Assembly: GCA_963702705.1 (NCBI GenBank)
Contig: CAVPDR010000001.1
Coordinates: forward strand, 100,821 to 164,820
Reading direction: 5' to 3'
Source of the DNA: an uncultured Solirubrobacterales bacterium
GTDB taxonomy: Bacteria > Actinomycetota > Thermoleophilia > Solirubrobacterales > 70-9
DNA: 64,000 nucleotides
Position numbers and translations under genes: made by a program. Each line of letters starts with the position of its first letter. Positions within the stretch are counted from its first letter, which is position 1. A model generated the notes under the pieces. The model made no database searches, had not been told where the DNA came from, and saw only the letters and a program-made list of their open reading frames with translations. This document shows positions 1 to 64,000 of the stretch, in pieces.

Positions 1-216
1 GCTCGTGTCCTGACCCGCACCCGAGGCCCAGAAGAGCGTCGACCACTTGCCGCTGTTAGACAGCGGGTTTTCCGTGCGATTGAGCGCATCTAGGGTCGGC
101 AGGACGTTGATTTCTTCGGCGGTGCTCGCCGAAGCCGGCGCTGAGCTGAAGGTCAGAAGCAAGAGGGCCAATAGCGCCCCAAGCGATACGACACGACCGA
201 CCACGGACATCCTCAT
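1..216 (-). CDS. secreted protein, N-terminal part only (gene runs off the left edge)
   Basis: Minus-strand ATG at 216 is preceded by a GGGGGGAGAG Shine-Dalgarno-like run. Translation MRMSVVGRVVSLGALLALLLLTFSSAPASASTAEE looks like a signal peptide, and the frame stays open to position 1. Confidence 0.5.
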   Translation of the reverse strand, partial: MRMSVVGRVVSLGALLALLLLTFSSAPASASTAEEINVLPTLDALNRTENPLSNSGKWSTLFWASGAGQDTS

Positions 217-338
217 GACTCTCCCCCCACCTCTCGCAGTTGCTGACCTAATGCGGTCGCGAGCTTGTCATCTAATGTGAAGTCGCGCTAGAGCAATGTG
301 CTCTATATACGGAAGCCGATAGCGCATCGTGCGGCACC

Positions 339-1532
339 TTACTTTTGGTGCAGTTCGTCTAAACGCAGTGCGATCTCGAGATCGACGGCGCACTCCTGAA
401 TCGGACGACCGAGGGACCGCTCGATGACGAGAAGGCGTCGCGACACGGTATTTCTGTCTACGCCCAACATGGCCGCCGCCGAGGAGACGTTGCGACCTGA
501 GCGAAAGTAGGCGCGCGCGGTGTTTTTTGCGTCGGTGACGCCCGCCGCGCCTCGTTCGAGCGGATCGAGGTAGAGCTCGCGCAGCGAACTGGCTAACACA
601 TCGTCTTGAAGCGCGGAGGCCAAGATCGCAACGTCCCCGTAGCGAACCACCGAGCTTTGACCGCGGTGCGCAACCAGCGCGGCCGTGACGGCCTGCCGGT
701 GACTGAGGCGCCAGCCCGAAAGACCGCGCGCAGGCTCGCCAAGGGCGAAATCGACCTCCAGTGGGCCCGCGTCGCCAAGGGCGCAGGTGATGGCGGCGAC
801 ATGATCGGGGCTGAAAGCCCGCTGTCCGCCCAGCCAAGCCCAGCCCACGTCGCGGTCCGCGGTAACGAACAAAAGGGCACGATCGGAGGAGGAGGCAAGT
901 TCGCGAATGACTTCCTCCCCGCCCGCACCGTTGGCAACCACGGCCAGGTGATGCCCGTCGAGCTCATAGTCAAAGCTCGAGGCCTCGTGCCACTCTCCGG
1001 CCAAAAGAGCGCGCACTCCCTCCGCCTTGATCGCCTCCGAAGTATGGATCTTCCGCCTCGCACAGCGCTCGAATTCGGCGCCGACAGAAGCAACGAGGCG
1101 TTCGAAAGCGACCGAGAGGTTGTGGAGGACGCGCCTGAGCTCGTCGCGGTCGAGGTGCTCGGCCTCCTCCATGAGAGCGTCGCCGAGGATACGGTAGCCG
1201 GCCCCGTAGCGGCGCAGCATCACCTCCAGGGGAATTTGGTTGAGCTCAGCGAGCCTGGCCTGGGCAAGCAAGGGCGGCGGGGGTGCAAGTGAGCGCTCTC
1301 CCCGCTCGATCGCAGCCAGCCCGTACTCGAGTGCGGTCGGAATCGCAGCCCGTAAGCTCTCGCCGTAGGCAGGATCGCGCGCCTCCCTGGGATCGGCAAT
1401 CGCGAACGACCGGGCCAGCACGGCCTCCTCGATCTCTGGCAGACGGCTGCGCAGCCGTTCGGCAAGGCAGGAGCGATCCCCGACGCCCCCCTGCCCATCT
1501 TGAGAAGAAACTGGCATGACGTTTACCTCCAT
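339..1532 (-). CDS. PucR/CdaR-type transcriptional regulator
   Basis: 397-aa ORF. The C-terminus ARAYFRSGRNVSSAAAMLGVDRNTVSRRLLVIERSLGRPI matches the PucR C-terminal HTH pattern. Confidence 0.75.
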   Translation of the reverse strand: MEVNVMPVSSQDGQGGVGDRSCLAERLRSRLPEIEEAVLARSFAIADPREARDPAYGESLRAAIPTALEYGLAAIERGERSLAPPPPLLAQARLAELNQIPLEVMLRRYGAGYRILGDALMEEAEHLDRDELRRVLHNLSVAFERLVASVGAEFERCARRKIHTSEAIKAEGVRALLAGEWHEASSFDYELDGHHLAVVANGAGGEEVIRELASSSDRALLFVTADRDVGWAWLGGQRAFSPDHVAAITCALGDAGPLEVDFALGEPARGLSGWRLSHRQAVTAALVAHRGQSSVVRYGDVAILASALQDDVLASSLRELYLDPLERGAAGVTDAKNTARAYFRSGRNVSSAAAMLGVDRNTVSRRLLVIERSLGRPIQECAVDLEIALRLDELHQK

Positions 1533-1651
1533 CTCAGCGAGCTGAGCGCTCCCCGAGCCCCGCGCTCAAGGGTAGCGGAGGAAACCACACCGAGATTTCA
1601 GCGCAAGCTGCCGCAATCCGCGCCAGGTCTGCTTTCCGGCCTCACCGGCAC

Positions 1652-2281
1652 CTATAGAAGAGCCACGAGGGCTTCCAGCGGCGCAGCGTCGGTGCTCTCT
1701 CCCTGAACCGCCCGCCGAGCAACGAGGGAGACCATCGCGGCCGCCACGGCCCACGCCACATCGGGGGAGGCGGGCGGATCGGCGGTCGATTCCGTCAGCA
1801 GCGCGGCGAGTCGCTCAATCGCTTCGTGCTGGACACGCGCGCCCTCGACGCCGGCGGCGAGGACCTCGACGCTCAGCAGGCGCGCCGTAGGCGGGTCGGC
1901 TGCCAGCAGCTGGGCCGCGATGCGAGCCCCGGCGCATGCCCTTCCCCCCTCTCCCGCCTCGGCCGCGCATGCGCCCACGATCGCTTCCAGCAGCCGCTCG
2001 AAAAGCTCCCTGAAACTTGCCAGCATGCAGGCGCGGCGGTCCTCGAACTGGCGATAGAAGCTGGCGGTGGATACACCGGCCCGCTTCGTCACCTCGGCCA
2101 CTGAGGACTCCGCGTACCCTCGCTCCGCGCAGACCTCTGCCATCGCCGCGATCAGCCGTTCGCGCTGGTTGCGCCCGACCAGCTCCGGAGGCAGCCCGTG
2201 GGGGCCCGGGCGCAGCCGTCGCATGGGCTCCTGGTCGGGTTCGCTCACCCTCCCAGGATAGTCGGCGTTCCCGAAGGGCAT
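1652..2281 (-). CDS. TetR family transcriptional regulator (array member 1)
   Basis: N-terminal HTH RERLIAAMAEVCAERGYAESSVAEVTKRAGVSTASFYRQFEDRRACMLASF, preceded by the LRPGPHGLPPELV leader shared with its neighbours. Confidence 0.85.
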   Translation of the reverse strand: MPFGNADYPGRVSEPDQEPMRRLRPGPHGLPPELVGRNQRERLIAAMAEVCAERGYAESSVAEVTKRAGVSTASFYRQFEDRRACMLASFRELFERLLEAIVGACAAEAGEGGRACAGARIAAQLLAADPPTARLLSVEVLAAGVEGARVQHEAIERLAALLTESTADPPASPDVAWAVAAAMVSLVARRAVQGESTDAAPLEALVALL

Positions 2282-2334
2282 GCTACGTACCGAGACCTTT
2301 CACGCTGAGAGATCCCGCGTGCCCTCGGCGGCGA

Positions 2335-2988
2335 CTAGGACCGGGCGAGGCGACCAGCTTCCTCGGCCCCCAGGTATGGGCTGAGGATGAATTCGGCGAA
2401 CTCCGGGAGGAGGTCGCCGAGCCGCTCGGACTCGCCGACCGCCACCTTGCGCGAAGCCAGCATTACGAGGGCGCCGATCGTCGACTCCTCGGTGGTGGGG
2501 GGAAGCTCGCGCTCGCCGCTGCGCAGGCCCCGGCCCTGTTCCAGGTACGGGACGACCTCGTGAACCGCCTCATGGAAGCGCGAGGACACGGCCGGACCGG
2601 CTGCCTGCGACTCGACCAGACAGAGGCGCGCGAGGTCGGGCTCGGCGGCGAAGAAGGCGAGGACGGCGCGAGCGGCGGAGATCGCCCGCTGGGGCCACTC
2701 GTCGCCTTCGGCGACGGCGTCGCCCGCCAGCTCCCGGACGTACCCGACAACCACCTCGAAGGCAGCCAGGAAGCACTCCTCCTTGCCGGCGAAGTTCTCG
2801 TAGAAGACCCGGCGGGAAACCCGGGCCTGCTTGGTGATGTCGGTGATCGTCACCGCGCGGTAGCCCCTTTCCGCGACTGCCGCGGCGAGGCCCGCGATCA
2901 GGCGCTCACGCTGGTTGTGGGCGACCTGCTCACGGCTGAAGCCGTGGCGGCCGGCCGGAAGGGGCCCGAGCGTTTCCTCTGCGGCCAT
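2335..2988 (-). CDS. TetR family transcriptional regulator (array member 2)
   Basis: LPAGRHGFSREQVAHNQRERLIAGLAAAVAERGYRAVTITDITKQARVSRRVFYENF, with C-terminal LLPEFAEFILSPYLGAEEA. The ATG at 2988 was chosen over the ORF-track start at 3060 because it avoids overlapping the next gene. Confidence 0.8.
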   Translation of the reverse strand: MAAEETLGPLPAGRHGFSREQVAHNQRERLIAGLAAAVAERGYRAVTITDITKQARVSRRVFYENFAGKEECFLAAFEVVVGYVRELAGDAVAEGDEWPQRAISAARAVLAFFAAEPDLARLCLVESQAAGPAVSSRFHEAVHEVVPYLEQGRGLRSGERELPPTTEESTIGALVMLASRKVAVGESERLGDLLPEFAEFILSPYLGAEEAGRLARS

Positions 2989-3001
2989 GCCCGATCGCCG
3001 C

Positions 3002-3679
3002 TCAGGCCGAGCCGGCGCCAGCGCGGCCGGCCTCGCGCGCCGCCACGTCCTCGCCGACATAGGGCCGCAAGAGGAACTCGAGCGCCTCCGGCAGGAGCGC
3101 TCGAAGCTGCTCGGCTTCGCCGGCGATCAGGCGCTGGTTGATCACCCAGAGCACCCCGCCGAGCAGCGTCTCCTCGAGGTTCTCGGGCAGCATCTCGCTG
3201 CGCGGGTTGAGCTCGCGGCCGGGCCTCAGCATCGGCACGAAGCGCTTCAGCGCCGCCTCGTGGCGCGCCGCTGCCGCGGCGCCCGCGGTGGGCGCCTCGA
3301 CCAGGCAGGCGCGGGCCACGCCCGGATGAGCGGCGGCCAGCTTCAGCAGCGCCCCCAGCCCGGCCCCGACCTTGTCCGGCCATGGCCCGTCTTCGCGGTC
3401 GTAGGCTTCCTCGACCTCGTAGAGCGTGCGGTCGACTGCCGCGTCGAGCAGGGCAAGGAAAGCCTCGTCCTTGTCGGCGTAGTGTTTGTAGAAGGTCGCG
3501 TAGCCGACCCGGGCGCGGCGCACGACCTGCTCGATCGTCGTCTCGGCATAGCCCTGCTCGGCGACGAGGTCCGCGGTGGCCTCGAGAACGCGGCGGCGCT
3601 GGTCGTCCGCGGCCGCCGCGCGGCTGACCGGCTCGGGGCCGGGCGGCTGCCGGGAAGCCTTTCCAGGCAATGCGCGCAC
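3002..3679 (-). CDS. TetR family transcriptional regulator (array member 3)
   Basis: RRRVLEATADLVAEQGYAETTIEQVVRRARVGYATFYKHYADKDEAFLALLD, with C-terminal LLPEALEFLLRPYVGEDVA. The start is uncertain: GTG at 3679 is proposed because codons upstream of it are AT-rich and look non-coding. Confidence 0.75.
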   Translation of the reverse strand: MRALPGKASRQPPGPEPVSRAAAADDQRRRVLEATADLVAEQGYAETTIEQVVRRARVGYATFYKHYADKDEAFLALLDAAVDRTLYEVEEAYDREDGPWPDKVGAGLGALLKLAAAHPGVARACLVEAPTAGAAAAARHEAALKRFVPMLRPGRELNPRSEMLPENLEETLLGGVLWVINQRLIAGEAEQLRALLPEALEFLLRPYVGEDVAAREAGRAGAGSA

Positions 3680-3765
3680 AGGGTCAGGATAGCGCGCGTT
3701 CCCATTGGTACGAAGGCAGTATATGAAGTGACACAAGTTCCCAAAAAAGGGCTAAGGTACCCCGA

Positions 3766-4437
3766 GTGGATGGTCCGACCACATTGCGCGCGGTTCGCTC
3801 GTGGGACGAGGCGGTTCCGTTGCGAGCGTCGGATGAGGGGGCGCTGGAAGCGATGTTGCTCGCCGTGGGTGCCAAGGGCTACGGCAGGGCGACGGTGCAG
3901 GAAGTTCTGGAGCGCAGCGGGGTCTCCCGCGACCGCTTCCAGCGCCGTTTCGGCAGCAAGGAGGCCTGCTTCGCCCAGGCCTATGAGATGGCGGTGGAGA
4001 GGATCTGCGCGGAAGTGCTCGAGGCGGCTCGGGGAGCCGAGAGCTGGCGGGCGGGCTTCCGCGCCGCCGTGGCCCGGCTGCTGCGCACCGCTGCCGAGCA
4101 GCCGCTCCTGGCGAAGGCGCTGCTGATCGAGGTGCGGGCGGCGCGTGGCCAGGCGTGGGCCAAGCACCAACAGGCAATCGAGCGGCTCGCCGCGGCGGTC
4201 GACTCGGCTCGCCAGGAACCTGGCGCAGCGCCCGCCCCCACTCCCCTCACCGCCCAATTCATCGTCGGCGCGGTCGAGGAAGCGATCTGCGCTGAGATCG
4301 GCGCCGGCCGCACCGCCACCGTCGAGCGCCTCCTTCCCGACCTCGTTCACCTCGCTGTCCTGCAGTACTTCGGTGAGGACGAGGCGTGGCTGGAGCTGGG
4401 CTCCCCCGACCTCACCCCGGTCGACCCGAGCGCCTGA
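3766..4437 (+). CDS. TetR family transcriptional regulator (array member 4)
   Basis: LEAMLLAVGAKGYGRATVQEVLERSGVSRDRFQRRFGSKEACFAQAYE, with C-terminal LLPDLVHLAVLQYFGEDEA. Divergent from member 3. Confidence 0.8.
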   Translation: MDGPTTLRAVRSWDEAVPLRASDEGALEAMLLAVGAKGYGRATVQEVLERSGVSRDRFQRRFGSKEACFAQAYEMAVERICAEVLEAARGAESWRAGFRAAVARLLRTAAEQPLLAKALLIEVRAARGQAWAKHQQAIERLAAAVDSARQEPGAAPAPTPLTAQFIVGAVEEAICAEIGAGRTATVERLLPDLVHLAVLQYFGEDEAWLELGSPDLTPVDPSA

Positions 4438-4440
4438 CGC

Positions 4441-5802
4441 TCAGGCGGGCTCCTGGGCCAGCTTCGCTGCCTCGGCGCTGCCGACGTACGGGGTCAAGGT
4501 GAACTCGACCAGGTCGGGCAACAGCTCCTCCAGCTCCTCGGCCCTGCCGGCGATGATGCGGCGGGAGATCAGCGAGACCATGCCGCCGACCAGGGCCTCC
4601 TCGGTGGTCGGCGAGAGGCGGGCGAGAACCTCGGGTGGGCGGCCCTCGCGGCCGCTCTGAAAGTAGGGGACGAAGCTCTGGATCGCGGCGTCGTAGCGCT
4701 CGACCACGACCGGGCCGGCAACCAGCGCCTCGACCATGCAAAGGCGGGCCAGGCTCGGCTCGGCGGCGAGGAACTCGAGCATCGCACCGATCCCGGCTTT
4801 GACCGCGTGGGGCCAGTCGTCGGCGCCCTCGAAGGCAGCCGAGACGCGATCGCGCAGCTCCGCCATCACCGTGTCGTAGGCCGCGACGAAGCACTCGTCC
4901 TTGCTCGAGAAGTGCTCGTAGAAGGTGCGCCGCGAGACCGCCGCGTGGCGGGTGATGTGGGCGATCGTCGTACCCGAGTAGCCGTTTTCGGCAATTGCCT
5001 CGGCGAGGCCGGCGATCAGGCGCTCGCGCTGGTTGTGGACGACGAACTCGCGCGGCAGACCGTGACGGCCGGGCGGGAGGCGCGCCAGCTCAGGCGGGTA
5101 ATCCTCGGCAGGGACGCTGGTCCCGCCGGATTTACCGGAGGAAGATTTTTTAGCCACATCCCGACGATATCGCGCTGGCGGGTCGAAGCCACGCGCCAAC
5201 TCGGCCAGCCCCGCCTCGACGCCGAGATACGGCATTACCGCGGCAGACATCAATTGGGGAATCAGGTCCGGCAGCTCGTCCGCCTCTCCCCGCACCACCT
5301 TGGCGTAGACCTGGCCGTAGGCCGAGCCGGCCAGGGCCTCGGCGGTGGTGTGGGGAACCGATTCCGGATCGTCCATCTCGTTGCGGCCGGCATCGATCAG
5401 CGAGGCGATCACCCGCATCGTCATGTCGCGGCGTGCGCGAGCGGCGTCGCCGGCCGAGAGCACCTCGACCGCGAAGGACGCCCGGTTGGGGTCGTGGCGA
5501 AGGTTGTCGACGATCTCGCAGGCGACCGCGCGCAGACGGTCGGGCCATTCCTCGTGGCTGTTGAAGGCCTCCAGCATCTCCCTCATGCAGCCCTCGTTGA
5601 TCTCCTGCCAGGCGCTGAGGAAGCAGTCGTACTTGCCGCGAAAGTGGCGGTCGAAAGCGGGTCGGTCGAGTCCGGCGCGGTCCAGGATCAACTCGATCGT
5701 GGTCTCCGCATAGCCGCGCTCGGCGGCGATCTCGATCAGGGCCTCGACGATGCGCTCGCGCTCGGGACTGGCGGCGCGCTCGCGAGTCTCCAGGTCAAGC
5801 AC
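4441..5802 (-). CDS. fused tandem (double) TetR regulator (array members 5 and 6 in one polypeptide)
   Basis: 453 aa with two complete TetR units. Unit 1: RERIVEALIEIAAERGYAETTIELILDRAGLDRPAFDRHF ... LIPQLMSAAVMPYLGVEAG. Linker: KKSSSGKSGGTSVPAEDYPPELARLPPGRHGLPREFV. Unit 2: NQRERLIAGLAEAIAENGYSGTTIAHITRHAAVSRRTFYEHF ... LLPDLVEFTLTPYVGSAEA. Confidence 0.85.
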   Translation of the reverse strand: MLDLETRERAASPERERIVEALIEIAAERGYAETTIELILDRAGLDRPAFDRHFRGKYDCFLSAWQEINEGCMREMLEAFNSHEEWPDRLRAVACEIVDNLRHDPNRASFAVEVLSAGDAARARRDMTMRVIASLIDAGRNEMDDPESVPHTTAEALAGSAYGQVYAKVVRGEADELPDLIPQLMSAAVMPYLGVEAGLAELARGFDPPARYRRDVAKKSSSGKSGGTSVPAEDYPPELARLPPGRHGLPREFVVHNQRERLIAGLAEAIAENGYSGTTIAHITRHAAVSRRTFYEHFSSKDECFVAAYDTVMAELRDRVSAAFEGADDWPHAVKAGIGAMLEFLAAEPSLARLCMVEALVAGPVVVERYDAAIQSFVPYFQSGREGRPPEVLARLSPTTEEALVGGMVSLISRRIIAGRAEELEELLPDLVEFTLTPYVGSAEAAKLAQEPA

Positions 5803-5835
5803 TAGCTCATGGGACCTCCGATCCCTGCCCCTGGC

Positions 5836-6486
5836 TCAACCCGCAGTGGGTGTCGATGGTTGTTCGGCGGCGATCCGCTTGGCTGCCTCGGCGCCGAGAT
5901 AAGGAGTGAGGGAAAACTCGACCAGCTCCGACAGCAGGCTCTCGATCTCCTCGGCCTGCCCCATGATGATGCGCTGATAGAGGATCCAGAAGATGCCGCC
6001 GACGATCGTCTCCTCCAGCGTCGCCGGCAGCTCCTCGCCCTTCGAGGAGACCTTGCGGCCCATGCGGAAGAGCGGCACGAAGGCCTGGATCGAGCGCTCG
6101 TAGCGCTCGACCGCGGCCGGCCCGGCGGAGAGCGCCTCGACGATGCAGGTGCGGGCCAGCGCCGGCTCGGTGGCGACGTAGTGAAGGAAGGCGGCGAGGC
6201 CGGCGTTGACCCGCGCGGGCCAGGTGTCGACCTTGCTGGCGGCATCGACGACACGGCGCAGCGCCTCCTTGACCGCGAACTCCGAGGCGGCGAGGAAGCA
6301 GTCCTCCTTGGAGGAGAAGTTCTCGTAGAAGGTGTTGCGAGCGATGCCGGCCCGGCGGACGATGTCGGCGACGGTTACGGCGCGATATCCCTTCTCGACC
6401 GTCTCCTCCGCCAAGGCGGCGATGATGCGGGCCCGCTGGTGCTGGGCGATGAACTCACGTGGCAGTGGATGGCGCCCCGGCGGCAT
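5836..6486 (-). CDS. TetR family transcriptional regulator (array member 7)
   Basis: MPPGRHPLPREFIAQHQRARIIAALAEETVEKGYRAVTVADIVRRAGIARNTFYENF, with C-terminal LLSELVEFSLTPYLGAEAA. The ATG at 6486 is preferred to the ORF-track start at 6552. Confidence 0.8.
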   Translation of the reverse strand: MPPGRHPLPREFIAQHQRARIIAALAEETVEKGYRAVTVADIVRRAGIARNTFYENFSSKEDCFLAASEFAVKEALRRVVDAASKVDTWPARVNAGLAAFLHYVATEPALARTCIVEALSAGPAAVERYERSIQAFVPLFRMGRKVSSKGEELPATLEETIVGGIFWILYQRIIMGQAEEIESLLSELVEFSLTPYLGAEAAKRIAAEQPSTPTAG

Positions 6487-6525
6487 TCTGGTCGCTTGCG
6501 GAACGCGGTCGGACACGAACGCCAG

Positions 6526-6586
6526 GGTACCCCTACAGGTATCTGATTCCAAGCTGGACGTATTGACCAGATACCGCTACAGTACC
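6526..6586. promoter_or_regulatory. operator-like palindromic region in a divergent TetR promoter
   Basis: Inverted repeat GGTATCTG (6538-6545) / CAGATACC (6568-6575), flanked by GGTAC/GTACC and by direct copies of CTACAG. It lies between two divergently transcribed TetR paralogs. Confidence 0.45.
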
Positions 6587-6632
6587 TGACTCCAGACAAC
6601 CCGTTCCCTTGATCGAGCAGAGGAAAGGTCAG

Positions 6633-7325
6633 ATGGGAAAGCAGGCCGCACCCGAGGTCCAGGCAGGGGCTGAAGGGACCGCCGCGACGGGGAAGGTTTA
6701 CCCCGAAGCTCCCGCACTCAGACTGGTGAGTTCCCCGAAGCGTCAGAAGATCCTCGAGGGAATGCTCGAGGTGGTCGGCAGCAACGGTTACGACGCTGCG
6801 TCCGTGCGTATGGTGCTCGACCTGACCGGCCTCTACCGGCAGGCCTTCTACGACGAGTTCCCCGACGTGGAGAGCTGCTACCTGGAGGCATTCGACTTCG
6901 GCGTGGGCCGGCTGGAAGCGGTCGCACGGGCCGCGGGAGCCGGCGGGGAGAGCTGGCAGGGCCGCCTTCGGGCCGGGCTCGGCGCACTGCTTTCGCTGCT
7001 CGACGAGGAGCCGAACCTGGGTCGCGCCCTGATCGTCGAGGTCCACGCGGCGGGGCCTGAGGGGCTGAAAAGACGGGCCGCGGCGATGAAAAGGGTGAGC
7101 GATTTCATCGATTCGGCGCGCCACGCCTGCGGAGACGCCGGGGCGCCACCGGCGATCGCCGCGGAGGGAATCGTCGCCGGCATGCACGCGGTGGTCCACG
7201 CAAGGCTGGCCGCAGGCGAGGAAGGCGGCTTCCTCGAGCTGTTGCCCGAGTTCATGTACTTCGCGGTACTGCCCTATTTCGGCGCCGAGATGGCCTCGGC
7301 CGAGATGCAGGCCGCGAAGAGCTGA
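6633..7325 (+). CDS. TetR family transcriptional regulator (array member 8)
   Basis: RQKILEGMLEVVGSNGYDAASVRMVLDLTGLYRQAFYDEFPDVESCYLEAFD, with C-terminal LLPEFMYFAVLPYFGAEMA. The ATG at 6633 follows GAGGAAAGG. Confidence 0.8.
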   Translation: MGKQAAPEVQAGAEGTAATGKVYPEAPALRLVSSPKRQKILEGMLEVVGSNGYDAASVRMVLDLTGLYRQAFYDEFPDVESCYLEAFDFGVGRLEAVARAAGAGGESWQGRLRAGLGALLSLLDEEPNLGRALIVEVHAAGPEGLKRRAAAMKRVSDFIDSARHACGDAGAPPAIAAEGIVAGMHAVVHARLAAGEEGGFLELLPEFMYFAVLPYFGAEMASAEMQAAKS

Positions 7326-7329
7326 GCCG

Positions 7330-8040
7330 TTGGACAGCGCGGGAACGCTGCCCTACGCTGGTTGCGTGGATTCGCCATCGACTTCGAATCCAAAAAGAGC
7401 GCCCGAGGGGCCTTCCGGCCTGCCGCGGGCCTACCTGGTGCGCTCGCAGCGTGAGCGGCTGCTCGAGGCGATGCTGCGGGTCGCGGCGGCGAAGGGCTAC
7501 GAGGCCACCACCGTCACCGACGTGATCGAGGTGGCGGGCCTCTCGCGCGAGACCTTCGAGGAGATGTTCGGCGACAAGCCCACCTGCTTCCTCGAGGCCT
7601 ACGACGCGGTCTTCGACGTCCTCGTCGCCCACGTCACCGCCGCTTTCGAGGCCGCCGGCAGTGAGCCTTGGCCGGAGCGGATCGGCACCGGCCTGCGGGC
7701 GCTGGTCGAGCTGCTCGCGGCCGAGGCCGACATCGCCCGCCTCTCGATGGTCGAGGTGACCGCCGCAGGCGACGACGCGCGGGCCCGCTACCGCGCCGCC
7801 CTCGCCCGCTTCACCCCTTTCCTCGAGGAAGGCCGTGAGTACTCCAACCAGGCCGAGGAACTGCCGGCCGACACCGCCCGCTTCGCGATCGGCGGCGCCA
7901 CTTCGATGATCTTCGACGAGATCCGCGCCGGACGAGGGCCGGAGCTGGTGCGCATCCTCCCCGACCTGGTCTTCGCCGTGCTGATGCCCTACCTCGGCCC
8001 AGAGGAGGCCGAGGCCGAGATGCGGCGGGTTACGGGCTAG
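7330..8040 (+). CDS. TetR family transcriptional regulator (array member 9)
   Basis: PSGLPRAYLVRSQRERLLEAMLRVAAAKGYEATTVTDVIEVAGLSRETFEEMF, with C-terminal ILPDLVFAVLMPYLGPEEA. The exact start is uncertain. Confidence 0.8.
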   Translation: MDSAGTLPYAGCVDSPSTSNPKRAPEGPSGLPRAYLVRSQRERLLEAMLRVAAAKGYEATTVTDVIEVAGLSRETFEEMFGDKPTCFLEAYDAVFDVLVAHVTAAFEAAGSEPWPERIGTGLRALVELLAAEADIARLSMVEVTAAGDDARARYRAALARFTPFLEEGREYSNQAEELPADTARFAIGGATSMIFDEIRAGRGPELVRILPDLVFAVLMPYLGPEEAEAEMRRVTG

Positions 8041-8789
8041 ACGCCCTCGCCGTGGCGGCCCTCGCCGCCGGCAAAGCGGGCGGCGCCGCGGGCGGCCACG
8101 TCCAGGACCTGACGGCCGAGCTTGTGCTCCAGCGCGATTCCCTCGGCGAGGGGCAGGCCGAAGCCCTCCAGCGCGGCGCGGCGGTCGGCGAGCATCGTCT
8201 CCTGGGGGAAGGCGGCGATCCGCTCGGCCAGCTCCAGTGCCCGTTCCAGGTGCTTGCCCGGTGCGACGACCTCGTTGACGAGGCCGATCCGAAGCGCCTC
8301 CTCGGCCTCAACCGGACGACCGGTGAGGATCAGCTCGAGCGCCCGGCCCATGCCAACGACCCGGGGCAGGCGCTGGGTACCGCCGTCGACAAGGGGCACC
8401 CCCCAGCGCCGCTCGAAGAGACCGAAGGTCGCGCCGGGCGTGGCGATCCGCAGATCGCACCAAAGCGCCAGCTCCACCCCACCGGCCAGGCACCAGCCGT
8501 CGACCGCTGCGATCGCCGGCTTGGCCGGGGTCAGCCGGGTCGGCCCCATCGGTCCGTCGGGATGGTCCACGTTCAGGTCCATCGCCTTCAGGTCGGCACC
8601 GGCGCAGAAGGCCTGGCCGCCGGCGCCGGTGAGGACGAGAACGCGGGCACCATCGTCGGCCTCGAACTCCGTCAGTCCCTCACGAAACGCCTCCGCGGCG
8701 GCGGCGTCGATCGCGTTGCGTCGCTCAGGCCGATCGATCGTCAGCAGCGCCGCTGCGCCGATCCGCTCGTAGCGAAGCTCCCCGCTCAT
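8037..8789 (-). CDS. enoyl-CoA hydratase/isomerase (crotonase) family protein
   Basis: LTIDRPERRNAIDAAAAEAFREGLTEFEADDGARVLVLTGAGGQAFCAGADLKAM is the crotonase-fold signature region. Confidence 0.85.
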   Translation of the reverse strand: MSGELRYERIGAAALLTIDRPERRNAIDAAAAEAFREGLTEFEADDGARVLVLTGAGGQAFCAGADLKAMDLNVDHPDGPMGPTRLTPAKPAIAAVDGWCLAGGVELALWCDLRIATPGATFGLFERRWGVPLVDGGTQRLPRVVGMGRALELILTGRPVEAEEALRIGLVNEVVAPGKHLERALELAERIAAFPQETMLADRRAALEGFGLPLAEGIALEHKLGRQVLDVAARGAARFAGGEGRHGEGV

Positions 8790-9213
8790 AGTCCGAAGAG
8801 TATGGGAGTGGGCGGGCTAGTCGCTGGACTCACTCACGGGGCATCAGCGACGCCCGACTCCCGAACTGCGTCCCGGCACGCCGGCCGACGAGGGCAGGAG
8901 CTCGACGACCATGCTCAACATAGGCATCTCTTCAGACAGATCCTGCGTTGTCTGAGGGGCGACCGAAGCCAACGCATAAAAATGCGACTGGCGGTGGCGC
9001 CCGGTTGCCTGCCGTGTGCGTAGCCTTCGCACACTTAAGCTCGTCGCGCCACCTTCGAGGCGGTGTCCGGTGGGCTTCCGCGAACGCCGTCTCTCCCAGT
9101 CGCAGAGCGAACTTAGCGCGACCTTTGGAGCTGCGCTAGGGGGGCGACGAAAACGTTCCCGCAAACTCCGGCAATTGTGTTCGTCCGCTGGGGCGCTATA
9201 CGGTCCTGATGGG

Positions 9214-10602
9214 ATGAGCGACGGTCTCGAGGCCTCCCGGAGGAGGGCGCGGCGCAACGTTGTGCTGACGGCGGCGATCGCCGGACTCGGCGGGCTGCTC
9301 TTCGGCTACGACACCGGTGTCATCGCGGGAGCGCTGCTCTTCATCAAGGGCGACTTCGACCTCGGCAGCTTCGCCCAGGGACTGGTCGTCGCGGCAGTGC
9401 CGATCGGAGCGGTCGCCGGGGCGGGATTCGCCGGACCGGCGGCTGATCGCTACGGGCGGCGGCTGATGATCCTGCTTGCCGCCGCGGTGTTCATCGTCGG
9501 CGCCCTGGTCAGCGCCGCCGCGCCGGGCGTCGAGGTGCTGGTCGCCGCTCGGATCGTGATCGGCGTAGCGATCGGGCTCGCCTCGGCTGCCGCCCCCGTC
9601 TACATCTCCGAGGTGGCGCCGGCAGAGAGCCGCGGTCGCCTGGTCAGCTTCTTCCAGCTGGCGGTGACGATCGGCATCCTCGTCGCCTACCTGGTCGGGC
9701 TCGCCTTCGACCACAGCGAAGGCTGGCGCTGGATGCTGGGGCTGGGCTGCGTGCCGGCGCTGGCGCTCGGCTTCGGCATGCTGCGGATGCCGCAGAGCCC
9801 GCGCTGGCTGGTGATGAGCGGCGACGACTTCGCGGCGCGGGCGACGCTGGCGAAGATCCGCGTCGACGACCCCGACACGATTGATCGGGAGCTGGCAGAG
9901 ATCAAGGGCAGCCTCGACGAGAAGCCAGGTGCGTGGAGCGAGCTGCTGCAGCCGGTCGTCAAGGCGGCGCTCGTGGTCGGCGTCGGGCTGGCGATCCTGC
10001 AGCAGGTGACGGGGATCAACACGGTTATCTACTACGCGCCGACAATCGTTGAATTCACCGGCGTCGACTCGTCGGCGGGCTCGATCCTGGCTGCGGTTGG
10101 GGTCGGCGTGATCAACGTCGGCATGACCCTGCTGGCACTGCGGCTGCTCGACCGGGCGGGGCGGCGAACGCTGCTTTTCGTCGGCGTCAGCGGGATGTCA
10201 ATCTCGCTCTTCGCCCTCGGTGGCGCCTTCAAGATCGCCGGGGGCGGCAGCACCCTCGCCTCGGTGATCGCGATCGCCAGCCTGATGGCCTACGTCGCCT
10301 CCTTCGCGATCAGCCTCGGGCCGATCTTCTGGCTGCTCAACGCCGAGATCTACCCGCTCAGCGTGCGCAGTAAGGCGGCCGGGGTCGGGACGATGGCCAA
10401 CTGGACCTTCAACTTCATCGTCTCGCTCACCTTCCTGCTGCTGATCGAAGCGCTCGGCCGCAGCGGCGCCTTCTGGTTCTACGGCGTGATCGGCCTCTTC
10501 ACCCTGGCCTTCTGCTGGAAGCTCGTGCCGGAGACCAAGGGCAAGCGGCTCGAGGACATCCAGGCGATCTTCCAGGCGAGGGTCGACCGCCGCGCCTCCT
10601 GA
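9214..10602 (+). CDS. MFS sugar-porter family transporter
   Basis: LLFGYDTGVIAGAL, PQSPRWLV and VPETKGKRLEDIQ sugar-porter motifs, with about 12 hydrophobic segments. The ATG at 9214 (MSDGLEAS) is preferred to the ORF-track start at 9016. Confidence 0.85.
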   Translation: MSDGLEASRRRARRNVVLTAAIAGLGGLLFGYDTGVIAGALLFIKGDFDLGSFAQGLVVAAVPIGAVAGAGFAGPAADRYGRRLMILLAAAVFIVGALVSAAAPGVEVLVAARIVIGVAIGLASAAAPVYISEVAPAESRGRLVSFFQLAVTIGILVAYLVGLAFDHSEGWRWMLGLGCVPALALGFGMLRMPQSPRWLVMSGDDFAARATLAKIRVDDPDTIDRELAEIKGSLDEKPGAWSELLQPVVKAALVVGVGLAILQQVTGINTVIYYAPTIVEFTGVDSSAGSILAAVGVGVINVGMTLLALRLLDRAGRRTLLFVGVSGMSISLFALGGAFKIAGGGSTLASVIAIASLMAYVASFAISLGPIFWLLNAEIYPLSVRSKAAGVGTMANWTFNFIVSLTFLLLIEALGRSGAFWFYGVIGLFTLAFCWKLVPETKGKRLEDIQAIFQARVDRRAS

Positions 10603-10629
10603 GGCCGAAGCTCGTCGGCTTTCTCTCTG
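10603..10629 (+). terminator. candidate intrinsic terminator after the MFS gene
   Basis: GCCGA-agctcg-TCGGC hairpin directly after the stop codon, followed by TTTCTCTCT. Confidence 0.4.
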
Positions 10630-10657
10630 GGGCCGCCCCGGACGTAAACTCGGTGGC

Positions 10658-11182
10658 ATGAAGATCGGCCGAGGCGGCTTTATCGGCCGCGTACCCGCGC
10701 CCCTTTACTGGCTGCCTCGGCGCATGGTGCCGATCGCCTGTGTGGACATCCTCCCCTACGACACCGGAACGGCCGGCCCTCGGATTGGGCTCATACGCAG
10801 AAAAACCAACTCGGGAACCATGGTTTGGGCGATGGTGGGCGGTGGCATTCACCGTGGTGAGACGATCGAGGGGGCAATTCACCGTCACGTTCGGATGACG
10901 CTGGGGTCGACAGTGAAGTGGCAACACCTCTCCGGTGAGTCGGGCCCGTTCGTCGGCGAGTACTTCCCGTGGCAGCGCGAGGGACACGGTGAAGACCGTA
11001 GGAAGCACGCGATAGCCCTCTCTTATGCGATTAGCCTCCACGGCGAGCCCTCGCCGCGGGGCGAGGCCCTCGGGTTCAAGTGGTTCGACACTGGCACGAT
11101 CCCCTCTGCCGAGTCCGTGTGGACGGGTCAACACACCGTGATGATGCGGCTACTCGAGGCACTAGGAGGCGGCCGAGGATGA
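10658..11182 (+). CDS. Nudix-fold-like protein (DUF4916-like, degenerate Nudix box)
   Basis: GGIHRGETIEGAIHRHVRMTLG aligns to Gx5Ex7REUxEExGU but has RH in place of RE and MT in place of EE. FVGEYFP ... RKHAIALSYA resembles DUF4916 proteins. Codon third positions are visibly less GC-rich than in flanking genes. Confidence 0.6.
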   Translation: MKIGRGGFIGRVPAPLYWLPRRMVPIACVDILPYDTGTAGPRIGLIRRKTNSGTMVWAMVGGGIHRGETIEGAIHRHVRMTLGSTVKWQHLSGESGPFVGEYFPWQREGHGEDRRKHAIALSYAISLHGEPSPRGEALGFKWFDTGTIPSAESVWTGQHTVMMRLLEALGGGRG

Positions 11183-12177
11183 GTGGACTGGAGTCCACGG
11201 GCGCTGATGTCGCGACGCGTCAGGCAGACAAGTTGTCCCTCCGAGTGGTGGACTGGGTCGTCGCCGAGGCAAAGACGCGCTTGCTGAGGCGAAGGGACGC
11301 TACGGCTGCAAAGCGCCTTCTCCAGATCGACCAAGACCCCGAAGTCGCCTATAGGTCGGCCTCGGTTCACTCGCTGTTTCGGGACGGTGTCCACCCCGAC
11401 AACTTCGACCCGCTCGTAGCCTTTGTCGGCGACGACTTGTCCCGGGCCCGAGACCCAGCCGACCTCAGAGTCGACCTCGAGGTGCTGGAGCAGCTTTCGG
11501 TTCCGCTTGGGCAGAGCCAGGTCCGGTTCGGCAGTCCCACGTCCGACGGTGGCACCCGGGTCCTCTTCGGATATGGCGGGGAAGGTGAGAGCAACCGGCT
11601 GATTCGAAAGGTCGAGCCCTTCGAGATGCCTTTCCGCTGGGAGCTCGAAGATGTGGGTGAGCGTCTCGCATATCGCTACGTAAGAGGGAAGGGGAAGGTC
11701 GGAAGGCCGCTCTGGCGCATTGTCGGTGGCAAGGACAACACGCCATATGCACCCGAGCCACGAGAGGACGGCCTGCTCAAGACCGACTACCTGTTGGTGA
11801 CTCGCGTTCCCAATTACCTGGGTGACGGCAGGCTGGCGGGTAAGTTCATCGTGAACTTCGGCGGTGCCCATGGCACAGGCACCCGCGCGGTGGAGCTGCT
11901 GGTCGGCAACCGGAAAGAGCTTGCTCGGGCGCACAACTCGCTGCGTGACCTCGCCAGGCGGGCGAGGCTCCAGAGCGAGCTTCCGCGATGCTTCCAACTG
12001 CTCTTCGAGATCGGCGGCATCGAGCACGATCCTCAGCTCGGAAGCCGCGGTACAGAGATCCGGCTCCTCGGCAGTGGCCTGATCGAGGACAACGACAACC
12101 AGTGGAAGGACGCGGCCAGGCTGATTAGGCCGGCGCTCGAAGAAGTGGCAGTCATCCCCCGGCGATCGTGCCGATGA
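11179..12177 (+). CDS. hypothetical protein, translationally coupled to the Nudix-like gene
   Basis: The ATG at 11179 overlaps the upstream TGA (ATGA). 332 aa with no family I recognise. It contains a beta-strand / Gly-rich loop / helix element DYLLVTRVPN...KFIVNFGGAHGTGTRAVELLV. Confidence 0.55.
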   Translation: MSGLESTGADVATRQADKLSLRVVDWVVAEAKTRLLRRRDATAAKRLLQIDQDPEVAYRSASVHSLFRDGVHPDNFDPLVAFVGDDLSRARDPADLRVDLEVLEQLSVPLGQSQVRFGSPTSDGGTRVLFGYGGEGESNRLIRKVEPFEMPFRWELEDVGERLAYRYVRGKGKVGRPLWRIVGGKDNTPYAPEPREDGLLKTDYLLVTRVPNYLGDGRLAGKFIVNFGGAHGTGTRAVELLVGNRKELARAHNSLRDLARRARLQSELPRCFQLLFEIGGIEHDPQLGSRGTEIRLLGSGLIEDNDNQWKDAARLIRPALEEVAVIPRRSCR

Positions 12178-12246
12178 GCTCTGAACCGACGCGGCGATCC
12201 GTGGTCCGTGGTCGCGAGGCCGGTACTGCCTAGCTACGCTGCCCAG

Positions 12247-13164
12247 ATGCGCGTAGACGAGATCATCGCCGCCAAGGCGCCGACCTTCTCGGTCGAGCTC
12301 TTCCCGCCCAAGACCGAGGAGGGGACCGAGGCGCTGTTCGCGACGGCGAGGTCGCTGCGCGAGCTGAATCCCGATTTCGTCTCGGTGACCTACGGCGCCG
12401 GCGGCTCGACGCGCGAGGGTACGGTTGAGATCACCCGGGCGCTGAAGGACGAGCTCGGCTTCGAGACGATGGCGCACCTGAGCTGCGTCGGCGAGAGCGC
12501 CGAGGGGATCGGGGCGACGCTGGACCGGATCGCCGCGGCCGGGATCGAGAACGTCTTCGCCCTGCGCGGCGACCCACCGCGTGGGCAGGTGGACTTCGTC
12601 CAGCCCGAGGGGGGGCTCGGCAGCGCCGCCGAGCTGACCGCCTTCATCGGCTCGGGATGGGACTTCACAGTGGGTGGGGCCTGCTTTCCCGAGGTCCACC
12701 CCGAGGCGCCCGACCTCGAGACCGACCTCGCCTACCTGAAGACGAAGGTCGTGGCGGGGGCATCGTTCCTGATCACCCAGCTCTTCTTCGACAACCAGGT
12801 CTACTTCGACTTCGTCGCCGCGGCGCGGGCGGCCGGGATCGGCGTGCCGATCCTCGCCGGTGTGATCCCCGTGGCGAGCTTCGCCCAGACGAAGCGCATC
12901 TGCGACCTCTGCGACGCCTCGATCCCTCCCCGCCTGGAGGCCGCCTTCGCGGCGGCGGGGGGTGACGAGCGGGCCGAGTTCGAGCTCGGCATCGCCTACG
13001 CGTCACAGCAGTGCTCGGAGCTGCTTCTGGCCGGGGCGCCGGGCATCCACTTCTACGCGCTCAACCGCGCGCCGGCGACGCGAGCGGTGCTCGGCGCCCT
13101 GCAGGCCGCGCGACCGTGGGAGCGGCGTCGAGACGACACGGGCGACCTGGCCAGGTCGCTCTGA
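12247..13164 (+). CDS. metF: 5,10-methylenetetrahydrofolate reductase
   Basis: FSVELFPPKTEEGTEALF ... FVSVTYGAGGSTREGTVEI ... MAHLSCVG are typical MetF motifs. Confidence 0.9.
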   Translation: MRVDEIIAAKAPTFSVELFPPKTEEGTEALFATARSLRELNPDFVSVTYGAGGSTREGTVEITRALKDELGFETMAHLSCVGESAEGIGATLDRIAAAGIENVFALRGDPPRGQVDFVQPEGGLGSAAELTAFIGSGWDFTVGGACFPEVHPEAPDLETDLAYLKTKVVAGASFLITQLFFDNQVYFDFVAAARAAGIGVPILAGVIPVASFAQTKRICDLCDASIPPRLEAAFAAAGGDERAEFELGIAYASQQCSELLLAGAPGIHFYALNRAPATRAVLGALQAARPWERRRDDTGDLARSL

Positions 13165-13182
13165 GTAAAATGGCCCGTCCTC

Positions 13183-13965
13183 ATGGCTAACCGCAGGGAG
13201 GAAGAGAGGGAGCGACTCCGCCAGGCCCGGCAGGAACGCGAGAAAAAGCAGTCCGGGTCCGAGCGGCGGCGCTTGATGATCGGCTACGGCGTCGCCGGGC
13301 TCGTCGGCTTGGCCGTGATCGCCGGGATCGTCGCAATCGTCGTCTCCGCCGCCAACAAGAACGATGGCGGCGAAGCGCACATCGTCCAGGCGACGGGCTC
13401 GACCAACGGCATCCAGCCCGATGAACGGTCCGGCACCACGCCGCCCGCGGCGAAAGTGACCAACCTCAAGAAGGCGGCAAAGATGGCCGACTGCGATCTG
13501 CGCCTCCACCTTCCCGAAGAGGGCCACACTCACATCCCGCCGACGGCGGCGACGCCCGAATACAAAACCAATCCGCCGACCTCGGGCAACCACGTCGAAC
13601 CGCCTTACCAGCAGGCTGACGGGGCTTACAAGGAAATGCCCCAGGAAATCGACTTCGTCCACTCGATGGAGCACGGCCGACTGGAGATCCAGTACAGCCC
13701 GGATCTGGCAGAAAGCGCGCAGCTGGAACTGATCGGACTCTACGACACGATGTACGGCGCGACGCTGCTCTTCCCGAACGAAAACATGCCCTACGAAGTG
13801 GCGGCGACGACCTGGCGCAACCTGCTCGGCTGCAACGAATACAAGGGCTCGATCACGCTCGACGCGATCCGCGCCTTCGGCGCGCAGACCTGGGGGCACG
13901 GTCGCGAGCCGGTCACCGGATTCGCCTTCACCGGCCCGACGCCGGAAGAACCAACGATCAACTAG
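13183..13965 (+). CDS. membrane-anchored DUF3105-like protein
   Basis: Charged N-terminus, one TM segment (LMIGYGVAGLVGLAVIAGIVAIVV), then PTSGNHVEPPY ... FVHSMEHGRLEIQY as in DUF3105 proteins. Confidence 0.65.
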   Translation: MANRREEERERLRQARQEREKKQSGSERRRLMIGYGVAGLVGLAVIAGIVAIVVSAANKNDGGEAHIVQATGSTNGIQPDERSGTTPPAAKVTNLKKAAKMADCDLRLHLPEEGHTHIPPTAATPEYKTNPPTSGNHVEPPYQQADGAYKEMPQEIDFVHSMEHGRLEIQYSPDLAESAQLELIGLYDTMYGATLLFPNENMPYEVAATTWRNLLGCNEYKGSITLDAIRAFGAQTWGHGREPVTGFAFTGPTPEEPTIN

Positions 13966-14953
13966 CGCGGTAGGCGGGGAAGAACCCGCCGGCATCGCGT
14001 CCGGCCGAGAGGCGTGCGTAGGCCTCCGCGTCGCAGACGATCTCCGAGGTGCGCCAGGACAGCTCGCGATTGGCGAAGCCCCGCTTGAACTCCTCCAGCC
14101 TGTCGCCGGAAGTGATCCCGCCTCCGAGGTTGAGCGGCTGCGCGAGCTCGGCTGACAGTTCGACCAGCGCGGCGACGATGTTCTTCATCGGCGAGTCGCG
14201 CAAGTGGGAGTCGGCGCTGCCGCTGAGGTAATAGTGGAGGTAGTCGTCGCTGCGCGCGGCGATCGATGCGGCGGCGATCTCGCCGCCGGGGGCGAGGGCA
14301 AGGACGAGCCAGGTCCGGGGCGACTCGAAGAGGCGGTCGAAGTAGGCGGGTCCGAAGAAATAACGCCCGGCGGCACCGGTGCGGCGCATCGTCTGCTCAT
14401 AGGCGGCGAGAAACCCGGCGCGCTGCGCAGTCGTCGTTTCGGGGCCCGGAACCAGCTGCACCTCGTAGCCGCGGCGCAGGTTCTTGTTGATCTGGTTTCG
14501 ATCGCTGCCCCGGCTCTTTGGCGGCAGCGTGGGGTCGGCGATCTGGACCACGTTGCGCTCGCTGGTGCCGCTCAGCGGTGGGTCGCTCAGCGTGTGGCGG
14601 AGGAAGATCGCGACCAGGCCGGTGGCGCTGAAGTCGATGGACTTAGGGCTGACGGCGGAGTGAGTCGGGGGGGTGCCCGGCGGAGCCTCCCCGCTGTTGC
14701 TCCGCCGGGCACCCCCCCGACTCCCCTCGACCAGCCCCGGATACCCGTAGGGGGAGATCGCGTCGCGCTGGCCGGTGCCGTCGATATCGCGCACGATCAG
14801 CGGCGCCAGCAATTCGCCCTCGCCGGCCCCGATGCGCAGCGTGTGGGTGACGGCTTCGGCGTCGAGAAAAGGACGGGAGCGAAAGAACTCCTCGCTCGCC
14901 GTAGCTTCGCCGCGGTCCTCGATCAGCTCCGCGACTGCGAGCGGCTCGCTCAC
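13958..14953 (-). CDS. FemAB-like / GNAT-fold (BioF2-like) acetyltransferase family protein
   Basis: NLRRGYEVQLV ... YFFGPAYFDRLF ... IAAASIAARSDDYLHYYLSGS ... MKNIVAALVELSAE ... LNLGGGI ... LEEFKRGFAN resembles FemAB-like peptidoglycan or glycan bridge-forming enzymes. Confidence 0.65.
   Translation of the reverse strand: MSEPLAVAELIEDRGEATASEEFFRSRPFLDAEAVTHTLRIGAGEGELLAPLIVRDIDGTGQRDAISPYGYPGLVEGSRGGARRSNSGEAPPGTPPTHSAVSPKSIDFSATGLVAIFLRHTLSDPPLSGTSERNVVQIADPTLPPKSRGSDRNQINKNLRRGYEVQLVPGPETTTAQRAGFLAAYEQTMRRTGAAGRYFFGPAYFDRLFESPRTWLVLALAPGGEIAAASIAARSDDYLHYYLSGSADSHLRDSPMKNIVAALVELSAELAQPLNLGGGITSGDRLEEFKRGFANRELSWRTSEIVCDAEAYARLSAGRDAGGFFPAYRAS
14662..14723. repeat. perfect 25-bp-arm palindrome inside the FemAB-like CDS
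   Basis: GAGTCGGGGGGGTGCCCGGCGGAGC, a 12-nt loop, then GCTCCGCCGGGCACCCCCCCGACTC. It encodes ...SRGGARRSNSGEAPPGTPPTH... in the host frame. Confidence 0.9.
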
Positions 14954-15498
14954 GGGAAGAGGTCGGCTGCGGCGGCTCGGAACTCGTCGGGGAGGACACC
15001 CCAGACCTCGCAGTCGTCCGGGGGCGCCGCCTCCCGACGCAGGTGCGCGCGCATCGTCCCCTCATGCTTCCAGCCGAGGCTGGTGACGGTCTTCTTGGCG
15101 ATCTCGTTGCGAGCTGGGATCCGTCCGTAGACCCGGTGCGCGCCGAACTCGTCGAAGGCCTTGGCGATCGTCAGTGCCTCGGCGCGGCGGCCGACCCCCT
15201 TGCCGCGCACGTCGTCGCCGATCAGGGCGCCGAGCTCGGGTGCGGTCTGGCGAAAGAGGCCGTAGAGGGCAGTGAAGCCGACCGGCTCCGCGTAGCCCGC
15301 GACCACGATCGCGTACTTGCGGTCCTCACCCGAACCGTCGATCGCCCGACCCACCCAAGCCTCCGCTTCCTCCAGTGAGAACCCGTCGCGCTGCTCCATC
15401 AGCGAGGCGGTCGCCGCCGCGTTGTTGAACCAGCGGTGCACGGCGGGCACATCGCCGGGCTCAAAGGGCCGCAGTCTCACCTCAGGCCGATCCGTCAT
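14950..15498 (-). CDS. GNAT family N-acetyltransferase (RimJ/RimL-like)
   Basis: VRLRPFEPGDVPAVHRWFNN ... RGKGVGRRAEALTIAKAFDEFGAHRVYGRI. There is a 4-nt overlap with the upstream gene. Confidence 0.8.
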   Translation of the reverse strand: MTDRPEVRLRPFEPGDVPAVHRWFNNAAATASLMEQRDGFSLEEAEAWVGRAIDGSGEDRKYAIVVAGYAEPVGFTALYGLFRQTAPELGALIGDDVRGKGVGRRAEALTIAKAFDEFGAHRVYGRIPARNEIAKKTVTSLGWKHEGTMRAHLRREAAPPDDCEVWGVLPDEFRAAAADLFP

Positions 15499-15530
15499 CC
15501 CGCGAACCCTAAGACCTCGGGCCTCTCAAT

Positions 15531-15583
15531 CCGAACTGCATCAAATTCTCCATCTCCTAGCTTAAGAATTCGATGCAGTTCGG
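15531..15583 (-). terminator. 12-bp-stem hairpin directly after the sugar transferase stop codon
   Basis: CCGAACTGCATC / GATGCAGTTCGG arms with a 29-nt AT-rich loop, abutting the stop codon at 15584. Confidence 0.4.
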
Positions 15584-16147
15584 TCAGTCCGGTGCGAGGC
15601 CGTGGCCGGTGACCAGGAGCCAGAGCGTTTTGAGCAGGATGCGGGCGTCCAGGGCGGCGCTGCGATGGTCGCAGTACCAGAGGTCGAGCTCGATCCGCTC
15701 CTCCCAGGGAATGCCGGCGCGACCCTGGACCTGGGCCCAGCCGGTGATTCCGGGAGGGACGTCATGGCGGCGGTGCTGGCGCGGCGTGTAGTCGATCACT
15801 TGGGCCGGGATGGTCGGGCGGGGGCCGACGATCGCCATCTCGCCGCGCAGGACGTTGACCAGGTTGGGGATCTCGTCGAGCGAGGTGCGGCGTAGGATGC
15901 GGCCGGCCGCGGTGACGCGCGGGTCCTCGCGGGTGACGACGGTGCCGACGCCGACCGGATCGGAGCCGACGGCCATCGTCCGCAGCTTCAGCATCTCGAA
16001 CTCACGGCCCTTCAGCCCAACCCGGCGCTGGCGGTAGATCACTGGTCCGCGGCTGCCGAGCCTGATCGCGATCGCCGCGATCAGCAGCAGCGGCGAGAGC
16101 AGGGCGAGGGCGATGGTGGCGATCAGGATGTCGGCGGCGCGCGGCAT
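15584..16147 (-). CDS. undecaprenyl-phosphate sugar phosphotransferase (small bacterial sugar transferase)
   Basis: GSRGPVIYRQRRVGLKGREFEMLKLRTM ... DEIPNLVNVLRGEMAIVGPRP are canonical motifs. Confidence 0.9.
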   Translation of the reverse strand: MPRAADILIATIALALLSPLLLIAAIAIRLGSRGPVIYRQRRVGLKGREFEMLKLRTMAVGSDPVGVGTVVTREDPRVTAAGRILRRTSLDEIPNLVNVLRGEMAIVGPRPTIPAQVIDYTPRQHRRHDVPPGITGWAQVQGRAGIPWEERIELDLWYCDHRSAALDARILLKTLWLLVTGHGLAPD

Positions 16148-17269
16148 CTACCTGGTTCCCGGCGCCTTCTCCCACGCCGCCGGGGGGCCGTGGCGGAAAC
16201 GGTCCCAGAGGCCAGCCGCGATCGAGAGCGTCGTCATGGCGTAGTAACGGGCGACGCGGAGGGGCCCGAAGCCGAACTGGCCGCCAAGGATCGCGGCGGC
16301 GATCAGCGCCAGCTGGATGCCATAGGTGACGACGTAAACCCAACCCTGGTCTAGTAGGGCGAGGTTGGTCGCGAAAGCGGTCAGGTGGAGGAAGGGCGTG
16401 AGGTAGCGCAACAGGCGGTGGGAGAAGAGCTCAAATGCGTAGAGGGGCGAGTAACCGCGCGGAGAGATCATCGCTTCGCCGACGACGATGTCCCAGATGC
16501 CGGCCATCATCCGGCGCTTGCGGGCGAGCTCTCCGGTCAGCGTCGGCACCATCTTCTCCTCGGCGCGGGCGGCCGGGACGTAGAGCGAGCGCAGCTTGCG
16601 CTTGGCGAGGCGGAAGGGGAAGGAGAGGTCATGGCTGCCGGAAGGCTCCAGCGACAGGTAGGCGGAGGCGCGCACGGCGTAGATCGCGCCGTTGCCGGCG
16701 GTGACCCCGGCCAGCGTCGACTCCATCTTGCGCAGCTTCATCTCGTAGCGCCAGTAGGCGCCCTCGGGGTTGTCGCCGCCAGCGCCGGTGAAGCGGACCT
16801 GGCCGCAGATGTAGCCGACCTTGGCGTCGGCGAAGGGCTCGACCAGGCGGCGCAGGGCGTCGGGGCGCCAGGCGCTGTTGGCGTCGGAGAAGGCGAGGAT
16901 CTCACCCGAGGCCGCCTCGGCAGCGGCGTTCTGGGCGGCAACCTTGCCGCCGCGCGGCAGCTCGAGCACGAGGTCGGCGCCGGCCCCGCGGGCGCGCTCC
17001 GCCGTGGCGTCGGCGGAGCCGTCGGAGGCGACGATCAGCTCGAGCCGCTCGCGGGGGTAGGCGAGCGCCAGCGCGTTGGCGATCTTGGCCTCGATCACCT
17101 CCTCCTCGTCGTAGGCGGCGACGATCAGCGAGACGCGCGGCAGCTCGGCCAGCGGGCGCGGCGGCTTGGCGGGCCGGCGCAGGGCGACGAGCAGGCGCAG
17201 AAAGACCGGGTAACCGAGGTGCGTGTAGACGATCAGCGCAGCGGAAATCCAGAAGATCGCGGCGAGCAT
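16148..17269 (-). CDS. family 2 glycosyltransferase with membrane segments
   Basis: VSLIVAAYDEEEVIEAKI ... LIVASDGSADAT, with N- and C-terminal TM segments. Confidence 0.85.
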   Translation of the reverse strand: MLAAIFWISAALIVYTHLGYPVFLRLLVALRRPAKPPRPLAELPRVSLIVAAYDEEEVIEAKIANALALAYPRERLELIVASDGSADATAERARGAGADLVLELPRGGKVAAQNAAAEAASGEILAFSDANSAWRPDALRRLVEPFADAKVGYICGQVRFTGAGGDNPEGAYWRYEMKLRKMESTLAGVTAGNGAIYAVRASAYLSLEPSGSHDLSFPFRLAKRKLRSLYVPAARAEEKMVPTLTGELARKRRMMAGIWDIVVGEAMISPRGYSPLYAFELFSHRLLRYLTPFLHLTAFATNLALLDQGWVYVVTYGIQLALIAAAILGGQFGFGPLRVARYYAMTTLSIAAGLWDRFRHGPPAAWEKAPGTR

Positions 17270-17335
17270 CCGGCGATTATCTGCTTCCCGTGCGCTTTAT
17301 GTCCCTATGGGTGCGTAAGGCGCACCGGAACGCGG

Positions 17336-18442
17336 TCACCGAGTCAGCTCCTCGTACAGCATCAGGGTCTGTCGGGCGATGGCGTCCCATGAGTAGGGGC
17401 CGGTGGCCGCCGCCCGAGCGGCGCTGGAGAGTCGCTCGCGAGCCTGCGGGTCGGCCGTCAGCTCGCCCAGCGCCGCAGCCAGGGCATCGGGGTCCTCGGG
17501 CGGGACGAGCCGCGCGGCGCCTGTCGCCGCTACCTCGGGGAAGCCGCCGACGCTGCTGAGCACCAACGGCTTGCCGAAGGCGAGGCCGGTGTAAAGGACC
17601 CCGGACTGCTCGGCGTCGCGATAGGGGAGGACGACGAGATCGGCGCGGCGGAAGATCGCCGGCAGCTCGGCGTCCTCGACGAAGCGGGTGAGGAAGCGGA
17701 CCCGGCCCGGGGCCTCGGCGGCGAGGCGGCGCAGCGGCTCGACCTCCATGCGCGGGTTGCCGACGATCCACAGCTCGGCGCCCCGCAACTCGCGAAAGGC
17801 GCACAGCAGAGTGTCGAGGCCCTTGTAGGGGCGGAGCAGGCCGAAGAAGAGGATCACCGGCCCCTCGGCGCCCTCCAGCTCGGCCGGCAGCGGCTTCTCC
17901 GCCGGCAGGCGGGTGAAGTAGTCGAAAGCGCCGTGGGGGATAACCCTGACCCGCGCCGGATCGACGCCGACCTCCTCGTGCAGACGGCCGGCACCGTGCT
18001 CGGAGTGGGCGATCACGGCATCCATCGCGCCGAACATCCGACGCGCGGTGGAGACCTGGCGCAGGCTCGGTGCCGGGGGCAGGACGTAATGCGCGGTCAT
18101 CACCCGGGGTCGCCGGGACGGCAGCAGGCGCGAGTCGATGGTCGGCATCGTCAGCCACTGGTAGTGGACGAGGTCGGCGTCGATCTCGCCGCGCAGTCGC
18201 CGCATGTCGGCGAGGTGCTCGGCCGCCTTGAAGGCGCGGCGGTAGGGCGCATCGAGGCCGCGAGCGGCGCTGCGGCGGTAGAAGAGCTCGCGCACCCGGT
18301 AACCCTCCGGCTCGGGCACCGGGCCGTAGAGGAAGCGGCTGGTCAGCAGCTCGACCTCGGCACCGGCCCGCGCCAGCGCCGCCGCGAGGGCGCGGTCGTA
18401 GGGAGGCGTGAAGGCCGAGGGGTCTACGAGCTGAACCCTCAT
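17336..18442 (-). CDS. family 1 (GT4-type) glycosyltransferase
   Basis: C-terminal half LVVLPYRDAEQSGVLYTGLAFGKPLVLSSVGGFPEV fits the GT-B glycosyltransferase pattern. Confidence 0.8.
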   Translation of the reverse strand: MRVQLVDPSAFTPPYDRALAAALARAGAEVELLTSRFLYGPVPEPEGYRVRELFYRRSAARGLDAPYRRAFKAAEHLADMRRLRGEIDADLVHYQWLTMPTIDSRLLPSRRPRVMTAHYVLPPAPSLRQVSTARRMFGAMDAVIAHSEHGAGRLHEEVGVDPARVRVIPHGAFDYFTRLPAEKPLPAELEGAEGPVILFFGLLRPYKGLDTLLCAFRELRGAELWIVGNPRMEVEPLRRLAAEAPGRVRFLTRFVEDAELPAIFRRADLVVLPYRDAEQSGVLYTGLAFGKPLVLSSVGGFPEVAATGAARLVPPEDPDALAAALGELTADPQARERLSSAARAAATGPYSWDAIARQTLMLYEELTR

Positions 18443-18459
18443 GCCCGCCGAGTTGTCCG

Positions 18460-19440
18460 GTGTCCGCTGAACAGTGGACGCCGATTATCGTGACCGCGGT
18501 GACGCCCACGCTCTCCTACTGCGTCGTGAACACGAACGGCCGCGAGTACCTGCTCGCCTGCCTCGAGGCGATCGAGCGCACCCATCCGGCCGGGGTCGAG
18601 CGCGAGATCCTCGTTCTCGACAACGCCTCGGACGACGGCTCGGTCGAGGCGGTACGCGAGCGCGACGGCGAGATCCACCTGATCGCACTCGAGCGCCGGA
18701 CGGGCAAGGCGGAGAACGACGCGACTCTGATGCGCGAGGCGGCGGGCAAGTACTGCCTGCTGCTCAACGAGGACTCCGAGCTGCGGCCGGGAGCGGCCGC
18801 GGCATTGGTTGCGGTGCTCGATGCCGATCCCAAAGCAGCTGCAGCGACGCCCCAGCTTCTCGACGCGGAAGGCGCTCCGGTCCCCTGCGCCTGGCGCTTC
18901 CCGGGGCTTGGTACTGCCCTTGCCGGCGCCCTATTCCTGCACCGCTGGCTGACCGTGCAGAGCAAGGGCAGTGCCACGCGCCGGGTCGACTGGGCGCAGT
19001 CAAGCGCCCTGCTGGTCCGCCGCGAGGCCGCCGCCGAGGTCGGCTACATGGACCCGGACTTCTTCGTCTACTACGACGAGTGCGACTTCGCCAAGCGCCT
19101 CGCCGATGCCGGCTGGCACAGCCTCTTCGTCCCGGCGGCCGAGGCGATCCACCACGACCAACTCTCGACCGACCTGACCAAGGGCCTGCCCCGGATCGTC
19201 GAATTCCACCGCAACCGCGACCTCTATATGCGCAAGCACCATGGACGAGCGGCGGCTCTGGCAGTGCGCGTCCTCACTGCCTGGTCATACATGGTCCGCT
19301 CCCTGGCGGCGACCTTCTTGCCGAGACAACCAGCAGGCGCCTACTGGGCGCACGCTCGCCAGGCTCTTCTACCGGGGCAGGGCAAAAGTATTCGGGACCG
19401 GGTGGTAGGACGGGACGATCCGGGTAGGGGTTCCACTTAA
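18460..19440 (+). CDS. family 2 glycosyltransferase
   Basis: LSYCVVNTNGREYLLACLEAI ... ILVLDNASDDGSVEAV ... LLLNEDSEL. The last ~10 codons and the TAA stop lie in repeat copy A. Confidence 0.85.
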   Translation: MSAEQWTPIIVTAVTPTLSYCVVNTNGREYLLACLEAIERTHPAGVEREILVLDNASDDGSVEAVRERDGEIHLIALERRTGKAENDATLMREAAGKYCLLLNEDSELRPGAAAALVAVLDADPKAAAATPQLLDAEGAPVPCAWRFPGLGTALAGALFLHRWLTVQSKGSATRRVDWAQSSALLVRREAAAEVGYMDPDFFVYYDECDFAKRLADAGWHSLFVPAAEAIHHDQLSTDLTKGLPRIVEFHRNRDLYMRKHHGRAAALAVRVLTAWSYMVRSLAATFLPRQPAGAYWAHARQALLPGQGKSIRDRVVGRDDPGRGST

Positions 19441-19528
19441 CTTTTTGGATCGAGACGTGGCTGCTGGCGCCTCAAGGTGGACGCCCAAAAAGTACAAGAC
19501 GTTCCACCCCTACCCGGATCGTCCCGTC
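19409..19528 (+). repeat. family-2 nested-hairpin repeat, copy A
   Basis: 23-bp complementary outer arms (19409-19431 / 19506-19528). They enclose TTCCACTTAACTTTTTGG ... CCAAAAAGTACAAGACGTTCCAC. It fills the whole convergent gap between the GT2 and flippase genes. Confidence 0.85.
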
Positions 19529-21068
19529 ACAGGCGCGCGTCGTCGTCCATTTGCTCTACCTCGTAGGTCTCGGGAACGCTGCCGTCGACACCCGCTGCAA
19601 CGGGACGTAGTGAGCGCAGCTGGGCTGTCAATACGCCCGGTTGGCGCAAACGGGCTAGCCAACTCCGCTCGCCCGAGGTGAAGAAGCCCGTGGCGAGCAG
19701 GGCGAGTGGGTAGGTGAGCCAAAGCGCGGTACGGGCTATGAGGCCGAGGAAGCCCTCGGTTGGTAGCAATAGCTCCCCCGAGAGGACCAGGCCAGCGCTG
19801 ATCGCAATCACCCTCGCCAGGCGGCTCCATTCGTAGGGGACGGGGAAGAGGCGCTGGGTGAAGCCGTACATCAGCGCCAGCACGACCAGGTAGGAGGCGA
19901 CGAGGGCGATGCCGGCGCCGACGATGCCGAGCGGCGGGACCAGGATCAGGTTGAGGGCGATGTTGGCGGCGAGGGCGGCGAGGGTCGCGGGGAAGTTGAA
20001 CTCGGTGCGGCCCGTCCGGCCGAGGATCACGACCAGGACCATGTAGAGGGCGTAGAGGGTGACCCCGGTCGCGACCAGGCCGATCGCCTTGTAGGAGCCG
20101 AAGAATTCCGGCGCCGCGAGGGCGCGGACGATCCAGCGCGAGAGCAGCCAGAGGCCGACGACGACGAAGGCGCAGCCGGTGACGAACCAGGTGACGACGG
20201 CGGCGTAGGTGCGGCGGGCTTCGTCGTCGTCGCGGATCGAGTAGGCGAGCGGCGGCCAGGCGAGCTGGAAGCCGCGGACGAGCACGTTGACGCCCTGGGC
20301 GAACTTGACCGCGAGCGAGTAGAGGCCGACCGCGGTGGCACCGGCAGTGCGGATGATGATGATCCGGTCGACGAAATTGAGCCCGTAGAGCGAGAGCTCG
20401 GCCGGCATCGTCGGCAGGCCGAAACGCATCAGCCGGCGCAGCAGGGGGCGCTCGAAGCGCAGCGAGAGACGGCGCCGGTGGACCCAGATCAGGCCGAGAA
20501 CGAAGGCGGCGCCGCTGACGTAGCTGCCGAGCAGCAGGCCGCGAGCGCCCTCCCCAGCGCCGACGACGAGGATCACGGTCAGCCCGATCGCCGAGAGCAC
20601 GCTGAGCATCGTCGTTACGAAGAAGGCGCGGGCGCGCTCCTCGAGCCGGAAGAGGGTGAGCAGGTACTCGAACATGGTCGAGACCCAGAGGCCGCCGACG
20701 GCGATCCGGCCCAGATCCGGGGCCGACTTGTTGAGTAGCAGTTCGGAGATCGGTTCGGCGAAGGGCAGGGCGATCAGGGTGGCCGCGGTGGCGACCCAGA
20801 ACAGAGCGGCGAAGGAGGTGGCGACGACGCGGGTCGGGTCCTCCTCGTCCTTGTAGTAGAAGCGCAGCAATGCCTCGATCAGGCCGAGGCGGACGACGAT
20901 GCTGGCGGTGATGATCGCGGCGAAGATGACTTCGGCGTGGCCGTAGTCGGCAGGCGTCAGATACCGCGTGTAGAGCGGCAGCAACGCGACTGCGATCAGC
21001 TTCGAGACGATGCTCGCCGCCGTGTAGGCGGCGCCAGTCGTCGCTAGGCGGCGGAGGTATCCGGACAC
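19527..21068 (-). CDS. polysaccharide flippase (Wzx/MOP-type)
   Basis: 513 aa, about 12-14 TM segments, with the typical N-terminus AYTAASIVSKLIAVALLPLYTRYLTPADYG. Confidence 0.8.
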   Translation of the reverse strand: MSGYLRRLATTGAAYTAASIVSKLIAVALLPLYTRYLTPADYGHAEVIFAAIITASIVVRLGLIEALLRFYYKDEEDPTRVVATSFAALFWVATAATLIALPFAEPISELLLNKSAPDLGRIAVGGLWVSTMFEYLLTLFRLEERARAFFVTTMLSVLSAIGLTVILVVGAGEGARGLLLGSYVSGAAFVLGLIWVHRRRLSLRFERPLLRRLMRFGLPTMPAELSLYGLNFVDRIIIIRTAGATAVGLYSLAVKFAQGVNVLVRGFQLAWPPLAYSIRDDDEARRTYAAVVTWFVTGCAFVVVGLWLLSRWIVRALAAPEFFGSYKAIGLVATGVTLYALYMVLVVILGRTGRTEFNFPATLAALAANIALNLILVPPLGIVGAGIALVASYLVVLALMYGFTQRLFPVPYEWSRLARVIAISAGLVLSGELLLPTEGFLGLIARTALWLTYPLALLATGFFTSGERSWLARLRQPGVLTAQLRSLRPVAAGVDGSVPETYEVEQMDDDARL

Positions 21069-22720
21069 GGCTCGACCCTACGTTGCTGGGCGGCCGCGAG
21101 CGAAGCCCCGACTGCTAGCAGCACCCAGGTGATCGGATCCTCGAAGAACCCTGCGTAGGCCATCGTGTGCACCAACAAAGCTACGAAGACGGCGAGGACG
21201 GCTGCTCTTCCAACCAGCAGGCTTATTGGCAAAGGTCCCGACTTGGCGTGCTCTCCGGTGGGTGGCGTGGGGTGAGGGGGGTCGAGGACGGACCGTGGCC
21301 CGCCCGCAGGCCCCCCTCGCCCCGCGACAGGACCCGCCGGCCAGAAGCGCCACAAGCCAGCCGCCATTGTCCATAGGGCTGTCGCGACCAGAGCTAGGTA
21401 AGCGGCTACGCCGATGATGCCCTGCTCGGCTGCGATTGTTATTGGCTCGGTGTGCGAGACGGAGACTGGGGCTTTGTGCGTCTGTACGTGCTCGCGGTAG
21501 GCCTTGGGAAAGCTTCCCGATCCGTAGCCATAGACGGGGCGCTGGGCGAATAGGTGGATGCCACCGGAGACCAGATTTGCTCGGCCGCTGGTGTCGATGT
21601 TGATGCGGTCGAGACTGGCTCTTCCGCCGGTGAACAGGACCACGAGGATGCCGAGGACGGCGAAGGCTCCAACGGCAACGAGGGTCCAGCGCAAGCTCCA
21701 CTTCAGAGCCGCCAGCACGGCCATGCCGGCGAGCAGCGCCGCGAAGCTGGACTGCGAGAAGGTCGGGAAGAGCCCGAGCCAGAGCACCAAGACGAGTGCC
21801 GTCAGCAGGCCCAACGTTTTGCGTTCACGGGCCCATAGCAGGGCCGACATCGCGACCACAGCCACCAGCGCCAAATACCGCCCGTAGATATTCGGATCCC
21901 AGAACACCGAATTCACCCGGAAGTACGTGTGGAATTCGTTCGACCGGATCACCTGGTCGTTCCAGAACAAGCTGCGGCTGAAGTACTCCACTGAACCGAC
22001 AACGACAAAGCAAACGGCCTCCACAGCAACCACCCAGAGGACCAAGGTCAAAAGCTTCTTGTCCCAGTTGACGTCCCGCAGCAACCCATAGACCAGACTG
22101 AACGGTACGAAGAAGAAGCAAACGTTCTGCAGTCCCTTGGAGAAGTCCGGCGAATACAGCACCTGCAGCGCATAGAGAAGGACGAACGCGGCCAGGACGT
22201 ATGGCAGCAGCGAGGGGGGGTCGATTCGGGGGCGGCGTCCTGTTTTTCGCACAGACCGCTCAGCGAGAGCCGCCCGGCGCCAGGCGAAAAACCCAGCCCC
22301 CGGATCGACCCCCCCTCGCTGCTGCCACTCACCAAACGCCAAGGAGAGAACCCCCCCAGCGATCACCAGGTAAAGAGGCACCAGTAGGTTCGCCGTGTCG
22401 CCGCCAGCATGCAGGGGGACCCGAAACGGCAGCACGAAGACGATCGCCAGCGGCAGCAGAATCGGCCAGCGCCTGAAGACGTAAGCGAAGGCCACGGCCG
22501 CCGCGACCCCGACCACACCCAGCGCCACCAGCCGCGAGGTGTGATCCCGCAGATCGACGATCTGGTGCGAGTGCCACTGGTCGCCGAGGATCAAGGCCGG
22601 GAAGAGGGCGAGCGCGATGAGCATCGCCAGCGCGCGCGGGCGGGCCGCCGGAAGCAGGATCACGCCGGCCGATGCCACGGCAGCGACAACGACACCTGCT
22701 GCCGCCAGGACGTCGCTCAA
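21044..22720 (-). CDS. O-antigen ligase / polymerase-like (Wzy_C-type) membrane protein
   Basis: Polytopic protein with FWDPNIYGRYLALVAVVA and SQSSFAALLAG ... SHTEPITIAAEQG segments typical of the family. It carries two palindromic inserts in frame. Confidence 0.7.
   Translation of the reverse strand: MSDVLAAAGVVVAAVASAGVILLPAARPRALAMLIALALFPALILGDQWHSHQIVDLRDHTSRLVALGVVGVAAAVAFAYVFRRWPILLPLAIVFVLPFRVPLHAGGDTANLLVPLYLVIAGGVLSLAFGEWQQRGGVDPGAGFFAWRRAALAERSVRKTGRRPRIDPPSLLPYVLAAFVLLYALQVLYSPDFSKGLQNVCFFFVPFSLVYGLLRDVNWDKKLLTLVLWVVAVEAVCFVVVGSVEYFSRSLFWNDQVIRSNEFHTYFRVNSVFWDPNIYGRYLALVAVVAMSALLWARERKTLGLLTALVLVLWLGLFPTFSQSSFAALLAGMAVLAALKWSLRWTLVAVGAFAVLGILVVLFTGGRASLDRINIDTSGRANLVSGGIHLFAQRPVYGYGSGSFPKAYREHVQTHKAPVSVSHTEPITIAAEQGIIGVAAYLALVATALWTMAAGLWRFWPAGPVAGRGGPAGGPRSVLDPPHPTPPTGEHAKSGPLPISLLVGRAAVLAVFVALLVHTMAYAGFFEDPITWVLLAVGASLAAAQQRRVEPCPDTSAA
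21269..21323. repeat. short G-run palindrome inside the Wzy-like CDS
   Basis: GGGGTGAGGGGGG (21269-21281) pairs with CCCCCCTCGCCCC (21311-21323) with one G-T position. The GAGGGGGGTCGA word is shared with the repeat at 22202. Confidence 0.6.
22202..22327 (-). repeat. family-2-like nested-hairpin repeat, copy D, in frame inside the Wzy-like CDS
   Basis: 31-32-bp arms GGCAGCAGCGAGGGGGGGTCGATTCGGGGGC / GCCCCCGGATCGACCCCCCCTCGCTGCTGCC with 1 mismatch. Inner stem GTTTTTCGC/GCGAAAAAC. On the minus strand it reads CGAAAAACAGGACGCC, resembling CGAAAAAGTACAAGACGC of copies A and B. Length 126 bp = 42 codons. Confidence 0.75.
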
Positions 22721-23220
22721 CCTTTACTCCCGGCAGCTTCAGGCTGACAGTGCGGCGTCGGGTTGCGCTTCGCATGATGCAACCTGATCGTCCCCGGCGG
22801 CACCAGCGTCCGTTCCTGGCCCAGCAGTTTCACCCGCAGCTTGTAGCGGCCGGGCGGCGCGATCCCGTCATTACGAGTGCGGCCGTCCCAGTAGAAGGTG
22901 TGGAAGTGGTAGCGCTTGAGGTAGGCGTCGCGTGCGAGGGTGACGATCAGCTTGCCCCCGGGCTTTACCACTTGGACGTTGCCGCGGTCAGACTGGGTGG
23001 TGCGGAAGCGGATTCGCATCCGGTCGTAGCGACAGTCGCCGTTGGGAGTGAATCTGTCCACCGGGTTTTTCGGGTGGAGAATGGGAACCGCGACCATGCT
23101 GACCTTGTCCAGCACAAGCGGGTCGCGCTTCAGTCGCTGCGACCAGGCGAAGGCGGCAACCGTGGCGAGGACGAGGAGGGCGAAGACCAGGCCGGCCCAG
23201 CTAGCCCGAGGCCGCGGCAT
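22717..23220 (-). CDS. membrane-anchored protein with a FlgD-Ig-like beta-sandwich
   Basis: N-terminal anchor AGLVFALLVLATVAAFAW. YHFHTFYWDGRTRNDGIAPPGRYKLRVKL resembles FlgD Ig-like domains. Confidence 0.45.
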   Translation of the reverse strand: MPRPRASWAGLVFALLVLATVAAFAWSQRLKRDPLVLDKVSMVAVPILHPKNPVDRFTPNGDCRYDRMRIRFRTTQSDRGNVQVVKPGGKLIVTLARDAYLKRYHFHTFYWDGRTRNDGIAPPGRYKLRVKLLGQERTLVPPGTIRLHHAKRNPTPHCQPEAAGSKG

Positions 23221-23971
23221 TGTCCTCGCCAACGATCACCACGACCGGCGCGCCGCCGGCGACCGAGGCGATGTCGGTGCTCATCAGCCGCACGTCCGAG
23301 ATCCCCAGCACGGAGGCGACGCGGCGTGCCTCGGGCGCGTGACCGCGCCTGAACATGACGACGCTTTCGGTGAAGCTTCTGGCGCTGTTGGTGACGGCGC
23401 CGAGCTGGAAGCCCTTGCCCTCGACCTTGTCGCCGTAGGTGGCGGCGAGGCCCGGCACCGCGGTCCCGTTCAGCACCGTCACTTCGATCTCGCTCGGCTT
23501 CAGCGCCGCCGCGGACCTGCCCTGGCCGCCCTTGCCGTCGGCGCTGTCAGAACCCTGGGTGACGAGGTAGGCCGCGCCGCCGGCGACGAGGACGAGGACG
23601 GCGAAGATCGCGACCAGGTAGCGCGGCTCGGCGAGCCGCGCGCCAAAGCCGGAGAAGCGCTCGCCGACGCGCTCGCGCCGGGTCAGTTCCGGCAGCCCCG
23701 CCTCGCGCCGCCGTCGTCGCTCCTCGCGCTGGTCAAGCGCGGCGCGCTCGGCCGTCCGTGATTCCTCGAGCTCGCGCAGCTCCTCGGCGCGCTTGGCGGC
23801 GACCGCCGAGGTCGACTCCTTGCGCTCGGCGTCGCGCTCGGGAGCCGAGCCGGCCCACTCGCGCAGGCGGCGGATGTCGCGCGCCTGGGAGAAGGCGAGC
23901 ATGGCAAGCAGGGCAAGGCCGATGAACGCAGCCAGGCCTGCAAAGGCGCCGATTTGTTCGAGCAGCTGCAC
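23201..23971 (-). CDS. LytR C-terminal domain-containing membrane protein
   Basis: VTVLNGTAVPGLAATYGDKVEGKGFQLGAVTNSARSFTESVVMFRRGHAPEARRVASVLG is the LytR_C pattern. Two TM segments and a charged coiled region. Confidence 0.7.
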   Translation of the reverse strand: MQLLEQIGAFAGLAAFIGLALLAMLAFSQARDIRRLREWAGSAPERDAERKESTSAVAAKRAEELRELEESRTAERAALDQREERRRRREAGLPELTRRERVGERFSGFGARLAEPRYLVAIFAVLVLVAGGAAYLVTQGSDSADGKGGQGRSAAALKPSEIEVTVLNGTAVPGLAATYGDKVEGKGFQLGAVTNSARSFTESVVMFRRGHAPEARRVASVLGISDVRLMSTDIASVAGGAPVVVIVGEDNAAASG

Positions 23972-23988
23972 GGAGGGGCTGCGAGAGG

Positions 23989-25875
23989 CTACTCGTCGTG
24001 GAGGACTGCCGCCGCGTCGCCCCCCGGGGCGGTGATCATCTCGACCACGCGCTGGGCCAGGTTGGCCTCGTCACCGGCCAGCACCAGGTGCTCGAGCGAG
24101 TTCAGCGTCGCCTCGATCCACTCGGGGTCGAGCGGAGTTTCGCGCACGGCGCGCTGGATCCGCCGCGCCGCGGTTGGCTGGGCGCTCTCGGCGAAGCCGA
24201 AGAGCTCCTCGTGCAGCTTCTCCCCGGCCCGCGGCTTGGTGAACTCGATCGCGATGTCGGTTTCCGGCTCGTAGCCAGCAAGCCGGATCATGTTGTGGGC
24301 GAGGTCGACGATCCGCACCGGCTCGCCCATGTCGAGGACGAAGACCTCGCCCTTGCCGGCGCCGATGTCCCCCGCCCGGATCACCATCTGCACCGCCTCG
24401 GGGATCGTCATGAAGTAGCGCGTCATCTCCGGGTGGGTGACGGTGACCGGGCCGCCGCGCTCGATCTGGTTGCGGAAAATCGGCACGACGCTGCCCGAGG
24501 AAGCGAGCACATTGCCGAAGCGGACGCTGGCGAAGCGGGTCCCCGGGTGCTTGTTGCCGGCCGACTCGACGATCCACTCGGCCATCGCCTTCGAGGCGCC
24601 CATCACGGTTTTCGGGTTGACCGCCTTGTCGGTCGAGATCAACACGAAGCGCTCGACGTCGGAGGCAGCAGCGGTCTCGGCCGTGATCCGGGTCGCGATC
24701 GCGTTGTTGCGCACCGCCTCCAGCGGGTTGGCCTCCATCAGCGGCACGTGCTTGTAGGCGGCCGCGTGGAAGACGACGCTGGGCTTGAAGCGCTGCATCA
24801 CCTCCAGCATCCGGCCCGGCTCCTTGCAATCGGCGAGCACAGCCTCGACGTTGGTGAAGTGGCGCTCCTCGACCATCTCGCGGTCGATTTGGAAGAGGTT
24901 GTCCTCGGCGTGGTCGAGCATCACCAGCAGCCGCGGTTTGACCTGGGCGATCTGGCGGCAGAGCTCGGAGCCGATCGAGCCGCCGGCGCCGGTGACGAGG
25001 ACGATGCGGTCGCGCAGGTAGGCGCCGACGCGGTCGAGCTCGCGCACGATCGGGTCGCGGCCGAGCACGTCCTCGACGCGCACCTCGCGCAGCTGCTTGT
25101 TGAGCTGGACGCCGCCGCGCAGCAGCTCGAACACCGTCGGCAGCGTGCGCACGCCGATCTCGCGCTCGCGGCAGGCGGCGACGACCTTGGCCCGCAGCGT
25201 CCCCGGCGCCGAGGGGATCGCGATCACGACCTCGTCGGGCCGGGTCTCATCGAGGATCGCCTCGATCTTCTTGGTCGATCCGAGCACCTTGAGGCCGAGC
25301 ATCCGCATGCCCCGCTTGCGCGGGTCGTCGTCAACGAAGCCGATCGCGGTGGCGCCGAGGTCGGGGTTGAGCTGCAGCTCGCGGACGACCATCTGGCCGC
25401 CGGAGCCGGCGCCGATCACCAGCACCTCGTGCTTGGGCAGGCGGCCGGCGCGCGAGGGTCGCTCGACGATCAGCCGCACCGCGAGGCGGGCGCCGGCGAT
25501 CAGCATCAGGGTGAGGATGAAGTCCATCACCGCGACCGAGCGCGGCAGGTTGTGGGCGAAGGGCCGCAGTACGGTGAAGGCGACGACGAGGATCGCGCTG
25601 GAGACGGCGACGGCGCGGACGATCAGCAGGAAGTCGCGGCCGCTGACGTAGCGCCACCACTTCTGGTAGAGCCCGAAGGCGGAGAAGACGATCAGCTTGC
25701 CGGCGATGACGAAGCCGACCGACTGCGCGAAGAGGACCCAGTAGCGGTGCGGGAGACCGCTCTGGTCGAGGAAGCGCAGCCGGAACGCCAGGTAGAAGGA
25801 AAGGCCGACGAGGACTCCGTCAGCGGCCATCTGGAGAACCCGGTTGCGATAGACGGGATGGTTCAAGCGGTGCAT
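23989..25875 (-). CDS. polysaccharide biosynthesis protein, CapD/WbpM/PglF-like membrane NDP-sugar 4,6-dehydratase
   Basis: Four N-terminal TM segments, then VLVIGAGSGGQ and VLVTGAGGSIGSELCRQI Rossmann motifs. The ATG at 25875 (MHRLNHP) is preferred to the ORF-track start at 26322. Confidence 0.85.
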   Translation of the reverse strand: MHRLNHPVYRNRVLQMAADGVLVGLSFYLAFRLRFLDQSGLPHRYWVLFAQSVGFVIAGKLIVFSAFGLYQKWWRYVSGRDFLLIVRAVAVSSAILVVAFTVLRPFAHNLPRSVAVMDFILTLMLIAGARLAVRLIVERPSRAGRLPKHEVLVIGAGSGGQMVVRELQLNPDLGATAIGFVDDDPRKRGMRMLGLKVLGSTKKIEAILDETRPDEVVIAIPSAPGTLRAKVVAACREREIGVRTLPTVFELLRGGVQLNKQLREVRVEDVLGRDPIVRELDRVGAYLRDRIVLVTGAGGSIGSELCRQIAQVKPRLLVMLDHAEDNLFQIDREMVEERHFTNVEAVLADCKEPGRMLEVMQRFKPSVVFHAAAYKHVPLMEANPLEAVRNNAIATRITAETAAASDVERFVLISTDKAVNPKTVMGASKAMAEWIVESAGNKHPGTRFASVRFGNVLASSGSVVPIFRNQIERGGPVTVTHPEMTRYFMTIPEAVQMVIRAGDIGAGKGEVFVLDMGEPVRIVDLAHNMIRLAGYEPETDIAIEFTKPRAGEKLHEELFGFAESAQPTAARRIQRAVRETPLDPEWIEATLNSLEHLVLAGDEANLAQRVVEMITAPGGDAAAVLHDE

Positions 25876-25962
25876 AGGAGGCCGGCCGAGTCTAGTCGCT
25901 AGGGGCCGAAAGTCGTGCTTTGAAGGGCGTTTGAACCCCCGTGCCCCGGCTCTACCCCTACG

Positions 25963-26652
25963 ATGTCGGCGCCGATGCCGATGCCGCTCCTCTACGCCGA
26001 CCTGACCGGCCCGATCGTCGACCTCTGCGTCGAAGTGATCGAAAGCACCGGACTCGCCGGGATCTTCCTGCTGATGGCGGCGGGCAGCGCCTGCATCCCG
26101 ATCCCGAGCGAGGCGGTGATGCTGTTCGCCGGCTTCAGCGTCTCCAACGGCGACCAGACCCTGATCGGCGTCAGCCTCGCCGGGCTGGCCGGGAACATGG
26201 TCGGCTCCTGGGCGACCTACGCGATCGGCTACTACGGCCGCGTCGACCTGCTCGAGAAGAACCGGTTGATCCACATCAGCCCGGCCCGCCTCGCCTGGGT
26301 CGACGGCTGGTTCAAGCGCCACGGCGACGCGACCGTCTTCTTCGCCCGGCTGCTGCCGCTCGTGCGTGCCTTCATCTCGCTACCCGCCGGTGTCGCCGAG
26401 ATGCCGTTCTGGCGCTTCACCTGGCTGACCGCACTCGGCTCGCTGCCCTGGGTGGTCGGCTTCGCCCTGGTCGGGCGCGCGGTCGGCGACAACTGGGAAC
26501 AGTGGCGCCACCACCTCCAGGTGCTCGACTACCTCGTGGTCGCGGCGATCGTCGGCCTCATCGTCTACGCGATCGTCAGGCGGCGCCGCGGCGGCGGCTC
26601 CGGCGACAAGGGCACCGCGGCCGAGCCTGCCGGCGGCTCCAGCGGAGCTTGA
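25963..26652 (+). CDS. DedA family membrane protein
   Basis: GIFLLMAAGSACIPIPSEAVMLFAGF ... FFARLLPLVRAFISLPAG. Confidence 0.8.
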   Translation: MSAPMPMPLLYADLTGPIVDLCVEVIESTGLAGIFLLMAAGSACIPIPSEAVMLFAGFSVSNGDQTLIGVSLAGLAGNMVGSWATYAIGYYGRVDLLEKNRLIHISPARLAWVDGWFKRHGDATVFFARLLPLVRAFISLPAGVAEMPFWRFTWLTALGSLPWVVGFALVGRAVGDNWEQWRHHLQVLDYLVVAAIVGLIVYAIVRRRRGGGSGDKGTAAEPAGGSSGA

Positions 26653-27464
26653 GCTCCGCGGCTGACGGCGGGATTCCGGTAAAGCGCGCGATCGCGCTCG
26701 GTGTCGTGCAGGGACCGGCGGAGCTGCTGCCCGTCTCCAGCTCCGCCCACATCGTCCTCGTCCCCTGGCTCGCCGGCTGGGACTGGGAGGCGGTCGATCC
26801 GGAGGTGCGCAAGAGCTTCGAGGTGGCGCTGCACGCCGGTGCCGCGGCGGCGCTGCTGGTCGGCCAGCGCAAGCTGATCGCCGAAGAGCTGCGCGCCTTC
26901 GACGCCCGCGGCGCAGTCGTCCTCGCCCTCTCCTTCCTGCCGGCCGCCGTGGTCGGCTACAGGTTCGAGCGCCCGATCGAGCGGCGGCTGGGGGGACCGC
27001 GGGCGACAGCCTACGGCCTGCTCGCCGGCGCCGCGGCGATGCTCGCCGGCGACACCAGACCGCAGCTGCGCGGCCGCGGCGAGGCCGGCGCGGCGGATGG
27101 GCTGGCGCTCGGCGTCGCCCAGGCGGCGGCCCTCGCCCCCGGCGTCTCGCGCAACGGCATCACCCTCGCCGCCGCCCGCTGGCGGCGCTTCTCGCGCGAC
27201 CAGGCGAACCTGCTCTCGCGCACGATCGCGCTGCCGATCATCGTCGGCGCCACGGGGCTGAAGGGGGTCCGCCTCAACCGCCGCGGCGTCCCGGCCGAGC
27301 TGCGCCGCTCGCTGGCGATCGGCATCGCTGCCTCCTTCGCCTCGACCCTCGCCTCGCAGCGCTTGATCGGGCTGGTCGAGCGCGATCGGGCGCTTTGGCC
27401 CTACGCGGCCTACAGAGCTGGATTGGCGGCCATTGTGCTGGCTAAGCTGTCCCGCGGACACTAA
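26649..27464 (+). CDS. uppP: undecaprenyl-diphosphate phosphatase
   Basis: ALGVVQGPAELLPVSSSAHIVL ... FEVALHAGAAAALL ... PGVSRNGITLAAA are BacA/UppP motifs. There is no in-frame ATG or GTG upstream of them. A TTG at 26649 overlapping the DedA stop is the best candidate start. Confidence 0.75.
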   Translation: MSSAADGGIPVKRAIALGVVQGPAELLPVSSSAHIVLVPWLAGWDWEAVDPEVRKSFEVALHAGAAAALLVGQRKLIAEELRAFDARGAVVLALSFLPAAVVGYRFERPIERRLGGPRATAYGLLAGAAAMLAGDTRPQLRGRGEAGAADGLALGVAQAAALAPGVSRNGITLAAARWRRFSRDQANLLSRTIALPIIVGATGLKGVRLNRRGVPAELRRSLAIGIAASFASTLASQRLIGLVERDRALWPYAAYRAGLAAIVLAKLSRGH

Positions 27465-27549
27465 CTCCAAATCTTGGAGAAACTTGGAGTTGGCTTGGAG
27501 TTGTGGTAGAACTCCAAATCTTGGAGAAACTTGGAGTTGGCTTGGAGTT
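27463..27549 (+). repeat. two direct copies of a 40-bp unit in the Fic leader
   Basis: AACTCCAAATCTTGGAGAAACTTGGAGTTGGCTTGGAGTT at 27463-27502 and 27510-27549, separated by a 7-nt spacer. Each unit holds one AACTCCAA and three CTTGGAG words. The last GGAG is 5 nt from the Fic ATG. Confidence 0.95.
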
Positions 27550-27552
27550 CCG

Positions 27553-28923
27553 ATGTTCGTAGCGAGAGCACCATCCATCGACGAATTGATCGAGAGCCTC
27601 GGAACCGGGGCCGCACTCGATGCGATGAGGTCCTCGAGCGACACCCTGCCACGCGACCGCTACTTGCACTGGGACAAGCTTCGGCGACTTCCGTCGCCGC
27701 CCGGCCTTTCCAGCGAGCAATGGTGGCTCAAGGTCAAGCTCGCAAGGAGCGACGAACTACGGCAGCTTCCGCTTACAGACCCCAACGGGAGCCCATTCGG
27801 CTATACGTTGCCTGACACGGTTCATCGCCACCTCCACCGCATCGCTCAGCGCTGCAGCGGCGAGGTTGCCATGGACGAGGTCGTCACATCCGAACGGGAG
27901 GCAGGCCAGCGCTTTCTGGTCAACTCGCTAATGGAGGAGGCGATCCGGTCGAGTCAATTGGAGGGAGCGACCACTTCTCGAGTGATTGCCAAGGAGCTGC
28001 TGCGCAGTGGGCGCGAGCCCAAGGATCGCAGCGAGCGAATGATCGCCAACAATTACCGCGCGCTTCAGTTCATGCGGGACGAGATGGGCGAAAAGCTAAG
28101 CCCGGAATCGATCCTTGAACTGCATCGGATCGTCACCGAGGGAACCCTCGACGATCCTTCGGCAGCCGGGCGCCTTCAGCAGCCCGGAGAGAGACGGGTA
28201 GCTGTCTTCGACCGCGACGACGGCGAGCCGATCCACAAGCCGCCGCCCGCTGAACAGCTTCCGGAGAGGATGCGGCTGCTCTGTGAATTCGCCAATGAAG
28301 GAGAAGGCAGTGAGCAGTTCGTGTATCCGGTGGTGCGAGCGATCCTGCTGCACTTCTGGCTCGCTTACGACCATCCCTTCGAGGACGGCAACGGCCGGAC
28401 AGCGAGAATTCTCTTCTTCTGGTTGATGCAGCGACGCGGATACTGGCTCGCCGAATACCTGCCGATCTCGAGGCTGATACGGAGGGCACAATCGCAATAC
28501 GCCCGGGCTTTCGTGGAAACCGAGACTGACGGTGGCGATACGACCTACTTCCTGATCCACCAACTCAAAATCATCGAGCGTTCGATCGACGATCTGCACC
28601 ACTACTTGCAACGAAAGATCGCGGAGGTGCGCAATGTCGAGCAACTGCTGCATCGCGACGACGACCTCAACGGACGGCAGCTCGCCTTGCTCACCGACGC
28701 CGTTCGGCATCCCGAGGGGCTGTACTCGTTCGACAGTCATGCGACAAGTCACCGCGTTTCGCATGAGACAGCGCGCTCCGATCTCAGGCAACTTGTCGAC
28801 CGAGGGTTGCTGGTTCAGCGCCGAAGGGGTCGGATGCACGTCTTCGAGCCGGCGCCCGACATCGAGGAGAGGCTGAAAGAATCCGGTAATGAGCGGAGAC
28901 GCGTACGCAAGGGCGGGGGTTGA
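27553..28923 (+). CDS. Fic family protein (class II, intramolecular inhibitory helix, C-terminal winged-helix-like tail)
   Basis: Fic motif HPFEDGNGRTARILFF. Inhibitory motif SSQLEG of the form (S/T)xxxE(G/N) lies about 130 aa upstream. The C-terminus LNGRQLALL ... SHETARSDLRQLVDRGLL is wHTH-like. Codons are visibly less GC-rich than in neighbours. Confidence 0.85.
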   Translation: MFVARAPSIDELIESLGTGAALDAMRSSSDTLPRDRYLHWDKLRRLPSPPGLSSEQWWLKVKLARSDELRQLPLTDPNGSPFGYTLPDTVHRHLHRIAQRCSGEVAMDEVVTSEREAGQRFLVNSLMEEAIRSSQLEGATTSRVIAKELLRSGREPKDRSERMIANNYRALQFMRDEMGEKLSPESILELHRIVTEGTLDDPSAAGRLQQPGERRVAVFDRDDGEPIHKPPPAEQLPERMRLLCEFANEGEGSEQFVYPVVRAILLHFWLAYDHPFEDGNGRTARILFFWLMQRRGYWLAEYLPISRLIRRAQSQYARAFVETETDGGDTTYFLIHQLKIIERSIDDLHHYLQRKIAEVRNVEQLLHRDDDLNGRQLALLTDAVRHPEGLYSFDSHATSHRVSHETARSDLRQLVDRGLLVQRRRGRMHVFEPAPDIEERLKESGNERRRVRKGGG

Positions 28924-29899
28924 CCAGGGGGCCGCGGACTCCGCGGTCGCCGGTCTGGTCAAGGCGCTCGGCGCGATCCAACTTGGGCGGGCCTCGCGCC
29001 AGGTGCCGCTGCCTGGGCACTACGCGAGCGTGATCGAGCTCGACGAGCGGACCGGGATCGCGCTCTCCACCGACGGGGTCGGCACCAAGCTGCTTGTTGC
29101 CGAGCAGCTCGGTCGCTACGACAGCGTCGGCATCGACTGCGTGGCGATGAACGTCAACGACGTGATCTGCGTCGGCGCCGAGCCACTGGCGATGCTCGAC
29201 TACATCGCGATCGACAAGGCCGACCCGGCGGTCTGCGCGGAAGTGGGGGTCGGCTTGGCTCGCGGGGCCGAGCTGGCGGGCGTCGAGATCCCCGGCGGCG
29301 AGCTCGCGCAGCTGGGCGAGATGGTGCGCGGCGTCGACGTCTCGGGCGCCTGCTTCGGCACCGTCGCCCTTGCTGAGATCGTCGACGGCTCGGCCGTGCA
29401 GCCCGGCGACCCGATCCTCGGCCTCCCATCCTCCGGCCTGCACTCCAACGGCTACAGCCTTGCCCGCTCGGCGCTGGCCGGTCTGCCGCTCGACGAGGAC
29501 CCGGCAGGCCGGCTCGGCCGGCCGCTCGGCGACGAGCTGCTGGAGCCGACCGAGATCTACGTCAAGCCGGTGCTCGAGCTGCTGCGCTCCGAGTTCGAGG
29601 TGCGCGGCCTCGCCCACATCACCTCCGGCGGGCTCGGCAACCTGCTTCGCCTCGCCGCTGAGGTCGGCTATGAAATCGACGATCCGCTCCCGGCGCCGCC
29701 GGTCTTCGGCCTGATCCAGGAGCGCTCCGGCGCCTCCGACGAGGAGATGCACGACGTCTTCAACATGGGCTGCGGCTTCTGCTGCGTCGTCGCCCCCGGC
29801 GACGAGGATGCGGCGCTCGAAATGCTCCGCCGCCACTACCCGGGGGCGAAGCGGATCGGCACCGCGGTCGACGGCCTGCACGAAGTCCACCGCAGCTGA
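28889..29899 (+). CDS. purM: phosphoribosylformylglycinamidine cyclo-ligase (AIR synthetase)
   Basis: MSGDAYARAGVDQGAADSAV ... DGVGTKLLVAEQLG ... SSGLHSNGYSL. The start overlaps the Fic 3' end by 35 nt. Confidence 0.9.
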   Translation: MSGDAYARAGVDQGAADSAVAGLVKALGAIQLGRASRQVPLPGHYASVIELDERTGIALSTDGVGTKLLVAEQLGRYDSVGIDCVAMNVNDVICVGAEPLAMLDYIAIDKADPAVCAEVGVGLARGAELAGVEIPGGELAQLGEMVRGVDVSGACFGTVALAEIVDGSAVQPGDPILGLPSSGLHSNGYSLARSALAGLPLDEDPAGRLGRPLGDELLEPTEIYVKPVLELLRSEFEVRGLAHITSGGLGNLLRLAAEVGYEIDDPLPAPPVFGLIQERSGASDEEMHDVFNMGCGFCCVVAPGDEDAALEMLRRHYPGAKRIGTAVDGLHEVHRS

Positions 29900-29914
29900 G
29901 CGGGAGACCGCGGT

Positions 29915-29935
29915 TCGATAGAGAACCTCTATCGA
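29915..29935 (+). terminator. 9-bp hairpin after purM
   Basis: TCGATAGAG-AAC-CTCTATCGA lies 16 nt after the purM stop. No T-tract follows. Confidence 0.3.
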
Positions 29936-29963
29936 GATCGTGCCCGACAATATGAGCAGTTAG

Positions 29964-31478
29964 ATGGAAGCCCGCTCGAGCAGCGCGATGATCGGCACGG
30001 TTCTCTCCGGCCGCTACCGGCTGGAGGCGAAGCTGGGCAGCGGCGGCATGTCGACCGTCTACCTGGCGCGCGATCAGACACTCGACCGGCAGGTGGCGGT
30101 CAAGGTGATGCACCGCGAGATGTCCGAGCAGGCCGACCAGCTCGAGCGCTTCCGCCAGGAGGCGCGCTCGGTCGCCAAGTTCTCCCACCCCAACGTGGTC
30201 TCGGTGATCGACGCTGGCGAGGACGGCGGCCACCCCTACATCGTCTTCGAGTACATCGAGGGCGAAACGCTGAAGCAGCGCATCAACCGCAATGGCGCGC
30301 TCGAGCCGCAGGAGGCGATCGCCTACGCGATCGAGATCGCCCGCGGCCTCGCGGTCGCCCACGCGCGCAACATGGTTCACCGCGACATCAAGCCGCAGAA
30401 CATCCTGATCGACGCCGAGGGCAGGGCGAAGTTGACCGACTTCGGCATCTCGCGCCAACTCGAGCAGGACGGGATGACCGCGACCGGGCGGGTGCTCGGC
30501 ACCACCGACTACGTCGCCCCCGAGCAGGCGATGGGCCGCAAGGTCGACCCCCGCACCGACATCTACTCGCTCGGCGTCGTCCTCTACGAGATGCTGGTCG
30601 GCCAGGTCCCCTTCGCCGCCGACAGCCAGGTCGGCGTGGCGATGAAGCACGTCAACGAGGAGCTTCCCGACGTGCAGCGCCGTCGCCCCGACGTCTCGGC
30701 CGCGGTCGCGCTGGTGGTCGAGCGGTCGACCGCCAAGGACCCGGCGCAGCGCTATCAGCAGGTGAGCGAGATGATCGACGACCTCTCGACCGCGCTCGAG
30801 GTCGAGGCGGCGCGAGCGGGATCGACCACCGGCGAGGCGACCAGCGTGCTCGACGCGGTTCCTCCCCCAAAGCGCAAGCTCTCGTCGCGGGCCCGCTGGT
30901 CCTGGGTCGCGATCCTCGCGGTGCTCCTCGTCGCCGGCGGGACGCTGCTCGCGGTGCAGCTGATCTCCAGCGGCAAGCTCGGCGGTGGTGGGGCCGAGAA
31001 GGGCAGCGGTAAGGCAATCCAGATCAGCTCGGCGACCGACTACGACCCAGAGGGCGACGGCGAAGAGGTGGGCAGCAAGGTCGGTCTCGCCGTCGACGGC
31101 GATCCGACCGGGACCGCCTGGGAAACCGAGCATTACGAATCGGACACCTTCGCCGGCACCAAGACCGGCCCCGACCCCGGCGTCGGCATCTACGTGACGG
31201 CGGCCTCTCCCGCCAAGCCGACGAAGATGATCGTCCGCACCCCGACGCCGGGCTGGGACGCCGAGGTCTTCGCCGCCCCATCGGGCCCGCCGGAAGCGCT
31301 GTCCGAATGGGGAGAACCGGTCGGCACCGCGGTCGATGCCTCCTCGACGCAGGAGATCGACCTCGACGTCACCGAGCCCGCCACCTACTTCCTGCTCTGG
31401 TTCAACAAAGCCTCGGAAGCCCACGACCAGTTCGGCGGCTATCAAGTCGAGATCAGCGACATCAACCTCTTGCGGTGA
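29964..31478 (+). CDS. Ser/Thr protein kinase with one TM segment and an extracellular discoidin-like domain
   Basis: GSGGMSTVYLARD ... VAVKV ... HRDIKPQNIL ... DFGIS ... TDYVAPEQ. TM segment WSWVAILAVLLVAGGTLLAV. The C-terminus has DGDPTGTAWETEHY. Confidence 0.9.
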   Translation: MEARSSSAMIGTVLSGRYRLEAKLGSGGMSTVYLARDQTLDRQVAVKVMHREMSEQADQLERFRQEARSVAKFSHPNVVSVIDAGEDGGHPYIVFEYIEGETLKQRINRNGALEPQEAIAYAIEIARGLAVAHARNMVHRDIKPQNILIDAEGRAKLTDFGISRQLEQDGMTATGRVLGTTDYVAPEQAMGRKVDPRTDIYSLGVVLYEMLVGQVPFAADSQVGVAMKHVNEELPDVQRRRPDVSAAVALVVERSTAKDPAQRYQQVSEMIDDLSTALEVEAARAGSTTGEATSVLDAVPPPKRKLSSRARWSWVAILAVLLVAGGTLLAVQLISSGKLGGGGAEKGSGKAIQISSATDYDPEGDGEEVGSKVGLAVDGDPTGTAWETEHYESDTFAGTKTGPDPGVGIYVTAASPAKPTKMIVRTPTPGWDAEVFAAPSGPPEALSEWGEPVGTAVDASSTQEIDLDVTEPATYFLLWFNKASEAHDQFGGYQVEISDINLLR

Positions 31479-34417
31479 TGCACACCGGCGGGACTGCAAC
31501 TCAAAGGCTCAACACCTTCCAGGGTTGCTCGAGGATTTTTTCGAAGCAGGGCCGCAGTGGCGCCAGCAAATCCTCGACTTCGGCGGCGGCATCGGCCCGG
31601 GGTTGAGCGGTCAAGCTCTTCGAGGTCATGGAGGGCAGCCAGTCGACCGCCTTGGCTGCATTCCCGCCGGTACCACTCGGGCCGAACCAAGAGCAGATCG
31701 CCGAAGCGGCAGCCGGGCTCCTCGCGATCGACAGGAAGGGCGAGATCCTCGAACAACGTCCCCACGTCGAGCACTCCCCAAGCAACCGATTTCATCGTGA
31801 GGCTAAATCGCGTCGTATTCGCTGCGAGGGTTCCGAACACACCGCAGAGCATCCTCGGCAGCAGAGCGGCAGCTATGCCCTCACTTGCAAGCACGATCGA
31901 GTCAGTTTCCTCGGAGGCCGCGATTTGAGCGGTGGATCCGAGTGTCGAAATTCGCCCAGAGCGCGTCTCAGCTCCGAGGGCGAGGACGGATCTTTCAAGT
32001 GTCCAGCTCCCGGTCCTCTCGAGAACGCCCTCGAAGACAACAACGGACCGCTCGGCATGAACGGTCGCCGGCGCCTGTCCGCCGAGCCGGGCAAAGCTCT
32101 CCTTGATCATCAGGCTTCCTACCGATGCGTCGAATTTGGCAGTGTTGAGGACCAGGGAGCAGCCGAAGCCTCGAAGCGAGCCTACGTGTGACGATTTCAC
32201 GTCCAGAGTGGCCGACGACGCATTGAGCGTGCACGCGTCCAGCGATGACGCTGTCAAGTCGATCTGCGCGGTCGCCCGCTCGGAGTGCAGCTGCTCGATC
32301 GTGGAGGACGCGACGCCCGCGCAGATATCTGACTCGTTCAGTGTCATCTCAACGATGTGAGACTCCCGGATGTCAACCGCCTTCCAGGTCGCATCCCGAA
32401 GCTCAAGTGAGGCAATGGTGCAGTCTGACCAAGCGGAGTCGACCATCCGTGTGCCGGTAAACCCGAGACGGCCGAAACTCGCCTCAAAGATTTCGCCATT
32501 TTTGAGGAGAGGTAGGTCATGGTCCGGTCTGGTGTAGAGAAATGCAACCAGCGCGTTCCTTCTCACTACCCTGTCCAATGGATCGGCCTGATTGAACTTG
32601 TCCCATATCCCCTCACCGACCTCCGGTTGCGTTGGAGCAAACCCTCCGAGGAAGTAGAGGACCTCCCGATCGAGCCACTGGCTCATCAGAGACGGCGTTT
32701 CGCCCAGTGCTTCCCTTAGAACGCGAGCTACAAAAAACTCGCGAAACGATTTATGGACGAATCGGCACCTGCCGTCCTGATCCAGCGTTACGAACGAGCA
32801 GGTCGCGAAGTCGGTGGCGATCTCCTCTCCGGTGAGACCGCTGGCCTCGACCTCTTCTCTTGCGGTGGCGCCGGCCAGGAGCCGCTCGAGCGTCAGGTGG
32901 AAATCGACTTCGAGCGTATTGGCTTCGTACATCTGCACAGCCAGGGCCTCGGCAAGCGTTCGCCGGGCGTGGAGCGTTAGGCCTCCTCGCCGAACAACCC
33001 CCTTGGCCAGGTCAAGGTCGAGCTTTGCCCGCGTGTAAATCTCGTACAGGCCGGATGCTCCGTAACGCGTGTCGGTGTCCTTCGGGTCGAGGCCACCGAT
33101 AATCACCGAGTCGATGATCATCGTCAGGAGCAATGGCCGGGTTGCGAGGTCGGCCAGATCGTAGATCCGATCGATCAGATCCATGAGGTCCTCGGGCGTC
33201 GCGCCTGCCCGTGCCAACTCATCGCGCCGCAGCTCGACCAGCTGCTGCACACGCCTTCGATCCAGTGGCAGCAGCCGCACGAGCTGTGCATCGCGCTTTC
33301 CCAGCGCCCTCCGATCGGCACGGCCGGGACGGCTCTCGCGATGCCGCTCCACCAGTCCGCGTCGCAGGCGGTCGGCTTCGTCGAAGATCTCGCTCTTTGA
33401 CGGCAGCGGCTCGGTCAGATCGGCTTCCTGGTCATTCAGCGTTCGTATCAAGCCATCCAGCTCACCACGCTCTACAAAGTAACTGGGACGGGAAGTGACT
33501 ACGGATGGCGAGCGCGAGCGCAGCACGGCGAGGAGCTCGTGGAAGAGATCGACGCGGCGCGATGGATCGCTACGCTCAACCATCTCGTCAAAGCCATCGA
33601 ACAGAATGTAAAAATGTCCACTTTGAATGCGTTGCCAGAGCAGGTCGGCCGGCGGGTCCCGATAGTACGCATCGCGGAAGCTGCCTCGTAGTAGCGCTGT
33701 AAGGTCCTGGCTTTGTCGAAATTCGCGCAGTGCCACATACAGAGGCACACGCGTGTCTCGACCGGCGAGATAGGCCTTGGCTCGCTCGTACTGAATGGAG
33801 TTGACGAGGGTCGTCTTACCAGCCCCGAAATCGCCCAGGATGAAGAGCGCGTTGGGGGCTTGGTCGGTCAGCTCGCGAGCGCCCATCCATTCCTTGAGGA
33901 TTGCGTCGAGGGTCAAGCCGGATCTTTTTCTGGGAGAAAAGGTTGACCACGAGAGTGGCTCGACCGATAGCGGCAGGTACTGACGGTAGATCGGGGAATT
34001 TTCGTAGTCGGCTACGAATCTCTCGAGTTGATGGCGTACGTCGAGCAAGTGGGCGGCGAGCTGCTCCCATGTCAGTAGTTGAATATGGCCGTGCTTGGCT
34101 GCGGCCTGACGTGCGTGTTGCGTAAAGCCGCTTGAACTCACCATTACCCCCGAGAGGATGTCCGGGCCAGCCTGTTCGCTGATTATGCGCGCTATGAAGT
34201 CGTTGACGAGCTTGATCCCGATCGCTTTTTTTTCGTCCTTGCACTCGACGATGAGTTTGAGTGTGGGGCCGCCCTCAACATGGCGATGGGCAACCAGGTC
34301 GGATTGGTTGCCGTCGAGTTGAAGGTTAGGCGTGACTTGGTACCCGAGCGCCCGGTAGACGTCGGCGACGCGCCGCTCGAATTCTTTGCCCGGCCTCAGA
34401 GATCCGCCCGCCGTCAC
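31442..34417 (-). CDS. STAND NTPase: Mrr-like PD-(D/E)xK nuclease + NACHT + pentapeptide-like repeats
   Basis: Nuclease core GNQSDLVAH...LKLIVECKDEK...SSGFTQHARQAA. Walker A GDFGAGKTT, Walker B YILFDGFDEM, then VVTSRPS and FVHKSFREFFVA. The C-terminal ~330 aa are repetitive. A GTG start at 34417 is proposed because upstream ORF-track residues overlap ddl. The gene is visibly lower in GC. Confidence 0.8.
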   Translation of the reverse strand: MTAGGSLRPGKEFERRVADVYRALGYQVTPNLQLDGNQSDLVAHRHVEGGPTLKLIVECKDEKKAIGIKLVNDFIARIISEQAGPDILSGVMVSSSGFTQHARQAAAKHGHIQLLTWEQLAAHLLDVRHQLERFVADYENSPIYRQYLPLSVEPLSWSTFSPRKRSGLTLDAILKEWMGARELTDQAPNALFILGDFGAGKTTLVNSIQYERAKAYLAGRDTRVPLYVALREFRQSQDLTALLRGSFRDAYYRDPPADLLWQRIQSGHFYILFDGFDEMVERSDPSRRVDLFHELLAVLRSRSPSVVTSRPSYFVERGELDGLIRTLNDQEADLTEPLPSKSEIFDEADRLRRGLVERHRESRPGRADRRALGKRDAQLVRLLPLDRRRVQQLVELRRDELARAGATPEDLMDLIDRIYDLADLATRPLLLTMIIDSVIIGGLDPKDTDTRYGASGLYEIYTRAKLDLDLAKGVVRRGGLTLHARRTLAEALAVQMYEANTLEVDFHLTLERLLAGATAREEVEASGLTGEEIATDFATCSFVTLDQDGRCRFVHKSFREFFVARVLREALGETPSLMSQWLDREVLYFLGGFAPTQPEVGEGIWDKFNQADPLDRVVRRNALVAFLYTRPDHDLPLLKNGEIFEASFGRLGFTGTRMVDSAWSDCTIASLELRDATWKAVDIRESHIVEMTLNESDICAGVASSTIEQLHSERATAQIDLTASSLDACTLNASSATLDVKSSHVGSLRGFGCSLVLNTAKFDASVGSLMIKESFARLGGQAPATVHAERSVVVFEGVLERTGSWTLERSVLALGAETRSGRISTLGSTAQIAASEETDSIVLASEGIAAALLPRMLCGVFGTLAANTTRFSLTMKSVAWGVLDVGTLFEDLALPVDREEPGCRFGDLLLVRPEWYRRECSQGGRLAALHDLEELDRSTPGRCRRRSRGFAGATAALLRKNPRATLEGVEPLSCSPAGVHHRKRLMSLIST

Positions 34418-34481
34418 TTGCGATGTATCGACGCTGATTGGGTCAAACCAACTGGAGCAGTGTAATGCCCCAGCGGGGAAA

Positions 34482-35447
34482 TCAGAAGCGGTGGGTCCGA
34501 GCCCGCTCGTATCGCTCGAGCGCGAGGGCGATGAGACGGTCGCAGAGAGTCGGATAGTCGAGGCCGCTGGCCGCCCAGAGCTTGGCGTAGACGCTGGTCT
34601 CGGTGAAGCCGGGCATCGTGTTGATCTCGTTGACGAGGACGGTGCCGTCGGGCGCGACGAAGAAGTCGCAGCGGGCGAGGCCGGCGCAGCCGCCCAGCGC
34701 GAAGGCGATAGCGGCGAGGTCGCGGATCGCGGCGAGCTGCTCGTCGGGCAGCTGCGCCGGCACGACCAACTCCATGCCGCCGTCGCGGTACTTGGTCTCA
34801 TAGTCGTACCACTCGGCATTGGCCAGGACTTCGCCCGGCTGGGAGGCCTCGACCTCCTCGTTGCCCAGCAGCGAGCACTCGACCTCGCGGCCTGCGGCAG
34901 CGGCCTCGACGATCACCCGCGGGTCGTGACGGCGAGCCAGGTCGACGGCCGCGTCGAGATCGGCGAGCGACTCGACTTTGCTGATGCCGACGCTGGAGCC
35001 CAGCCGCGAGGGCTTGACCCAGAGCGGCAGCCCCATCGCCTCGCAGCGCCGGCGCCAGCCCGGCTCGCCGGCGGCGACGAAGTCGACCTGCGGGACTCCG
35101 GCCTGGGCGAAGAGCCGCTTCAGCGTCAGCTTGTCCATGCAGACAGCCGAGGAGAGGACGTCGGAGCCGACGTAGGGAAGGTCGAGCCACTCGAACAGGC
35201 CCTGCACGCTGCCGTCCTCGCCGAAGGGGCCGTGCAGAGCGGGGAAGGCGACGTCGGCGTCAAGCAGGCCGCCACCCGGGGTCAACTCGACCGGGGCGCC
35301 GGCATGGCTCCAGGCGCCGTCGCGGGAGATCCCCACCCGCAACACCTCGTGCCCCGCTTCCTCCAGGCCACCCGCAACGGCCTCGCCGGAGCGCAACGAG
35401 ACGTCGTGCTCAGAGGAGCGGCCGCCGCTGAGCACGACGACCCTCAT
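34482..35447 (-). CDS. ddl: D-alanine--D-alanine ligase
   Basis: MRVVVLSGGRSSEHDVSLRSG ... FPALHGPFGEDGSVQG ... EINTMPGFTETS. The ATG overlaps the pknB stop (ATGA). Confidence 0.9.
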   Translation of the reverse strand: MRVVVLSGGRSSEHDVSLRSGEAVAGGLEEAGHEVLRVGISRDGAWSHAGAPVELTPGGGLLDADVAFPALHGPFGEDGSVQGLFEWLDLPYVGSDVLSSAVCMDKLTLKRLFAQAGVPQVDFVAAGEPGWRRRCEAMGLPLWVKPSRLGSSVGISKVESLADLDAAVDLARRHDPRVIVEAAAAGREVECSLLGNEEVEASQPGEVLANAEWYDYETKYRDGGMELVVPAQLPDEQLAAIRDLAAIAFALGGCAGLARCDFFVAPDGTVLVNEINTMPGFTETSVYAKLWAASGLDYPTLCDRLIALALERYERARTHRF

Positions 35448-37315
35448 TCTTCGATGCCGGGTTCCGCTTCAGCCGTGCCGCTCGCCTGCTTGCCGACGAC
35501 GACGGTTACCGTGGACCCCGGTTTCACTTCGGAGGCGGGGGGCGGGAACTGGTCTGTGACGCGGCCGACCTGCGAGGGGACTTCGGTTTCGGCTTCTTTG
35601 ACCGTCGGTTTGAGCCCTTCCGCCCGCAGCGCTTCGACCGCCTCGGCGCGCAGCTTGCCGATCACGTTGGGCACTGTCGCCCTCGCTTCCCCCTTGGAGA
35701 CGACGATCGAGACGGTCGACCCGGCCGGCAGCTGCGAGCCCGCGTTCGGCGTCTGGCGGATTACCTCCCCCGATGGCTTCGCGCTTTCTTCTTCGTCGAC
35801 GCTGGGGACGAAGCCGCGGCCGCGGATCTGCTGCACGGCGACCGAGCGCTGGGTGCCGGCGAGGACGGGCACCGTCGCCAGCTTTGGGCCGCTGGAGATA
35901 GTGAGCAGGACGTCGGTGCCGCGGGTGGCGGTCTCGCCGCCGCCCGGCTTGGAGTGGATCACCAGCCCTTCTTCGACGCCTTCGGAGTGCGCGCTTTCGA
36001 CCTGTGCTTTGAAGCCGGCCGCTTCGAGCTCTTCTTCGGCTTCGGCGGTCGTCATGCCGGCGGTCGAGGGCACCTTGGCGCTGCCCGGCCCGGCGCTGAC
36101 GGTCAGCGTCACCTTCGGCTTCGAGCAGAAGAAGCTGAGGAAGGCACAGTCAAGCGAGGCCTCGTCGGCCGGCGGCGAGGCGGCCGGGTCCTGCTCGAGC
36201 ACGGTGTTGGCCGGCGCTTCGCGCTCGACCCGCTTCACTTCGCCGACGCCGAAGCCGTCCTGCTGCAGCCGGGCGAAGGCGAGGTTGAGCGATTCGCCGG
36301 TGACGCTGGGGACTTGGGTGGTCGTTTCGCGGGTCAGGGCGAAGCCCACCAGTAGTCCGATCAGCACGGCCGTCGCGACCAGGATCCAGAGCAGCCGCCG
36401 GGATTTCTCCTCCTCGCCCTCCTCGATCGGCTCCTCCGGCGTGGCGACGATCGGCGGCAGCGCCGCGAAGGCAGCCGTGCCGCCACCCGTGCCGGGGTCC
36501 TTCATCGCCGCGTCGAGCGCGGCGATGAAGGCGTCGGCGCTCTGGAAGCGATTCCCCGGCTCCTTTTCCAGCGCCCGCATCACCGCCGCGTCGAGCGCCG
36601 GTGAGATCTGCGGGTTGATCGAGCTCGGCCGCTGCGGCACCTGCGAGACCTGTTTCATCGCAATCGCAACGGCGGAGTCCGCCTCGAACGGCACCCGGCC
36701 GGTGAGCGCCTCGTAGAGCATCACCCCGATCGAGTAGAGGTCGGAGACGGCGGTCACCTCGAAGCCCTGGGCCTGCTCGGGCGAGAGGTAGTGCGGCGTG
36801 CCCATCACCGAACCGGCCTGGGTGATCTCCGAGACCCCGGCGCGGGCGATGCCAAAGTCGGTCACCGTCGCCTTGCCGTCGGCGTCGACGATCACGTTCT
36901 GGGGCTTGAGGTCTCGGTGGACGACGCCGTGGCGGTGGGCGAAGCGCGCGCCCTCGAGCACCTGGCGGATCAGGCCGACCGCCTGCTCGGGTCTCAGCCC
37001 GGCGTCGATCAACTGTTTCAGCGTGCGCCCCTCCAGGTACTGCATCGCGATGTAGTAGGTGCCGTCGACGTCGCCGCGGTCGAAGACGGCGACCACGTTG
37101 GGGTGTTGGAGGCCGGCTGCGGCCTCGGCCTCGCGACGGAAGCGCTCGACGAACTCGCCGTCCTGGGCGAAGCGGGCGTGCAGCACCTTGAGCGCAACGC
37201 GGCGCTGCAGGTGGGTGTCGTCGGCGAGCCAGACGTCGGCCATCCCACCCGATCCGATCCGCTGCAGCACCGTGTAGCGCCCATCGACAACACTGCCCTG
37301 ACCGACCTCAGCCAC
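35444..37315 (-). CDS. pknB: Ser/Thr protein kinase PknB with extracellular PASTA repeats
   Basis: Kinase motifs GSGGMADVW, HRDLKPQNVIV and DFGIAR, one TM segment, then repeated PASTA-like units (VPSVTGESL..., VPSTAGMT..., VPVLAGTQ..., VPNVIGKL...). A GTG at 37315 preceded by GGAGGGG is preferred to the ATG at 37354, which lies inside the palindrome. Confidence 0.9.
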   Translation of the reverse strand: MAEVGQGSVVDGRYTVLQRIGSGGMADVWLADDTHLQRRVALKVLHARFAQDGEFVERFRREAEAAAGLQHPNVVAVFDRGDVDGTYYIAMQYLEGRTLKQLIDAGLRPEQAVGLIRQVLEGARFAHRHGVVHRDLKPQNVIVDADGKATVTDFGIARAGVSEITQAGSVMGTPHYLSPEQAQGFEVTAVSDLYSIGVMLYEALTGRVPFEADSAVAIAMKQVSQVPQRPSSINPQISPALDAAVMRALEKEPGNRFQSADAFIAALDAAMKDPGTGGGTAAFAALPPIVATPEEPIEEGEEEKSRRLLWILVATAVLIGLLVGFALTRETTTQVPSVTGESLNLAFARLQQDGFGVGEVKRVEREAPANTVLEQDPAASPPADEASLDCAFLSFFCSKPKVTLTVSAGPGSAKVPSTAGMTTAEAEEELEAAGFKAQVESAHSEGVEEGLVIHSKPGGGETATRGTDVLLTISSGPKLATVPVLAGTQRSVAVQQIRGRGFVPSVDEEESAKPSGEVIRQTPNAGSQLPAGSTVSIVVSKGEARATVPNVIGKLRAEAVEALRAEGLKPTVKEAETEVPSQVGRVTDQFPPPASEVKPGSTVTVVVGKQASGTAEAEPGIEE

Positions 37316-37331
37316 GTCCCCTCCAATCGCA

Positions 37332-37380
37332 GCCGACGGGCCTGAAACGTCCATTATTTGGACGTTTCAGGCCCGTCGGC
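37332..37380. repeat. perfect 22-bp-arm palindrome between pbpA and pknB
   Basis: GCCGACGGGCCTGAAACGTCCA-TTATT-TGGACGTTTCAGGCCCGTCGGC. Confidence 0.95.
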
Positions 37381-37395
37381 GGGTGTTTCATCGTG

Positions 37396-38856
37396 TTATT
37401 CACCGTTGAGGATCGTTTCCGCCACGTCGCGGAAGATCGGGGCGGCGACGTCGTTGCCGAATTCTTCCGTGCACTCGACCGTTGCCGCGATCGCGATCTT
37501 CGGGTCCTCGGCTGGCGCAAAGCCTATGAACCAGGCCTGGTTCTCTTCTTCGCCGCCGCCGCAGGCGTTGTTGCCGGGGGTTTCCGCCGTGCCGGTCTTG
37601 CCGGCGACCTGGACGCCGGGGATCTCGGCGTTGGTGCCGGTCCCTTCCGTGACCACGCCTTCCATCGCGGTGGTCAACTCTTCGGCCGTCTGGGCGCTGA
37701 TCGGCTGACTGTACTGGGAGGGGTCGAGGCGTTTGATCACGCGGCCGTCGGGGTCGACCACGCGGCTCCAGATCTGCGGCTTCATCTCCTTGCCCTTGTT
37801 GGCGACGGCGGCGGCGACCAGCGCCATCTGCAGCGGCGTCACCGCCAGGCGCTCCTGGCCGATCGCCACCCGGGCGAGGTCGACCGGATCGTTGGCCCCC
37901 AGTAGTTCTCCTTCTTCGTTGAAGACGCCGCTCTTGGAGACCTGGTCGGCGGGAAGGTCGATCGCCGGGGTCGAGTTGAAGCCGAAACGTTCCATGTATT
38001 CGAACAGGGTGTCATTGCCCAGGCGCTGACCGAGCTGACCGAACCAGGTGTTGACCGAGTTGGTCAGGGCCGTGTCCAGGGTCGCCGCCGGCCAGCTGAT
38101 GCCGAAGTCGTTTTCGAGCGGCGTCCCTTCGACTTCAAGCGAACCGGGGGCGTCGATCGGCGTTTCCGGCGTGATCGTGCCGCTTTCCAGACCCGCAGCC
38201 GCAGTCACCACCTTGAAGGTCGAGCCCGGTGGGTACTGGCCCTGGGTGGCGCGGTCGAAGAGCGGCCTTTCGATTTCGTTCGTGCTCAGCTTCGAGAATT
38301 CGTAGGGCACGCGGTTGGGATCGTAGGGCGGATTCGAAGCCATCACCCGCACCCGGCCGCTCTGCGGCTCGATCGCGACGACGGCACCGTAGCCGGCTTC
38401 GCGCAGGTCTTCGAGCGCCGTCGCCTGCGCCGCCGGGTCGAGGTTGGTGACGACGTCGTTGCCCTCCTGCTTGGCGCCGCGCAGTTGGTCGAGGATCGAG
38501 CTGAATTCCGATTCGTTGCCGACCAGCTCGTCGTTGTGGAACTGCTCGAACTGGCTGTCTCCGTACCTGACGAAGCTGTAACCGATCGGGTGCCCGTAGA
38601 GCGAGCCTTCGGGATAGCGCCGCACGTAGCGCAGGCCGGCGCCGTGGCCCTTCGGAACCGAGCGGGCGATCACGGTGCCGTCGGCGGCGAGAATGCGGCC
38701 GCGCTTGATCTGTTGCTGCTCGAGCAGGGGCCGCTGATTGGCGTCCTTACCTTTCAGTGTCGAGGCGTCGAAGACCGCCCAGTACGAGGTGAAGCCGACC
38801 AGCACGGCGAAGAGGGCGGCGACGAGGCCGAAGAGCTTGACGATCTGGCGGTTCAA
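37396..38856 (-). CDS. pbpA: penicillin-binding protein A (class B transpeptidase)
   Basis: Membrane anchor plus transpeptidase motifs STFK (PPGSTFKVVTAAA) and KTGTAE. The TTG at 38856 lies 8 nt after GGGGAG and 1 nt after the rodA stop. Confidence 0.85.
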   Translation of the reverse strand: MNRQIVKLFGLVAALFAVLVGFTSYWAVFDASTLKGKDANQRPLLEQQQIKRGRILAADGTVIARSVPKGHGAGLRYVRRYPEGSLYGHPIGYSFVRYGDSQFEQFHNDELVGNESEFSSILDQLRGAKQEGNDVVTNLDPAAQATALEDLREAGYGAVVAIEPQSGRVRVMASNPPYDPNRVPYEFSKLSTNEIERPLFDRATQGQYPPGSTFKVVTAAAGLESGTITPETPIDAPGSLEVEGTPLENDFGISWPAATLDTALTNSVNTWFGQLGQRLGNDTLFEYMERFGFNSTPAIDLPADQVSKSGVFNEEGELLGANDPVDLARVAIGQERLAVTPLQMALVAAAVANKGKEMKPQIWSRVVDPDGRVIKRLDPSQYSQPISAQTAEELTTAMEGVVTEGTGTNAEIPGVQVAGKTGTAETPGNNACGGGEEENQAWFIGFAPAEDPKIAIAATVECTEEFGNDVAAPIFRDVAETILNGE

Positions 38857-38857
38857 C

Positions 38858-40189
38858 TCACGCACTCCCCAGGGCGAGGTCGCCGGAGCGGGCGCCTGCC
38901 CCCGCCTCGCGCCGGGCGCGGTCGGAGACGAGTAGCAGCAGGGCGAGGAGCACGAAGTTGGCGACAATGGAGCTGCCGCCGTAGCTGATGAATGGCAGGG
39001 TGACGCCGGTCAGCGGGATCACCCTGGTGACGCCGCCGATGATGACGAAGGCCTGGATCGAGAAGACCGCGGTGAGGCCGGTCGCCAGCAGCTTCGAGAA
39101 GCCGTCGGCGGCAAGCAGGGCGATCTTGAAGCCGCGAGCGGCGATCAGGAGGTAGATCAGGATCACCCCGCAGGCGCCGAAGAGGCCGAGCTCGTTGACG
39201 ATCAGCGAGTAAATCGTGTCCGTCTGCGCCGCCGGCAGCAGCGCGTTGTCGGTCCCCGGCACCGTGATCAGCGCCTGGGCGAAGCCCTTGCCGAAGAGGC
39301 CGCCGTCGGCCTGGGCGAAGATCGACTGCAGGATCTGGTAGCCGCTCCCCCGGGGGTGCGCATAAGGGTTGAGCCAGATCTCGACCCGGTCGTGGACGTG
39401 GGGCACGGTCGAGGCGAAGAACCAGGCGCCGACGAGGAACATCGCCATCCCGATCGCGACGAAAGAGAAACGCCCGGTCGCCACGTAGAGCAGGGCGAGG
39501 AAGGCGGCGAAGAACATCAGCGAGCTGCCGAGGTCGCGGATGAAGACGAGCATGAACATCGAGGCGCCCCAGACAACCAGCATCGGGCCGAAGTGCTTGA
39601 GCGGCGGCAGCGTCACCCCCAGCACCCTGCGGGCGCCGACGATCAGCACCTCGCGGTGCTCGCGCAGGTAGCTGGCGAGGAAGACGACCAGGCAGATCTT
39701 CGAGAACTCGGCCGGCTGGAAGGCGAGCGGCCCGAGCTTGACCCCGAGGTAGGCGCCGTTGACCTGTTCGCCGATCCCCGGCAGGCGTGGCGCGAGCAAA
39801 AGCAGCAGCCCGACCACTGCGATCGTGTAGCGGTAGCGCTCGAGCACGTCGTAGTCGCGCAGGAACTGGATCGTCAGGGCGAAGAGGACGAGGCCGAGAA
39901 CGAACCAGTTGGCCTGGTCGCGGGCGAGGCTGGCGTCGATCCGGTAGATCATCACCAGGCCGAAGGCCATCAGCAGCGCCGCCAGCGGGAAGAGGTAGGG
40001 GTCCGCGTAGGGCAGGCGGATACGCAGGTAGAGGTGGGTGGCGAGGCAGACGGCGAAGAAGTAGGCACCGTAGATCAGGCTGAGGTTGTCGAGCTGCGAG
40101 CTCTCCTGGGCGAAGACCGCGGTGAAGCCGGCGGTGAGCAGCAGGGCGACCGGGACGAGGGCGAAGAGCTCGCGATTGCGTGCCGACAT
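38858..40189 (-). CDS. rodA: FtsW/RodA/SpoVE family peptidoglycan polymerase
   Basis: Polytopic, with QPAEFSKI ... DLGSSLMFF ... LPFISYGGSS family motifs. Confidence 0.9.
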   Translation of the reverse strand: MSARNRELFALVPVALLLTAGFTAVFAQESSQLDNLSLIYGAYFFAVCLATHLYLRIRLPYADPYLFPLAALLMAFGLVMIYRIDASLARDQANWFVLGLVLFALTIQFLRDYDVLERYRYTIAVVGLLLLLAPRLPGIGEQVNGAYLGVKLGPLAFQPAEFSKICLVVFLASYLREHREVLIVGARRVLGVTLPPLKHFGPMLVVWGASMFMLVFIRDLGSSLMFFAAFLALLYVATGRFSFVAIGMAMFLVGAWFFASTVPHVHDRVEIWLNPYAHPRGSGYQILQSIFAQADGGLFGKGFAQALITVPGTDNALLPAAQTDTIYSLIVNELGLFGACGVILIYLLIAARGFKIALLAADGFSKLLATGLTAVFSIQAFVIIGGVTRVIPLTGVTLPFISYGGSSIVANFVLLALLLLVSDRARREAGAGARSGDLALGSA

Positions 40190-40229
40190 CAAAGTTCCGC
40201 CCGCGTACTCTGCTCCCGCACGGACAGGC

Positions 40230-41453
40230 TCATCGACCCCGGCTGCCTCGTGTCCGTGCTTCCGCGTCCGCCGCGGGCGGGCTTTCGGCGGCTCGTTCGA
40301 TGTCTTCGATCAGGGAGACGGCGTCGTCGCGTGAGCGCAGATCGTGGCCGGTTGCCGCCTCGCGCCGGCGCGCCGGCAGCGACTCGGTCTGAATCGGGCT
40401 CGCGTAGCGCTCCTCGTAGAGGTTGACGCCGAAGGGCAGTTCGTATGGCAGGCCGCGGTAGAGGGCGACGCGGCCGCTGTCGTCGGTGCCGAGGAACCAG
40501 ACCTGGCGGTTGCCGTACCAGGCGGCGACGGCAACCGCCGCGAGCACGACGAGGACCGCGAGGACCTTGGCGGCCGTGCGCAGCCCCCGGCGCGGTTGCT
40601 TCGCGGCGGCCTGCTCGCGGCGCTCGCGGGCGGCATCGGCCGCGGCGCGGCGGCGTACCTCGGTGGTGGTCAGCCCCGCCTCGGCCGCCGTGCTGCCAAT
40701 CAGCGTCGCGTCCTCGTGGCTCTGCTGCGGGGCGGCGGCGTCTTCGAGTCGGAAGGCGAGCGCGGTGATGTTGTCGCGGCCGCCGGCGCGATTGGCTTCG
40801 TCGACCAGCGCCCGCACCGCCGCGTCCATCGAGGTCGCGCCGGCGAGCAGCTTGGCGATCTGCTCCTCGGAGAGCATCGTCGTCAGCCCGTCGGAGCAGA
40901 TCAGGAAGGCGTCGCCGGGGGCGGCGGGCACCGTCTGCACGTCTGGCTCGACCTCGGCTTCGGGACCGAGGGCGCGGGTGATGATCGAGCGCTGCGGGTG
41001 GTCCTCGGCCTGAGCGTCGGTGAGCTGTCCCTTGCGCCGCATCTCCTCGACCAGCGAGTGATCGCGGGTCAGCTGCTCGAGCCGGCCGGCGCGCAGGCGG
41101 TAGGCGCGGCTGTCGCCAACGTGGCCGATCGCGACCTCTTCGGCCTGGGCGTTGACGATTGCCGCGGTCAGCGTCGTCCCCATCCCAGCCCGCGACGGGT
41201 CCTTGCGCGCAAGCTCGTGGATATTGCGATTGGCGGCGACGATCGTCGCCCGCAGCACCTGCTCCGGCGAGCCATCGGGGAGGTCGATGTCGAAGGCGTC
41301 GGCGGCGAGCTTCGAGGCGACCTCGCCCGCCTGGGCACCGCCCATCCCGTCGGCGACGACGAAGATCGGCGCTCGCACGAAGAAGGAGTCCTCGTTGGCG
41401 TTGCGCTGGCGCCCCGTGTCGGAGCGGAAAGCCTGGTCGTCGATCCTCAGCAT
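40230..41453 (-). CDS. pstP: PP2C-type Ser/Thr phosphatase
   Basis: SDTGRQRNANEDSF ... VADGMGGAQAGEVAS ... LICSDGL ... GGRDNITA, plus a C-terminal TM segment. Confidence 0.9.
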   Translation of the reverse strand: MLRIDDQAFRSDTGRQRNANEDSFFVRAPIFVVADGMGGAQAGEVASKLAADAFDIDLPDGSPEQVLRATIVAANRNIHELARKDPSRAGMGTTLTAAIVNAQAEEVAIGHVGDSRAYRLRAGRLEQLTRDHSLVEEMRRKGQLTDAQAEDHPQRSIITRALGPEAEVEPDVQTVPAAPGDAFLICSDGLTTMLSEEQIAKLLAGATSMDAAVRALVDEANRAGGRDNITALAFRLEDAAAPQQSHEDATLIGSTAAEAGLTTTEVRRRAAADAARERREQAAAKQPRRGLRTAAKVLAVLVVLAAVAVAAWYGNRQVWFLGTDDSGRVALYRGLPYELPFGVNLYEERYASPIQTESLPARRREAATGHDLRSRDDAVSLIEDIERAAESPPAADAEARTRGSRGR

Positions 41454-41526
41454 CGCCTACGCGTGCGCCCTCTTGTACGGGATTCGGCGCATGCTCCGCT
41501 CCCGAAGAATCGGATGACGACGGTCG

Positions 41527-42000
41527 CTACGCATGCGCCTCATATCTGAACTCCGTGTCGCCGATCCGCACCACGTCGCCGTCGATCAGCTCAGCCTCCC
41601 CGTTCAGGGTGGCGTCGTTGAGCAGGGTGCCGTTGGTCGAGTTCATGTCCTCCACGTAGCTGTGTCCGTCGCGAGTGAAGATCCTCGCGTGCACGCCGGA
41701 GGCGTAGCGGTCGTCGATCCGCACGTCGGCTTCGGCCGAGCGGCCGATCGAGAGGCCGCCGATCAGGTCGAAGCGCTCGCCGGCGTCGAGGCCGCCGCCG
41801 CGCTCGGCGACCAGCCAGGCATCGGTGGCGCCGGACTGCGGCGCGAAGCCGGGCGCCGCGTGGAAGCCGGTCGCGTCGGGAGCCGGCGAGGCGGTGCGGC
41901 GCAGGTCCTTGAGCGCACCGCGGGCGATCCAGAGCAGGAAAAGGTAGAGGACGGCGAGAAAGCCGAACTTCAGCGCTACCGAGATCGGGTCGTAGTCCAC
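41527..42000 (-). CDS. fhaB: FHA domain protein FhaB/FipA-like
   Basis: N-terminal TM segment, then C-terminal FHA domain GRSAEADVRIDDRYASGVHARI ... DMNSTNGTLLN. Confidence 0.85.
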   Translation of the reverse strand: MDYDPISVALKFGFLAVLYLFLLWIARGALKDLRRTASPAPDATGFHAAPGFAPQSGATDAWLVAERGGGLDAGERFDLIGGLSIGRSAEADVRIDDRYASGVHARIFTRDGHSYVEDMNSTNGTLLNDATLNGEAELIDGDVVRIGDTEFRYEAHA

Positions 42001-42009
42001 GCCGGCGGC

Positions 42010-42783
42010 CTACTGCTCGATGTCGAAGACGAAGATCGTGGTGCCGACCGTGACCTGGTCGCCGGGGCTGAGCCGGGTCGAGGAAACGCGGCGGCCGTTC
42101 ACCTTGACGCCGTTGGTCGAGCCGAGGTCGGCGATCGTCCAGTCGCCGTTCTGCGCGCGCCGCAGCTCGGCGTGGCGGCGGGAGACGTTGGGATCGGCAA
42201 GCACGCACTCGGCCTGCTTCGAGCGGCCGATCGTCGCCCGCGGCCCCTCCAGCACGTAGCGGCGGTCGTCGAGCGAGACCACGGCGCGAGTGACGACCAT
42301 CGCCGCCGCTCGCTGCTCGGGGCCGGCCGGTGGGGCCGGCTTCTCCTTCACCGCCGAGTAGACCATCGTGTGTCCCTCCTCCCCCTGGCGCGGCGCCTCG
42401 CCCTCGTGAACCGGCGGCTTGACCAGCCGCGTCTGGATCCCGAACTCGCCGAGCCGCAGCCTCTCGTCGGTCTTGAACTCGACCGCCGGCCGCGTCAGCA
42501 GATCGTAATTGCGCCGGCGCGCGTGCTCGAGCAGATAGCCGGAGAGCTCCTGCTCGAGCGAGCGCTCGTAGCCCTCCAGCTTCGCGCGGTCCTTGACCGA
42601 GAGGAAGACTGTGTACTCGTTGGGGACGTAGACGCGGGCCACTCCCGCGGTCTTATGGGAATCCATCTCCTTGGCCAGCTTGCGGGCGAGCTCGACCGGC
42701 TGCACCTCGGAGCTGAAGGCGCGGCTGAAGACCCCCTCGACGAGGCCTTCGATCCGACTCTCGAGGTTGCGTAGGACGCTGAT
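42010..42783 (-). CDS. fhaA: FhaA-like protein (DUF3662-type N-domain + FHA domain)
   Basis: FHA domain GRSKQAECVLADPNVSRRHAEL ... DLGSTNGVKVNG. The conserved N-terminus SVLRNLESRIEGLVEGVFSRAF lies upstream of the ORF-track GTG. The only plausibly placed start is ATC at 42783, 6 nt after AAGGAG. Confidence 0.75.
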   Translation of the reverse strand: MSVLRNLESRIEGLVEGVFSRAFSSEVQPVELARKLAKEMDSHKTAGVARVYVPNEYTVFLSVKDRAKLEGYERSLEQELSGYLLEHARRRNYDLLTRPAVEFKTDERLRLGEFGIQTRLVKPPVHEGEAPRQGEEGHTMVYSAVKEKPAPPAGPEQRAAAMVVTRAVVSLDDRRYVLEGPRATIGRSKQAECVLADPNVSRRHAELRRAQNGDWTIADLGSTNGVKVNGRRVSSTRLSPGDQVTVGTTIFVFDIEQ

Positions 42784-42845
42784 CTTTGGCTCCTTTTCGC
42801 GAGCGGGGCGGGGCGCTCGGGGTGGCGGGAAAACCGGCTGGAATC

Positions 42846-43841
42846 CTACGGCAGCAGGACGCCGTGACCGGCGGCGAGCCAGACGCCGAGCACGGCGGCG
42901 GCGGCAACCGCGGCCAGCCGCAGTCGCAGCGAGCGATCGGCGTGCGGAGGATCCTCAGCAAGGCGGTCGAGCGAGCTTTCGATCGCGGCGCCGAGCTCCT
43001 CCAGCGACGGGCGACGATCCGGGCGGGTCTGCAGGCAGGCGTCGATCGCGTCGCTGAGCTCGCGGGGAAGGTCGGGCCGCAGCCGCCGCAACGGTCGCTG
43101 GCGGCTGCCGATCGCTCGCACCGTCGCCGCCGGCGTCGAGCGGCGGGTCGGGTGCTCGCCGCTCCAGCACTCATAGAGCATCAGCGCCAGCGAGTAGACA
43201 TCGGCCTCGGGCCCGGCGGCGCGGCCTTCGGCCTGCTCGGGCGCCATGTAGGCGAGGGTGCCGACGACGTCTCCCGGCGCGGTCAGCGCGGCGGCGTCGG
43301 TTAGACGGGCGACGCCGAAGTCCATCAGCTTGGCCCGCGGCTCGCCGCCCTCGGTGACGAGCACGTTCTGCGGCTTGATGTCGCGGTGGACGACCGAGCG
43401 GCAGTGGGCGTGGTCGAGCGCCTCGCAGAGATCGGCGCCGATCTCGCCGATCTCGCGGTCGCTGAGCGAGCAGGCGCGATTGAGCTGGGCCAGCGTGTCG
43501 CCGTCGACCAGCTCGGTGACGAGCAGGGCGTTGCCGTCCTCCTCGCCCATCTCGTAGAGGGTGACGATGCCGGGATGGTTGAGTCGCGCCGCCGCCTGCG
43601 CCTCGCGCATCACCCGTCCCGAGCTGCTCTCCCCACCGGCTTCGATCGCCTTCACCGCGACCGGACGCTCGAGCCGTCCATCCCAGGCCTCGTAGACCGT
43701 GCCGAAGCCGCCGCTACCGATGCGGCGCTCGATCAAGAAACGGTTGAGGACCAGTGAACCGACCACGGCACTTCTCGACTTCGCCGCGAATCCGCTTCCT
43801 CCTGCGACATACTCCCTGCTCCTTGGAGGATTCTTCCGCAA
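42846..43841 (-). CDS. Ser/Thr protein kinase (short, one C-terminal TM segment)
   Basis: GSGGFGTVYEAWD ... VAVKA ... HRDIKPQNVLV ... DFGVARL ... GTLAYMAPEQ. The start is uncertain. Confidence 0.85.
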   Translation of the reverse strand: MRKNPPRSREYVAGGSGFAAKSRSAVVGSLVLNRFLIERRIGSGGFGTVYEAWDGRLERPVAVKAIEAGGESSSGRVMREAQAAARLNHPGIVTLYEMGEEDGNALLVTELVDGDTLAQLNRACSLSDREIGEIGADLCEALDHAHCRSVVHRDIKPQNVLVTEGGEPRAKLMDFGVARLTDAAALTAPGDVVGTLAYMAPEQAEGRAAGPEADVYSLALMLYECWSGEHPTRRSTPAATVRAIGSRQRPLRRLRPDLPRELSDAIDACLQTRPDRRPSLEELGAAIESSLDRLAEDPPHADRSLRLRLAAVAAAAVLGVWLAAGHGVLLP

Positions 43842-44860
43842 ACCGGCCGGCTCGCCGGGCCCGGCCCCGCCGCCGCCCGGAACGCCAGCAGATCCTGCTG
43901 CGCCGTGGGCTTGCGCTCGGTGGCGGCCTGCTGCTGCTGATCCTGATCGTGCTCGGGGTGAAGGGCTGTCTCGACGCGCGTAAGGACCGGGCCTTGAGCG
44001 ATTACGCTCGCAACGTCAGCCAAATCGTCGAAGAGACCGGGCAGACCAGCAAGTCGTTCTTCGACAAGCTCTCCGAACCGGGCAGCCTCTCGGTGACCGA
44101 ATTCGTCAACCAGGTCAGCGCCGATCGCAGCGCGATGGACGGCTACGCCGCCCGCGTCGACGGGCTCAGCGCCCCCGGCGACATGAGCCACGCCCAGAAC
44201 GCGCTCGAGCTCGTCTACGAGCTGCGCGCCGGCGCGATGGACGACATCGCCGACAAGATGAGCACCGCGCTCGGCGACGTCGGCTCCGAGAAGGCGACCG
44301 CGGGGATCGCGCTGCAGATGCAGAAGCTGCTCTCCGCCGACGTGCTCTACGAATCGGTGGTGCGGCCGGAGATCAACGGCGTGCTCGAATCGAACGGGAT
44401 CGAGGGAGACGATGTACCGAAGAGCGCCTTCCTGCCGGAAGGAACGAAGTGGCTGGAAGAATCCGCGGTCAGCGCGGCGCTGGGCTCGGTCAATGGCTCC
44501 ACCTCGGCGTCGACCGGCGGCCTGCACGGCCTTGGCCTGATCGGCACCAGCATCAACGGCACCGAACTGACCGCGGAATCGACGACCTCGGTCGGCGGCG
44601 AAGGCACGCCGGAAGTCGAAGTGCAGGTGCAAAACCAGGGCGAATCGACCGAGAACGGCATCTCCGTCTCGGTCACGGTCGGCGGCGGCACCCTGAGCGG
44701 CACGATCAGCAGCATCGCTGCGGGAGAAACCGAAACCGCCCTGATCCCGCTGACGCCCGCCCCCGCCGGCGAAGTGACGCTCGAAGTCGACGTTGCCACG
44801 GTGCCGGGCGAGCATGTCTCCGAAAACAACAAGGCCAGCTACAACGTCGCCTTCGAATAG
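43754..44860 (+). CDS. membrane-anchored hypothetical protein with a CARDB-like C-terminal domain
   Basis: TM segment GLALGGGLLLLILIVLGV. C-terminus EVEVQVQNQGESTENGISVSVTVGG ... AAGETETALIPL ... EHVSENNKASYNV. The start is uncertain and may overlap the divergent kinase start. Confidence 0.5.
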   Translation: MNRPRHFSTSPRIRFLLRHTPCSLEDSSANRPARRARPRRRPERQQILLRRGLALGGGLLLLILIVLGVKGCLDARKDRALSDYARNVSQIVEETGQTSKSFFDKLSEPGSLSVTEFVNQVSADRSAMDGYAARVDGLSAPGDMSHAQNALELVYELRAGAMDDIADKMSTALGDVGSEKATAGIALQMQKLLSADVLYESVVRPEINGVLESNGIEGDDVPKSAFLPEGTKWLEESAVSAALGSVNGSTSASTGGLHGLGLIGTSINGTELTAESTTSVGGEGTPEVEVQVQNQGESTENGISVSVTVGGGTLSGTISSIAAGETETALIPLTPAPAGEVTLEVDVATVPGEHVSENNKASYNVAFE

Positions 44861-44870
44861 GGCGGGCGCC

Positions 44871-45707
44871 ATGCGGATCGCCTACCTGGGACCGGCGGGA
44901 ACGTTCACCGAGGACGCCTTGCGTGAGGCGATGGACCCTGGCGAGGAGTTCGAGGCGCTGCGCATGCCGACGATCCACGAGGCGATCCTCGCGGTCGAGC
45001 GCGGCGAGGCAGAGCGGGCGCTGGTCCCGTTCGAGAACTCGATCGAGGGGTCGGTGCGCAGCACGCTCGACACGCTCGCTTTCGACGCCGAGGGGGTGAC
45101 GATCGTCGGCGAGCACGACTTCGCCGTGCGGGCGATGCTGCTCGCACGGACGGCCCTTCCCCTCGACCGGATAACCACGGCGCTCTCGCACCCGCAGCCA
45201 CTGGCGCAGTGCGCCCGCTTCCTGCGCGAGAGCCTGCCTGGCGCCGAGCTGCGCTCCGTCAGCAGCACCGCGGAGGCGGTCAGGCTCGTCAGCGAATCGG
45301 ACGAGCCATGGGCGGCGATCGGGGCTCACGCCGCCGCCGAGCTCTACGGATGCACGATCCTGCGCGAGGACATCGAGGACGAGGCCAACAACGTCACCCG
45401 CTTCGTCTGGATCGCCCCGGCGGGCACCGCGCCGATGTCCGGCGTGGACTGGAAGACCTCACTCGTCTTTTCGGAGCTCGGCGAAGACCATCCCGGGGCG
45501 CTGGTCGAGGCGCTGCGCGAGTTCTCCTCGCGCGCCGTCAACCTGAGCCGGATCGAGTCACGGCCGCGGCGGCTCGGATTGGGCCGCTACATGTTCTTCT
45601 GCGACCTCGAGGGAGCCCTGACCGACGCCCCGGTCGCCGAGGCCATAGCGGCGCTCCGCGGCAAGGCGGAATCGGTTCGAGTATTGGGCTCCTACCCAAC
45701 TGCGTAG
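44871..45707 (+). CDS. pheA: prephenate dehydratase
   Basis: MRIAYLGPAGTFTEDAL ... VPFENSIEGSV ... C-terminal ACT region TSLVFSELGEDHPGALVEAL ... NLSRIESRP. Confidence 0.9.
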   Translation: MRIAYLGPAGTFTEDALREAMDPGEEFEALRMPTIHEAILAVERGEAERALVPFENSIEGSVRSTLDTLAFDAEGVTIVGEHDFAVRAMLLARTALPLDRITTALSHPQPLAQCARFLRESLPGAELRSVSSTAEAVRLVSESDEPWAAIGAHAAAELYGCTILREDIEDEANNVTRFVWIAPAGTAPMSGVDWKTSLVFSELGEDHPGALVEALREFSSRAVNLSRIESRPRRLGLGRYMFFCDLEGALTDAPVAEAIAALRGKAESVRVLGSYPTA

Positions 45708-45721
45708 AATTCCCGGGCAAT

Positions 45722-46228
45722 ATGGCACGGGTGCTCGTACTCAACGCAACGTATGAGCCAATCAACGTATGCACGTTGAGAAGGGCCGCTGTGCTCTTGC
45801 TGAAGGAAAAGGCGGAGCTGCTCGAGCGCCGCGAAGGCGCGATCCACTCCGAGCACATGACGATGGAGCGGCCCGACGTGATCCGCCTCGTCAGCTTCGT
45901 GCGGATCCCCCGCGAAGCGCACCGGAGGAAGATCACCCGGCGCGCGGTGCTGGCCCGGGACTCCTGGACCTGCCAGTACTGCGGCTCGCGCAAATCCGGC
46001 CTCACCGTCGACCACGTCATCCCCCGCAGCCGCGGCGGCAAGTCGGTCTGGGAGAACATCGTCGCCGCCTGCGCTTCCTGCAACAGGCGCAAGGGCAACC
46101 GCCTCCCCCGCGAGATCCACATGCACCCGCAGAACACACCGAAGGCGCCGGGGCCGACGGTCTTCATCCAGGTGGCCAGTCCCAAGATTCCGCAGGCGTG
46201 GGAGCAGTACTTGCCTGCGGCTGCGTAG
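45722..46228 (+). CDS. HNH endonuclease family protein
   Basis: WTCQYCGSRKSGLTVDHVIPRSRGGKSVWENIVAACASCNRRKGNR. Confidence 0.85.
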   Translation: MARVLVLNATYEPINVCTLRRAAVLLLKEKAELLERREGAIHSEHMTMERPDVIRLVSFVRIPREAHRRKITRRAVLARDSWTCQYCGSRKSGLTVDHVIPRSRGGKSVWENIVAACASCNRRKGNRLPREIHMHPQNTPKAPGPTVFIQVASPKIPQAWEQYLPAAA

Positions 46229-46232
46229 GGGG

Positions 46233-46366
46233 AGGGCAGCGGGGAGGTCTTGGCGGATCCCATGCACCGCCGCCGGGCGGCGGTGCGAACCAAGTGCCCC
46301 TTCGGGGCTCATCATCACTCTGCGGAGCCGCTTCGCGAGGATCCGCCAAGGCCTCCCCACTGCCCT
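46233..46366 (+). repeat. family-1 nested-hairpin repeat, copy R1
   Basis: 28-nt arms AGGGCAGCGGGGAGGTCTTGGCGGATCC / GGATCCGCCAAGGCCTCCCCACTGCCCT with 2 non-Watson-Crick positions. Core has GCACCGCCG-loop-CGGCGGTGC, GCCCCTTCGGGGC and CTCTGCGGAGCCGCTTCGCGAGG. It starts 5 nt after the HNH stop. Confidence 0.9.
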
Positions 46367-46569
46367 AGCTACCGCCCCGACAGGATCAAGCTCGTCCTCT
46401 CTCAGCCATCCGGGCAGTTCGGCTGGCGACCGGGTCCGCGGGCGGCTCAACACAAAGCTCCCGGTCTCGGCGAGTGAAAGTGGCTATCGCTCCGCCGAAA
46501 GCTCAACAGCGTGGTGGTCGTGAGGGTTGTTCTGCTTCCGTGACAGGCGAGCAGCCGGCGGTTCGGAGA

Positions 46570-46697
46570 GTCGGCGGGCGTGGCTGTCCCGGTTCCTCGC
46601 GAAGCGGCTCCGCAGAGGGGTTCTAAGCCCCGAAGGGGCTCATCGTTAGCACCGCCCATGGCGGTGCTTGGGAACCGGGACAGCCACCCCCACCGAC
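46570..46697 (-). repeat. family-1 nested-hairpin repeat, copy R2
   Basis: Same core read on the minus strand (AGCACCGCC-ATG-GGCGGTGCT, GCCCCTTCGGGGC, CTCTGCGGAGCCGCTTCGCGAGG). 27-nt arms are 25/27 complementary. It ends 3 nt after the gyrA stop. Confidence 0.9.
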
Positions 46698-46700
46698 CCC

Positions 46701-52913
<6,213 letters not shown>

Positions 52914-52936
52914 TTAGTCCCTTCCCGTTCTCATAG

Positions 52937-52977
52937 AAAACCCCGGCCGTCTGGACACTTGCTGCACACGGCCGGGG
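52937..52977 (-). terminator. intrinsic-terminator-like hairpin plus U-tract in the gyrB leader
   Basis: The minus strand reads CCCCGGCCGT-gtgcagcaagtgtccag-ACGGCCGGGG, then TTTTCTAT. It ends about 24 nt before the gyrB start codon. Confidence 0.5.
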
Positions 52978-53070
52978 CAGAAATGCAAGTTGACATAAGG
53001 ATACCAGTTCGGGCCCTTTGCCGACCTGGTTGGAGGAAATAAAAGTCCTGCAAATCAGCCATAAATGAAA

Positions 53071-53376
53071 TTACTTTCGGGCATCTTCCACACGGAAGCG
53101 CAAACTCTGCGGGGCGCGCTCTCCCAGGCGCCCGCGCAGGCGCTCCAGGAGCTGTCCTTGCATCAAATCCAACTCCTGCGCCCAGACGGAATCCGAGCAG
53201 GCCACGGTCGCCTCCCCCCCTCGCTCGGCAACCGGGCTGGTCACCGCGGCGATCTGCTCGCCGACCACCTCCGCCCAGGCTCCCTGCAGCGCCGCGAGCG
53301 GCGTCTTCGGCGCCGCTCGGTCGAGCGCGGCGCGCAGGGCAGCCGAGGCCGGGCGGGGGGCTCGGCGCCGAGTCAT
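53071..53376 (-). CDS. DUF721 (DciA-like) protein
   Basis: 101 aa, LQGAWAEVVGEQIAAVTSPVAERGGEATVACSDSVWAQELDLMQGQLLERL. The ATG overlaps the recF TGA (ATGA). It occupies the usual recF-gyrB position. Confidence 0.75.
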   Translation of the reverse strand: MTRRRAPRPASAALRAALDRAAPKTPLAALQGAWAEVVGEQIAAVTSPVAERGGEATVACSDSVWAQELDLMQGQLLERLRGRLGERAPQSLRFRVEDARK

Positions 53377-54465
53377 GCCGCAGCCGCCTCGCTTGTTTCG
53401 AACGGCATCCTCACCGTGCTCGCCATCGCCGGGGCCGGCAGCGAGTCCGCGGCCGCGGCCGTGATCAGCGTCTGACCGCCGGCGGCGAGGCGATCCACCA
53501 GCCGCTCGCGCCTGGGCGGGTCGAGCTCGCTCATCACGTCGTCGAGTAGCAGCAGCGGCGCCACCTGGCGCGCCGCGAGCAGGACGTCGCGCTCGGCGAA
53601 GAGCAGCGCCAGGAGCGCCGAGCGCTGCTGGCCCTGCGAGCCGTAGCGGCGCAACGAGCGGCCTGCGGTGCCGATCTTGAGCTCGTCGAGATGGGGGCCC
53701 CAGGAGGTCCTGCCCAGACGTAGGTCGGCCTCGCGTCGCTCGGCCAGGCCGGCGCGGATCTCGGTCGCTGAACCTTCGGCCCGCGGTGCAGTACTCGAGC
53801 TCGGCCCCACCTTCGAGCCCGAGCTGGGCGGCCGCCTCGGTAAAGGGACCATCCAACTCGGCGACGGCGTCGGCGCGGGCGGCGACGAGGGCGGCCGCGG
53901 CGTCGGCCAAGGTCGCGTCCCAGACGTCGAGCTGCCCCGGCGCGCCGCGGCCAGACGCCAGCTTGGCAACCAAGGCGTTGCGCTGCGCCAGGGCCTGGCC
54001 GAAGCGCTGGCGCAGGTCGCCCCGGACCGGCCAGCGGGCGGCGACGAAGCGGTCGAGGTGGGCGCGCCGTTCTGCCGGCGGGCCCTTGATCAGCGCCAGC
54101 CGGTCGGGAGAGAAGACGGCGACGGGGGGTCGGCTGCGGGCCAGCGTCGCGGGGTCGGCGGGGCTGGCGTCGAGCAGGTGGCGGCGGCCGTCCGTGCGGC
54201 TAACCGAGGCGAGCAGGTGGCGCTCCACCCCGTCCTCATCGCGCACGGTCGCTTCTGCGCGCGCGAAGGAGTTGCCGAACGGGATCAGGTCACGCCGATC
54301 CGCAGTGCGGAAGGAGCGGCCCGTCAGGGCGAAGTAGAGCGCCTCGAGGAAGTTCGTCTTGCCGGCGCCGTTGGGACCGACCAGGCTTGTGATCCCCGGT
54401 CCCAGCTCGATCCGCAGCCGGGCCAGACTCCGCACCGGCCTCGCTTCGGCGGCGGTGACCAGCAC
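53373..54465 (-). pseudogene. recF: DNA replication and repair protein RecF, one apparent frameshift
   Basis: The N-terminal part (GPNGAGKTNFLEALYFALTGRSFRT ...) runs in one frame to about ELEY. The C-terminal part (GPHLDELKIGTAGRSLRRYGSQGQQRSALLALLFAE ... LLLLDDVMSELD) is in another frame. The switch lies between about 53745 and 53800. Confidence 0.8.
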
Positions 54466-54474
54466 CGACAGGCC

Positions 54475-55581
54475 TCACACGTTGAGGCGGATCGGCATCA
54501 CCAGATAGCGGAAGTCTTCGTTGTCGACCGGCTGCAGCAAGCCCGGGCGCAGCGGCGAGATCAACCGCAGCACAACCTCGTCGCCCTCGACGCTTTCGAT
54601 CCCCTCGCGCAGGAAATCGGGGTTGAAGCCGATCTCCAGCGGCTCACCCTCGAAGGCGGCCGGCATCGTCTCCTCGGCGTCGCCGACGTCGGGGGTCGAG
54701 GCGGCGACCGTGAGCTCGCCCGGCGCAAAGGAAAGTCGCAACGGCGCGTTGCGCTGCGCCAGCTGGCTGACCCGGCGAACGACGTCGAGGAACTCGCTCC
54801 GCGGCAGCCGTACGTCGTGCTCGTAGGACTCCGGCAGGAGTTGTCGAAAGTTGGGGAACTGTCCCTCGATCAGCCTCGTGTTGAGGACGATCGCCCCTGC
54901 CTTGAAAACGGCCTGGTTGCGCAGCAGGGAGACCGAGACCTCCTCGACCCCGTCGGCCGAGACGATCCGGCCCAGCTCGCGTAGCGCCTTGGCCGGGATG
55001 TTCGCCTCCAGCTCGCCGCCGATCGCACGCTCGAGCTCGGTCCGCTTGACCGCAAGCCTGTAGGAGTCGGTCGCGACCATCGTCATCTCGGAAGCGCTGG
55101 CGCTGACCAGGACGCCGGTGAGGACCGGCCGCATGTCGTCGCGGGACGCTGCGCGGGCGACGAGATCAACCGTCGACGCCAGCGCGGCCGCGGGGATCGT
55201 CAGCGGCTCACCGTCGTCCTCGGGGAAGGCGGGGAAGTCCTCGCTGGGCAGGGTGCGAAGGTGGAAGCTCGAGCCGCCGCTGCGGATCTCGACGTCGCGC
55301 TCGGCCTCGCGAAGCTCGATCTCGACCGACGGGTCGCCGAGCGAGCGCGAGAGCTCGGCGAGCAGACGGCCGGGCAGGAGAACTGCGCCGGGGCTGTCGA
55401 CGTCGGCGGTGAGCGTCGTCTTCAAGCCCAGCTCGAGATCTGTCGCACAGAGACTGACGCCGGCCTCGTCGGCGGTGAGGAGGATTCCGGAAAGAGACTG
55501 GGTGGCGGCCCGCGTCGATACGGCCCGGGAGACGACCGAGAGCTTGGCGACCAGCTCATCGCGTTTGGTTGTCAGCTTCAA
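54475..55581 (-). CDS. dnaN: DNA polymerase III beta sliding clamp
   Basis: KLTTKRDELVAKLSVVSRAVSTRAATQSLSGILL ... LVMPIRLNV. TTG at 55581 is taken as the start, because ORF-track residues upstream look non-coding. Confidence 0.9.
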   Translation of the reverse strand: MKLTTKRDELVAKLSVVSRAVSTRAATQSLSGILLTADEAGVSLCATDLELGLKTTLTADVDSPGAVLLPGRLLAELSRSLGDPSVEIELREAERDVEIRSGGSSFHLRTLPSEDFPAFPEDDGEPLTIPAAALASTVDLVARAASRDDMRPVLTGVLVSASASEMTMVATDSYRLAVKRTELERAIGGELEANIPAKALRELGRIVSADGVEEVSVSLLRNQAVFKAGAIVLNTRLIEGQFPNFRQLLPESYEHDVRLPRSEFLDVVRRVSQLAQRNAPLRLSFAPGELTVAASTPDVGDAEETMPAAFEGEPLEIGFNPDFLREGIESVEGDEVVLRLISPLRPGLLQPVDNEDFRYLVMPIRLNV

Positions 55582-55749
55582 GTGGTGATTGCTTTCTTGA
55601 GTTGGATTAGGGCTTGTGGAAAAGCTCGAAAGCGACGCAGACCTGGCTTCAGCTGGCGCCTGGGCGGCTGTGGAGCGGTCTGTGGGAAGGCATTGATTCT
55701 TACAGCGCCGTCGGCCGTCAGGCCGAGCCTGTGGGTCCGGTGTGGATAG
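55582..55749. promoter_or_regulatory. candidate oriC core: DnaA-box cluster in the dnaA-dnaN spacer
   Basis: Five same-orientation TGTGG-type 9-mers. Their reverse complements are TTTTCCACA (55615-55623), CGCTCCACA (55669-55677), CTTCCCACA (55681-55689), GGACCCACA (55730-55738) and CTATCCACA (55741-55749). An AT-richer stretch lies at 55586-55612. Confidence 0.6.
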
Positions 55750-57046
55750 CGCCGCGCAACTCCGCAACGCGCTGGGCAAGGGCGGCGTCTTCGCCGAAGC
55801 GCGCTTCGACCCGCCTGATCGAGTTGAGCACGGTGGAGTGATCGCGCCCACCGTAAAGGCGACCGATTTGCGGCAGCGATAGATCGGTCAGCTCGCGGGT
55901 GAGGTAGATCGCGACCTGACGGGCGCGCAACGGGAGGGCCGAGCGGGTCGAGCCGACCAGCTCGGCCCGGGAGATGCCGAAGTCGGCGCAGACGCGGCTC
56001 TGTATTTCCTCGACCGGCGTCGATTCGTCTCTTCTCCTCCCTTTTGGGATTACCGCGTCGATCAGCTCGGCGCTGAGTGGCTTGGCGGTCAGCGAGGCGT
56101 GGGCGAGGACGCGGGTGAGCCCGCCGTGTAGCTGCCGCACGTTGACGTCGATCCGCTCGGCGAGAGCGTCGAGCACGTCGCCCTCGGTATCGACGCCGGC
56201 CTCGCGCACGAGCCGGCGCAGGACGGTCAGCCGAGTCGCCAGATTGGGCGGCTCGACGGCGACGGTCAGGCCCCACTCGAAGCGGTCTCGCAGGCGCGAC
56301 TCGAGGGTGGAGAGCTCGCTGGGAATGCGGTCGGCGGAGAGGACGAGCTGGCTGCCGCCTTCGTAGAGGGCGTTGAAGGTGTGGAAAAACTCATCCTCGG
56401 TGTGGCGCTTGCCCTCGAGGAACTGGACGTCGTCGACCAGCAGCACGTCGAGGTCACGGTAGCGGCGCTTGAAGGCCTCGGCGCCGGTGCTGCGTAGGGC
56501 GGCGACAAACTCGTTGGTGAAGCACTCGGCGGTTGTGTAGCGGACGCCGAGGCCAGCAGCGTTCGCCGCCAGGTAGTTGGCGATCGCGACGAGCAGGTGG
56601 GTCTTGCCCAGCCCCGGCGGCCCGTGGAGGAAGAGCGGGTTGTACGCCTCCGAAGGCGCCTCGGCGACGGCGAGCGCCGCCGCGTGGGCCGCGCGGTTGC
56701 CTTCGCCGATCACAAAGCGGTCGAAGGTGTAGTTGGCGTTGAGATCGATACCGGGGTCGCAGTCGGAACCGGACTCGGGGCCGTCGCCGACATCGCCGAT
56801 TCGCACCTCGGTCAGACTGGACCCAGCTCCGATGAGCGCCTCGCGGATCAGGCCCGTGTAGCGCCGCTCTGTCCAGGCTCGAATGCCTGCGGGCGCGGCG
56901 AGATAGAGAACGCCGGCCTGGGCGCCGACGACCTTCAGCGGTTCCAGCCAGAGCTGGAACGTCGATGGCGGCAGAGCCGCCCGCAGTCTCTCTTGGGCAT
57001 CCCGCCAGAGGGAGTCGAGGTCATGTTTGGGAGGGTCATCGGGCAC
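55718..57046 (-). CDS. dnaA: chromosomal replication initiator protein DnaA
   Basis: LFLHGPPGLGKTHLL, VLLVDDVQFL, and C-terminal DNA-binding region RQVAIYLTRELTDLSLPQIGRLYGGRDHSTVLNSIRRV. Confidence 0.95.
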   Translation of the reverse strand: MPDDPPKHDLDSLWRDAQERLRAALPPSTFQLWLEPLKVVGAQAGVLYLAAPAGIRAWTERRYTGLIREALIGAGSSLTEVRIGDVGDGPESGSDCDPGIDLNANYTFDRFVIGEGNRAAHAAALAVAEAPSEAYNPLFLHGPPGLGKTHLLVAIANYLAANAAGLGVRYTTAECFTNEFVAALRSTGAEAFKRRYRDLDVLLVDDVQFLEGKRHTEDEFFHTFNALYEGGSQLVLSADRIPSELSTLESRLRDRFEWGLTVAVEPPNLATRLTVLRRLVREAGVDTEGDVLDALAERIDVNVRQLHGGLTRVLAHASLTAKPLSAELIDAVIPKGRRRDESTPVEEIQSRVCADFGISRAELVGSTRSALPLRARQVAIYLTRELTDLSLPQIGRLYGGRDHSTVLNSIRRVEARFGEDAALAQRVAELRGAIHTGPTGSA

Positions 57047-57179
57047 CGGCGGCCGACCATAGCGGCGGCGGGAGGTGGCGACATCCGCTCCCTCGCAAAT
57101 GGCGGAGAAAGCTTCGTTGCTCCGTGGGAGAAGCGTCGTGCCTTGAGCTCGAGGATCAATCCGTATACTGCGACGCCGA

Positions 57180-57314
57180 ATGAAGAGGACTTATCAGCCG
57201 AAGAAGCGGAAGCGGGCAAAGACGCACGGATTCCGGGCGCGAATGAGCACGCGGGGGGGTCGGGCGATCCTCAGCCGCCGCCGCCGCAAGGGCCGCAAGC
57301 GCCTCACTCCCTAG
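57180..57314 (+). CDS. rpmH: 50S ribosomal protein L34
   Basis: Hand translation gives [44 protein letters not shown]. It is below the ORF-track length cutoff. Confidence 0.9.
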
Positions 57315-57686
57315 ATGGCGACGCAACGACGTCGCCGCCTCTCCCGCAGCGGCGAGTTCGACCGCGTCTATCGCGACGGATCCTCACATGCCACCCGCTA
57401 CCTCGTTCTTTACCGCTTTCCCCGCAGCGGCGAAGAGGAGGCCGACGAGGTGAGGCTCGGCGTCTCGGTCAGCCGCAAGGTGGGGGGCGCCGTCGATCGC
57501 AATCGGGTCAAGCGCGTCATGCGCGAGGCATTTTGGACCCTCTCCGACCAGCTCCCCCCTGCCCATGACTTTGTCCTGGTGGCGCGGCCTGAGATCGGCG
57601 ACCTGATCGAGCGCGAGGGCAGCTCCGGCGTGCGCACGAGCATCGAGGAGGCTCTGGCCGGTGCGGGAAGGGGACGTTCCACGTGA
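57315..57686 (+). CDS. rnpA: ribonuclease P protein component
   Basis: RLSRSGEFDRVYRDGSSHATRYLVLY ... VSRKVGGAVDRNRVKRVMREA. It starts immediately after the rpmH stop. Confidence 0.9.
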   Translation: MATQRRRRLSRSGEFDRVYRDGSSHATRYLVLYRFPRSGEEEADEVRLGVSVSRKVGGAVDRNRVKRVMREAFWTLSDQLPPAHDFVLVARPEIGDLIEREGSSGVRTSIEEALAGAGRGRST

Positions 57687-57690
57687 AACG
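57675..57690. promoter_or_regulatory. parS-like ParB binding site
   Basis: cGTTCCACGTGAAACg. The 14-nt core is identical to the TGTTCCACGTGAAACA parS palindrome. It lies at the rnpA/yidD junction. Confidence 0.65.
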
Positions 57691-57961
57691 GGCCCTGCTG
57701 GCGCTGATCGGTGCCTACAAGCGCTGGATCTCGCCGTCGATACCGCGCCGCTGTCGCTACGAGCCGAGCTGTTCGACCTACGCCGCCGAATCGGTGAGCC
57801 GCTTTGGCGGCGGACGGGGCACCCTGCTGGCCGCATGGCGGCTGCTGCGCTGCAATCCGCTTAGCCATGGGGGCTTTGACCCCGTGCCTGACCGCTTCAC
57901 GCTCAAAGTCGGCCCGATCGACCCCGCTGTCCACCATGGAGAGGCCCACTCGCACTCGTGA
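57683..57961 (+). CDS. yidD: membrane protein insertion efficiency factor YidD
   Basis: LIGAYKRWISPSIPRRCRYEPSCSTYAAESV ... RLLRCNPLSHGGFDPVP. Confidence 0.9.
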   Translation: MKRALLALIGAYKRWISPSIPRRCRYEPSCSTYAAESVSRFGGGRGTLLAAWRLLRCNPLSHGGFDPVPDRFTLKVGPIDPAVHHGEAHSHS

Positions 57962-58707
57962 TCGTCGACGCGAACATCCTGCAGCCGCTGATCGACATCG
58001 TCAACTCGGTCCTCAAGTTCTTCCACGACAACGCCGGGCTGAGTTGGGGAATGTCGATCATCGCCCTGACGATCCTCACCCGGGCGCTCCTGATCCCGCT
58101 CACCTACCGCCAGCTGAAGGGGATGCGGGCGCTGCAGGCACTGCAGCCGCAGATCAAAGAGATCCAGGCGAAGTACAAAAACGACAAACAGCGCATGCAG
58201 CAGGAGATGATGCGCTTCTATCAAGAGAACAAAGTCAACCCCTTTGCCTCCTGCATCCCGCTGCTGGCCCAGCTCCCGGTCTTCTTCACCCTCTTTTCCG
58301 TTCTCCGGCACGACCTTCCCGCGGACATAGGCTGCACGGCCGGCCACTGCGGGTCCGAAGCGTCCTTCCTCTTCATCAACGACCTGACGGCGAAGGCGCA
58401 CGGGGCCGAACTGATCGCGCTGCTCGTCCTCTACATCGGCACCCAGCTGGTCTCGGGCATGGTGATGTCGGTCACCGCCGACAAAAGCCAGCGGACGATG
58501 ATGATGTTGCTGCCCTTCATCTTCGTCCCCTTCGTGATCAACTTCCCGGCCGGCCTGATCCTCTACTGGATCACGACCAACTTCTGGACGATGGGGCAGC
58601 AGTACACGATCCAGAAGCTGATTCCGGCTCCGCAGGTGGCTACGGCGGCCGCGGTTCAGGCAGCAAAGCCGCCGCCGCCTCCGCCTAAAAAGAAGAAGCG
58701 ACGGTAG
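57958..58707 (+). CDS. yidC: membrane protein insertase YidC (short form)
   Basis: IIALTILTRALLIPLTYRQLKGMRALQALQPQIKEIQAKYKNDKQRMQQEMMRFYQENKVNPFASCIPLLAQLPVFF. Confidence 0.9.
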   Translation: MIVDANILQPLIDIVNSVLKFFHDNAGLSWGMSIIALTILTRALLIPLTYRQLKGMRALQALQPQIKEIQAKYKNDKQRMQQEMMRFYQENKVNPFASCIPLLAQLPVFFTLFSVLRHDLPADIGCTAGHCGSEASFLFINDLTAKAHGAELIALLVLYIGTQLVSGMVMSVTADKSQRTMMMLLPFIFVPFVINFPAGLILYWITTNFWTMGQQYTIQKLIPAPQVATAAAVQAAKPPPPPPKKKKRR

Positions 58708-58710
58708 GTA

Positions 58711-58848
58711 GGGGATTGGCGGGGGTGGCCTCGCCGAGTGCCCAAGCACCGCCAAAAGGCGGTGCTAACCAAGAGCCCCTTCGGGGCCTTGAACCACTCT
58801 GCGGAGCCGCTTCGCGAGGCATCGGCGAGGCCACCCCCGCCAATCCCC
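58711..58848 (+). repeat. family-1 nested-hairpin repeat, copy R3
   Basis: Perfect 27-nt arms GGGGATTGGCGGGGGTGGCCTCGCCGA / TCGGCGAGGCCACCCCCGCCAATCCCC. Core has AGCACCGCC-AAAA-GGCGGTGCT, GCCCCTTCGGGGC and CTCTGCGGAGCCGCTTCGCGAGG. It starts 4 nt after the yidC stop. Confidence 0.9.
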
Positions 58849-59040
58849 GTGAAGCACCAGCTTGTTCGCCCACCTCGAGCGAAAGCGCGATTCGTGGTGA
58901 GAGCTTCGCGACGAAGGCCCCTCATTAGCTCTCCGAATCAGCGGCTGTCAATGCGGGAGCTTTCTCGCGGGGGGTGGCATCGAATGGGGGGACCGCCCTG
59001 AGGACGCTTTAGCGACCGGAAGGGTGGTGGGCCCCATTCG

Positions 59041-59571
59041 GTGACAGGACCCGCCGCGCCTACACTCCGGCGCATAGACTGCACCACCGTGACTGGAGCT
59101 GACGACTGGCCACAGGAGCCCGCGGAGCGCGTTCGCGAGATCGTCGAGGGCGTTCTCGATGAGCTCGACCTCGATGGCGAGGTTGAGATTCGAGAGGAGG
59201 ACGACCGAATCACCGCTTCCGTCAGCGGCGACGACGATTACGGCCTGTTGATCGGCAAGCGAGGGCAGACGATCGACGCCCTGCAGCTGCTCGCCTACCA
59301 GGCGGCCTTCCGCGGGATGCGCGAGCGCAAGCGGGTTGTCGTCGACGCGGCCGGCTATCGCGAGCGGCGCCGGGAGACCCTGACCGCCCGTGCCGATCGC
59401 GCCGCCGAACAGGCGCTCGGCGGCAGTGAGAGCGTCGAGCTCGACCCGATGAGCGCCCAGGAGCGCCGTGTCGTCCACGAGCATCTCAAGGACCGGGCCG
59501 GCGTCGAGACGTACAGCGAAGGTGACGAGCCGCACCGCTGCGTGGTCGTCGCTCCTTTGGTTGCGGAGTAG
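59041..59571 (+). CDS. jag: Jag/R3H-KH RNA-binding protein
   Basis: KH-like LLIGKRGQTIDALQLL and R3H-like MSAQERRVVHEHLKD. It occupies the conserved position after yidC. The start is uncertain. Confidence 0.8.
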   Translation: MTGPAAPTLRRIDCTTVTGADDWPQEPAERVREIVEGVLDELDLDGEVEIREEDDRITASVSGDDDYGLLIGKRGQTIDALQLLAYQAAFRGMRERKRVVVDAAGYRERRRETLTARADRAAEQALGGSESVELDPMSAQERRVVHEHLKDRAGVETYSEGDEPHRCVVVAPLVAE

Positions 59572-59685
59572 AGGGAGCGCCCCGGTGGGGGTTCCGCTTA
59601 ACTTTTTCGAGTCGCGCCTAGGGGGCTGACCATGGCTGGCGGCGAAAAAGTACAAGACGCTCCACCCCCACCGGGGCGCTCCCTC
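59571..59685 (+). repeat. family-2 nested-hairpin repeat, copy B
   Basis: Perfect 22-nt arms GAGGGAGCGCCCCGGTGGGGGT / ACCCCCACCGGGGCGCTCCCTC. They enclose TTCCGCTTAACTTTTTCG ... CGAAAAAGTACAAGACGCTCCAC. It begins at the last base of the jag stop and contains the ORF-track rsmG ATG. Confidence 0.85.
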
Positions 59686-60342
59686 AGTGAAGCGCAGAGG
59701 GCGACGATCACGCTTGTTCTAGAGCTTTTGGAGGTGGAGCGGGCCTCGGTCAGCTCCGTTACCGATCCAGGCCGCGCTTGGCGGGTTCACGTGGCGGACA
59801 GCCTGACCGGTCTCGAATTCGAGCAGCTGGCAGCGGCGCAGAGGATCGCCGATGTTGGCTCTGGAGCAGGGTTTCCGGGCCTCGTTCTGGCTGTCGCCCT
59901 GCCCAATGCCCAGGTTGACCTAATCGAGTCGGTGGGCCGGAAGTGTGAATTCATCCAGCGCGTGATCGATGAGGCTGAGATCAAGAATGCTCGCGTCCTC
60001 AACGCCCGCTCAGAGGAACTGGCCGAAGGCGAAGGCCGGGAGGCCTACGCGGCCGTGACCGCCCGCGCCGTGGGCCGCCTCTCAACCCTCGCCGAGCTGG
60101 CCTCGCCGCTCCTCACAGAAGGCGGAGTCCTGGTCGCCTGGAAGGGCAAGCGCGACCCCGAAGAGGAGGCCCAGCTCGTCAACGCCGCCCCGGAGCTGGC
60201 GATGCAGCCTGAGCAGGTTCTCCATGTCGGCCCCTTCGCCGGCAGCGAACATCGTCACTTGCATTTGATCCGCAAGAGTGGCCGCACGCCCACCAAGCTG
60301 CCGCGCCGCCCGGGCATGGCCAAGAAGCGCCCCTACGGCTGA
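59632..60342 (+). CDS. rsmG: 16S rRNA (guanine527-N7)-methyltransferase
   Basis: IADVGSGAGFPGLVLAV ... DLIESVGRKCEFI ... VTARAVGRL ... GGVLVAWKG. The first ~18 codons lie inside repeat copy B. Confidence 0.85.
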   Translation: MAGGEKVQDAPPPPGRSLSEAQRATITLVLELLEVERASVSSVTDPGRAWRVHVADSLTGLEFEQLAAAQRIADVGSGAGFPGLVLAVALPNAQVDLIESVGRKCEFIQRVIDEAEIKNARVLNARSEELAEGEGREAYAAVTARAVGRLSTLAELASPLLTEGGVLVAWKGKRDPEEEAQLVNAAPELAMQPEQVLHVGPFAGSEHRHLHLIRKSGRTPTKLPRRPGMAKKRPYG

Positions 60343-60406
60343 CCCCGAAAGCTGGCGCGGCGTAGTGACTGAGGGCCTCCGGCCCTACGCCAATAGTCTG
60401 CAACCA

Positions 60407-61165
60407 ATGGGCGTCGTCTACGCGATCTCGAACCAGAAGGGCGGCGTCGGCAAGACGACCACCGCGGTCAACGTCGCCGCCTGTGTCGCCGCCTCCGGCA
60501 CCCAGACCCTGCTGGTCGACCTCGACCCCCAGTGCAACGCGACGGTCGCCCTCGGCAGCGAGCGCGACATGCACCCCTCCTCCTACGACTGCCTGACCGG
60601 CGACGTTTCGGTCGCCGAGGCTGCCCGTCCCGCCGGTCCGGACAATCTATGGCTGGTCCCCGCCAACCGCGACCTCGCCGGCGCCGCGGTCGAGCTGCCG
60701 CGGATCGAGGGCTCGGAGACGCGCCTGCGCGAGCGCCTCGGCCCGGTCCGCGAGCGCTTCGCCTACACGCTGCTCGACTGCCCACCCTCGCTCGGCCCGG
60801 TCAGCGTCAATGCCCTCACGGCCGCGGACCGGGTGATCGTGCCGGTTCAGGCGGAGTACCTGGCGCTCGAGGGCCTGGTCCAGTTCCTCGACACGCTGGC
60901 GACGATCCGACGCGAGCTCAACCCGGCGCTCGAGGTGTCGGGGCTGCTGGTCACGATGCACGATGAGCGCACCCGCTTGGCCCAGGATGTCGAGCGCGAA
61001 CTGCGCCAACACTTTCCCGAGATGGTCTTCAAAACGGTGATCCCCCGTAGCGTCCGCGTCGCCGAGGCGCCGAGCTATGGTCTGCCGGTGACCGAGCACT
61101 CGCCCAGCTCGCGCGGCGCCGAGGCTTACCGCGCGCTCGCCGAGGAGCTGACCGAGCGTGGCTAA
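60407..61165 (+). CDS. parA: chromosome partitioning ATPase ParA/Soj
   Basis: MGVVYAISNQKGGVGKTTTAVNVAA ... LLVDLDPQCNAT ... YTLLDCPPSLG. Confidence 0.9.
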   Translation: MGVVYAISNQKGGVGKTTTAVNVAACVAASGTQTLLVDLDPQCNATVALGSERDMHPSSYDCLTGDVSVAEAARPAGPDNLWLVPANRDLAGAAVELPRIEGSETRLRERLGPVRERFAYTLLDCPPSLGPVSVNALTAADRVIVPVQAEYLALEGLVQFLDTLATIRRELNPALEVSGLLVTMHDERTRLAQDVERELRQHFPEMVFKTVIPRSVRVAEAPSYGLPVTEHSPSSRGAEAYRALAEELTERG

Positions 61166-62024
61166 GGCGGCCAGGCGCGGCCTCGGCAGCGGCCTCGCGG
61201 CGATCCTCCCCGAGGCGACCGTGGCGGAGGCGGGCGAGCTGCGCGAACTGCCGATCGAGCTGGTCAAGCCGAATCCAAATCAGCCGCGGACCAAGATCGA
61301 CCCCGAGGCGCTGGCCGGGCTCGCCACCTCGATCGAAGCCAACGGTGTCGTGCAGCCGCTGCTCGTCCGCCCCCTCCCGGACGGCAGCTACGAGCTGATC
61401 GCAGGCGAAAGGCGCTGGCGCGCCGCTCAGGCTGCCGGCCTGGCGAGGGTCCCGGCGGTAATCCGCGACCAGGAGCTCGCCGAGCGACTGCAGGTGGCGC
61501 TGATCGAGAACATGGTCCGCGAGGACCTAAACCCCATCGACGAGGCCCGCGCATGCGCCGCCCTGGTCGACGAGCTCGGTCTCTCCAAGGAGGAGCTGGC
61601 CCGCCGCGTCGGCCGCAGCAGGCCGGCGGTCTCCAACTTGATCCGCCTGCTCGACCTGCCCGACGAGGCGATCGAGCTGCTCGAGTCCGGCGAGCTCAGC
61701 GAGGGCCACGGCAAGGCCCTGCTCGGCGCCGAGGGCAACGACGTGCGCCGCCACCTCGCCCGCGACGCAGCGGCGGCCGGATGGTCGGTCCGCGAGACCG
61801 AGCATCGCGCTAAGCTGGCTGGCCAGCCAAGGAGCAGGCCCCAGCGGGCCTCTCTTTCTCCAGAGGAGACCGAGGCGTTGCGCGAGACCGCAGACAAGCT
61901 GGAGTCGGCGCTCGGCCACGAGGTGAAGCTCCGGCCAAAAAAGGGAGCGCTTTCGCTCGAAGTCCGCCTCGAGCACCTGGACGAGGCGCGTGCCCTGGCC
62001 CGCAGACTCAGCCGCCGCAGCTGA
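61158..62024 (+). CDS. parB: chromosome partitioning protein ParB/Spo0J
   Basis: LVKPNPNQPRTKID ... GVVQPLLVRP ... YELIAGERRWRAA ... ENMVREDLNPIDEA ... SRPAVSNLIRLL. Confidence 0.9.
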   Translation: MAKAARRGLGSGLAAILPEATVAEAGELRELPIELVKPNPNQPRTKIDPEALAGLATSIEANGVVQPLLVRPLPDGSYELIAGERRWRAAQAAGLARVPAVIRDQELAERLQVALIENMVREDLNPIDEARACAALVDELGLSKEELARRVGRSRPAVSNLIRLLDLPDEAIELLESGELSEGHGKALLGAEGNDVRRHLARDAAAAGWSVRETEHRAKLAGQPRSRPQRASLSPEETEALRETADKLESALGHEVKLRPKKGALSLEVRLEHLDEARALARRLSRRS

Positions 62025-62026
62025 AC

Positions 62027-62347
62027 TCACGCAGCTTTGCGAGCTGTTCCATAGCGCCGCCGACCCGCGCGCGGGTCGGCCTCCTCGGCGCGGCGAGCCA
62101 ACTCCCGGATGGTTGGCTCGAGGCGCTGCCATTCGTGTCTGCGGCCAAGCTGGAAGATGAGTATGGCCTGTGCTCCAAAGAGGACGACGCCGGCCACGAC
62201 GATCTTCAGCGTCATGGCGCTGTTTGAGCTGAGGAACCAGAGGACGGCGATGCCATCGGCGACTACGGCGTGCCAGCTGCGCAGAAGCCGCGACGCGTCA
62301 GGAGGACGATGAGGCACGGCCTCCCCGTCCTCGTTTCCGCTTGGCAT
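62027..62347 (-). CDS. small hypothetical membrane protein
   Basis: One clear TM segment, MTLKIVVAGVVLFGAQAILIFQLG. The start is uncertain (possibly that internal Met). Composition is less GC-rich. Confidence 0.35.
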   Translation of the reverse strand: MPSGNEDGEAVPHRPPDASRLLRSWHAVVADGIAVLWFLSSNSAMTLKIVVAGVVLFGAQAILIFQLGRRHEWQRLEPTIRELARRAEEADPRAGRRRYGTARKAA

Positions 62348-62585
62348 CCAGCGAGCTGATCCCCGCCCTTTCTTCGTCCCGCGCTTCCCGCGCCCTCAGC
62401 AGATCGACTATGCGCGGATCGGCCTTCAGGCTCGAGATGTACGACCGCACGGCAGCGCGAAGCTCGTCTGGCAGGGCACGGTGTTCGAAGAAGGCGGCAG
62501 CCTCCAGCACTTCAAACTCCGAATCATCAATGCGAATGTTGACTTGGCGCTGGGCCAACGGTTGAAGCCCTTTCCGTCCGACCAC
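62298..62585 (-). CDS. small hypothetical protein, possible ribbon-helix-helix fold
   Basis: QVNIRIDDSEFEVLEAAAFFEHRALPDELRAAV has a strand-helix-helix pattern like RHH antitoxins. Basic C-terminal tail. Confidence 0.35.
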   Translation of the reverse strand: MVGRKGLQPLAQRQVNIRIDDSEFEVLEAAAFFEHRALPDELRAAVRSYISSLKADPRIVDLLRAREARDEERAGISSLDAKRKRGRGGRASSSS

Positions 62586-62698
62586 ACTGCTACGCCGCTT
62601 CAGTGTAGCGCCGAAGAAAAAAGTTGGCTGAGCGGTAAAGGCAGGCCAGACGCGGCCCGTTGCCTAGCCAGGACGGCCGCTATCCTTCGCTTGGCTGC

Positions 62699-62772
<74 letters not shown>

Positions 62773-62784
62773 TTCGTGCAACAG

Positions 62785-63270
62785 ATGCAGATCTACGGCG
62801 TCAGCTTTGACATGGTCGGCAAGCAGCCGATTGTCTTGCTGAAGACCGTCGACAGCAACAAGTTCCTGCCGATCTGGATCGGGCACCCGGAGGCAGCCGC
62901 GATCCTGATGAAGCTGCAGGGCGCCTCGACGCCGCGGCCGATGACACACGACCTGCTCTCCGACCTGCTGGAGCAGCTCGACGCAAAATGCGAGCGGGTC
63001 TCGGTGACGGAGCTGCGTGACAACACCTTCTACGCCTCGATCACGGTCTCGATCAACGGCACCGAGATGGAGATCGACTCACGACCCTCCGATGCCCTCG
63101 CCCTTGCAGTCCGCGTTTCGGCGCCGATCTTCGCCGACGAGAACGTGATCGAGGAGTCGGCGATCGAGTTCGAGCACGACGTCGAGGACACCGAGGAGGT
63201 CGTCGACAAATTCAAAGAGTTCCTCGACGAGGTCACCCCCGACGACTTCGCCCAGGGTGAGGATTCCTAG
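62785..63270 (+). CDS. bifunctional nuclease family protein (DUF151/BFN)
   Basis: PIVLLKTVDSNKFLPIWIGHPEAAAI ... TPRPMTHDLL ... FYASITV ... DSRPSDALALAVR. Confidence 0.8.
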   Translation: MQIYGVSFDMVGKQPIVLLKTVDSNKFLPIWIGHPEAAAILMKLQGASTPRPMTHDLLSDLLEQLDAKCERVSVTELRDNTFYASITVSINGTEMEIDSRPSDALALAVRVSAPIFADENVIEESAIEFEHDVEDTEEVVDKFKEFLDEVTPDDFAQGEDS

Positions 63271-64000
63271 GCGTTAGCGGGCGCCAGCGCCAGGTCGAGG
63301 ATCCGCTCGACCAGCTGCTCGAATGACATCCCGGCTGCCTCGGCTGCCTGCGGGAAAAGGCTGGTGTCGGTGAGGCCGGGGATCGCGTTGACCTCGAGCA
63401 CCTGAGGCCCTTCGCCTCCCAGGATCAGGTCGACACGTGAGAAGCCGGCGCAGCCCAACGCCTCGTACGCCGCCAGCGCGGTCTCGGTGACGACCGAGGC
63501 TTCCTCGGTCGTGAGGTCGGCAGGGCAGACGAACGAGGTCCTGCCGATCTCATAGCGAGCTTCGAAGTCGTAGCTGTCCCCCGAGTTGGGGATCGCCTCG
63601 ACGATCGGCAACGGCTCCCCGCCGAGCACGCTTACCGCCAGCTCGCGGCCGTCGACGAAGCGCTCGAGCAAGACCCGGTCGTCATAGCTGAAGGCCGAGA
63701 TCAACGCCTCGGGCACGTCGAACCAGTTCTCGGCGAACTTGACTCCGAGCGCCGAGCCTCCCCGGCTCGGCTTGACTACGACCGGGAAGCCAAGCCGCTC
63801 CTCAAGGCCGCCGAGCGCCTCGGCCGCGCCGAGCTCGCGGAAGGCAGTCTCGTTGAAGGCAAACCAGTCCGGTGTCGGAATTCCGGCCGAGCGAAGCTCG
63901 TGCTTGGCCATCACCTTGTCGATACAGCGGCCGCAGGCCGCGACGCCCGGACCGGTGAACGGTACCCCGAGGATTTCGAGCAGCTCCTGTGTGGTCCCAT
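63267..64000 (-). CDS. ddl: second D-alanine--D-alanine ligase paralog (N-terminus beyond the right edge)
   Basis: The frame is open to the window edge (..ELLEILGVPFTGPGVAACGRCIDKVMAKHELRSAGIP..). FPVVVKPSRGGSALGV ... EVNAIPGLTDTSLFPQAA. Confidence 0.85.
   Translation of the reverse strand, partial: GTTQELLEILGVPFTGPGVAACGRCIDKVMAKHELRSAGIPTPDWFAFNETAFRELGAAEALGGLEERLGFPVVVKPSRGGSALGVKFAENWFDVPEALISAFSYDDRVLLERFVDGRELAVSVLGGEPLPIVEAIPNSGDSYDFEARYEIGRTSFVCPADLTTEEASVVTETALAAYEALGCAGFSRVDLILGGEGPQVLEVNAIPGLTDTSLFPQAAEAAGMSFEQLVERILDLALAPANA

Follow-up and report, generated by a model that had tools for sequence, protein, structure and literature searches.

How did a gene of about 990 codons come to lie between ddl and a convergent kinase gene in an uncultured Solirubrobacterales bacterium, and what does it encode? 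The gene is on the minus strand of the 64,000-nucleotide stretch of DNA analysed here (the window). An earlier reading, made from the sequence only, had proposed a single-gene defence system in which a nuclease core, a NACHT NTPase and a repeat array follow one another, and all of the motifs it quoted are found at verified coordinates in the minus-strand translation. Our analysis suggests, with a probability of roughly 0.7, that the gene is a candidate stand-alone, horizontally acquired bacterial NLR-related (bNACHT-type) immune protein.

The limits of the coding sequence have to be settled before the protein can be discussed. The relevant features are:

31442..34417, minus strand: open reading frame as it stands in the window, with a GTG start at 34417; 991 amino acids plus stop
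31501..34417, minus strand: corrected coding sequence, with base 31616 omitted; 971 amino acids, identical to protein P0001
31616, minus strand: single additional base (coding-strand G, GAAGA[G]CTTGACC) that a 99.94% identical public contig lacks
34418..34481, minus strand: spacer of 64 nt between the ddl stop and the GTG start

The longest possible reading frame (to 34819, 1125 amino acids) is not the gene; it enters ddl in another frame. At the 3' end, exactly one indel, base 31616, separates the window gene from the public contig. That contig is an independent assembly of the locus; it includes the ddl and kinase flanks, and its copy of the gene is intact. The extra base shifts the frame of the conserved last 38 codons, whose place is taken by 58 unrelated residues extending into the kinase gene, so that the last 58 residues of the 991-residue frame are out of register with the family. 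The corrected protein of 971 residues has the consensus length and the conserved C-terminus of the family, and its stop codon lies at 31501-31503, with the kinase stop at 31478, 22 nt further on. The 37-nt overlap with the kinase gene that had been noted earlier is therefore present in the letters of the window but stems from one extra base that is probably an assembly error.

If base 31616 were real, the window copy could be a decaying or inactive gene with a disabled or deregulated sensor. This single indel is the only difference from the public contig, it falls outside any homopolymer run, and in the window frame the family C-terminus is lost together with its conserved terminal Trp, all of which would suit a damaged copy. 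However, the essential gene gyrA, which also lies in the window, is broken by at least four frame changes, indicating that the assembly carries indel errors and that the extra base is probably one of them. The remainder of the gene is free of stops and other indels, and the independent assembly, which takes in both flanks, has an intact gene. We consider an inactive copy unlikely, though it is the most serious of the alternatives, and use the corrected frame below.

The gene is on the same strand as ddl, within an FhaA-PP2C-RodA-PbpA-PknB-ddl block. The dnaA gene at 55718..57046 of the window places oriC ∼21-23 kb away, in agreement with the earlier estimate of about 20 kb, and the distance of 64 nt from the ddl stop to the GTG start is correct as first given. 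A scan of the insert for promoters and terminators gave counts no higher than those for shuffled sequence. The 64-nt spacer contains no consensus promoter, and read-through from the pknB-ddl transcript is therefore possible.

Composition and synteny both indicate that the gene is foreign to this location. Its GC3 is 0.70, compared with 0.883 ± 0.046 for 25 host genes (z = -3.9), which bears out the excess of A/T-ending codons over its neighbours. None of 45 related Solirubrobacterales loci has the gene at its ddl/kinase junction, and a search of 80 loci centred on ddl in other genomes returned no homologue at E<=0.01. In 18 relatives the junction is empty, with the ddl and kinase stops 10-40 nt apart, and in 22, including the closest relative, the distance is below 300 nt. 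The contrast between an empty junction in the closest relatives and a 3-kb single-gene insert here points to a very recent acquisition. The description of the gene as inserted thus holds, and a recent horizontal insertion at the ddl/kinase junction is strongly supported.

The same data effectively refute a housekeeping or regulatory role in the PknB/cell-wall cluster, a role that might have been suggested by the gene's place within the block, co-oriented with ddl and 64 nt beyond it. A component of that cluster would hardly be missing from every one of the 45 and 80 loci above, have foreign composition and occur elsewhere in unrelated contexts, and we regard this explanation as having a negligible chance of being right.

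The location itself is less odd than had been thought. The junction is a housekeeping one that is empty in the closest relatives, and 17 of 39 relatives carry variable cargo there. Judged from reading frames with high GC3 or Pfam support only (long spurious antisense frames are common in high-GC DNA), this cargo is mixed, comprising desaturase/reductase, peroxiredoxin and hydrolase genes, a PIN toxin and unknowns, and the metabolic genes among it rule out a dedicated defence hotspot. A search around the insert for an integrase, flanking repeats or a target-site duplication returned nothing beyond chance-level short repeats, and the window gene stands alone in the chromosome, with no mobile-element genes around it.

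We recovered about 60 full-length homologues with 36-52% identity to the candidate. The family is small, with ∼40-55 clusters at 50% identity among 1.84 billion representatives, and a taxonomic look-up of the clusters returned one name only, Thermoleophilaceae. The homologues are always solitary, share no conserved neighbour across ten contexts, and in six of six loci have a GC content 5-13 points below that of their flanks. Dnd, CBASS, TIR-STAND, toxin-antitoxin or conjugation genes are present in four of the ten contexts, and another four are plain housekeeping surroundings. One homologue adjoins DndD/E/A and conjugation genes; one is carried by an element that encodes TraG, TrwC and an integrase, and adjoins a SMODS-HORMA-AAA-SAVED CBASS operon; one is close to a TIR-TPR protein and a NACHT-like gene; one sits amid toxin-antitoxin genes, Fic and UvrD; and one adjoins an integrase remnant and an RHS toxin. 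Scanning IMG/VR with the family profile revealed no family member on viral contigs, only four distant relatives (20-24% identity) that comprise no more than the nuclease and nucleotide-binding domain. Patchy presence, foreign composition and association with defence and mobile genes mark this as a solitary, island-associated mobile gene.

Mobility of this kind could also be expected of a conflict system that is not primarily antiphage, such as an NLR for self/non-self discrimination or programmed cell death (of the kind seen in fungal Het proteins or proposed for multicellular bacteria) or an addiction or exclusion module of mobile elements. Several homologues are indeed found on conjugative or integrative elements, as is a 28%-identical relative on a conjugative plasmid, and published work connects proteins of this NTPase-effector-repeat type with apoptosis-like processes, both in actinobacteria and in cyanobacteria (PMC7159879; PMC8195603). 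The window gene, however, has no mobile-element company, and all experimentally tested nuclease-NACHT proteins in the literature searched act against phage. We therefore consider a non-antiphage conflict function improbable, and favor an immune protein directed at phage.

The architecture of the protein was examined using Pfam, conservation across the family, and Foldseek searches with an AlphaFold2 model (pLDDT 86.8, pTM 0.77). Its parts are:

34052..34390, minus strand: N-terminal Mrr-type PD-(D/E)xK nuclease, residues 10-122, from Pfam Mrr_cat, conservation and the Foldseek match to 1y88
34298-34300, minus strand: catalytic D40 of the nuclease domain
34238-34246, minus strand: E58-C59-K60 of the nuclease domain
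32528..33862, minus strand: NACHT module, residues ∼186-630, nucleotide-binding domain through final helical domain
33809-33835, minus strand: Walker A of the NACHT, GDFGAGKTT
33581-33610, minus strand: Walker B of the NACHT, YILFDGFDEM
33485-33496, minus strand: sensor-1 of the NACHT, TSRP
32744-32761, minus strand: winged-helix motif of the NACHT, FVHKSF (H555)
31973..32509, minus strand: pentapeptide-like beta-solenoid, the presumed sensor, residues 637-815, about 180 residues
31504..31897, minus strand: family-specific C-terminal alpha/beta and helical domain, residues 841-971, ∼130 amino acids, conserved

The proposed order of effector, NTPase and sensor is upheld for all three domain calls by Pfam, conservation and Foldseek, with Mrr_cat at residues 10-122, NACHT at 191-313 and beyond, and the solenoid at 637-815.

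The N-terminal domain matches Mrr_cat with 52 bits against a cut-off of 21 (E=9.1e-14) and the Mrr-like structure 1y88 in Foldseek (E=3e-3), which confirms the restriction-endonuclease-like core. G36, Q38, D40 and C59 are invariant across 58 homologues, and E58 and K60 are kept in at least 90% of them. A second Pfam family, NA-iREase1 ('inactive REase'), scores 25.6 bits, slightly below its cut-off of 27, but with its D...ExK motif intact the domain is more likely to be an active nuclease.

The central domain is a NACHT module by sequence and by fold. PF05729 matches at 45.6 bits (cut-off 26.7; E=8.9e-12), and precomputed annotation places NACHT on nearly all homologues. As the sequence-only reading had claimed, the motifs follow one another in canonical order, and the residues invariant in 58 sequences (G198, G200, K201, T202, T203, D274, D277, E278, R310, F553 and H555) include those of Walker A and B, the sensor-1 Arg and the winged-helix His. 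The 31 top Foldseek matches are all structures of NOD2, NLRP proteins and NLRC4 (E=3e-10 to 1e-8 for NOD2, NLRP3 and NLRC4), and the AlphaFold2 model and these matches together give the complete succession of nucleotide-binding domain, helical domain, winged helix and second helical domain.

The C-terminal third is more complex than had been proposed. The ∼330 residues that had been taken as one repeat array consist of a solenoid at 637-815 and, over the last ∼130 residues, of a separate conserved domain that is not repetitive. The solenoid is modelled as ∼35 pentapeptide units in ∼9 coils (pLDDT 94-98). Pentapeptide-repeat proteins are right-handed quadrilateral beta-helices with a period of 5 residues and 20 residues per coil, and three observations point to a pentapeptide-like array rather than TPR, WD40 or LRR. 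The 29 top Foldseek PDB matches to the C-terminal model are all pentapeptide-repeat proteins or designed solenoids, as weak matches of high rmsd (E=0.01-0.3, TM 0.3-0.55); the family profile detects EfsQnr, AlbG and MfpA among PDB sequences at E=8e-5 to 9e-4; and hydrophobic autocorrelation peaks at lags of 5 and 10, with z=3.0 for the window protein. Pentapeptide_4 falls below its curated Pfam cut-off (16.8 bits compared with 38, E=0.0075), and a Pentapeptide match is precomputed on only 3 homologues. Against viral structures, the C-terminal model returned weak pentapeptide or tail-fibre-like solenoids, none at E<=0.001.

The solenoid is also the fastest-evolving region of the protein, with a mean pairwise identity of 0.26 compared with 0.54 for the nuclease, 0.65 for the nucleotide-binding domain and 0.56 for the winged helix. 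The domain that follows it is seen only in the gene's own family and is marked by the motifs GVFG, WGV and GxRxGxLLLV and by a terminal W; the window frameshift falls in its last 38 residues, and would, if real, leave this copy without the conserved C-terminus.

These domains could in principle be assembled into an NTP-dependent type IV-like restriction enzyme, in which Mrr would cut modified or foreign DNA, NACHT would regulate it and an acidic solenoid, mimicking DNA within the same molecule, would gate the nuclease. The Pfam name Mrr_cat refers to the catalytic domain of Mrr, a type IV enzyme; one homologue adjoins a Dnd phosphorothioation cluster; the solenoid, although only moderately acidic, carries more negative charge than the other domains (net charge per 100 residues of -4.3 compared with about -1.5); and its structural neighbours EfsQnr and MfpA bind gyrase. 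Yet NACHT domains are oligomerization switches, not translocases. The Pfam scan of the protein detected no DNA-modification reader domain, and a modification system is present in only one of the ten homologue contexts. The rapid divergence of the solenoid, moreover, is more easily reconciled with recognizing a protein ligand than with serving as a fixed pseudo-substrate. A type IV-like enzyme is accordingly very improbable.

The bNACHT-type reading suggests a mechanism of which we infer the trigger, oligomerization, DNA cleavage and phenotype by analogy. At rest, the protein would be an ADP-bound, autoinhibited monomer. An infection cue, most likely a phage protein, would bind the fast-evolving solenoid together with the conserved C-terminal domain and free the NACHT switch for nucleotide exchange and oligomerization. 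Oligomers would gather the Mrr-type PD-(D/E)xK domains for indiscriminate DNA cutting, which would stop phage replication and probably kill or arrest the cell (abortive infection).

MfpA, Qnr and AlbG, which are free-standing, bind gyrase by mimicking B-form DNA, and we know of no gyrase link for the candidate solenoid. A speculative and rather doubtful extension of the mechanism is that the solenoid might serve as a DNA-mimicking bait that captures a phage DNA-binding protein (a polymerase, nuclease, topoisomerase or anti-restriction factor), or as a plug on its own Mrr nuclease until the NACHT fires. Pentapeptide proteins may inhibit DNA-binding proteins (PMC7159879), and the characterized STAND/NLR sensors are TPR-like, WD40, LRR or FGE-sulfatase-like (PMC13581612). 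The literature searched describes no STAND or NLR that senses by DNA mimicry, and a bait or plug of this kind would, if true, be a sensing principle new to that literature.

Animal inflammasome sensors have their prokaryotic counterparts in the bacterial NLR-related proteins. Among the latter, the way in which infection is recognized is known for only a few sensor types, mostly TPR-like ones (PMC13581612), and the literature searched contains no experimental characterization of the pentapeptide-like type. The candidate changes nothing in the current understanding of how these systems are put together, and its general kind is already known. By joining a well-understood effector (Mrr-type DNase) and switch (NACHT) to this sensor class, it provides a clean test case for what such a solenoid senses, and the empty junction in the closest relatives and the 3-kb insert here form a natural 'before and after' pair. 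We know of little experimental work on defence systems in the Solirubrobacterales, an uncultured soil lineage.

Where does the candidate stand among known systems? PADLOC and NCBIfam scans of the protein matched no system-level model (Avs or bNACHT), the matches being to the nuclease domain only (PDC-S02 and ZorD), plus a negligible one to HyoA; the candidate is therefore not a member of a validated family. It does follow the Avs/bNACHT logic proposed for it, with effector, NTPase and sensor in that order. It shares this order with Avs proteins that carry nuclease effectors (Avs4, PDB 8dgf, and Avs7), in which ligand-induced oligomerization switches on the nuclease (PMC13581612), and Avs4 is a significant structural match (E=6.5e-7 in Foldseek). 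However, Avs proteins sense through TPR-like alpha-repeats and have NTPases from other STAND clades, whereas the candidate has its best fold matches among NACHT-clade NLRs, its sensor is not alpha-helical, and no Avs model is among its PADLOC matches at E<=1, which sets it apart from Avs1-5 and the later Avs families.

The closest characterized parallels are bNACHT25 and bNACHT32, clade 6 bacterial NLR-related proteins (Kibby et al., 10.1101/2022.07.19.500537; PMC12169576) with a PD-(D/E)xK-NACHT architecture; their defence depends on the nuclease (D48), which degrades DNA once activated (PMC12169576). As in the candidate, one polypeptide carries the Mrr-like PD-(D/E)xK DNase at its N-terminus and the NACHT in the middle. 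The position of the catalytic Asp is similar (D48 in these proteins, D40 in the candidate), and the winged-helix His conserved in the candidate is the residue whose mutation hyperactivates bNACHT25. The C-termini, compared from their descriptions, set the two apart: the enterobacterial proteins have the helical NCH1 domain that characterizes clade 6, and sense via host DnaJ (PMC12169576), whereas the Solirubrobacterales protein has a beta-solenoid and a family-specific alpha/beta domain, and so lacks the C-terminal hallmark of this clade.

The predicted solenoid fold exclusively matches pentapeptide-repeat proteins (HetL 3du1, EfsQnr 2w7z, QnrB1, AlbG 2xt2 and MfpA 2bm5), with which it also has the hydrophobic period of 5 and significant profile-level similarity in common; those proteins are free-standing, whereas the candidate solenoid is fused to a NACHT. 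Animal NLRs (NOD2, NLRP3 and NLRC4) share the fold of the NACHT module and are the best structural matches, but have only 10-15% sequence identity to the candidate and combine LRR sensors with CARD or PYD adaptor domains in place of a nuclease effector. Finally, proteins on Rhizobium plasmids that are annotated as 'restriction endonuclease' or 'NACHT domain-containing protein' resemble the candidate from a different phylum. WP_167377947.1 (pRgalIE4872c; 910 amino acids) is 28% identical over 774 residues (E=2e-67), in an alignment that ends inside the solenoid, so that the family-specific C-terminal domain is not shared. It is encoded on a conjugative plasmid next to another Mrr-STAND gene (PADLOC PDC-S73), and has Mrr_cat, NACHT and a pentapeptide-like region in the same order as the candidate.

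The NACHT gene reads on the minus strand from a GTG at 34417 to a stop at 31442 (991 aa). This GTG is the earliest start codon past the ddl stop, at a distance of 64 nt; the longest ORF in the same frame, which reaches 34819, overlaps ddl (34482..35447) and is not the NACHT gene. All of the motifs quoted in the sequence-only reading were found, and their coordinates were checked. In the alignment, the window protein departs past '...LAALHDLE' from the family consensus and from P0001, a 971-aa protein whose source contig (a 3224-bp Logan assembly of ERR11563127) spans window positions 34603..31379, taking in the ends of both ddl and the kinase gene. Contig and window differ by a single substitution and a single gap (99.94% identity), the window carrying an additional base at 31616 (GAAGA[G]CTTGACC, coding strand). 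Without this base, the window gene encodes 971 aa that match P0001 exactly, ending in ...EKILEQPWKVLSL before a stop at 31501 and including the terminal Trp conserved in the family. The 37-nt overlap with the convergent kinase gene that had been proposed is therefore the product of a 1-nt indel, because the corrected gene ends 22 nt short of the kinase stop (31478).

We consider it unlikely that the indel is a genuine mutation in the NACHT gene, with base 31616 real; an assembly error probably accounts for it, because gyrA in the same window has at least four frameshifts. This essential gene is split into five successive ORF pieces in alternating frames, and there are therefore indel errors in this assembly:

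46701-50467, minus strand, gyrA region
50096-50467, minus strand, gyrA ORF piece
49545-50156, minus strand, gyrA ORF piece
48374-49894, minus strand, gyrA ORF piece
48085-48852, minus strand, gyrA ORF piece
46701-48404, minus strand, gyrA ORF piece

The same region (46701-50467, minus strand) contains an intein, with its N-junction between ...PPAAMRY and CVSGDTRV and its C-junction between ...FVSHN and TEARLARL.

The corrected protein has the effector and switch that had been read from its motifs. In Pfam searches with the window protein, Mrr_cat (residues 10-122; 52 bits versus a cut-off of 21, E=9.1e-14) and NACHT (residues 191-313; 45.6 versus 26.7 bits, E=8.9e-12) both exceed their curated cut-offs, and NA-iREase1 falls slightly under threshold (25.6 versus 27). 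The predicted pentapeptide match is present as Pentapeptide_4 at residues 639-698, but it is sub-threshold (16.8 versus 38 bits). P0001, modelled by AlphaFold2 with 58 homologues, gives a confident structure (pLDDT 86.8, pTM 0.77) that comprises:

residues ~10-125, alpha/beta nuclease domain
residues ~186-630, NACHT module
residues 637-815, very regular ~8-residue strands with 2-residue turns between them (pLDDT 94-98)
residues 841-971, mixed alpha/beta plus helical domain

Foldseek searches of the PDB agree with these assignments: the NACHT module best matches NOD2 (3.2e-10), NLRP3, NLRC4, NLRP9 and similar proteins, with Avs4 at 6.5e-7, and the nuclease domain matches Mrr-like AF1548 (1y88). 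Across the 58 sequences, nuclease residues G36, Q38, D40 and C59 are invariant, as are Walker A G198, G200, K201, T202 and T203, Walker B (DGFDE) D274, D277 and E278, R310 (sensor 1, TSRP), F553 and the winged-helix His, H555; the other two residues of the E-C-K motif, E58 and K60, are at least 90% conserved. Because of this conservation of catalytic and switch residues, the nuclease and the NACHT switch both look functional.

A search of 5.8 billion proteins returned ~60 full-length homologues (950-1010 aa, 36-52% identity) and one 100%-identical protein, P0001. Mean pairwise identity within the family varies along the protein:

nuclease, 0.54
nucleotide-binding domain, 0.65
winged-helix region, 0.56
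solenoid, 0.26
C-terminal domain, 0.31

In these alignments the effector and switch are conserved and the C-terminus diverges fast, as would be expected of an immune receptor.

Several observations agree that the array is pentapeptide-like, as had been proposed, though it falls below the curated Pfam threshold. Residues 625-971, modelled separately (pLDDT 88.8, pTM 0.87), have as their top 29 PDB matches pentapeptide-repeat proteins or designed solenoids derived from them, including HetL, EfsQnr, QnrB1, AlbG, MfpA and Rfr23; these Foldseek matches are weak (E=0.013-0.7, TM to target 0.3-0.55). The family profile at positions 636-775 matches EfsQnr (8e-5), AlbG (1e-4), a Clostridium pentapeptide protein (2.6e-4) and MfpA (9e-4). 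Set out in fives, the array has a hydrophobic centre and a small residue two positions earlier (SAWSD, CTIAS, ATWKA, SHIVE, SSLDA, CTLNA and so on), and its hydrophobic autocorrelation peaks at lags 5 (0.16) and 10 (0.24), with z=3.0 relative to shuffles for this protein. The ~330 C-terminal residues had all been taken for repeats; residues 637-815 are repeat-like, but the last ~130 form a conserved non-repeat domain with the motifs GVFG, WGV, GxRxGxLLLV and a terminal W. Searching 1.84 billion representative proteins with a profile of the solenoid and C-terminal domain gave 56 matches at E<=1e-10 (39 at E<=1e-30), nearly all of them family members of 950-1010 aa or shorter proteins that are probably fragments; weaker matches cover the solenoid part only, in ordinary pentapeptide proteins. 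By this search, the family is small and has a C-terminal module of its own.

The gene lies in an actinobacterial oriC-proximal cell-division block, in the order FhaA, PP2C, RodA/FtsW, PbpA, PknB (three PASTA domains), ddl, NACHT gene, convergent Ser/Thr kinase and AIR-synthase-like gene:

29964..31478, convergent Ser/Thr kinase
55718..57046, dnaA, with dnaN and gyrB alongside

A ddl scan with one genome per GTDB species, from which the relatives were drawn, places the organism among uncultured Solirubrobacterales (Thermoleophilia), the best relative having 85% ddl identity. The block is syntenic in 45 related loci, none of which has a homologue of the NACHT protein, and tblastn of P0001 against all 80 ddl loci gave no match at E<=0.01. 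At the kinase-ddl junction, the two stops are <300 nt apart in 22 relatives (only 10-40 nt in 18 of them); the 22 include the closest, L002 (kinase and PknB each 92% identical). Inserts of 1.2-8.2 kb occupy the junction in 17 others, and their cargo is varied, with a recurrent low-GC two-gene cassette, a PIN toxin, a sugar-transferase fusion, desaturase/reductase genes, a peroxiredoxin and a hydrolase among it. Within the syntenic block, the junction itself is thus a generally variable site in this clade. We rejected its designation as a dedicated defence hotspot, given this variety of cargo. The NACHT gene is foreign by composition (GC 0.61; GC3 0.70 versus 0.883 +/- 0.046 in the host, z=-3.9), which bears out its reported excess of A/T-ending codons over its neighbours. 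No integrase, flanking repeats, promoter or terminator was detected around it, and it may be transcribed by read-through from ddl. The Ddl C-terminus (34482-34520, minus strand) ends in ...ARTHRF, where L002 and other relatives have ...RS(F/Y)EF; the 3' end of ddl may have been remodelled by the insertion.

The low-GC (0.62) cassette fills the junction in four relatives (L006, 15011-17221; L008; L011; L048) and encodes a ~160-aa membrane protein and a ~570-aa protein, neither with a Pfam match; the latter has only a weak CorA-like C-terminal match (PADLOC, E=5e-7). L006 also has a PIN toxin, as well as a 965-aa protein carrying a bacterial sugar-transferase domain. At five further loci (L010, L015, L025, L028 and L030), no convergent kinase gene turned up in the 10 kb downstream of ddl, the only match being a paralogous one to PknB; this same junction has there either been rearranged or taken up a larger insert. 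The window has a second compositionally foreign, defence-type single gene some 2.5 kb from the NACHT gene (27433-28923, plus strand; 496 aa; GC3 0.71 versus 0.88 in host genes), which encodes a Fic domain (Pfam E=8e-17) and matches the PADLOC SoFic model (E=3.3e-44, profile positions 49-352 of 361). It adjoins the AIR-synthase-like gene in only ~12 of 45 relatives (63-77% identity), and Fic genes are also close to two NACHT-protein homologues (L085, L097). A tRNA-Ile(GAT) at 62699-62772 is the sole RNA gene detected in the window, with no other Rfam match at gathering threshold across positions 1-64000.

In all ten homologue contexts examined, the gene is solitary and has no conserved neighbour. 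P0003 (L082, 1-1584) has a DndD/DndE/cysteine-desulfurase cluster directly upstream and TcpC/TcpE/VirB4-like conjugation genes downstream. P0050 (L096, 16252-20627) belongs to an integrative conjugative element that also carries TraG, a TrwC relaxase and an integrase, and a CBASS operon (SMODS, HORMA, AAA, SAVED) lies ~3 kb from the homologue. One homologue has a TIR-TPR protein and a NACHT-like gene close by; one is surrounded by toxin-antitoxin pairs together with a 506-aa Fic protein, a UvrD helicase and a Ymh protein; one adjoins both an integrase remnant and a giant RHS toxin; and for another an integrase fragment lies ~9 kb off. Surroundings are ordinary and metabolic for four of the ten. 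The homologue genes are 5-13 GC points under their flanks in six of six loci examined, and all hosts are high-GC (0.66-0.72). A search of IMG/VR viral contigs gave no member of the family. The conjugative Rhizobium gallicum plasmid pRgalIE4872c (L090, 5552-10733) carries two adjacent genes, each annotated 'restriction endonuclease', for a 762-aa Mrr_cat-nSTAND3 protein (PADLOC candidate PDC-S73, E=2e-135) and a 910-aa Mrr_cat-NACHT-pentapeptide-like protein.

The best-supported reading, by analogy with bNACHT25, bNACHT32 and Avs proteins, is that of a stand-alone NLR-related nuclease sensor. A ligand would bind the C-terminal solenoid and C-terminal domain and free an ADP-locked NACHT, whose oligomerisation would juxtapose the Mrr-type nuclease domains and lead to DNA degradation. 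bNACHT25 and bNACHT32 are PD-(D/E)xK-NACHT proteins in which D48A abolishes defence and DNA degradation, and mutation of the winged-helix His makes bNACHT25 hyperactive (10.1101/2022.07.19.500537; PMC12169576); in Avs proteins, target binding leads to oligomerisation and nuclease activation (PMC13581612). The solenoid is acidic (-4.3 net charge per 100 aa versus ~-1.5 elsewhere in the protein) and some of its structural relatives have been described as gyrase inhibitors, which together raise the quite improbable idea of a DNA mimic, acting as bait for phage DNA-binding proteins or as a plug for the protein's own nuclease.

As a putative nuclease sensor, the protein is of a known kind, because REase-NACHT proteins, pentapeptide C-termini and annotated Rhizobium relatives are already on record. 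Bacterial NACHT proteins with REase effectors are established, and pentapeptide repeats are named among C-terminal repeat types in the bNACHT survey (10.1101/2022.07.19.500537) and in earlier comparative-genomic work (PMC7159879, PMC8195603). A Rhizobium conjugative-plasmid protein shares the Mrr_cat-NACHT-pentapeptide-like order at 28% identity (E=2e-67), and RefSeq labels such relatives 'restriction endonuclease' or 'NACHT domain-containing protein'. The types described in a 2026 survey of sensors in prokaryotic STAND proteins are TPR-like, WD40 and FGE-sulfatase-like; pentapeptide and solenoid sensors go unmentioned in its main text (PMC13581612). The sequence-only reading stands in observation and interpretation, with four corrections (3' end and overlap, end domain, junction and family membership). 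The last concerns the Avs/bNACHT order of parts: Mrr_cat, NACHT and solenoid are all there, but the protein falls into none of the validated, named families of defence proteins, and the proposed PADLOC scan, run together with NCBIfam, matched no named system. bNACHT clade 6 has a helical NCH1 C-terminus, whereas this protein has a solenoid and end domain; Avs sensors are TPR-like, and no Avs HMM matched. The result is a clean, well-supported candidate whose nuclease-NACHT-pentapeptide architecture is already known and is one specialists would expect; its sensor, of an unstudied type, is the uncharacterised part.

Follow-up and report, generated by a model that had tools for sequence, protein, structure and literature searches.

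The 64-kb stretch of DNA analyzed here (the window) is a chromosomal origin region according to its Pfam-annotated genes, with gyrA, gyrB, recF/DciA, dnaN and dnaA on the minus strand and rnpA, yidC, jag, rsmG and parA on the plus strand. Behind three of its genes lie copies of one repeat, designated R1, R2 and R3 (Table 1). By the coordinates of the open reading frames, R1 starts 4 nt past the stop codon of an HNH-domain gene, while R2 and R3 each start 3 nt past the stop codons of gyrA and yidC, respectively. All three are oriented like their own upstream gene and are preceded by GTAG. It follows from the layout of the origin genes that R2 and R3 are co-oriented with replication and that R1 is not.

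Table 1. Features of the three repeat copies and of the genes upstream of them
Feature	Position	Strand	Evidence or remark
Copy R1, whole element, 134 nt, type A core	46233..46366	+	Covariance model 125.4 bits, E 4.6e-26
R1 5′ arm, 28 nt, G-rich, AGGGCAGCGGGGAGGTCTTGGCGGATCC	46233..46260	+	Partner is 46339-46366
R1 hairpin 1, GCACCGCCG-CCGGG-CGGCGGTGC	46264..46286	+	
R1 hairpin 2, GCCCC-TTC-GGGGC	46296..46308	+	
R1 conserved 3′ module (the 23-mer)	46318..46340	+	Terminal GG is the first two bases of the 3′ arm
R1 3′ arm, 28 nt, C-rich	46339..46366	+	
Stop codon (TAG) of HNH-domain gene 45209-46228	46226..46228	+	Pfam HNH, E 1.2e-16
Copy R2, whole element, 128 nt	46570..46697	-	Covariance model 130.8 bits
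R2 5′ arm	46697-46671	-	
R2 hairpin 1	46667-46649	-	
R2 hairpin 2	46639-46627	-	
R2 23-mer	46617-46595	-	
R2 3′ arm	46596-46570	-	
Stop codon of gyrA (C-terminal part 46701-48404)	46701..46703	-	Pfam DNA_gyraseA_C and DNA_topoisoIV
Copy R3, whole element, 138 nt	58711..58848	+	Covariance model 131.7 bits
R3 arms, perfect 27 bp	58711-58737 with 58822-58848	+	
R3 inner 4 bp behind 1-nt bulge G58738	58739-58742 with 58818-58821	+	
R3 hairpin 2	58775-58787	+	
R3 23-mer	58797-58819	+	
Stop codon (TAG) of yidC gene 57958-58707	58705..58707	+	Pfam 60KD_IMP, E 3.2e-56

The 23-mer CTCTGCGGAGCCGCTTCGCGAGG has exactly three matches in the window, where 0.02 would be expected by chance even when up to three mismatches are allowed, and GCCCCTTCGGGGC also occurs three times, once in each copy. 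Alignment of R1-R3 gave a mean column identity of 81%. The predicted folding energies are -98.6 kcal/mol for R1 (z -9.6 relative to dinucleotide shuffles), -96.3 kcal/mol for R2 (z -10.5) and -112.6 kcal/mol for R3 (z -13.4). The closing arms of R1 form 26 Watson-Crick pairs out of 28, with one G.U and one A.C at the other two positions, and those of R2 form 25 out of 27, with one G.U and one other mismatch. The arms of R3 are paired at 27 of 27 positions, with the four inner pairs lying beyond the 1-nt bulge. A sequence-only reading of the window had reported these three copies, their arm-pairing counts and their hairpin-1 loops (CCGGG, ATG and AAAA); the copies were recovered at the same coordinates and on the same strands, and counts and loops were reproduced. 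Searching the 64-kb window with the covariance model revealed no fourth copy. Two weak matches, at 9073-9167 and 33222-33294, were rejected as copies on account of their folds (z -1.0 and -2.1, no more stable or just marginally more stable than shuffled sequence).

Comparison of the window with Rfam 15 at gathering thresholds returned a single match, the tRNA at 62699-62772, and lowering the requirement to E<=10 over 46150-46780 yielded miRNA and snoRNA models at chance level only, scoring 10-20 bits where their thresholds are 39-98. These negatives rule out a known RNA family, including self-cleaving ribozymes and riboswitches, and agree with the earlier statement that none could be recognized.

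Range and anatomy of Family 1

R1, R2 and R3 are members of a family of hairpin-forming repeats of about 130 bases, here Family 1, that is dispersed across the genomes of soil Solirubrobacterales. These abundant soil actinobacteria are known nearly exclusively from metagenome-assembled genomes (MAGs), and we know of no prior description of their non-coding DNA. The 20-mer TGCGGAGCCGCTTCGCGAGG matched at least 116 stretches in a species-representative genome set, nearly all of them in Solirubrobacterales MAGs; a few matches are chance occurrences within genes of other taxa. Among the matches listed, 128 copies were analyzable and 114 of them retain the closing arms. A covariance model named R1, seeded with 51 type A copies, added about 22 copies that do not carry the 20-mer and also matched many copies in soil metagenome contigs. 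The family thus extends well beyond the window, as had been supposed, with a total of more than 140 copies in Solirubrobacterales MAGs and soil metagenomes. We infer a density of roughly one copy per 20-60 kb, which would amount to tens to slightly more than 100 copies per genome of 2.5-2.9 Mb. The 20-mer had no match in viral contigs, leaving carriage by phages unsupported, and no description of these repeats was found in the literature searched.

RNAfold, when given the flanks, over-extends the closing stem in GC-rich DNA, and we measured it instead by an anchored gapped alignment of the arms of the 114 copies among the matches listed. Arm length has its mode at 28/28 and a sharp lower bound, and the tail above 28 is as expected from chance pairing of G-rich and C-rich flanks. 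Imperfections are concentrated at pairs 4-9 counted from the core, with a recurrent C.U mismatch at pair 8, and pairs 10-28 are 92-99% Watson-Crick. A position-specific consensus spans the whole arm, in which the inner CC/GG is invariant and G is strongly favored at pairs 5, 17-20 and 26-28. The sequence-only reading had held that the arms share merely a loose word and therefore form no terminal inverted repeat; the fixed length of 28 bp and the full-arm consensus weaken this. They also exclude insertion of the core into the loop of a pre-existing terminator hairpin, and the target-derived arms that such an insertion implies are excluded as well by an empty allele that has no hairpin.

Mean pairwise identity of the arms is 54% between copies. 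Subfamilies defined by the inner arm and hairpin 1 are common to unrelated loci, which, together with the fixed 28-bp arms, the conserved inner CC/GG and the G-run at positions 17-20, would suit a conventional MITE, that is, a deletion derivative of an insertion sequence (IS) moved in trans by a DDE transposase that reads a few conserved arm positions. Several properties of the arms argue against such an origin. The outermost bases are not the best conserved, every copy within one genome has different arms with no identical paralogs seen, and free drift would abolish complementarity, yet 95% of the pairs are kept.

The core, 65-85 nt long, is modular and contains small GC hairpins, two or three in number, whose loops are of the TTC type. 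Hairpin 1 occurs as type A, GCACCGCC..GGCGGTGC, with covarying versions including ATCCCGCC/GGCGGGAT and CCACCGCC/GGCGGTGG, and as type B, GT[TG]CGCTTCGC[TG]CAC. Hairpin 2 is GCCGC-TTC-GCGGC with covarying variants; its middle pair alternates between G-C and C-G (37 and 12 in the alignment), and further stems in the wider copy set are GTCGC/GCGAC, GCGGC/GCCGC and ACCGC/GCGGT. The 23-mer described earlier as invariant is so in the window and its subfamily but not family-wide, where GCCGCTTCGCGAGG alone is nearly constant. Hairpin 3 (UGCGGAG/CUUCGCG), predicted by RNAalifold inside the 23-mer, is the sole strand-specific helix and contains two G.U pairs. Its constancy in the seed set reflects only the search pattern, which selected for it, and as a conserved helix it is unsupported, being disrupted in variants such as CTCAGCCGTGGCC.., CTCGCCGGTGCGCC.. 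and TTTGCAGAGCC...

Position at gene ends and covariation of the closing stem

Among the matches listed, 68 of the 114 copies start between -4 and +32 nt past a same-strand stop codon, with the mode at -1 to 0; for 31 copies an opposite-strand gene end adjoins the 3′ arm, and 36 adjoin neither type of gene end. When a same-strand gene end at the 5′ arm is denoted S and an opposite-strand gene end at the 3′ arm O, S-only exceeds O-only by 47:10 among these copies. The 114 copies collapse to 31 flank-defined loci (S 12, SO 7, O 4, none 8), and the comparison of S with O by distinct locus becomes 12:4 (p = 0.077). The orientation bias, non-significant once orthologs are collapsed, is thereby weakened as evidence. 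The rule that copies begin 3-5 nt behind a stop codon in the sense orientation, proposed from the window, describes its three copies (3-4 nt) but not the family at large (68 of 114 copies, 19 of 31 loci). Intergenic spacers in these genomes are often 0-30 nt, so that proximity to a stop codon is in part an inevitable result of inserting between genes. TAG makes up 63% of the stops adjoining copies (43 of 68 among the matches listed), but it already accounts for 45% of all stops in the carrier genomes and was dropped as a defining part of the element.

Many species-level genomes retain copies at shared loci (the 114 copies fall in 31 loci), and at the yidC site, assessable in 74 loci, Family 1 lies in the sense orientation in 23 and antisense in one; both observations would also fit host selection. 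Convergent gene pairs often hold two elements, one per gene and both sense, as in R1/R2 and at loci L009, L043 and L045. Other copies depart from this pattern: some lie between divergent genes or inside the 5′ end of a gene, and in the yidC-jag spacer a second copy is antisense to both neighbors. At one locus, the frame from a conserved ATGA-overlap start codon is open through the element in six of six carriers, including the one with an inverted core, and continues past it into the signal peptide of the next protein.

This context would be expected of a cis-acting 3′-UTR RNA selected by the host, acting as a U-tract-independent terminator, as a block to 3′ exonucleases or as a platform for binding or processing (e.g. 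by RNase III or a lineage-specific protein), its 28-bp stem and junction core folding in the mRNA directly behind the stop codon, in which the covariation of the arms would reflect selection for RNA pairing. Such an RNA would account for the stop-adjacent position of the three window copies and of 68 among the 114 copies, for the S-over-O ratios by copy and by locus, for the 23 to 1 orientation at yidC, for the paired sense elements at convergent genes, for long retention at orthologous sites and for the conservation of the core. It is opposed by the loss of significance after ortholog collapse, by copies that lie between divergent genes, antisense to both neighbors or within a reading frame, and by spacers so short that nearly any intergenic insertion adjoins a stop.

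An actinobacterial precedent is the TRIT motif, which is tightly positioned at stop codons (PMC3152330). Like Family 1, TRIT has more than 100 palindromic copies with conserved sequence, occupies a very narrow position relative to the stop codon and has no canonical U-tract. It is restricted to Mycobacterium and forms a simple, short hairpin whose stem sequence is conserved (RNIE paper, PMC3152330), and it differs from Family 1 in having neither a multi-hairpin core nor variable arms. The role of TRIT as a terminator is made doubtful by Term-seq, since its predictions coincide with just 2-4% of the mapped termination sites of M. tuberculosis (bioRxiv 10.1101/2022.06.01.494293). By analogy, the mycobacterial case illustrates how uncertain terminator assignments may be.

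A canonical intrinsic terminator was ruled out, as the stem has no U-tract behind it. The 12 nt following the 3′ arm contain on average 2.75 T (background 2.35) and no T run longer than 3 in the 114 copies among the matches listed, and no terminator-like site was found within 45900-47000. Family 1 resembles intrinsic (Rho-independent) terminators in being a GC-rich hairpin directly behind the stop codon and usually in sense orientation. It is unlike them in its missing U-tract, in the sequence common to its loci and in its dimensions, with a 28-bp stem and a branched apex of 65-85 nt rather than a stem of 5-12 bp and a short loop.

Covariation of the stem, as claimed in the sequence-only reading, was strongly supported statistically, and it is very strong in hairpins 1 and 2 as well. 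In the 51 seed copies, 95% of the cells are paired, compared with 74% in column shuffles and 43-47% with slid partners; 433 cells are changed on both sides, whereas 121 were expected; and covarying pairs number 25 of 27 in the closing stem and 7 of 8 in hairpin 1. The type of change, in turn, speaks against RNA. G.U pairs are rarer than A.C (27 and 45 among 3,476 arm positions), and compensated changes between orthologous pairs comprise 173 transitions and 190 transversions, a ratio of about 0.9 that matches that of plain substitutions in the flanks (278:263). Change is no slower at the base pairs of the arms than at flanking bases (29% vs 19%). The Watson-Crick fraction is 0.946-0.954 in all four contexts (behind a gene on the same strand, behind one on the opposite strand, with both or with neither), which means that pairing is equally good in antisense and non-3′ settings. 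No signature of RNA was found in the covariation in the form of G.U tolerance, wobble intermediates or a strand-specific varying helix.

The conclusion drawn earlier, that covariation reveals a selected structure, therefore holds as far as the maintenance of complementarity is concerned and is not supported as an argument for selection on RNA. The best reading is that the pairing is enforced on DNA rather than on the sense RNA. Considering also the stem without a U-tract and the disrupted hairpin 3, we regard a host-selected 3′-UTR RNA as a rather unlikely explanation of the element, if a serious one.

Gain, loss and exchange of the unit as DNA

Comparison of loci L089 and L028, with flanks about 98% identical, revealed a clean 119-nt indel consisting of arms and core. 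The whole unit is thus polymorphic for presence and absence between close relatives, as mobile DNA is, and the arms belong to the DNA unit that is gained or lost. Apparent internal deletion derivatives were found in L122 (compared with L120) and L188 (compared with L172). At another orthologous site, L028 has its core in the opposite orientation to that of L089, L114, L065 and L019, and L148 carries an inverted core at the yidC site. Exchange is seen as well: L106 has a type A core and L111 and L081 a type B core within the same arms, and L079 and L116 are mosaic, having the outer 13 nt of the arms in common and the inner 15 nt and the core type different. Between L111 and L116 the flanks are about 90% identical, while the identity of the arms (0.57) is at the level of unrelated copies. 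These comparisons show gain, loss and inversion of the unit as a whole and its partial exchange among copies, all at the DNA level.

Presence/absence polymorphism would be equally natural for the MITE introduced above, and we looked for its machinery. No transposase or other mobilizing gene was found near copies in the loci read (8-kb stretches), no full-length IS with matching arms in the 0.87 Mb of these loci, and no inverted arm pairs spaced 0.3-4 kb in 116 loci and the window. The filled/empty comparisons yielded no clear and consistent target-site duplication; two of them have GGCC or CCGG at both ends, 4-mers that, being palindromic, look the same as a longer stem or as the end points of a deletion. 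Either empty site could equally have arisen by deletion between such short GC palindromes (GGCC, CCGG) at the arm ends. With neither the parent IS nor a consistent duplication found in the sampled loci, and given the behavior of the arms, we consider a conventional MITE very unlikely. Near-identical copies at different loci were not seen, and hence there is no sign of recent transposition. In view of the mobilizing enzyme, parent IS and target duplication not found, and of the possible deletions, our claim is confined to dispersed, unstable palindromic DNA and does not extend to an active transposon.

A single-stranded DNA element of the REPIN type, moved by a single-copy HUH transposase (RAYT or IS200/IS605-type) that reads the folded core hairpins, would agree with a hairpin-forming unit enclosing small GC hairpins, with a pairing constraint at the DNA level, with long vertical persistence and with the GTAG before all three window copies. 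The last of these is, however, accounted for by TAG stops, at their 45% share in these genomes. REP/BIME elements and REPINs of Pseudomonas and Enterobacteria resemble Family 1 in having tens to hundreds of extragenic palindromic copies per genome, a predicted hairpin in single-stranded DNA or mRNA that is kept by compensatory changes, mostly vertical inheritance with long persistence, and a frequent position at the 3′ ends of genes. In REPINs, strongly conserved ends (REP 16-mers) surround a variable spacer, and compensatory changes keep the hairpin there too (PMC3116915). The layout of Family 1 is the reverse of this, its center being conserved and its outer arms variable, and its copies within a genome are all different, whereas REPINs form a population around a master sequence. 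A REPIN-like element therefore appears quite improbable to us.

We favor, at about an even chance, the explanation that Family 1 is a lineage-specific, REP/MITE-like interspersed palindromic DNA repeat with pairing imposed on the DNA itself. The unit comprises a G-rich arm of 28 nt, the modular 65-85-nt core and the complementary C-rich arm. Its arms diverge fast between loci, and their complementarity would be kept by the enforcement of pairing in DNA, most likely through intra-strand template switching at replication, by which one arm of the quasi-palindrome would be copied onto the other. Work by Ripley and by the Lovett laboratory has reportedly shown that template switching at replication turns quasi-palindromes into perfect palindromes, and long palindromes undergo deletion by slippage. 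Recombination between copies probably contributes by replacing, in a single tract, the core together with the inner portions of the two arms, which would account for the mosaic arms and the switches of core type. The conservation of the core needs either selection or homogenization.

The persisting copies are found mainly in very short post-stop spacers, mostly in the sense orientation, where insertion would be tolerated. An effect of the element on transcripts is suggested by the sense bias, by the convergent pairs with one element per gene and by its long retention at orthologous sites. The most plausible such effect is that of a stable predicted 3′ hairpin (about -100 kcal/mol) at the transcript end, which may delimit or protect the upstream mRNA as a secondary, orientation-dependent consequence.

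At least two sister families, each with variable complementary arms and its own conserved core, occupy the same post-stop sites, namely after gyrA, after yidC and after the gene preceding the HNH gene; their cores include AACTTTTTCG..CGAAAAAGTACAAG and ..TGAGTATCCGCC... Across lineages, the gyrA, yidC and pre-HNH sites hold Family 1 in sense or antisense orientation, another family, a simple hairpin or nothing. A broader proposal, unlikely in our judgment, is that Family 1 and these families form a class of repeats defined by structure, in which the two 28-nt arms would be continually re-copied from each other by fold-back or template-switch synthesis, leaving their sequence free to drift under enforced pairing, the conserved branched core read by the host or an enzyme, and the whole used by the lineage as orientation-dependent punctuation of gene ends in place of canonical terminators.

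Other interspersed repeats share part of this organization. Correia elements of Neisseria, ERIC/IRU of enterobacteria and RPE of Rickettsia are, like Family 1, 100-150 bp long with long inverted arms that give a hairpin RNA, are inserted next to genes and vary in presence between relatives. Correia elements have a TA target duplication, a known promoter and an RNase III site. All of these are unrelated to Family 1 in sequence, and their arms are conserved between copies rather than variable. RPE can lie in frame inside a gene, and Family 1 apparently does so at one locus.

Interspersed palindromic repeats of bacteria are already known; the family, its host lineage and its reversed layout are undescribed in the literature searched. 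With a conserved center and fast-changing complementary arms, that layout offers a clean case for separating the maintenance of palindromes at the DNA level from selection on RNA, and it illustrates that strong covariation by itself is no proof of a functional RNA. With the covariance model, annotators can mask or label the elements, which sit on gene ends, where they can provide a stop codon or displace one, and which at one locus apparently run in frame within a gene. Should transcripts really end at these hairpins, a noticeable share of the genes in the lineage would have their mRNA 3′ ends shaped by the elements. As a separate observation, one copy is itself interrupted by an unrelated IS481-like element, the only IS seen in the loci.

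A second palindromic family and other long hairpins

Two further elements of the window constitute a second family with the architecture of Family 1, the ~130-base palindromic repeat in which 28-nt variable complementary arms enclose a conserved core. The arms of both copies are 22-23 bp long, perfectly paired and variable in sequence, and they flank a core of 71-74 nt containing ..CTTAACTTTTT..AAAAAGTACAAGACG... Both window copies are immediately preceded on the 5' side by GTAG. Relatives were found among the ~8-kb stretches of related genomes and contigs (numbered L), one in L069 and others directly 3' of yidC in L117, L126, L135, L172, L182 and L191.

The window contains other long hairpins as well. 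The long-stem element shows 92% arm complementarity and a core inner stem TTTTTCGC..GCGAAAAA, and its folding energy is -99.8 kcal/mol (z -11.4). The arm GAGTCGGGGGGGTGCCCGGCGGAGC of the perfect 25-bp hairpin matches the Family 1 arm consensus, and this hairpin may therefore be a relative that lacks the core, or else a deletion derivative. The perfect 22-bp hairpin folds with -51.4 kcal/mol (z -10.3), and its stem is comparatively AT-rich, in contrast to the other families.

Coordinates of the features described (window, unless a related stretch is named)
Feature	Location	Strand	Remarks
Second family, copy 1	19409-19528		perfect variable arms and core
Second family, copy 2	59571-59685		starts at jag stop codon
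Long-stem element	22202-22327		37-nt arms, 52-nt core
Perfect 25-bp hairpin	14662-14723; also L059 1743-1809		loop of merely 12 nt
Perfect 22-bp hairpin	37332-37380		5-nt loop
Family 1 pair, first copy	L041 5442-5567	+	between yidC and jag
Family 1 pair, second copy	L041 5603-5732	-	between yidC and jag
IS481-like insertion sequence	L077 2973-4180		inside hairpin 1 of a type B Family 1 copy
Tandem paralogous segments	2134-6496		three to four, diverged; direct-repeat families D1-D3
Replication-origin region	46701-61165		
gyrA, gyrB, recF/DciA, dnaN, dnaA	within 46701-61165	-	
rnpA, yidC, jag, rsmG, parA	within 46701-61165	+	after dnaA
dnaA-rnpA gap	near 57.05-57.3 kb		
gyrA	46701-49894	-	
gyrA C-terminal part	46701-48404	-	
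ORF with LAGLIDADG_3 domain	48374-49894	-	overlaps gyrA C-terminal part

Family 1 copies in related genomes

At arm pair 8, counted from the core, a C.U mismatch recurs in Family 1 copies of unrelated loci (for example L002, L016, L029, L040, L047, L051, L082 and L087). In every case the inner arms fit the pattern ..C(T/C)GG(A/T)(A/G/T)CC / GG....(A/G)TC, which suggests that the inner arm and the core spread as one unit.

In L041, two mutually inverted copies with different cores are separated by 36 nt, the second being antisense to both yidC and jag; the same arrangement was found between yidC and jag in L179, L013, L027 and L033. In six further loci (L019, L058, L065, L089, L114 and L028), a copy separates a conserved ATGA-overlap start codon from the signal-peptide core encoded by the following gene, and the reading frame from the ATG of the overlap is open across the copy in 6/6, including the locus with an inverted core. 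In the element-free orthologs L038, L020 and L094 the start codon leads straight to the signal peptide. This arrangement resembles that of the RPEs of Rickettsia, which are in-frame insertions within genes.

The copy in L077, whose core belongs to type B (types A and B differ in hairpin 1), is itself the site of an insertion. The IS481-like element has the ends TGTAATTCC/GGAATTACA, with TAG, possibly CTAG, repeated at both junctions, and encodes a 351-aa ORF that looks like an rve-type integrase.

Gene content of the window

The replication-origin region has the gene order listed in the table, and the GC skew computed across the window is weak. Within this region gyrA appears to be interrupted; its C-terminal part overlaps the LAGLIDADG_3 ORF, a pattern expected for a gyrA intein. 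Elsewhere, the D1-D3 direct repeats share 62-74% identity at a spacing of 1.4-2.1 kb, and such diverged tandem paralogous segments suggest a small tandem gene family. In crude gene calls from the window and loci L001-L116, TAG accounts for ~45% of stop codons (309/688), which is high given the genome G+C of 68%.
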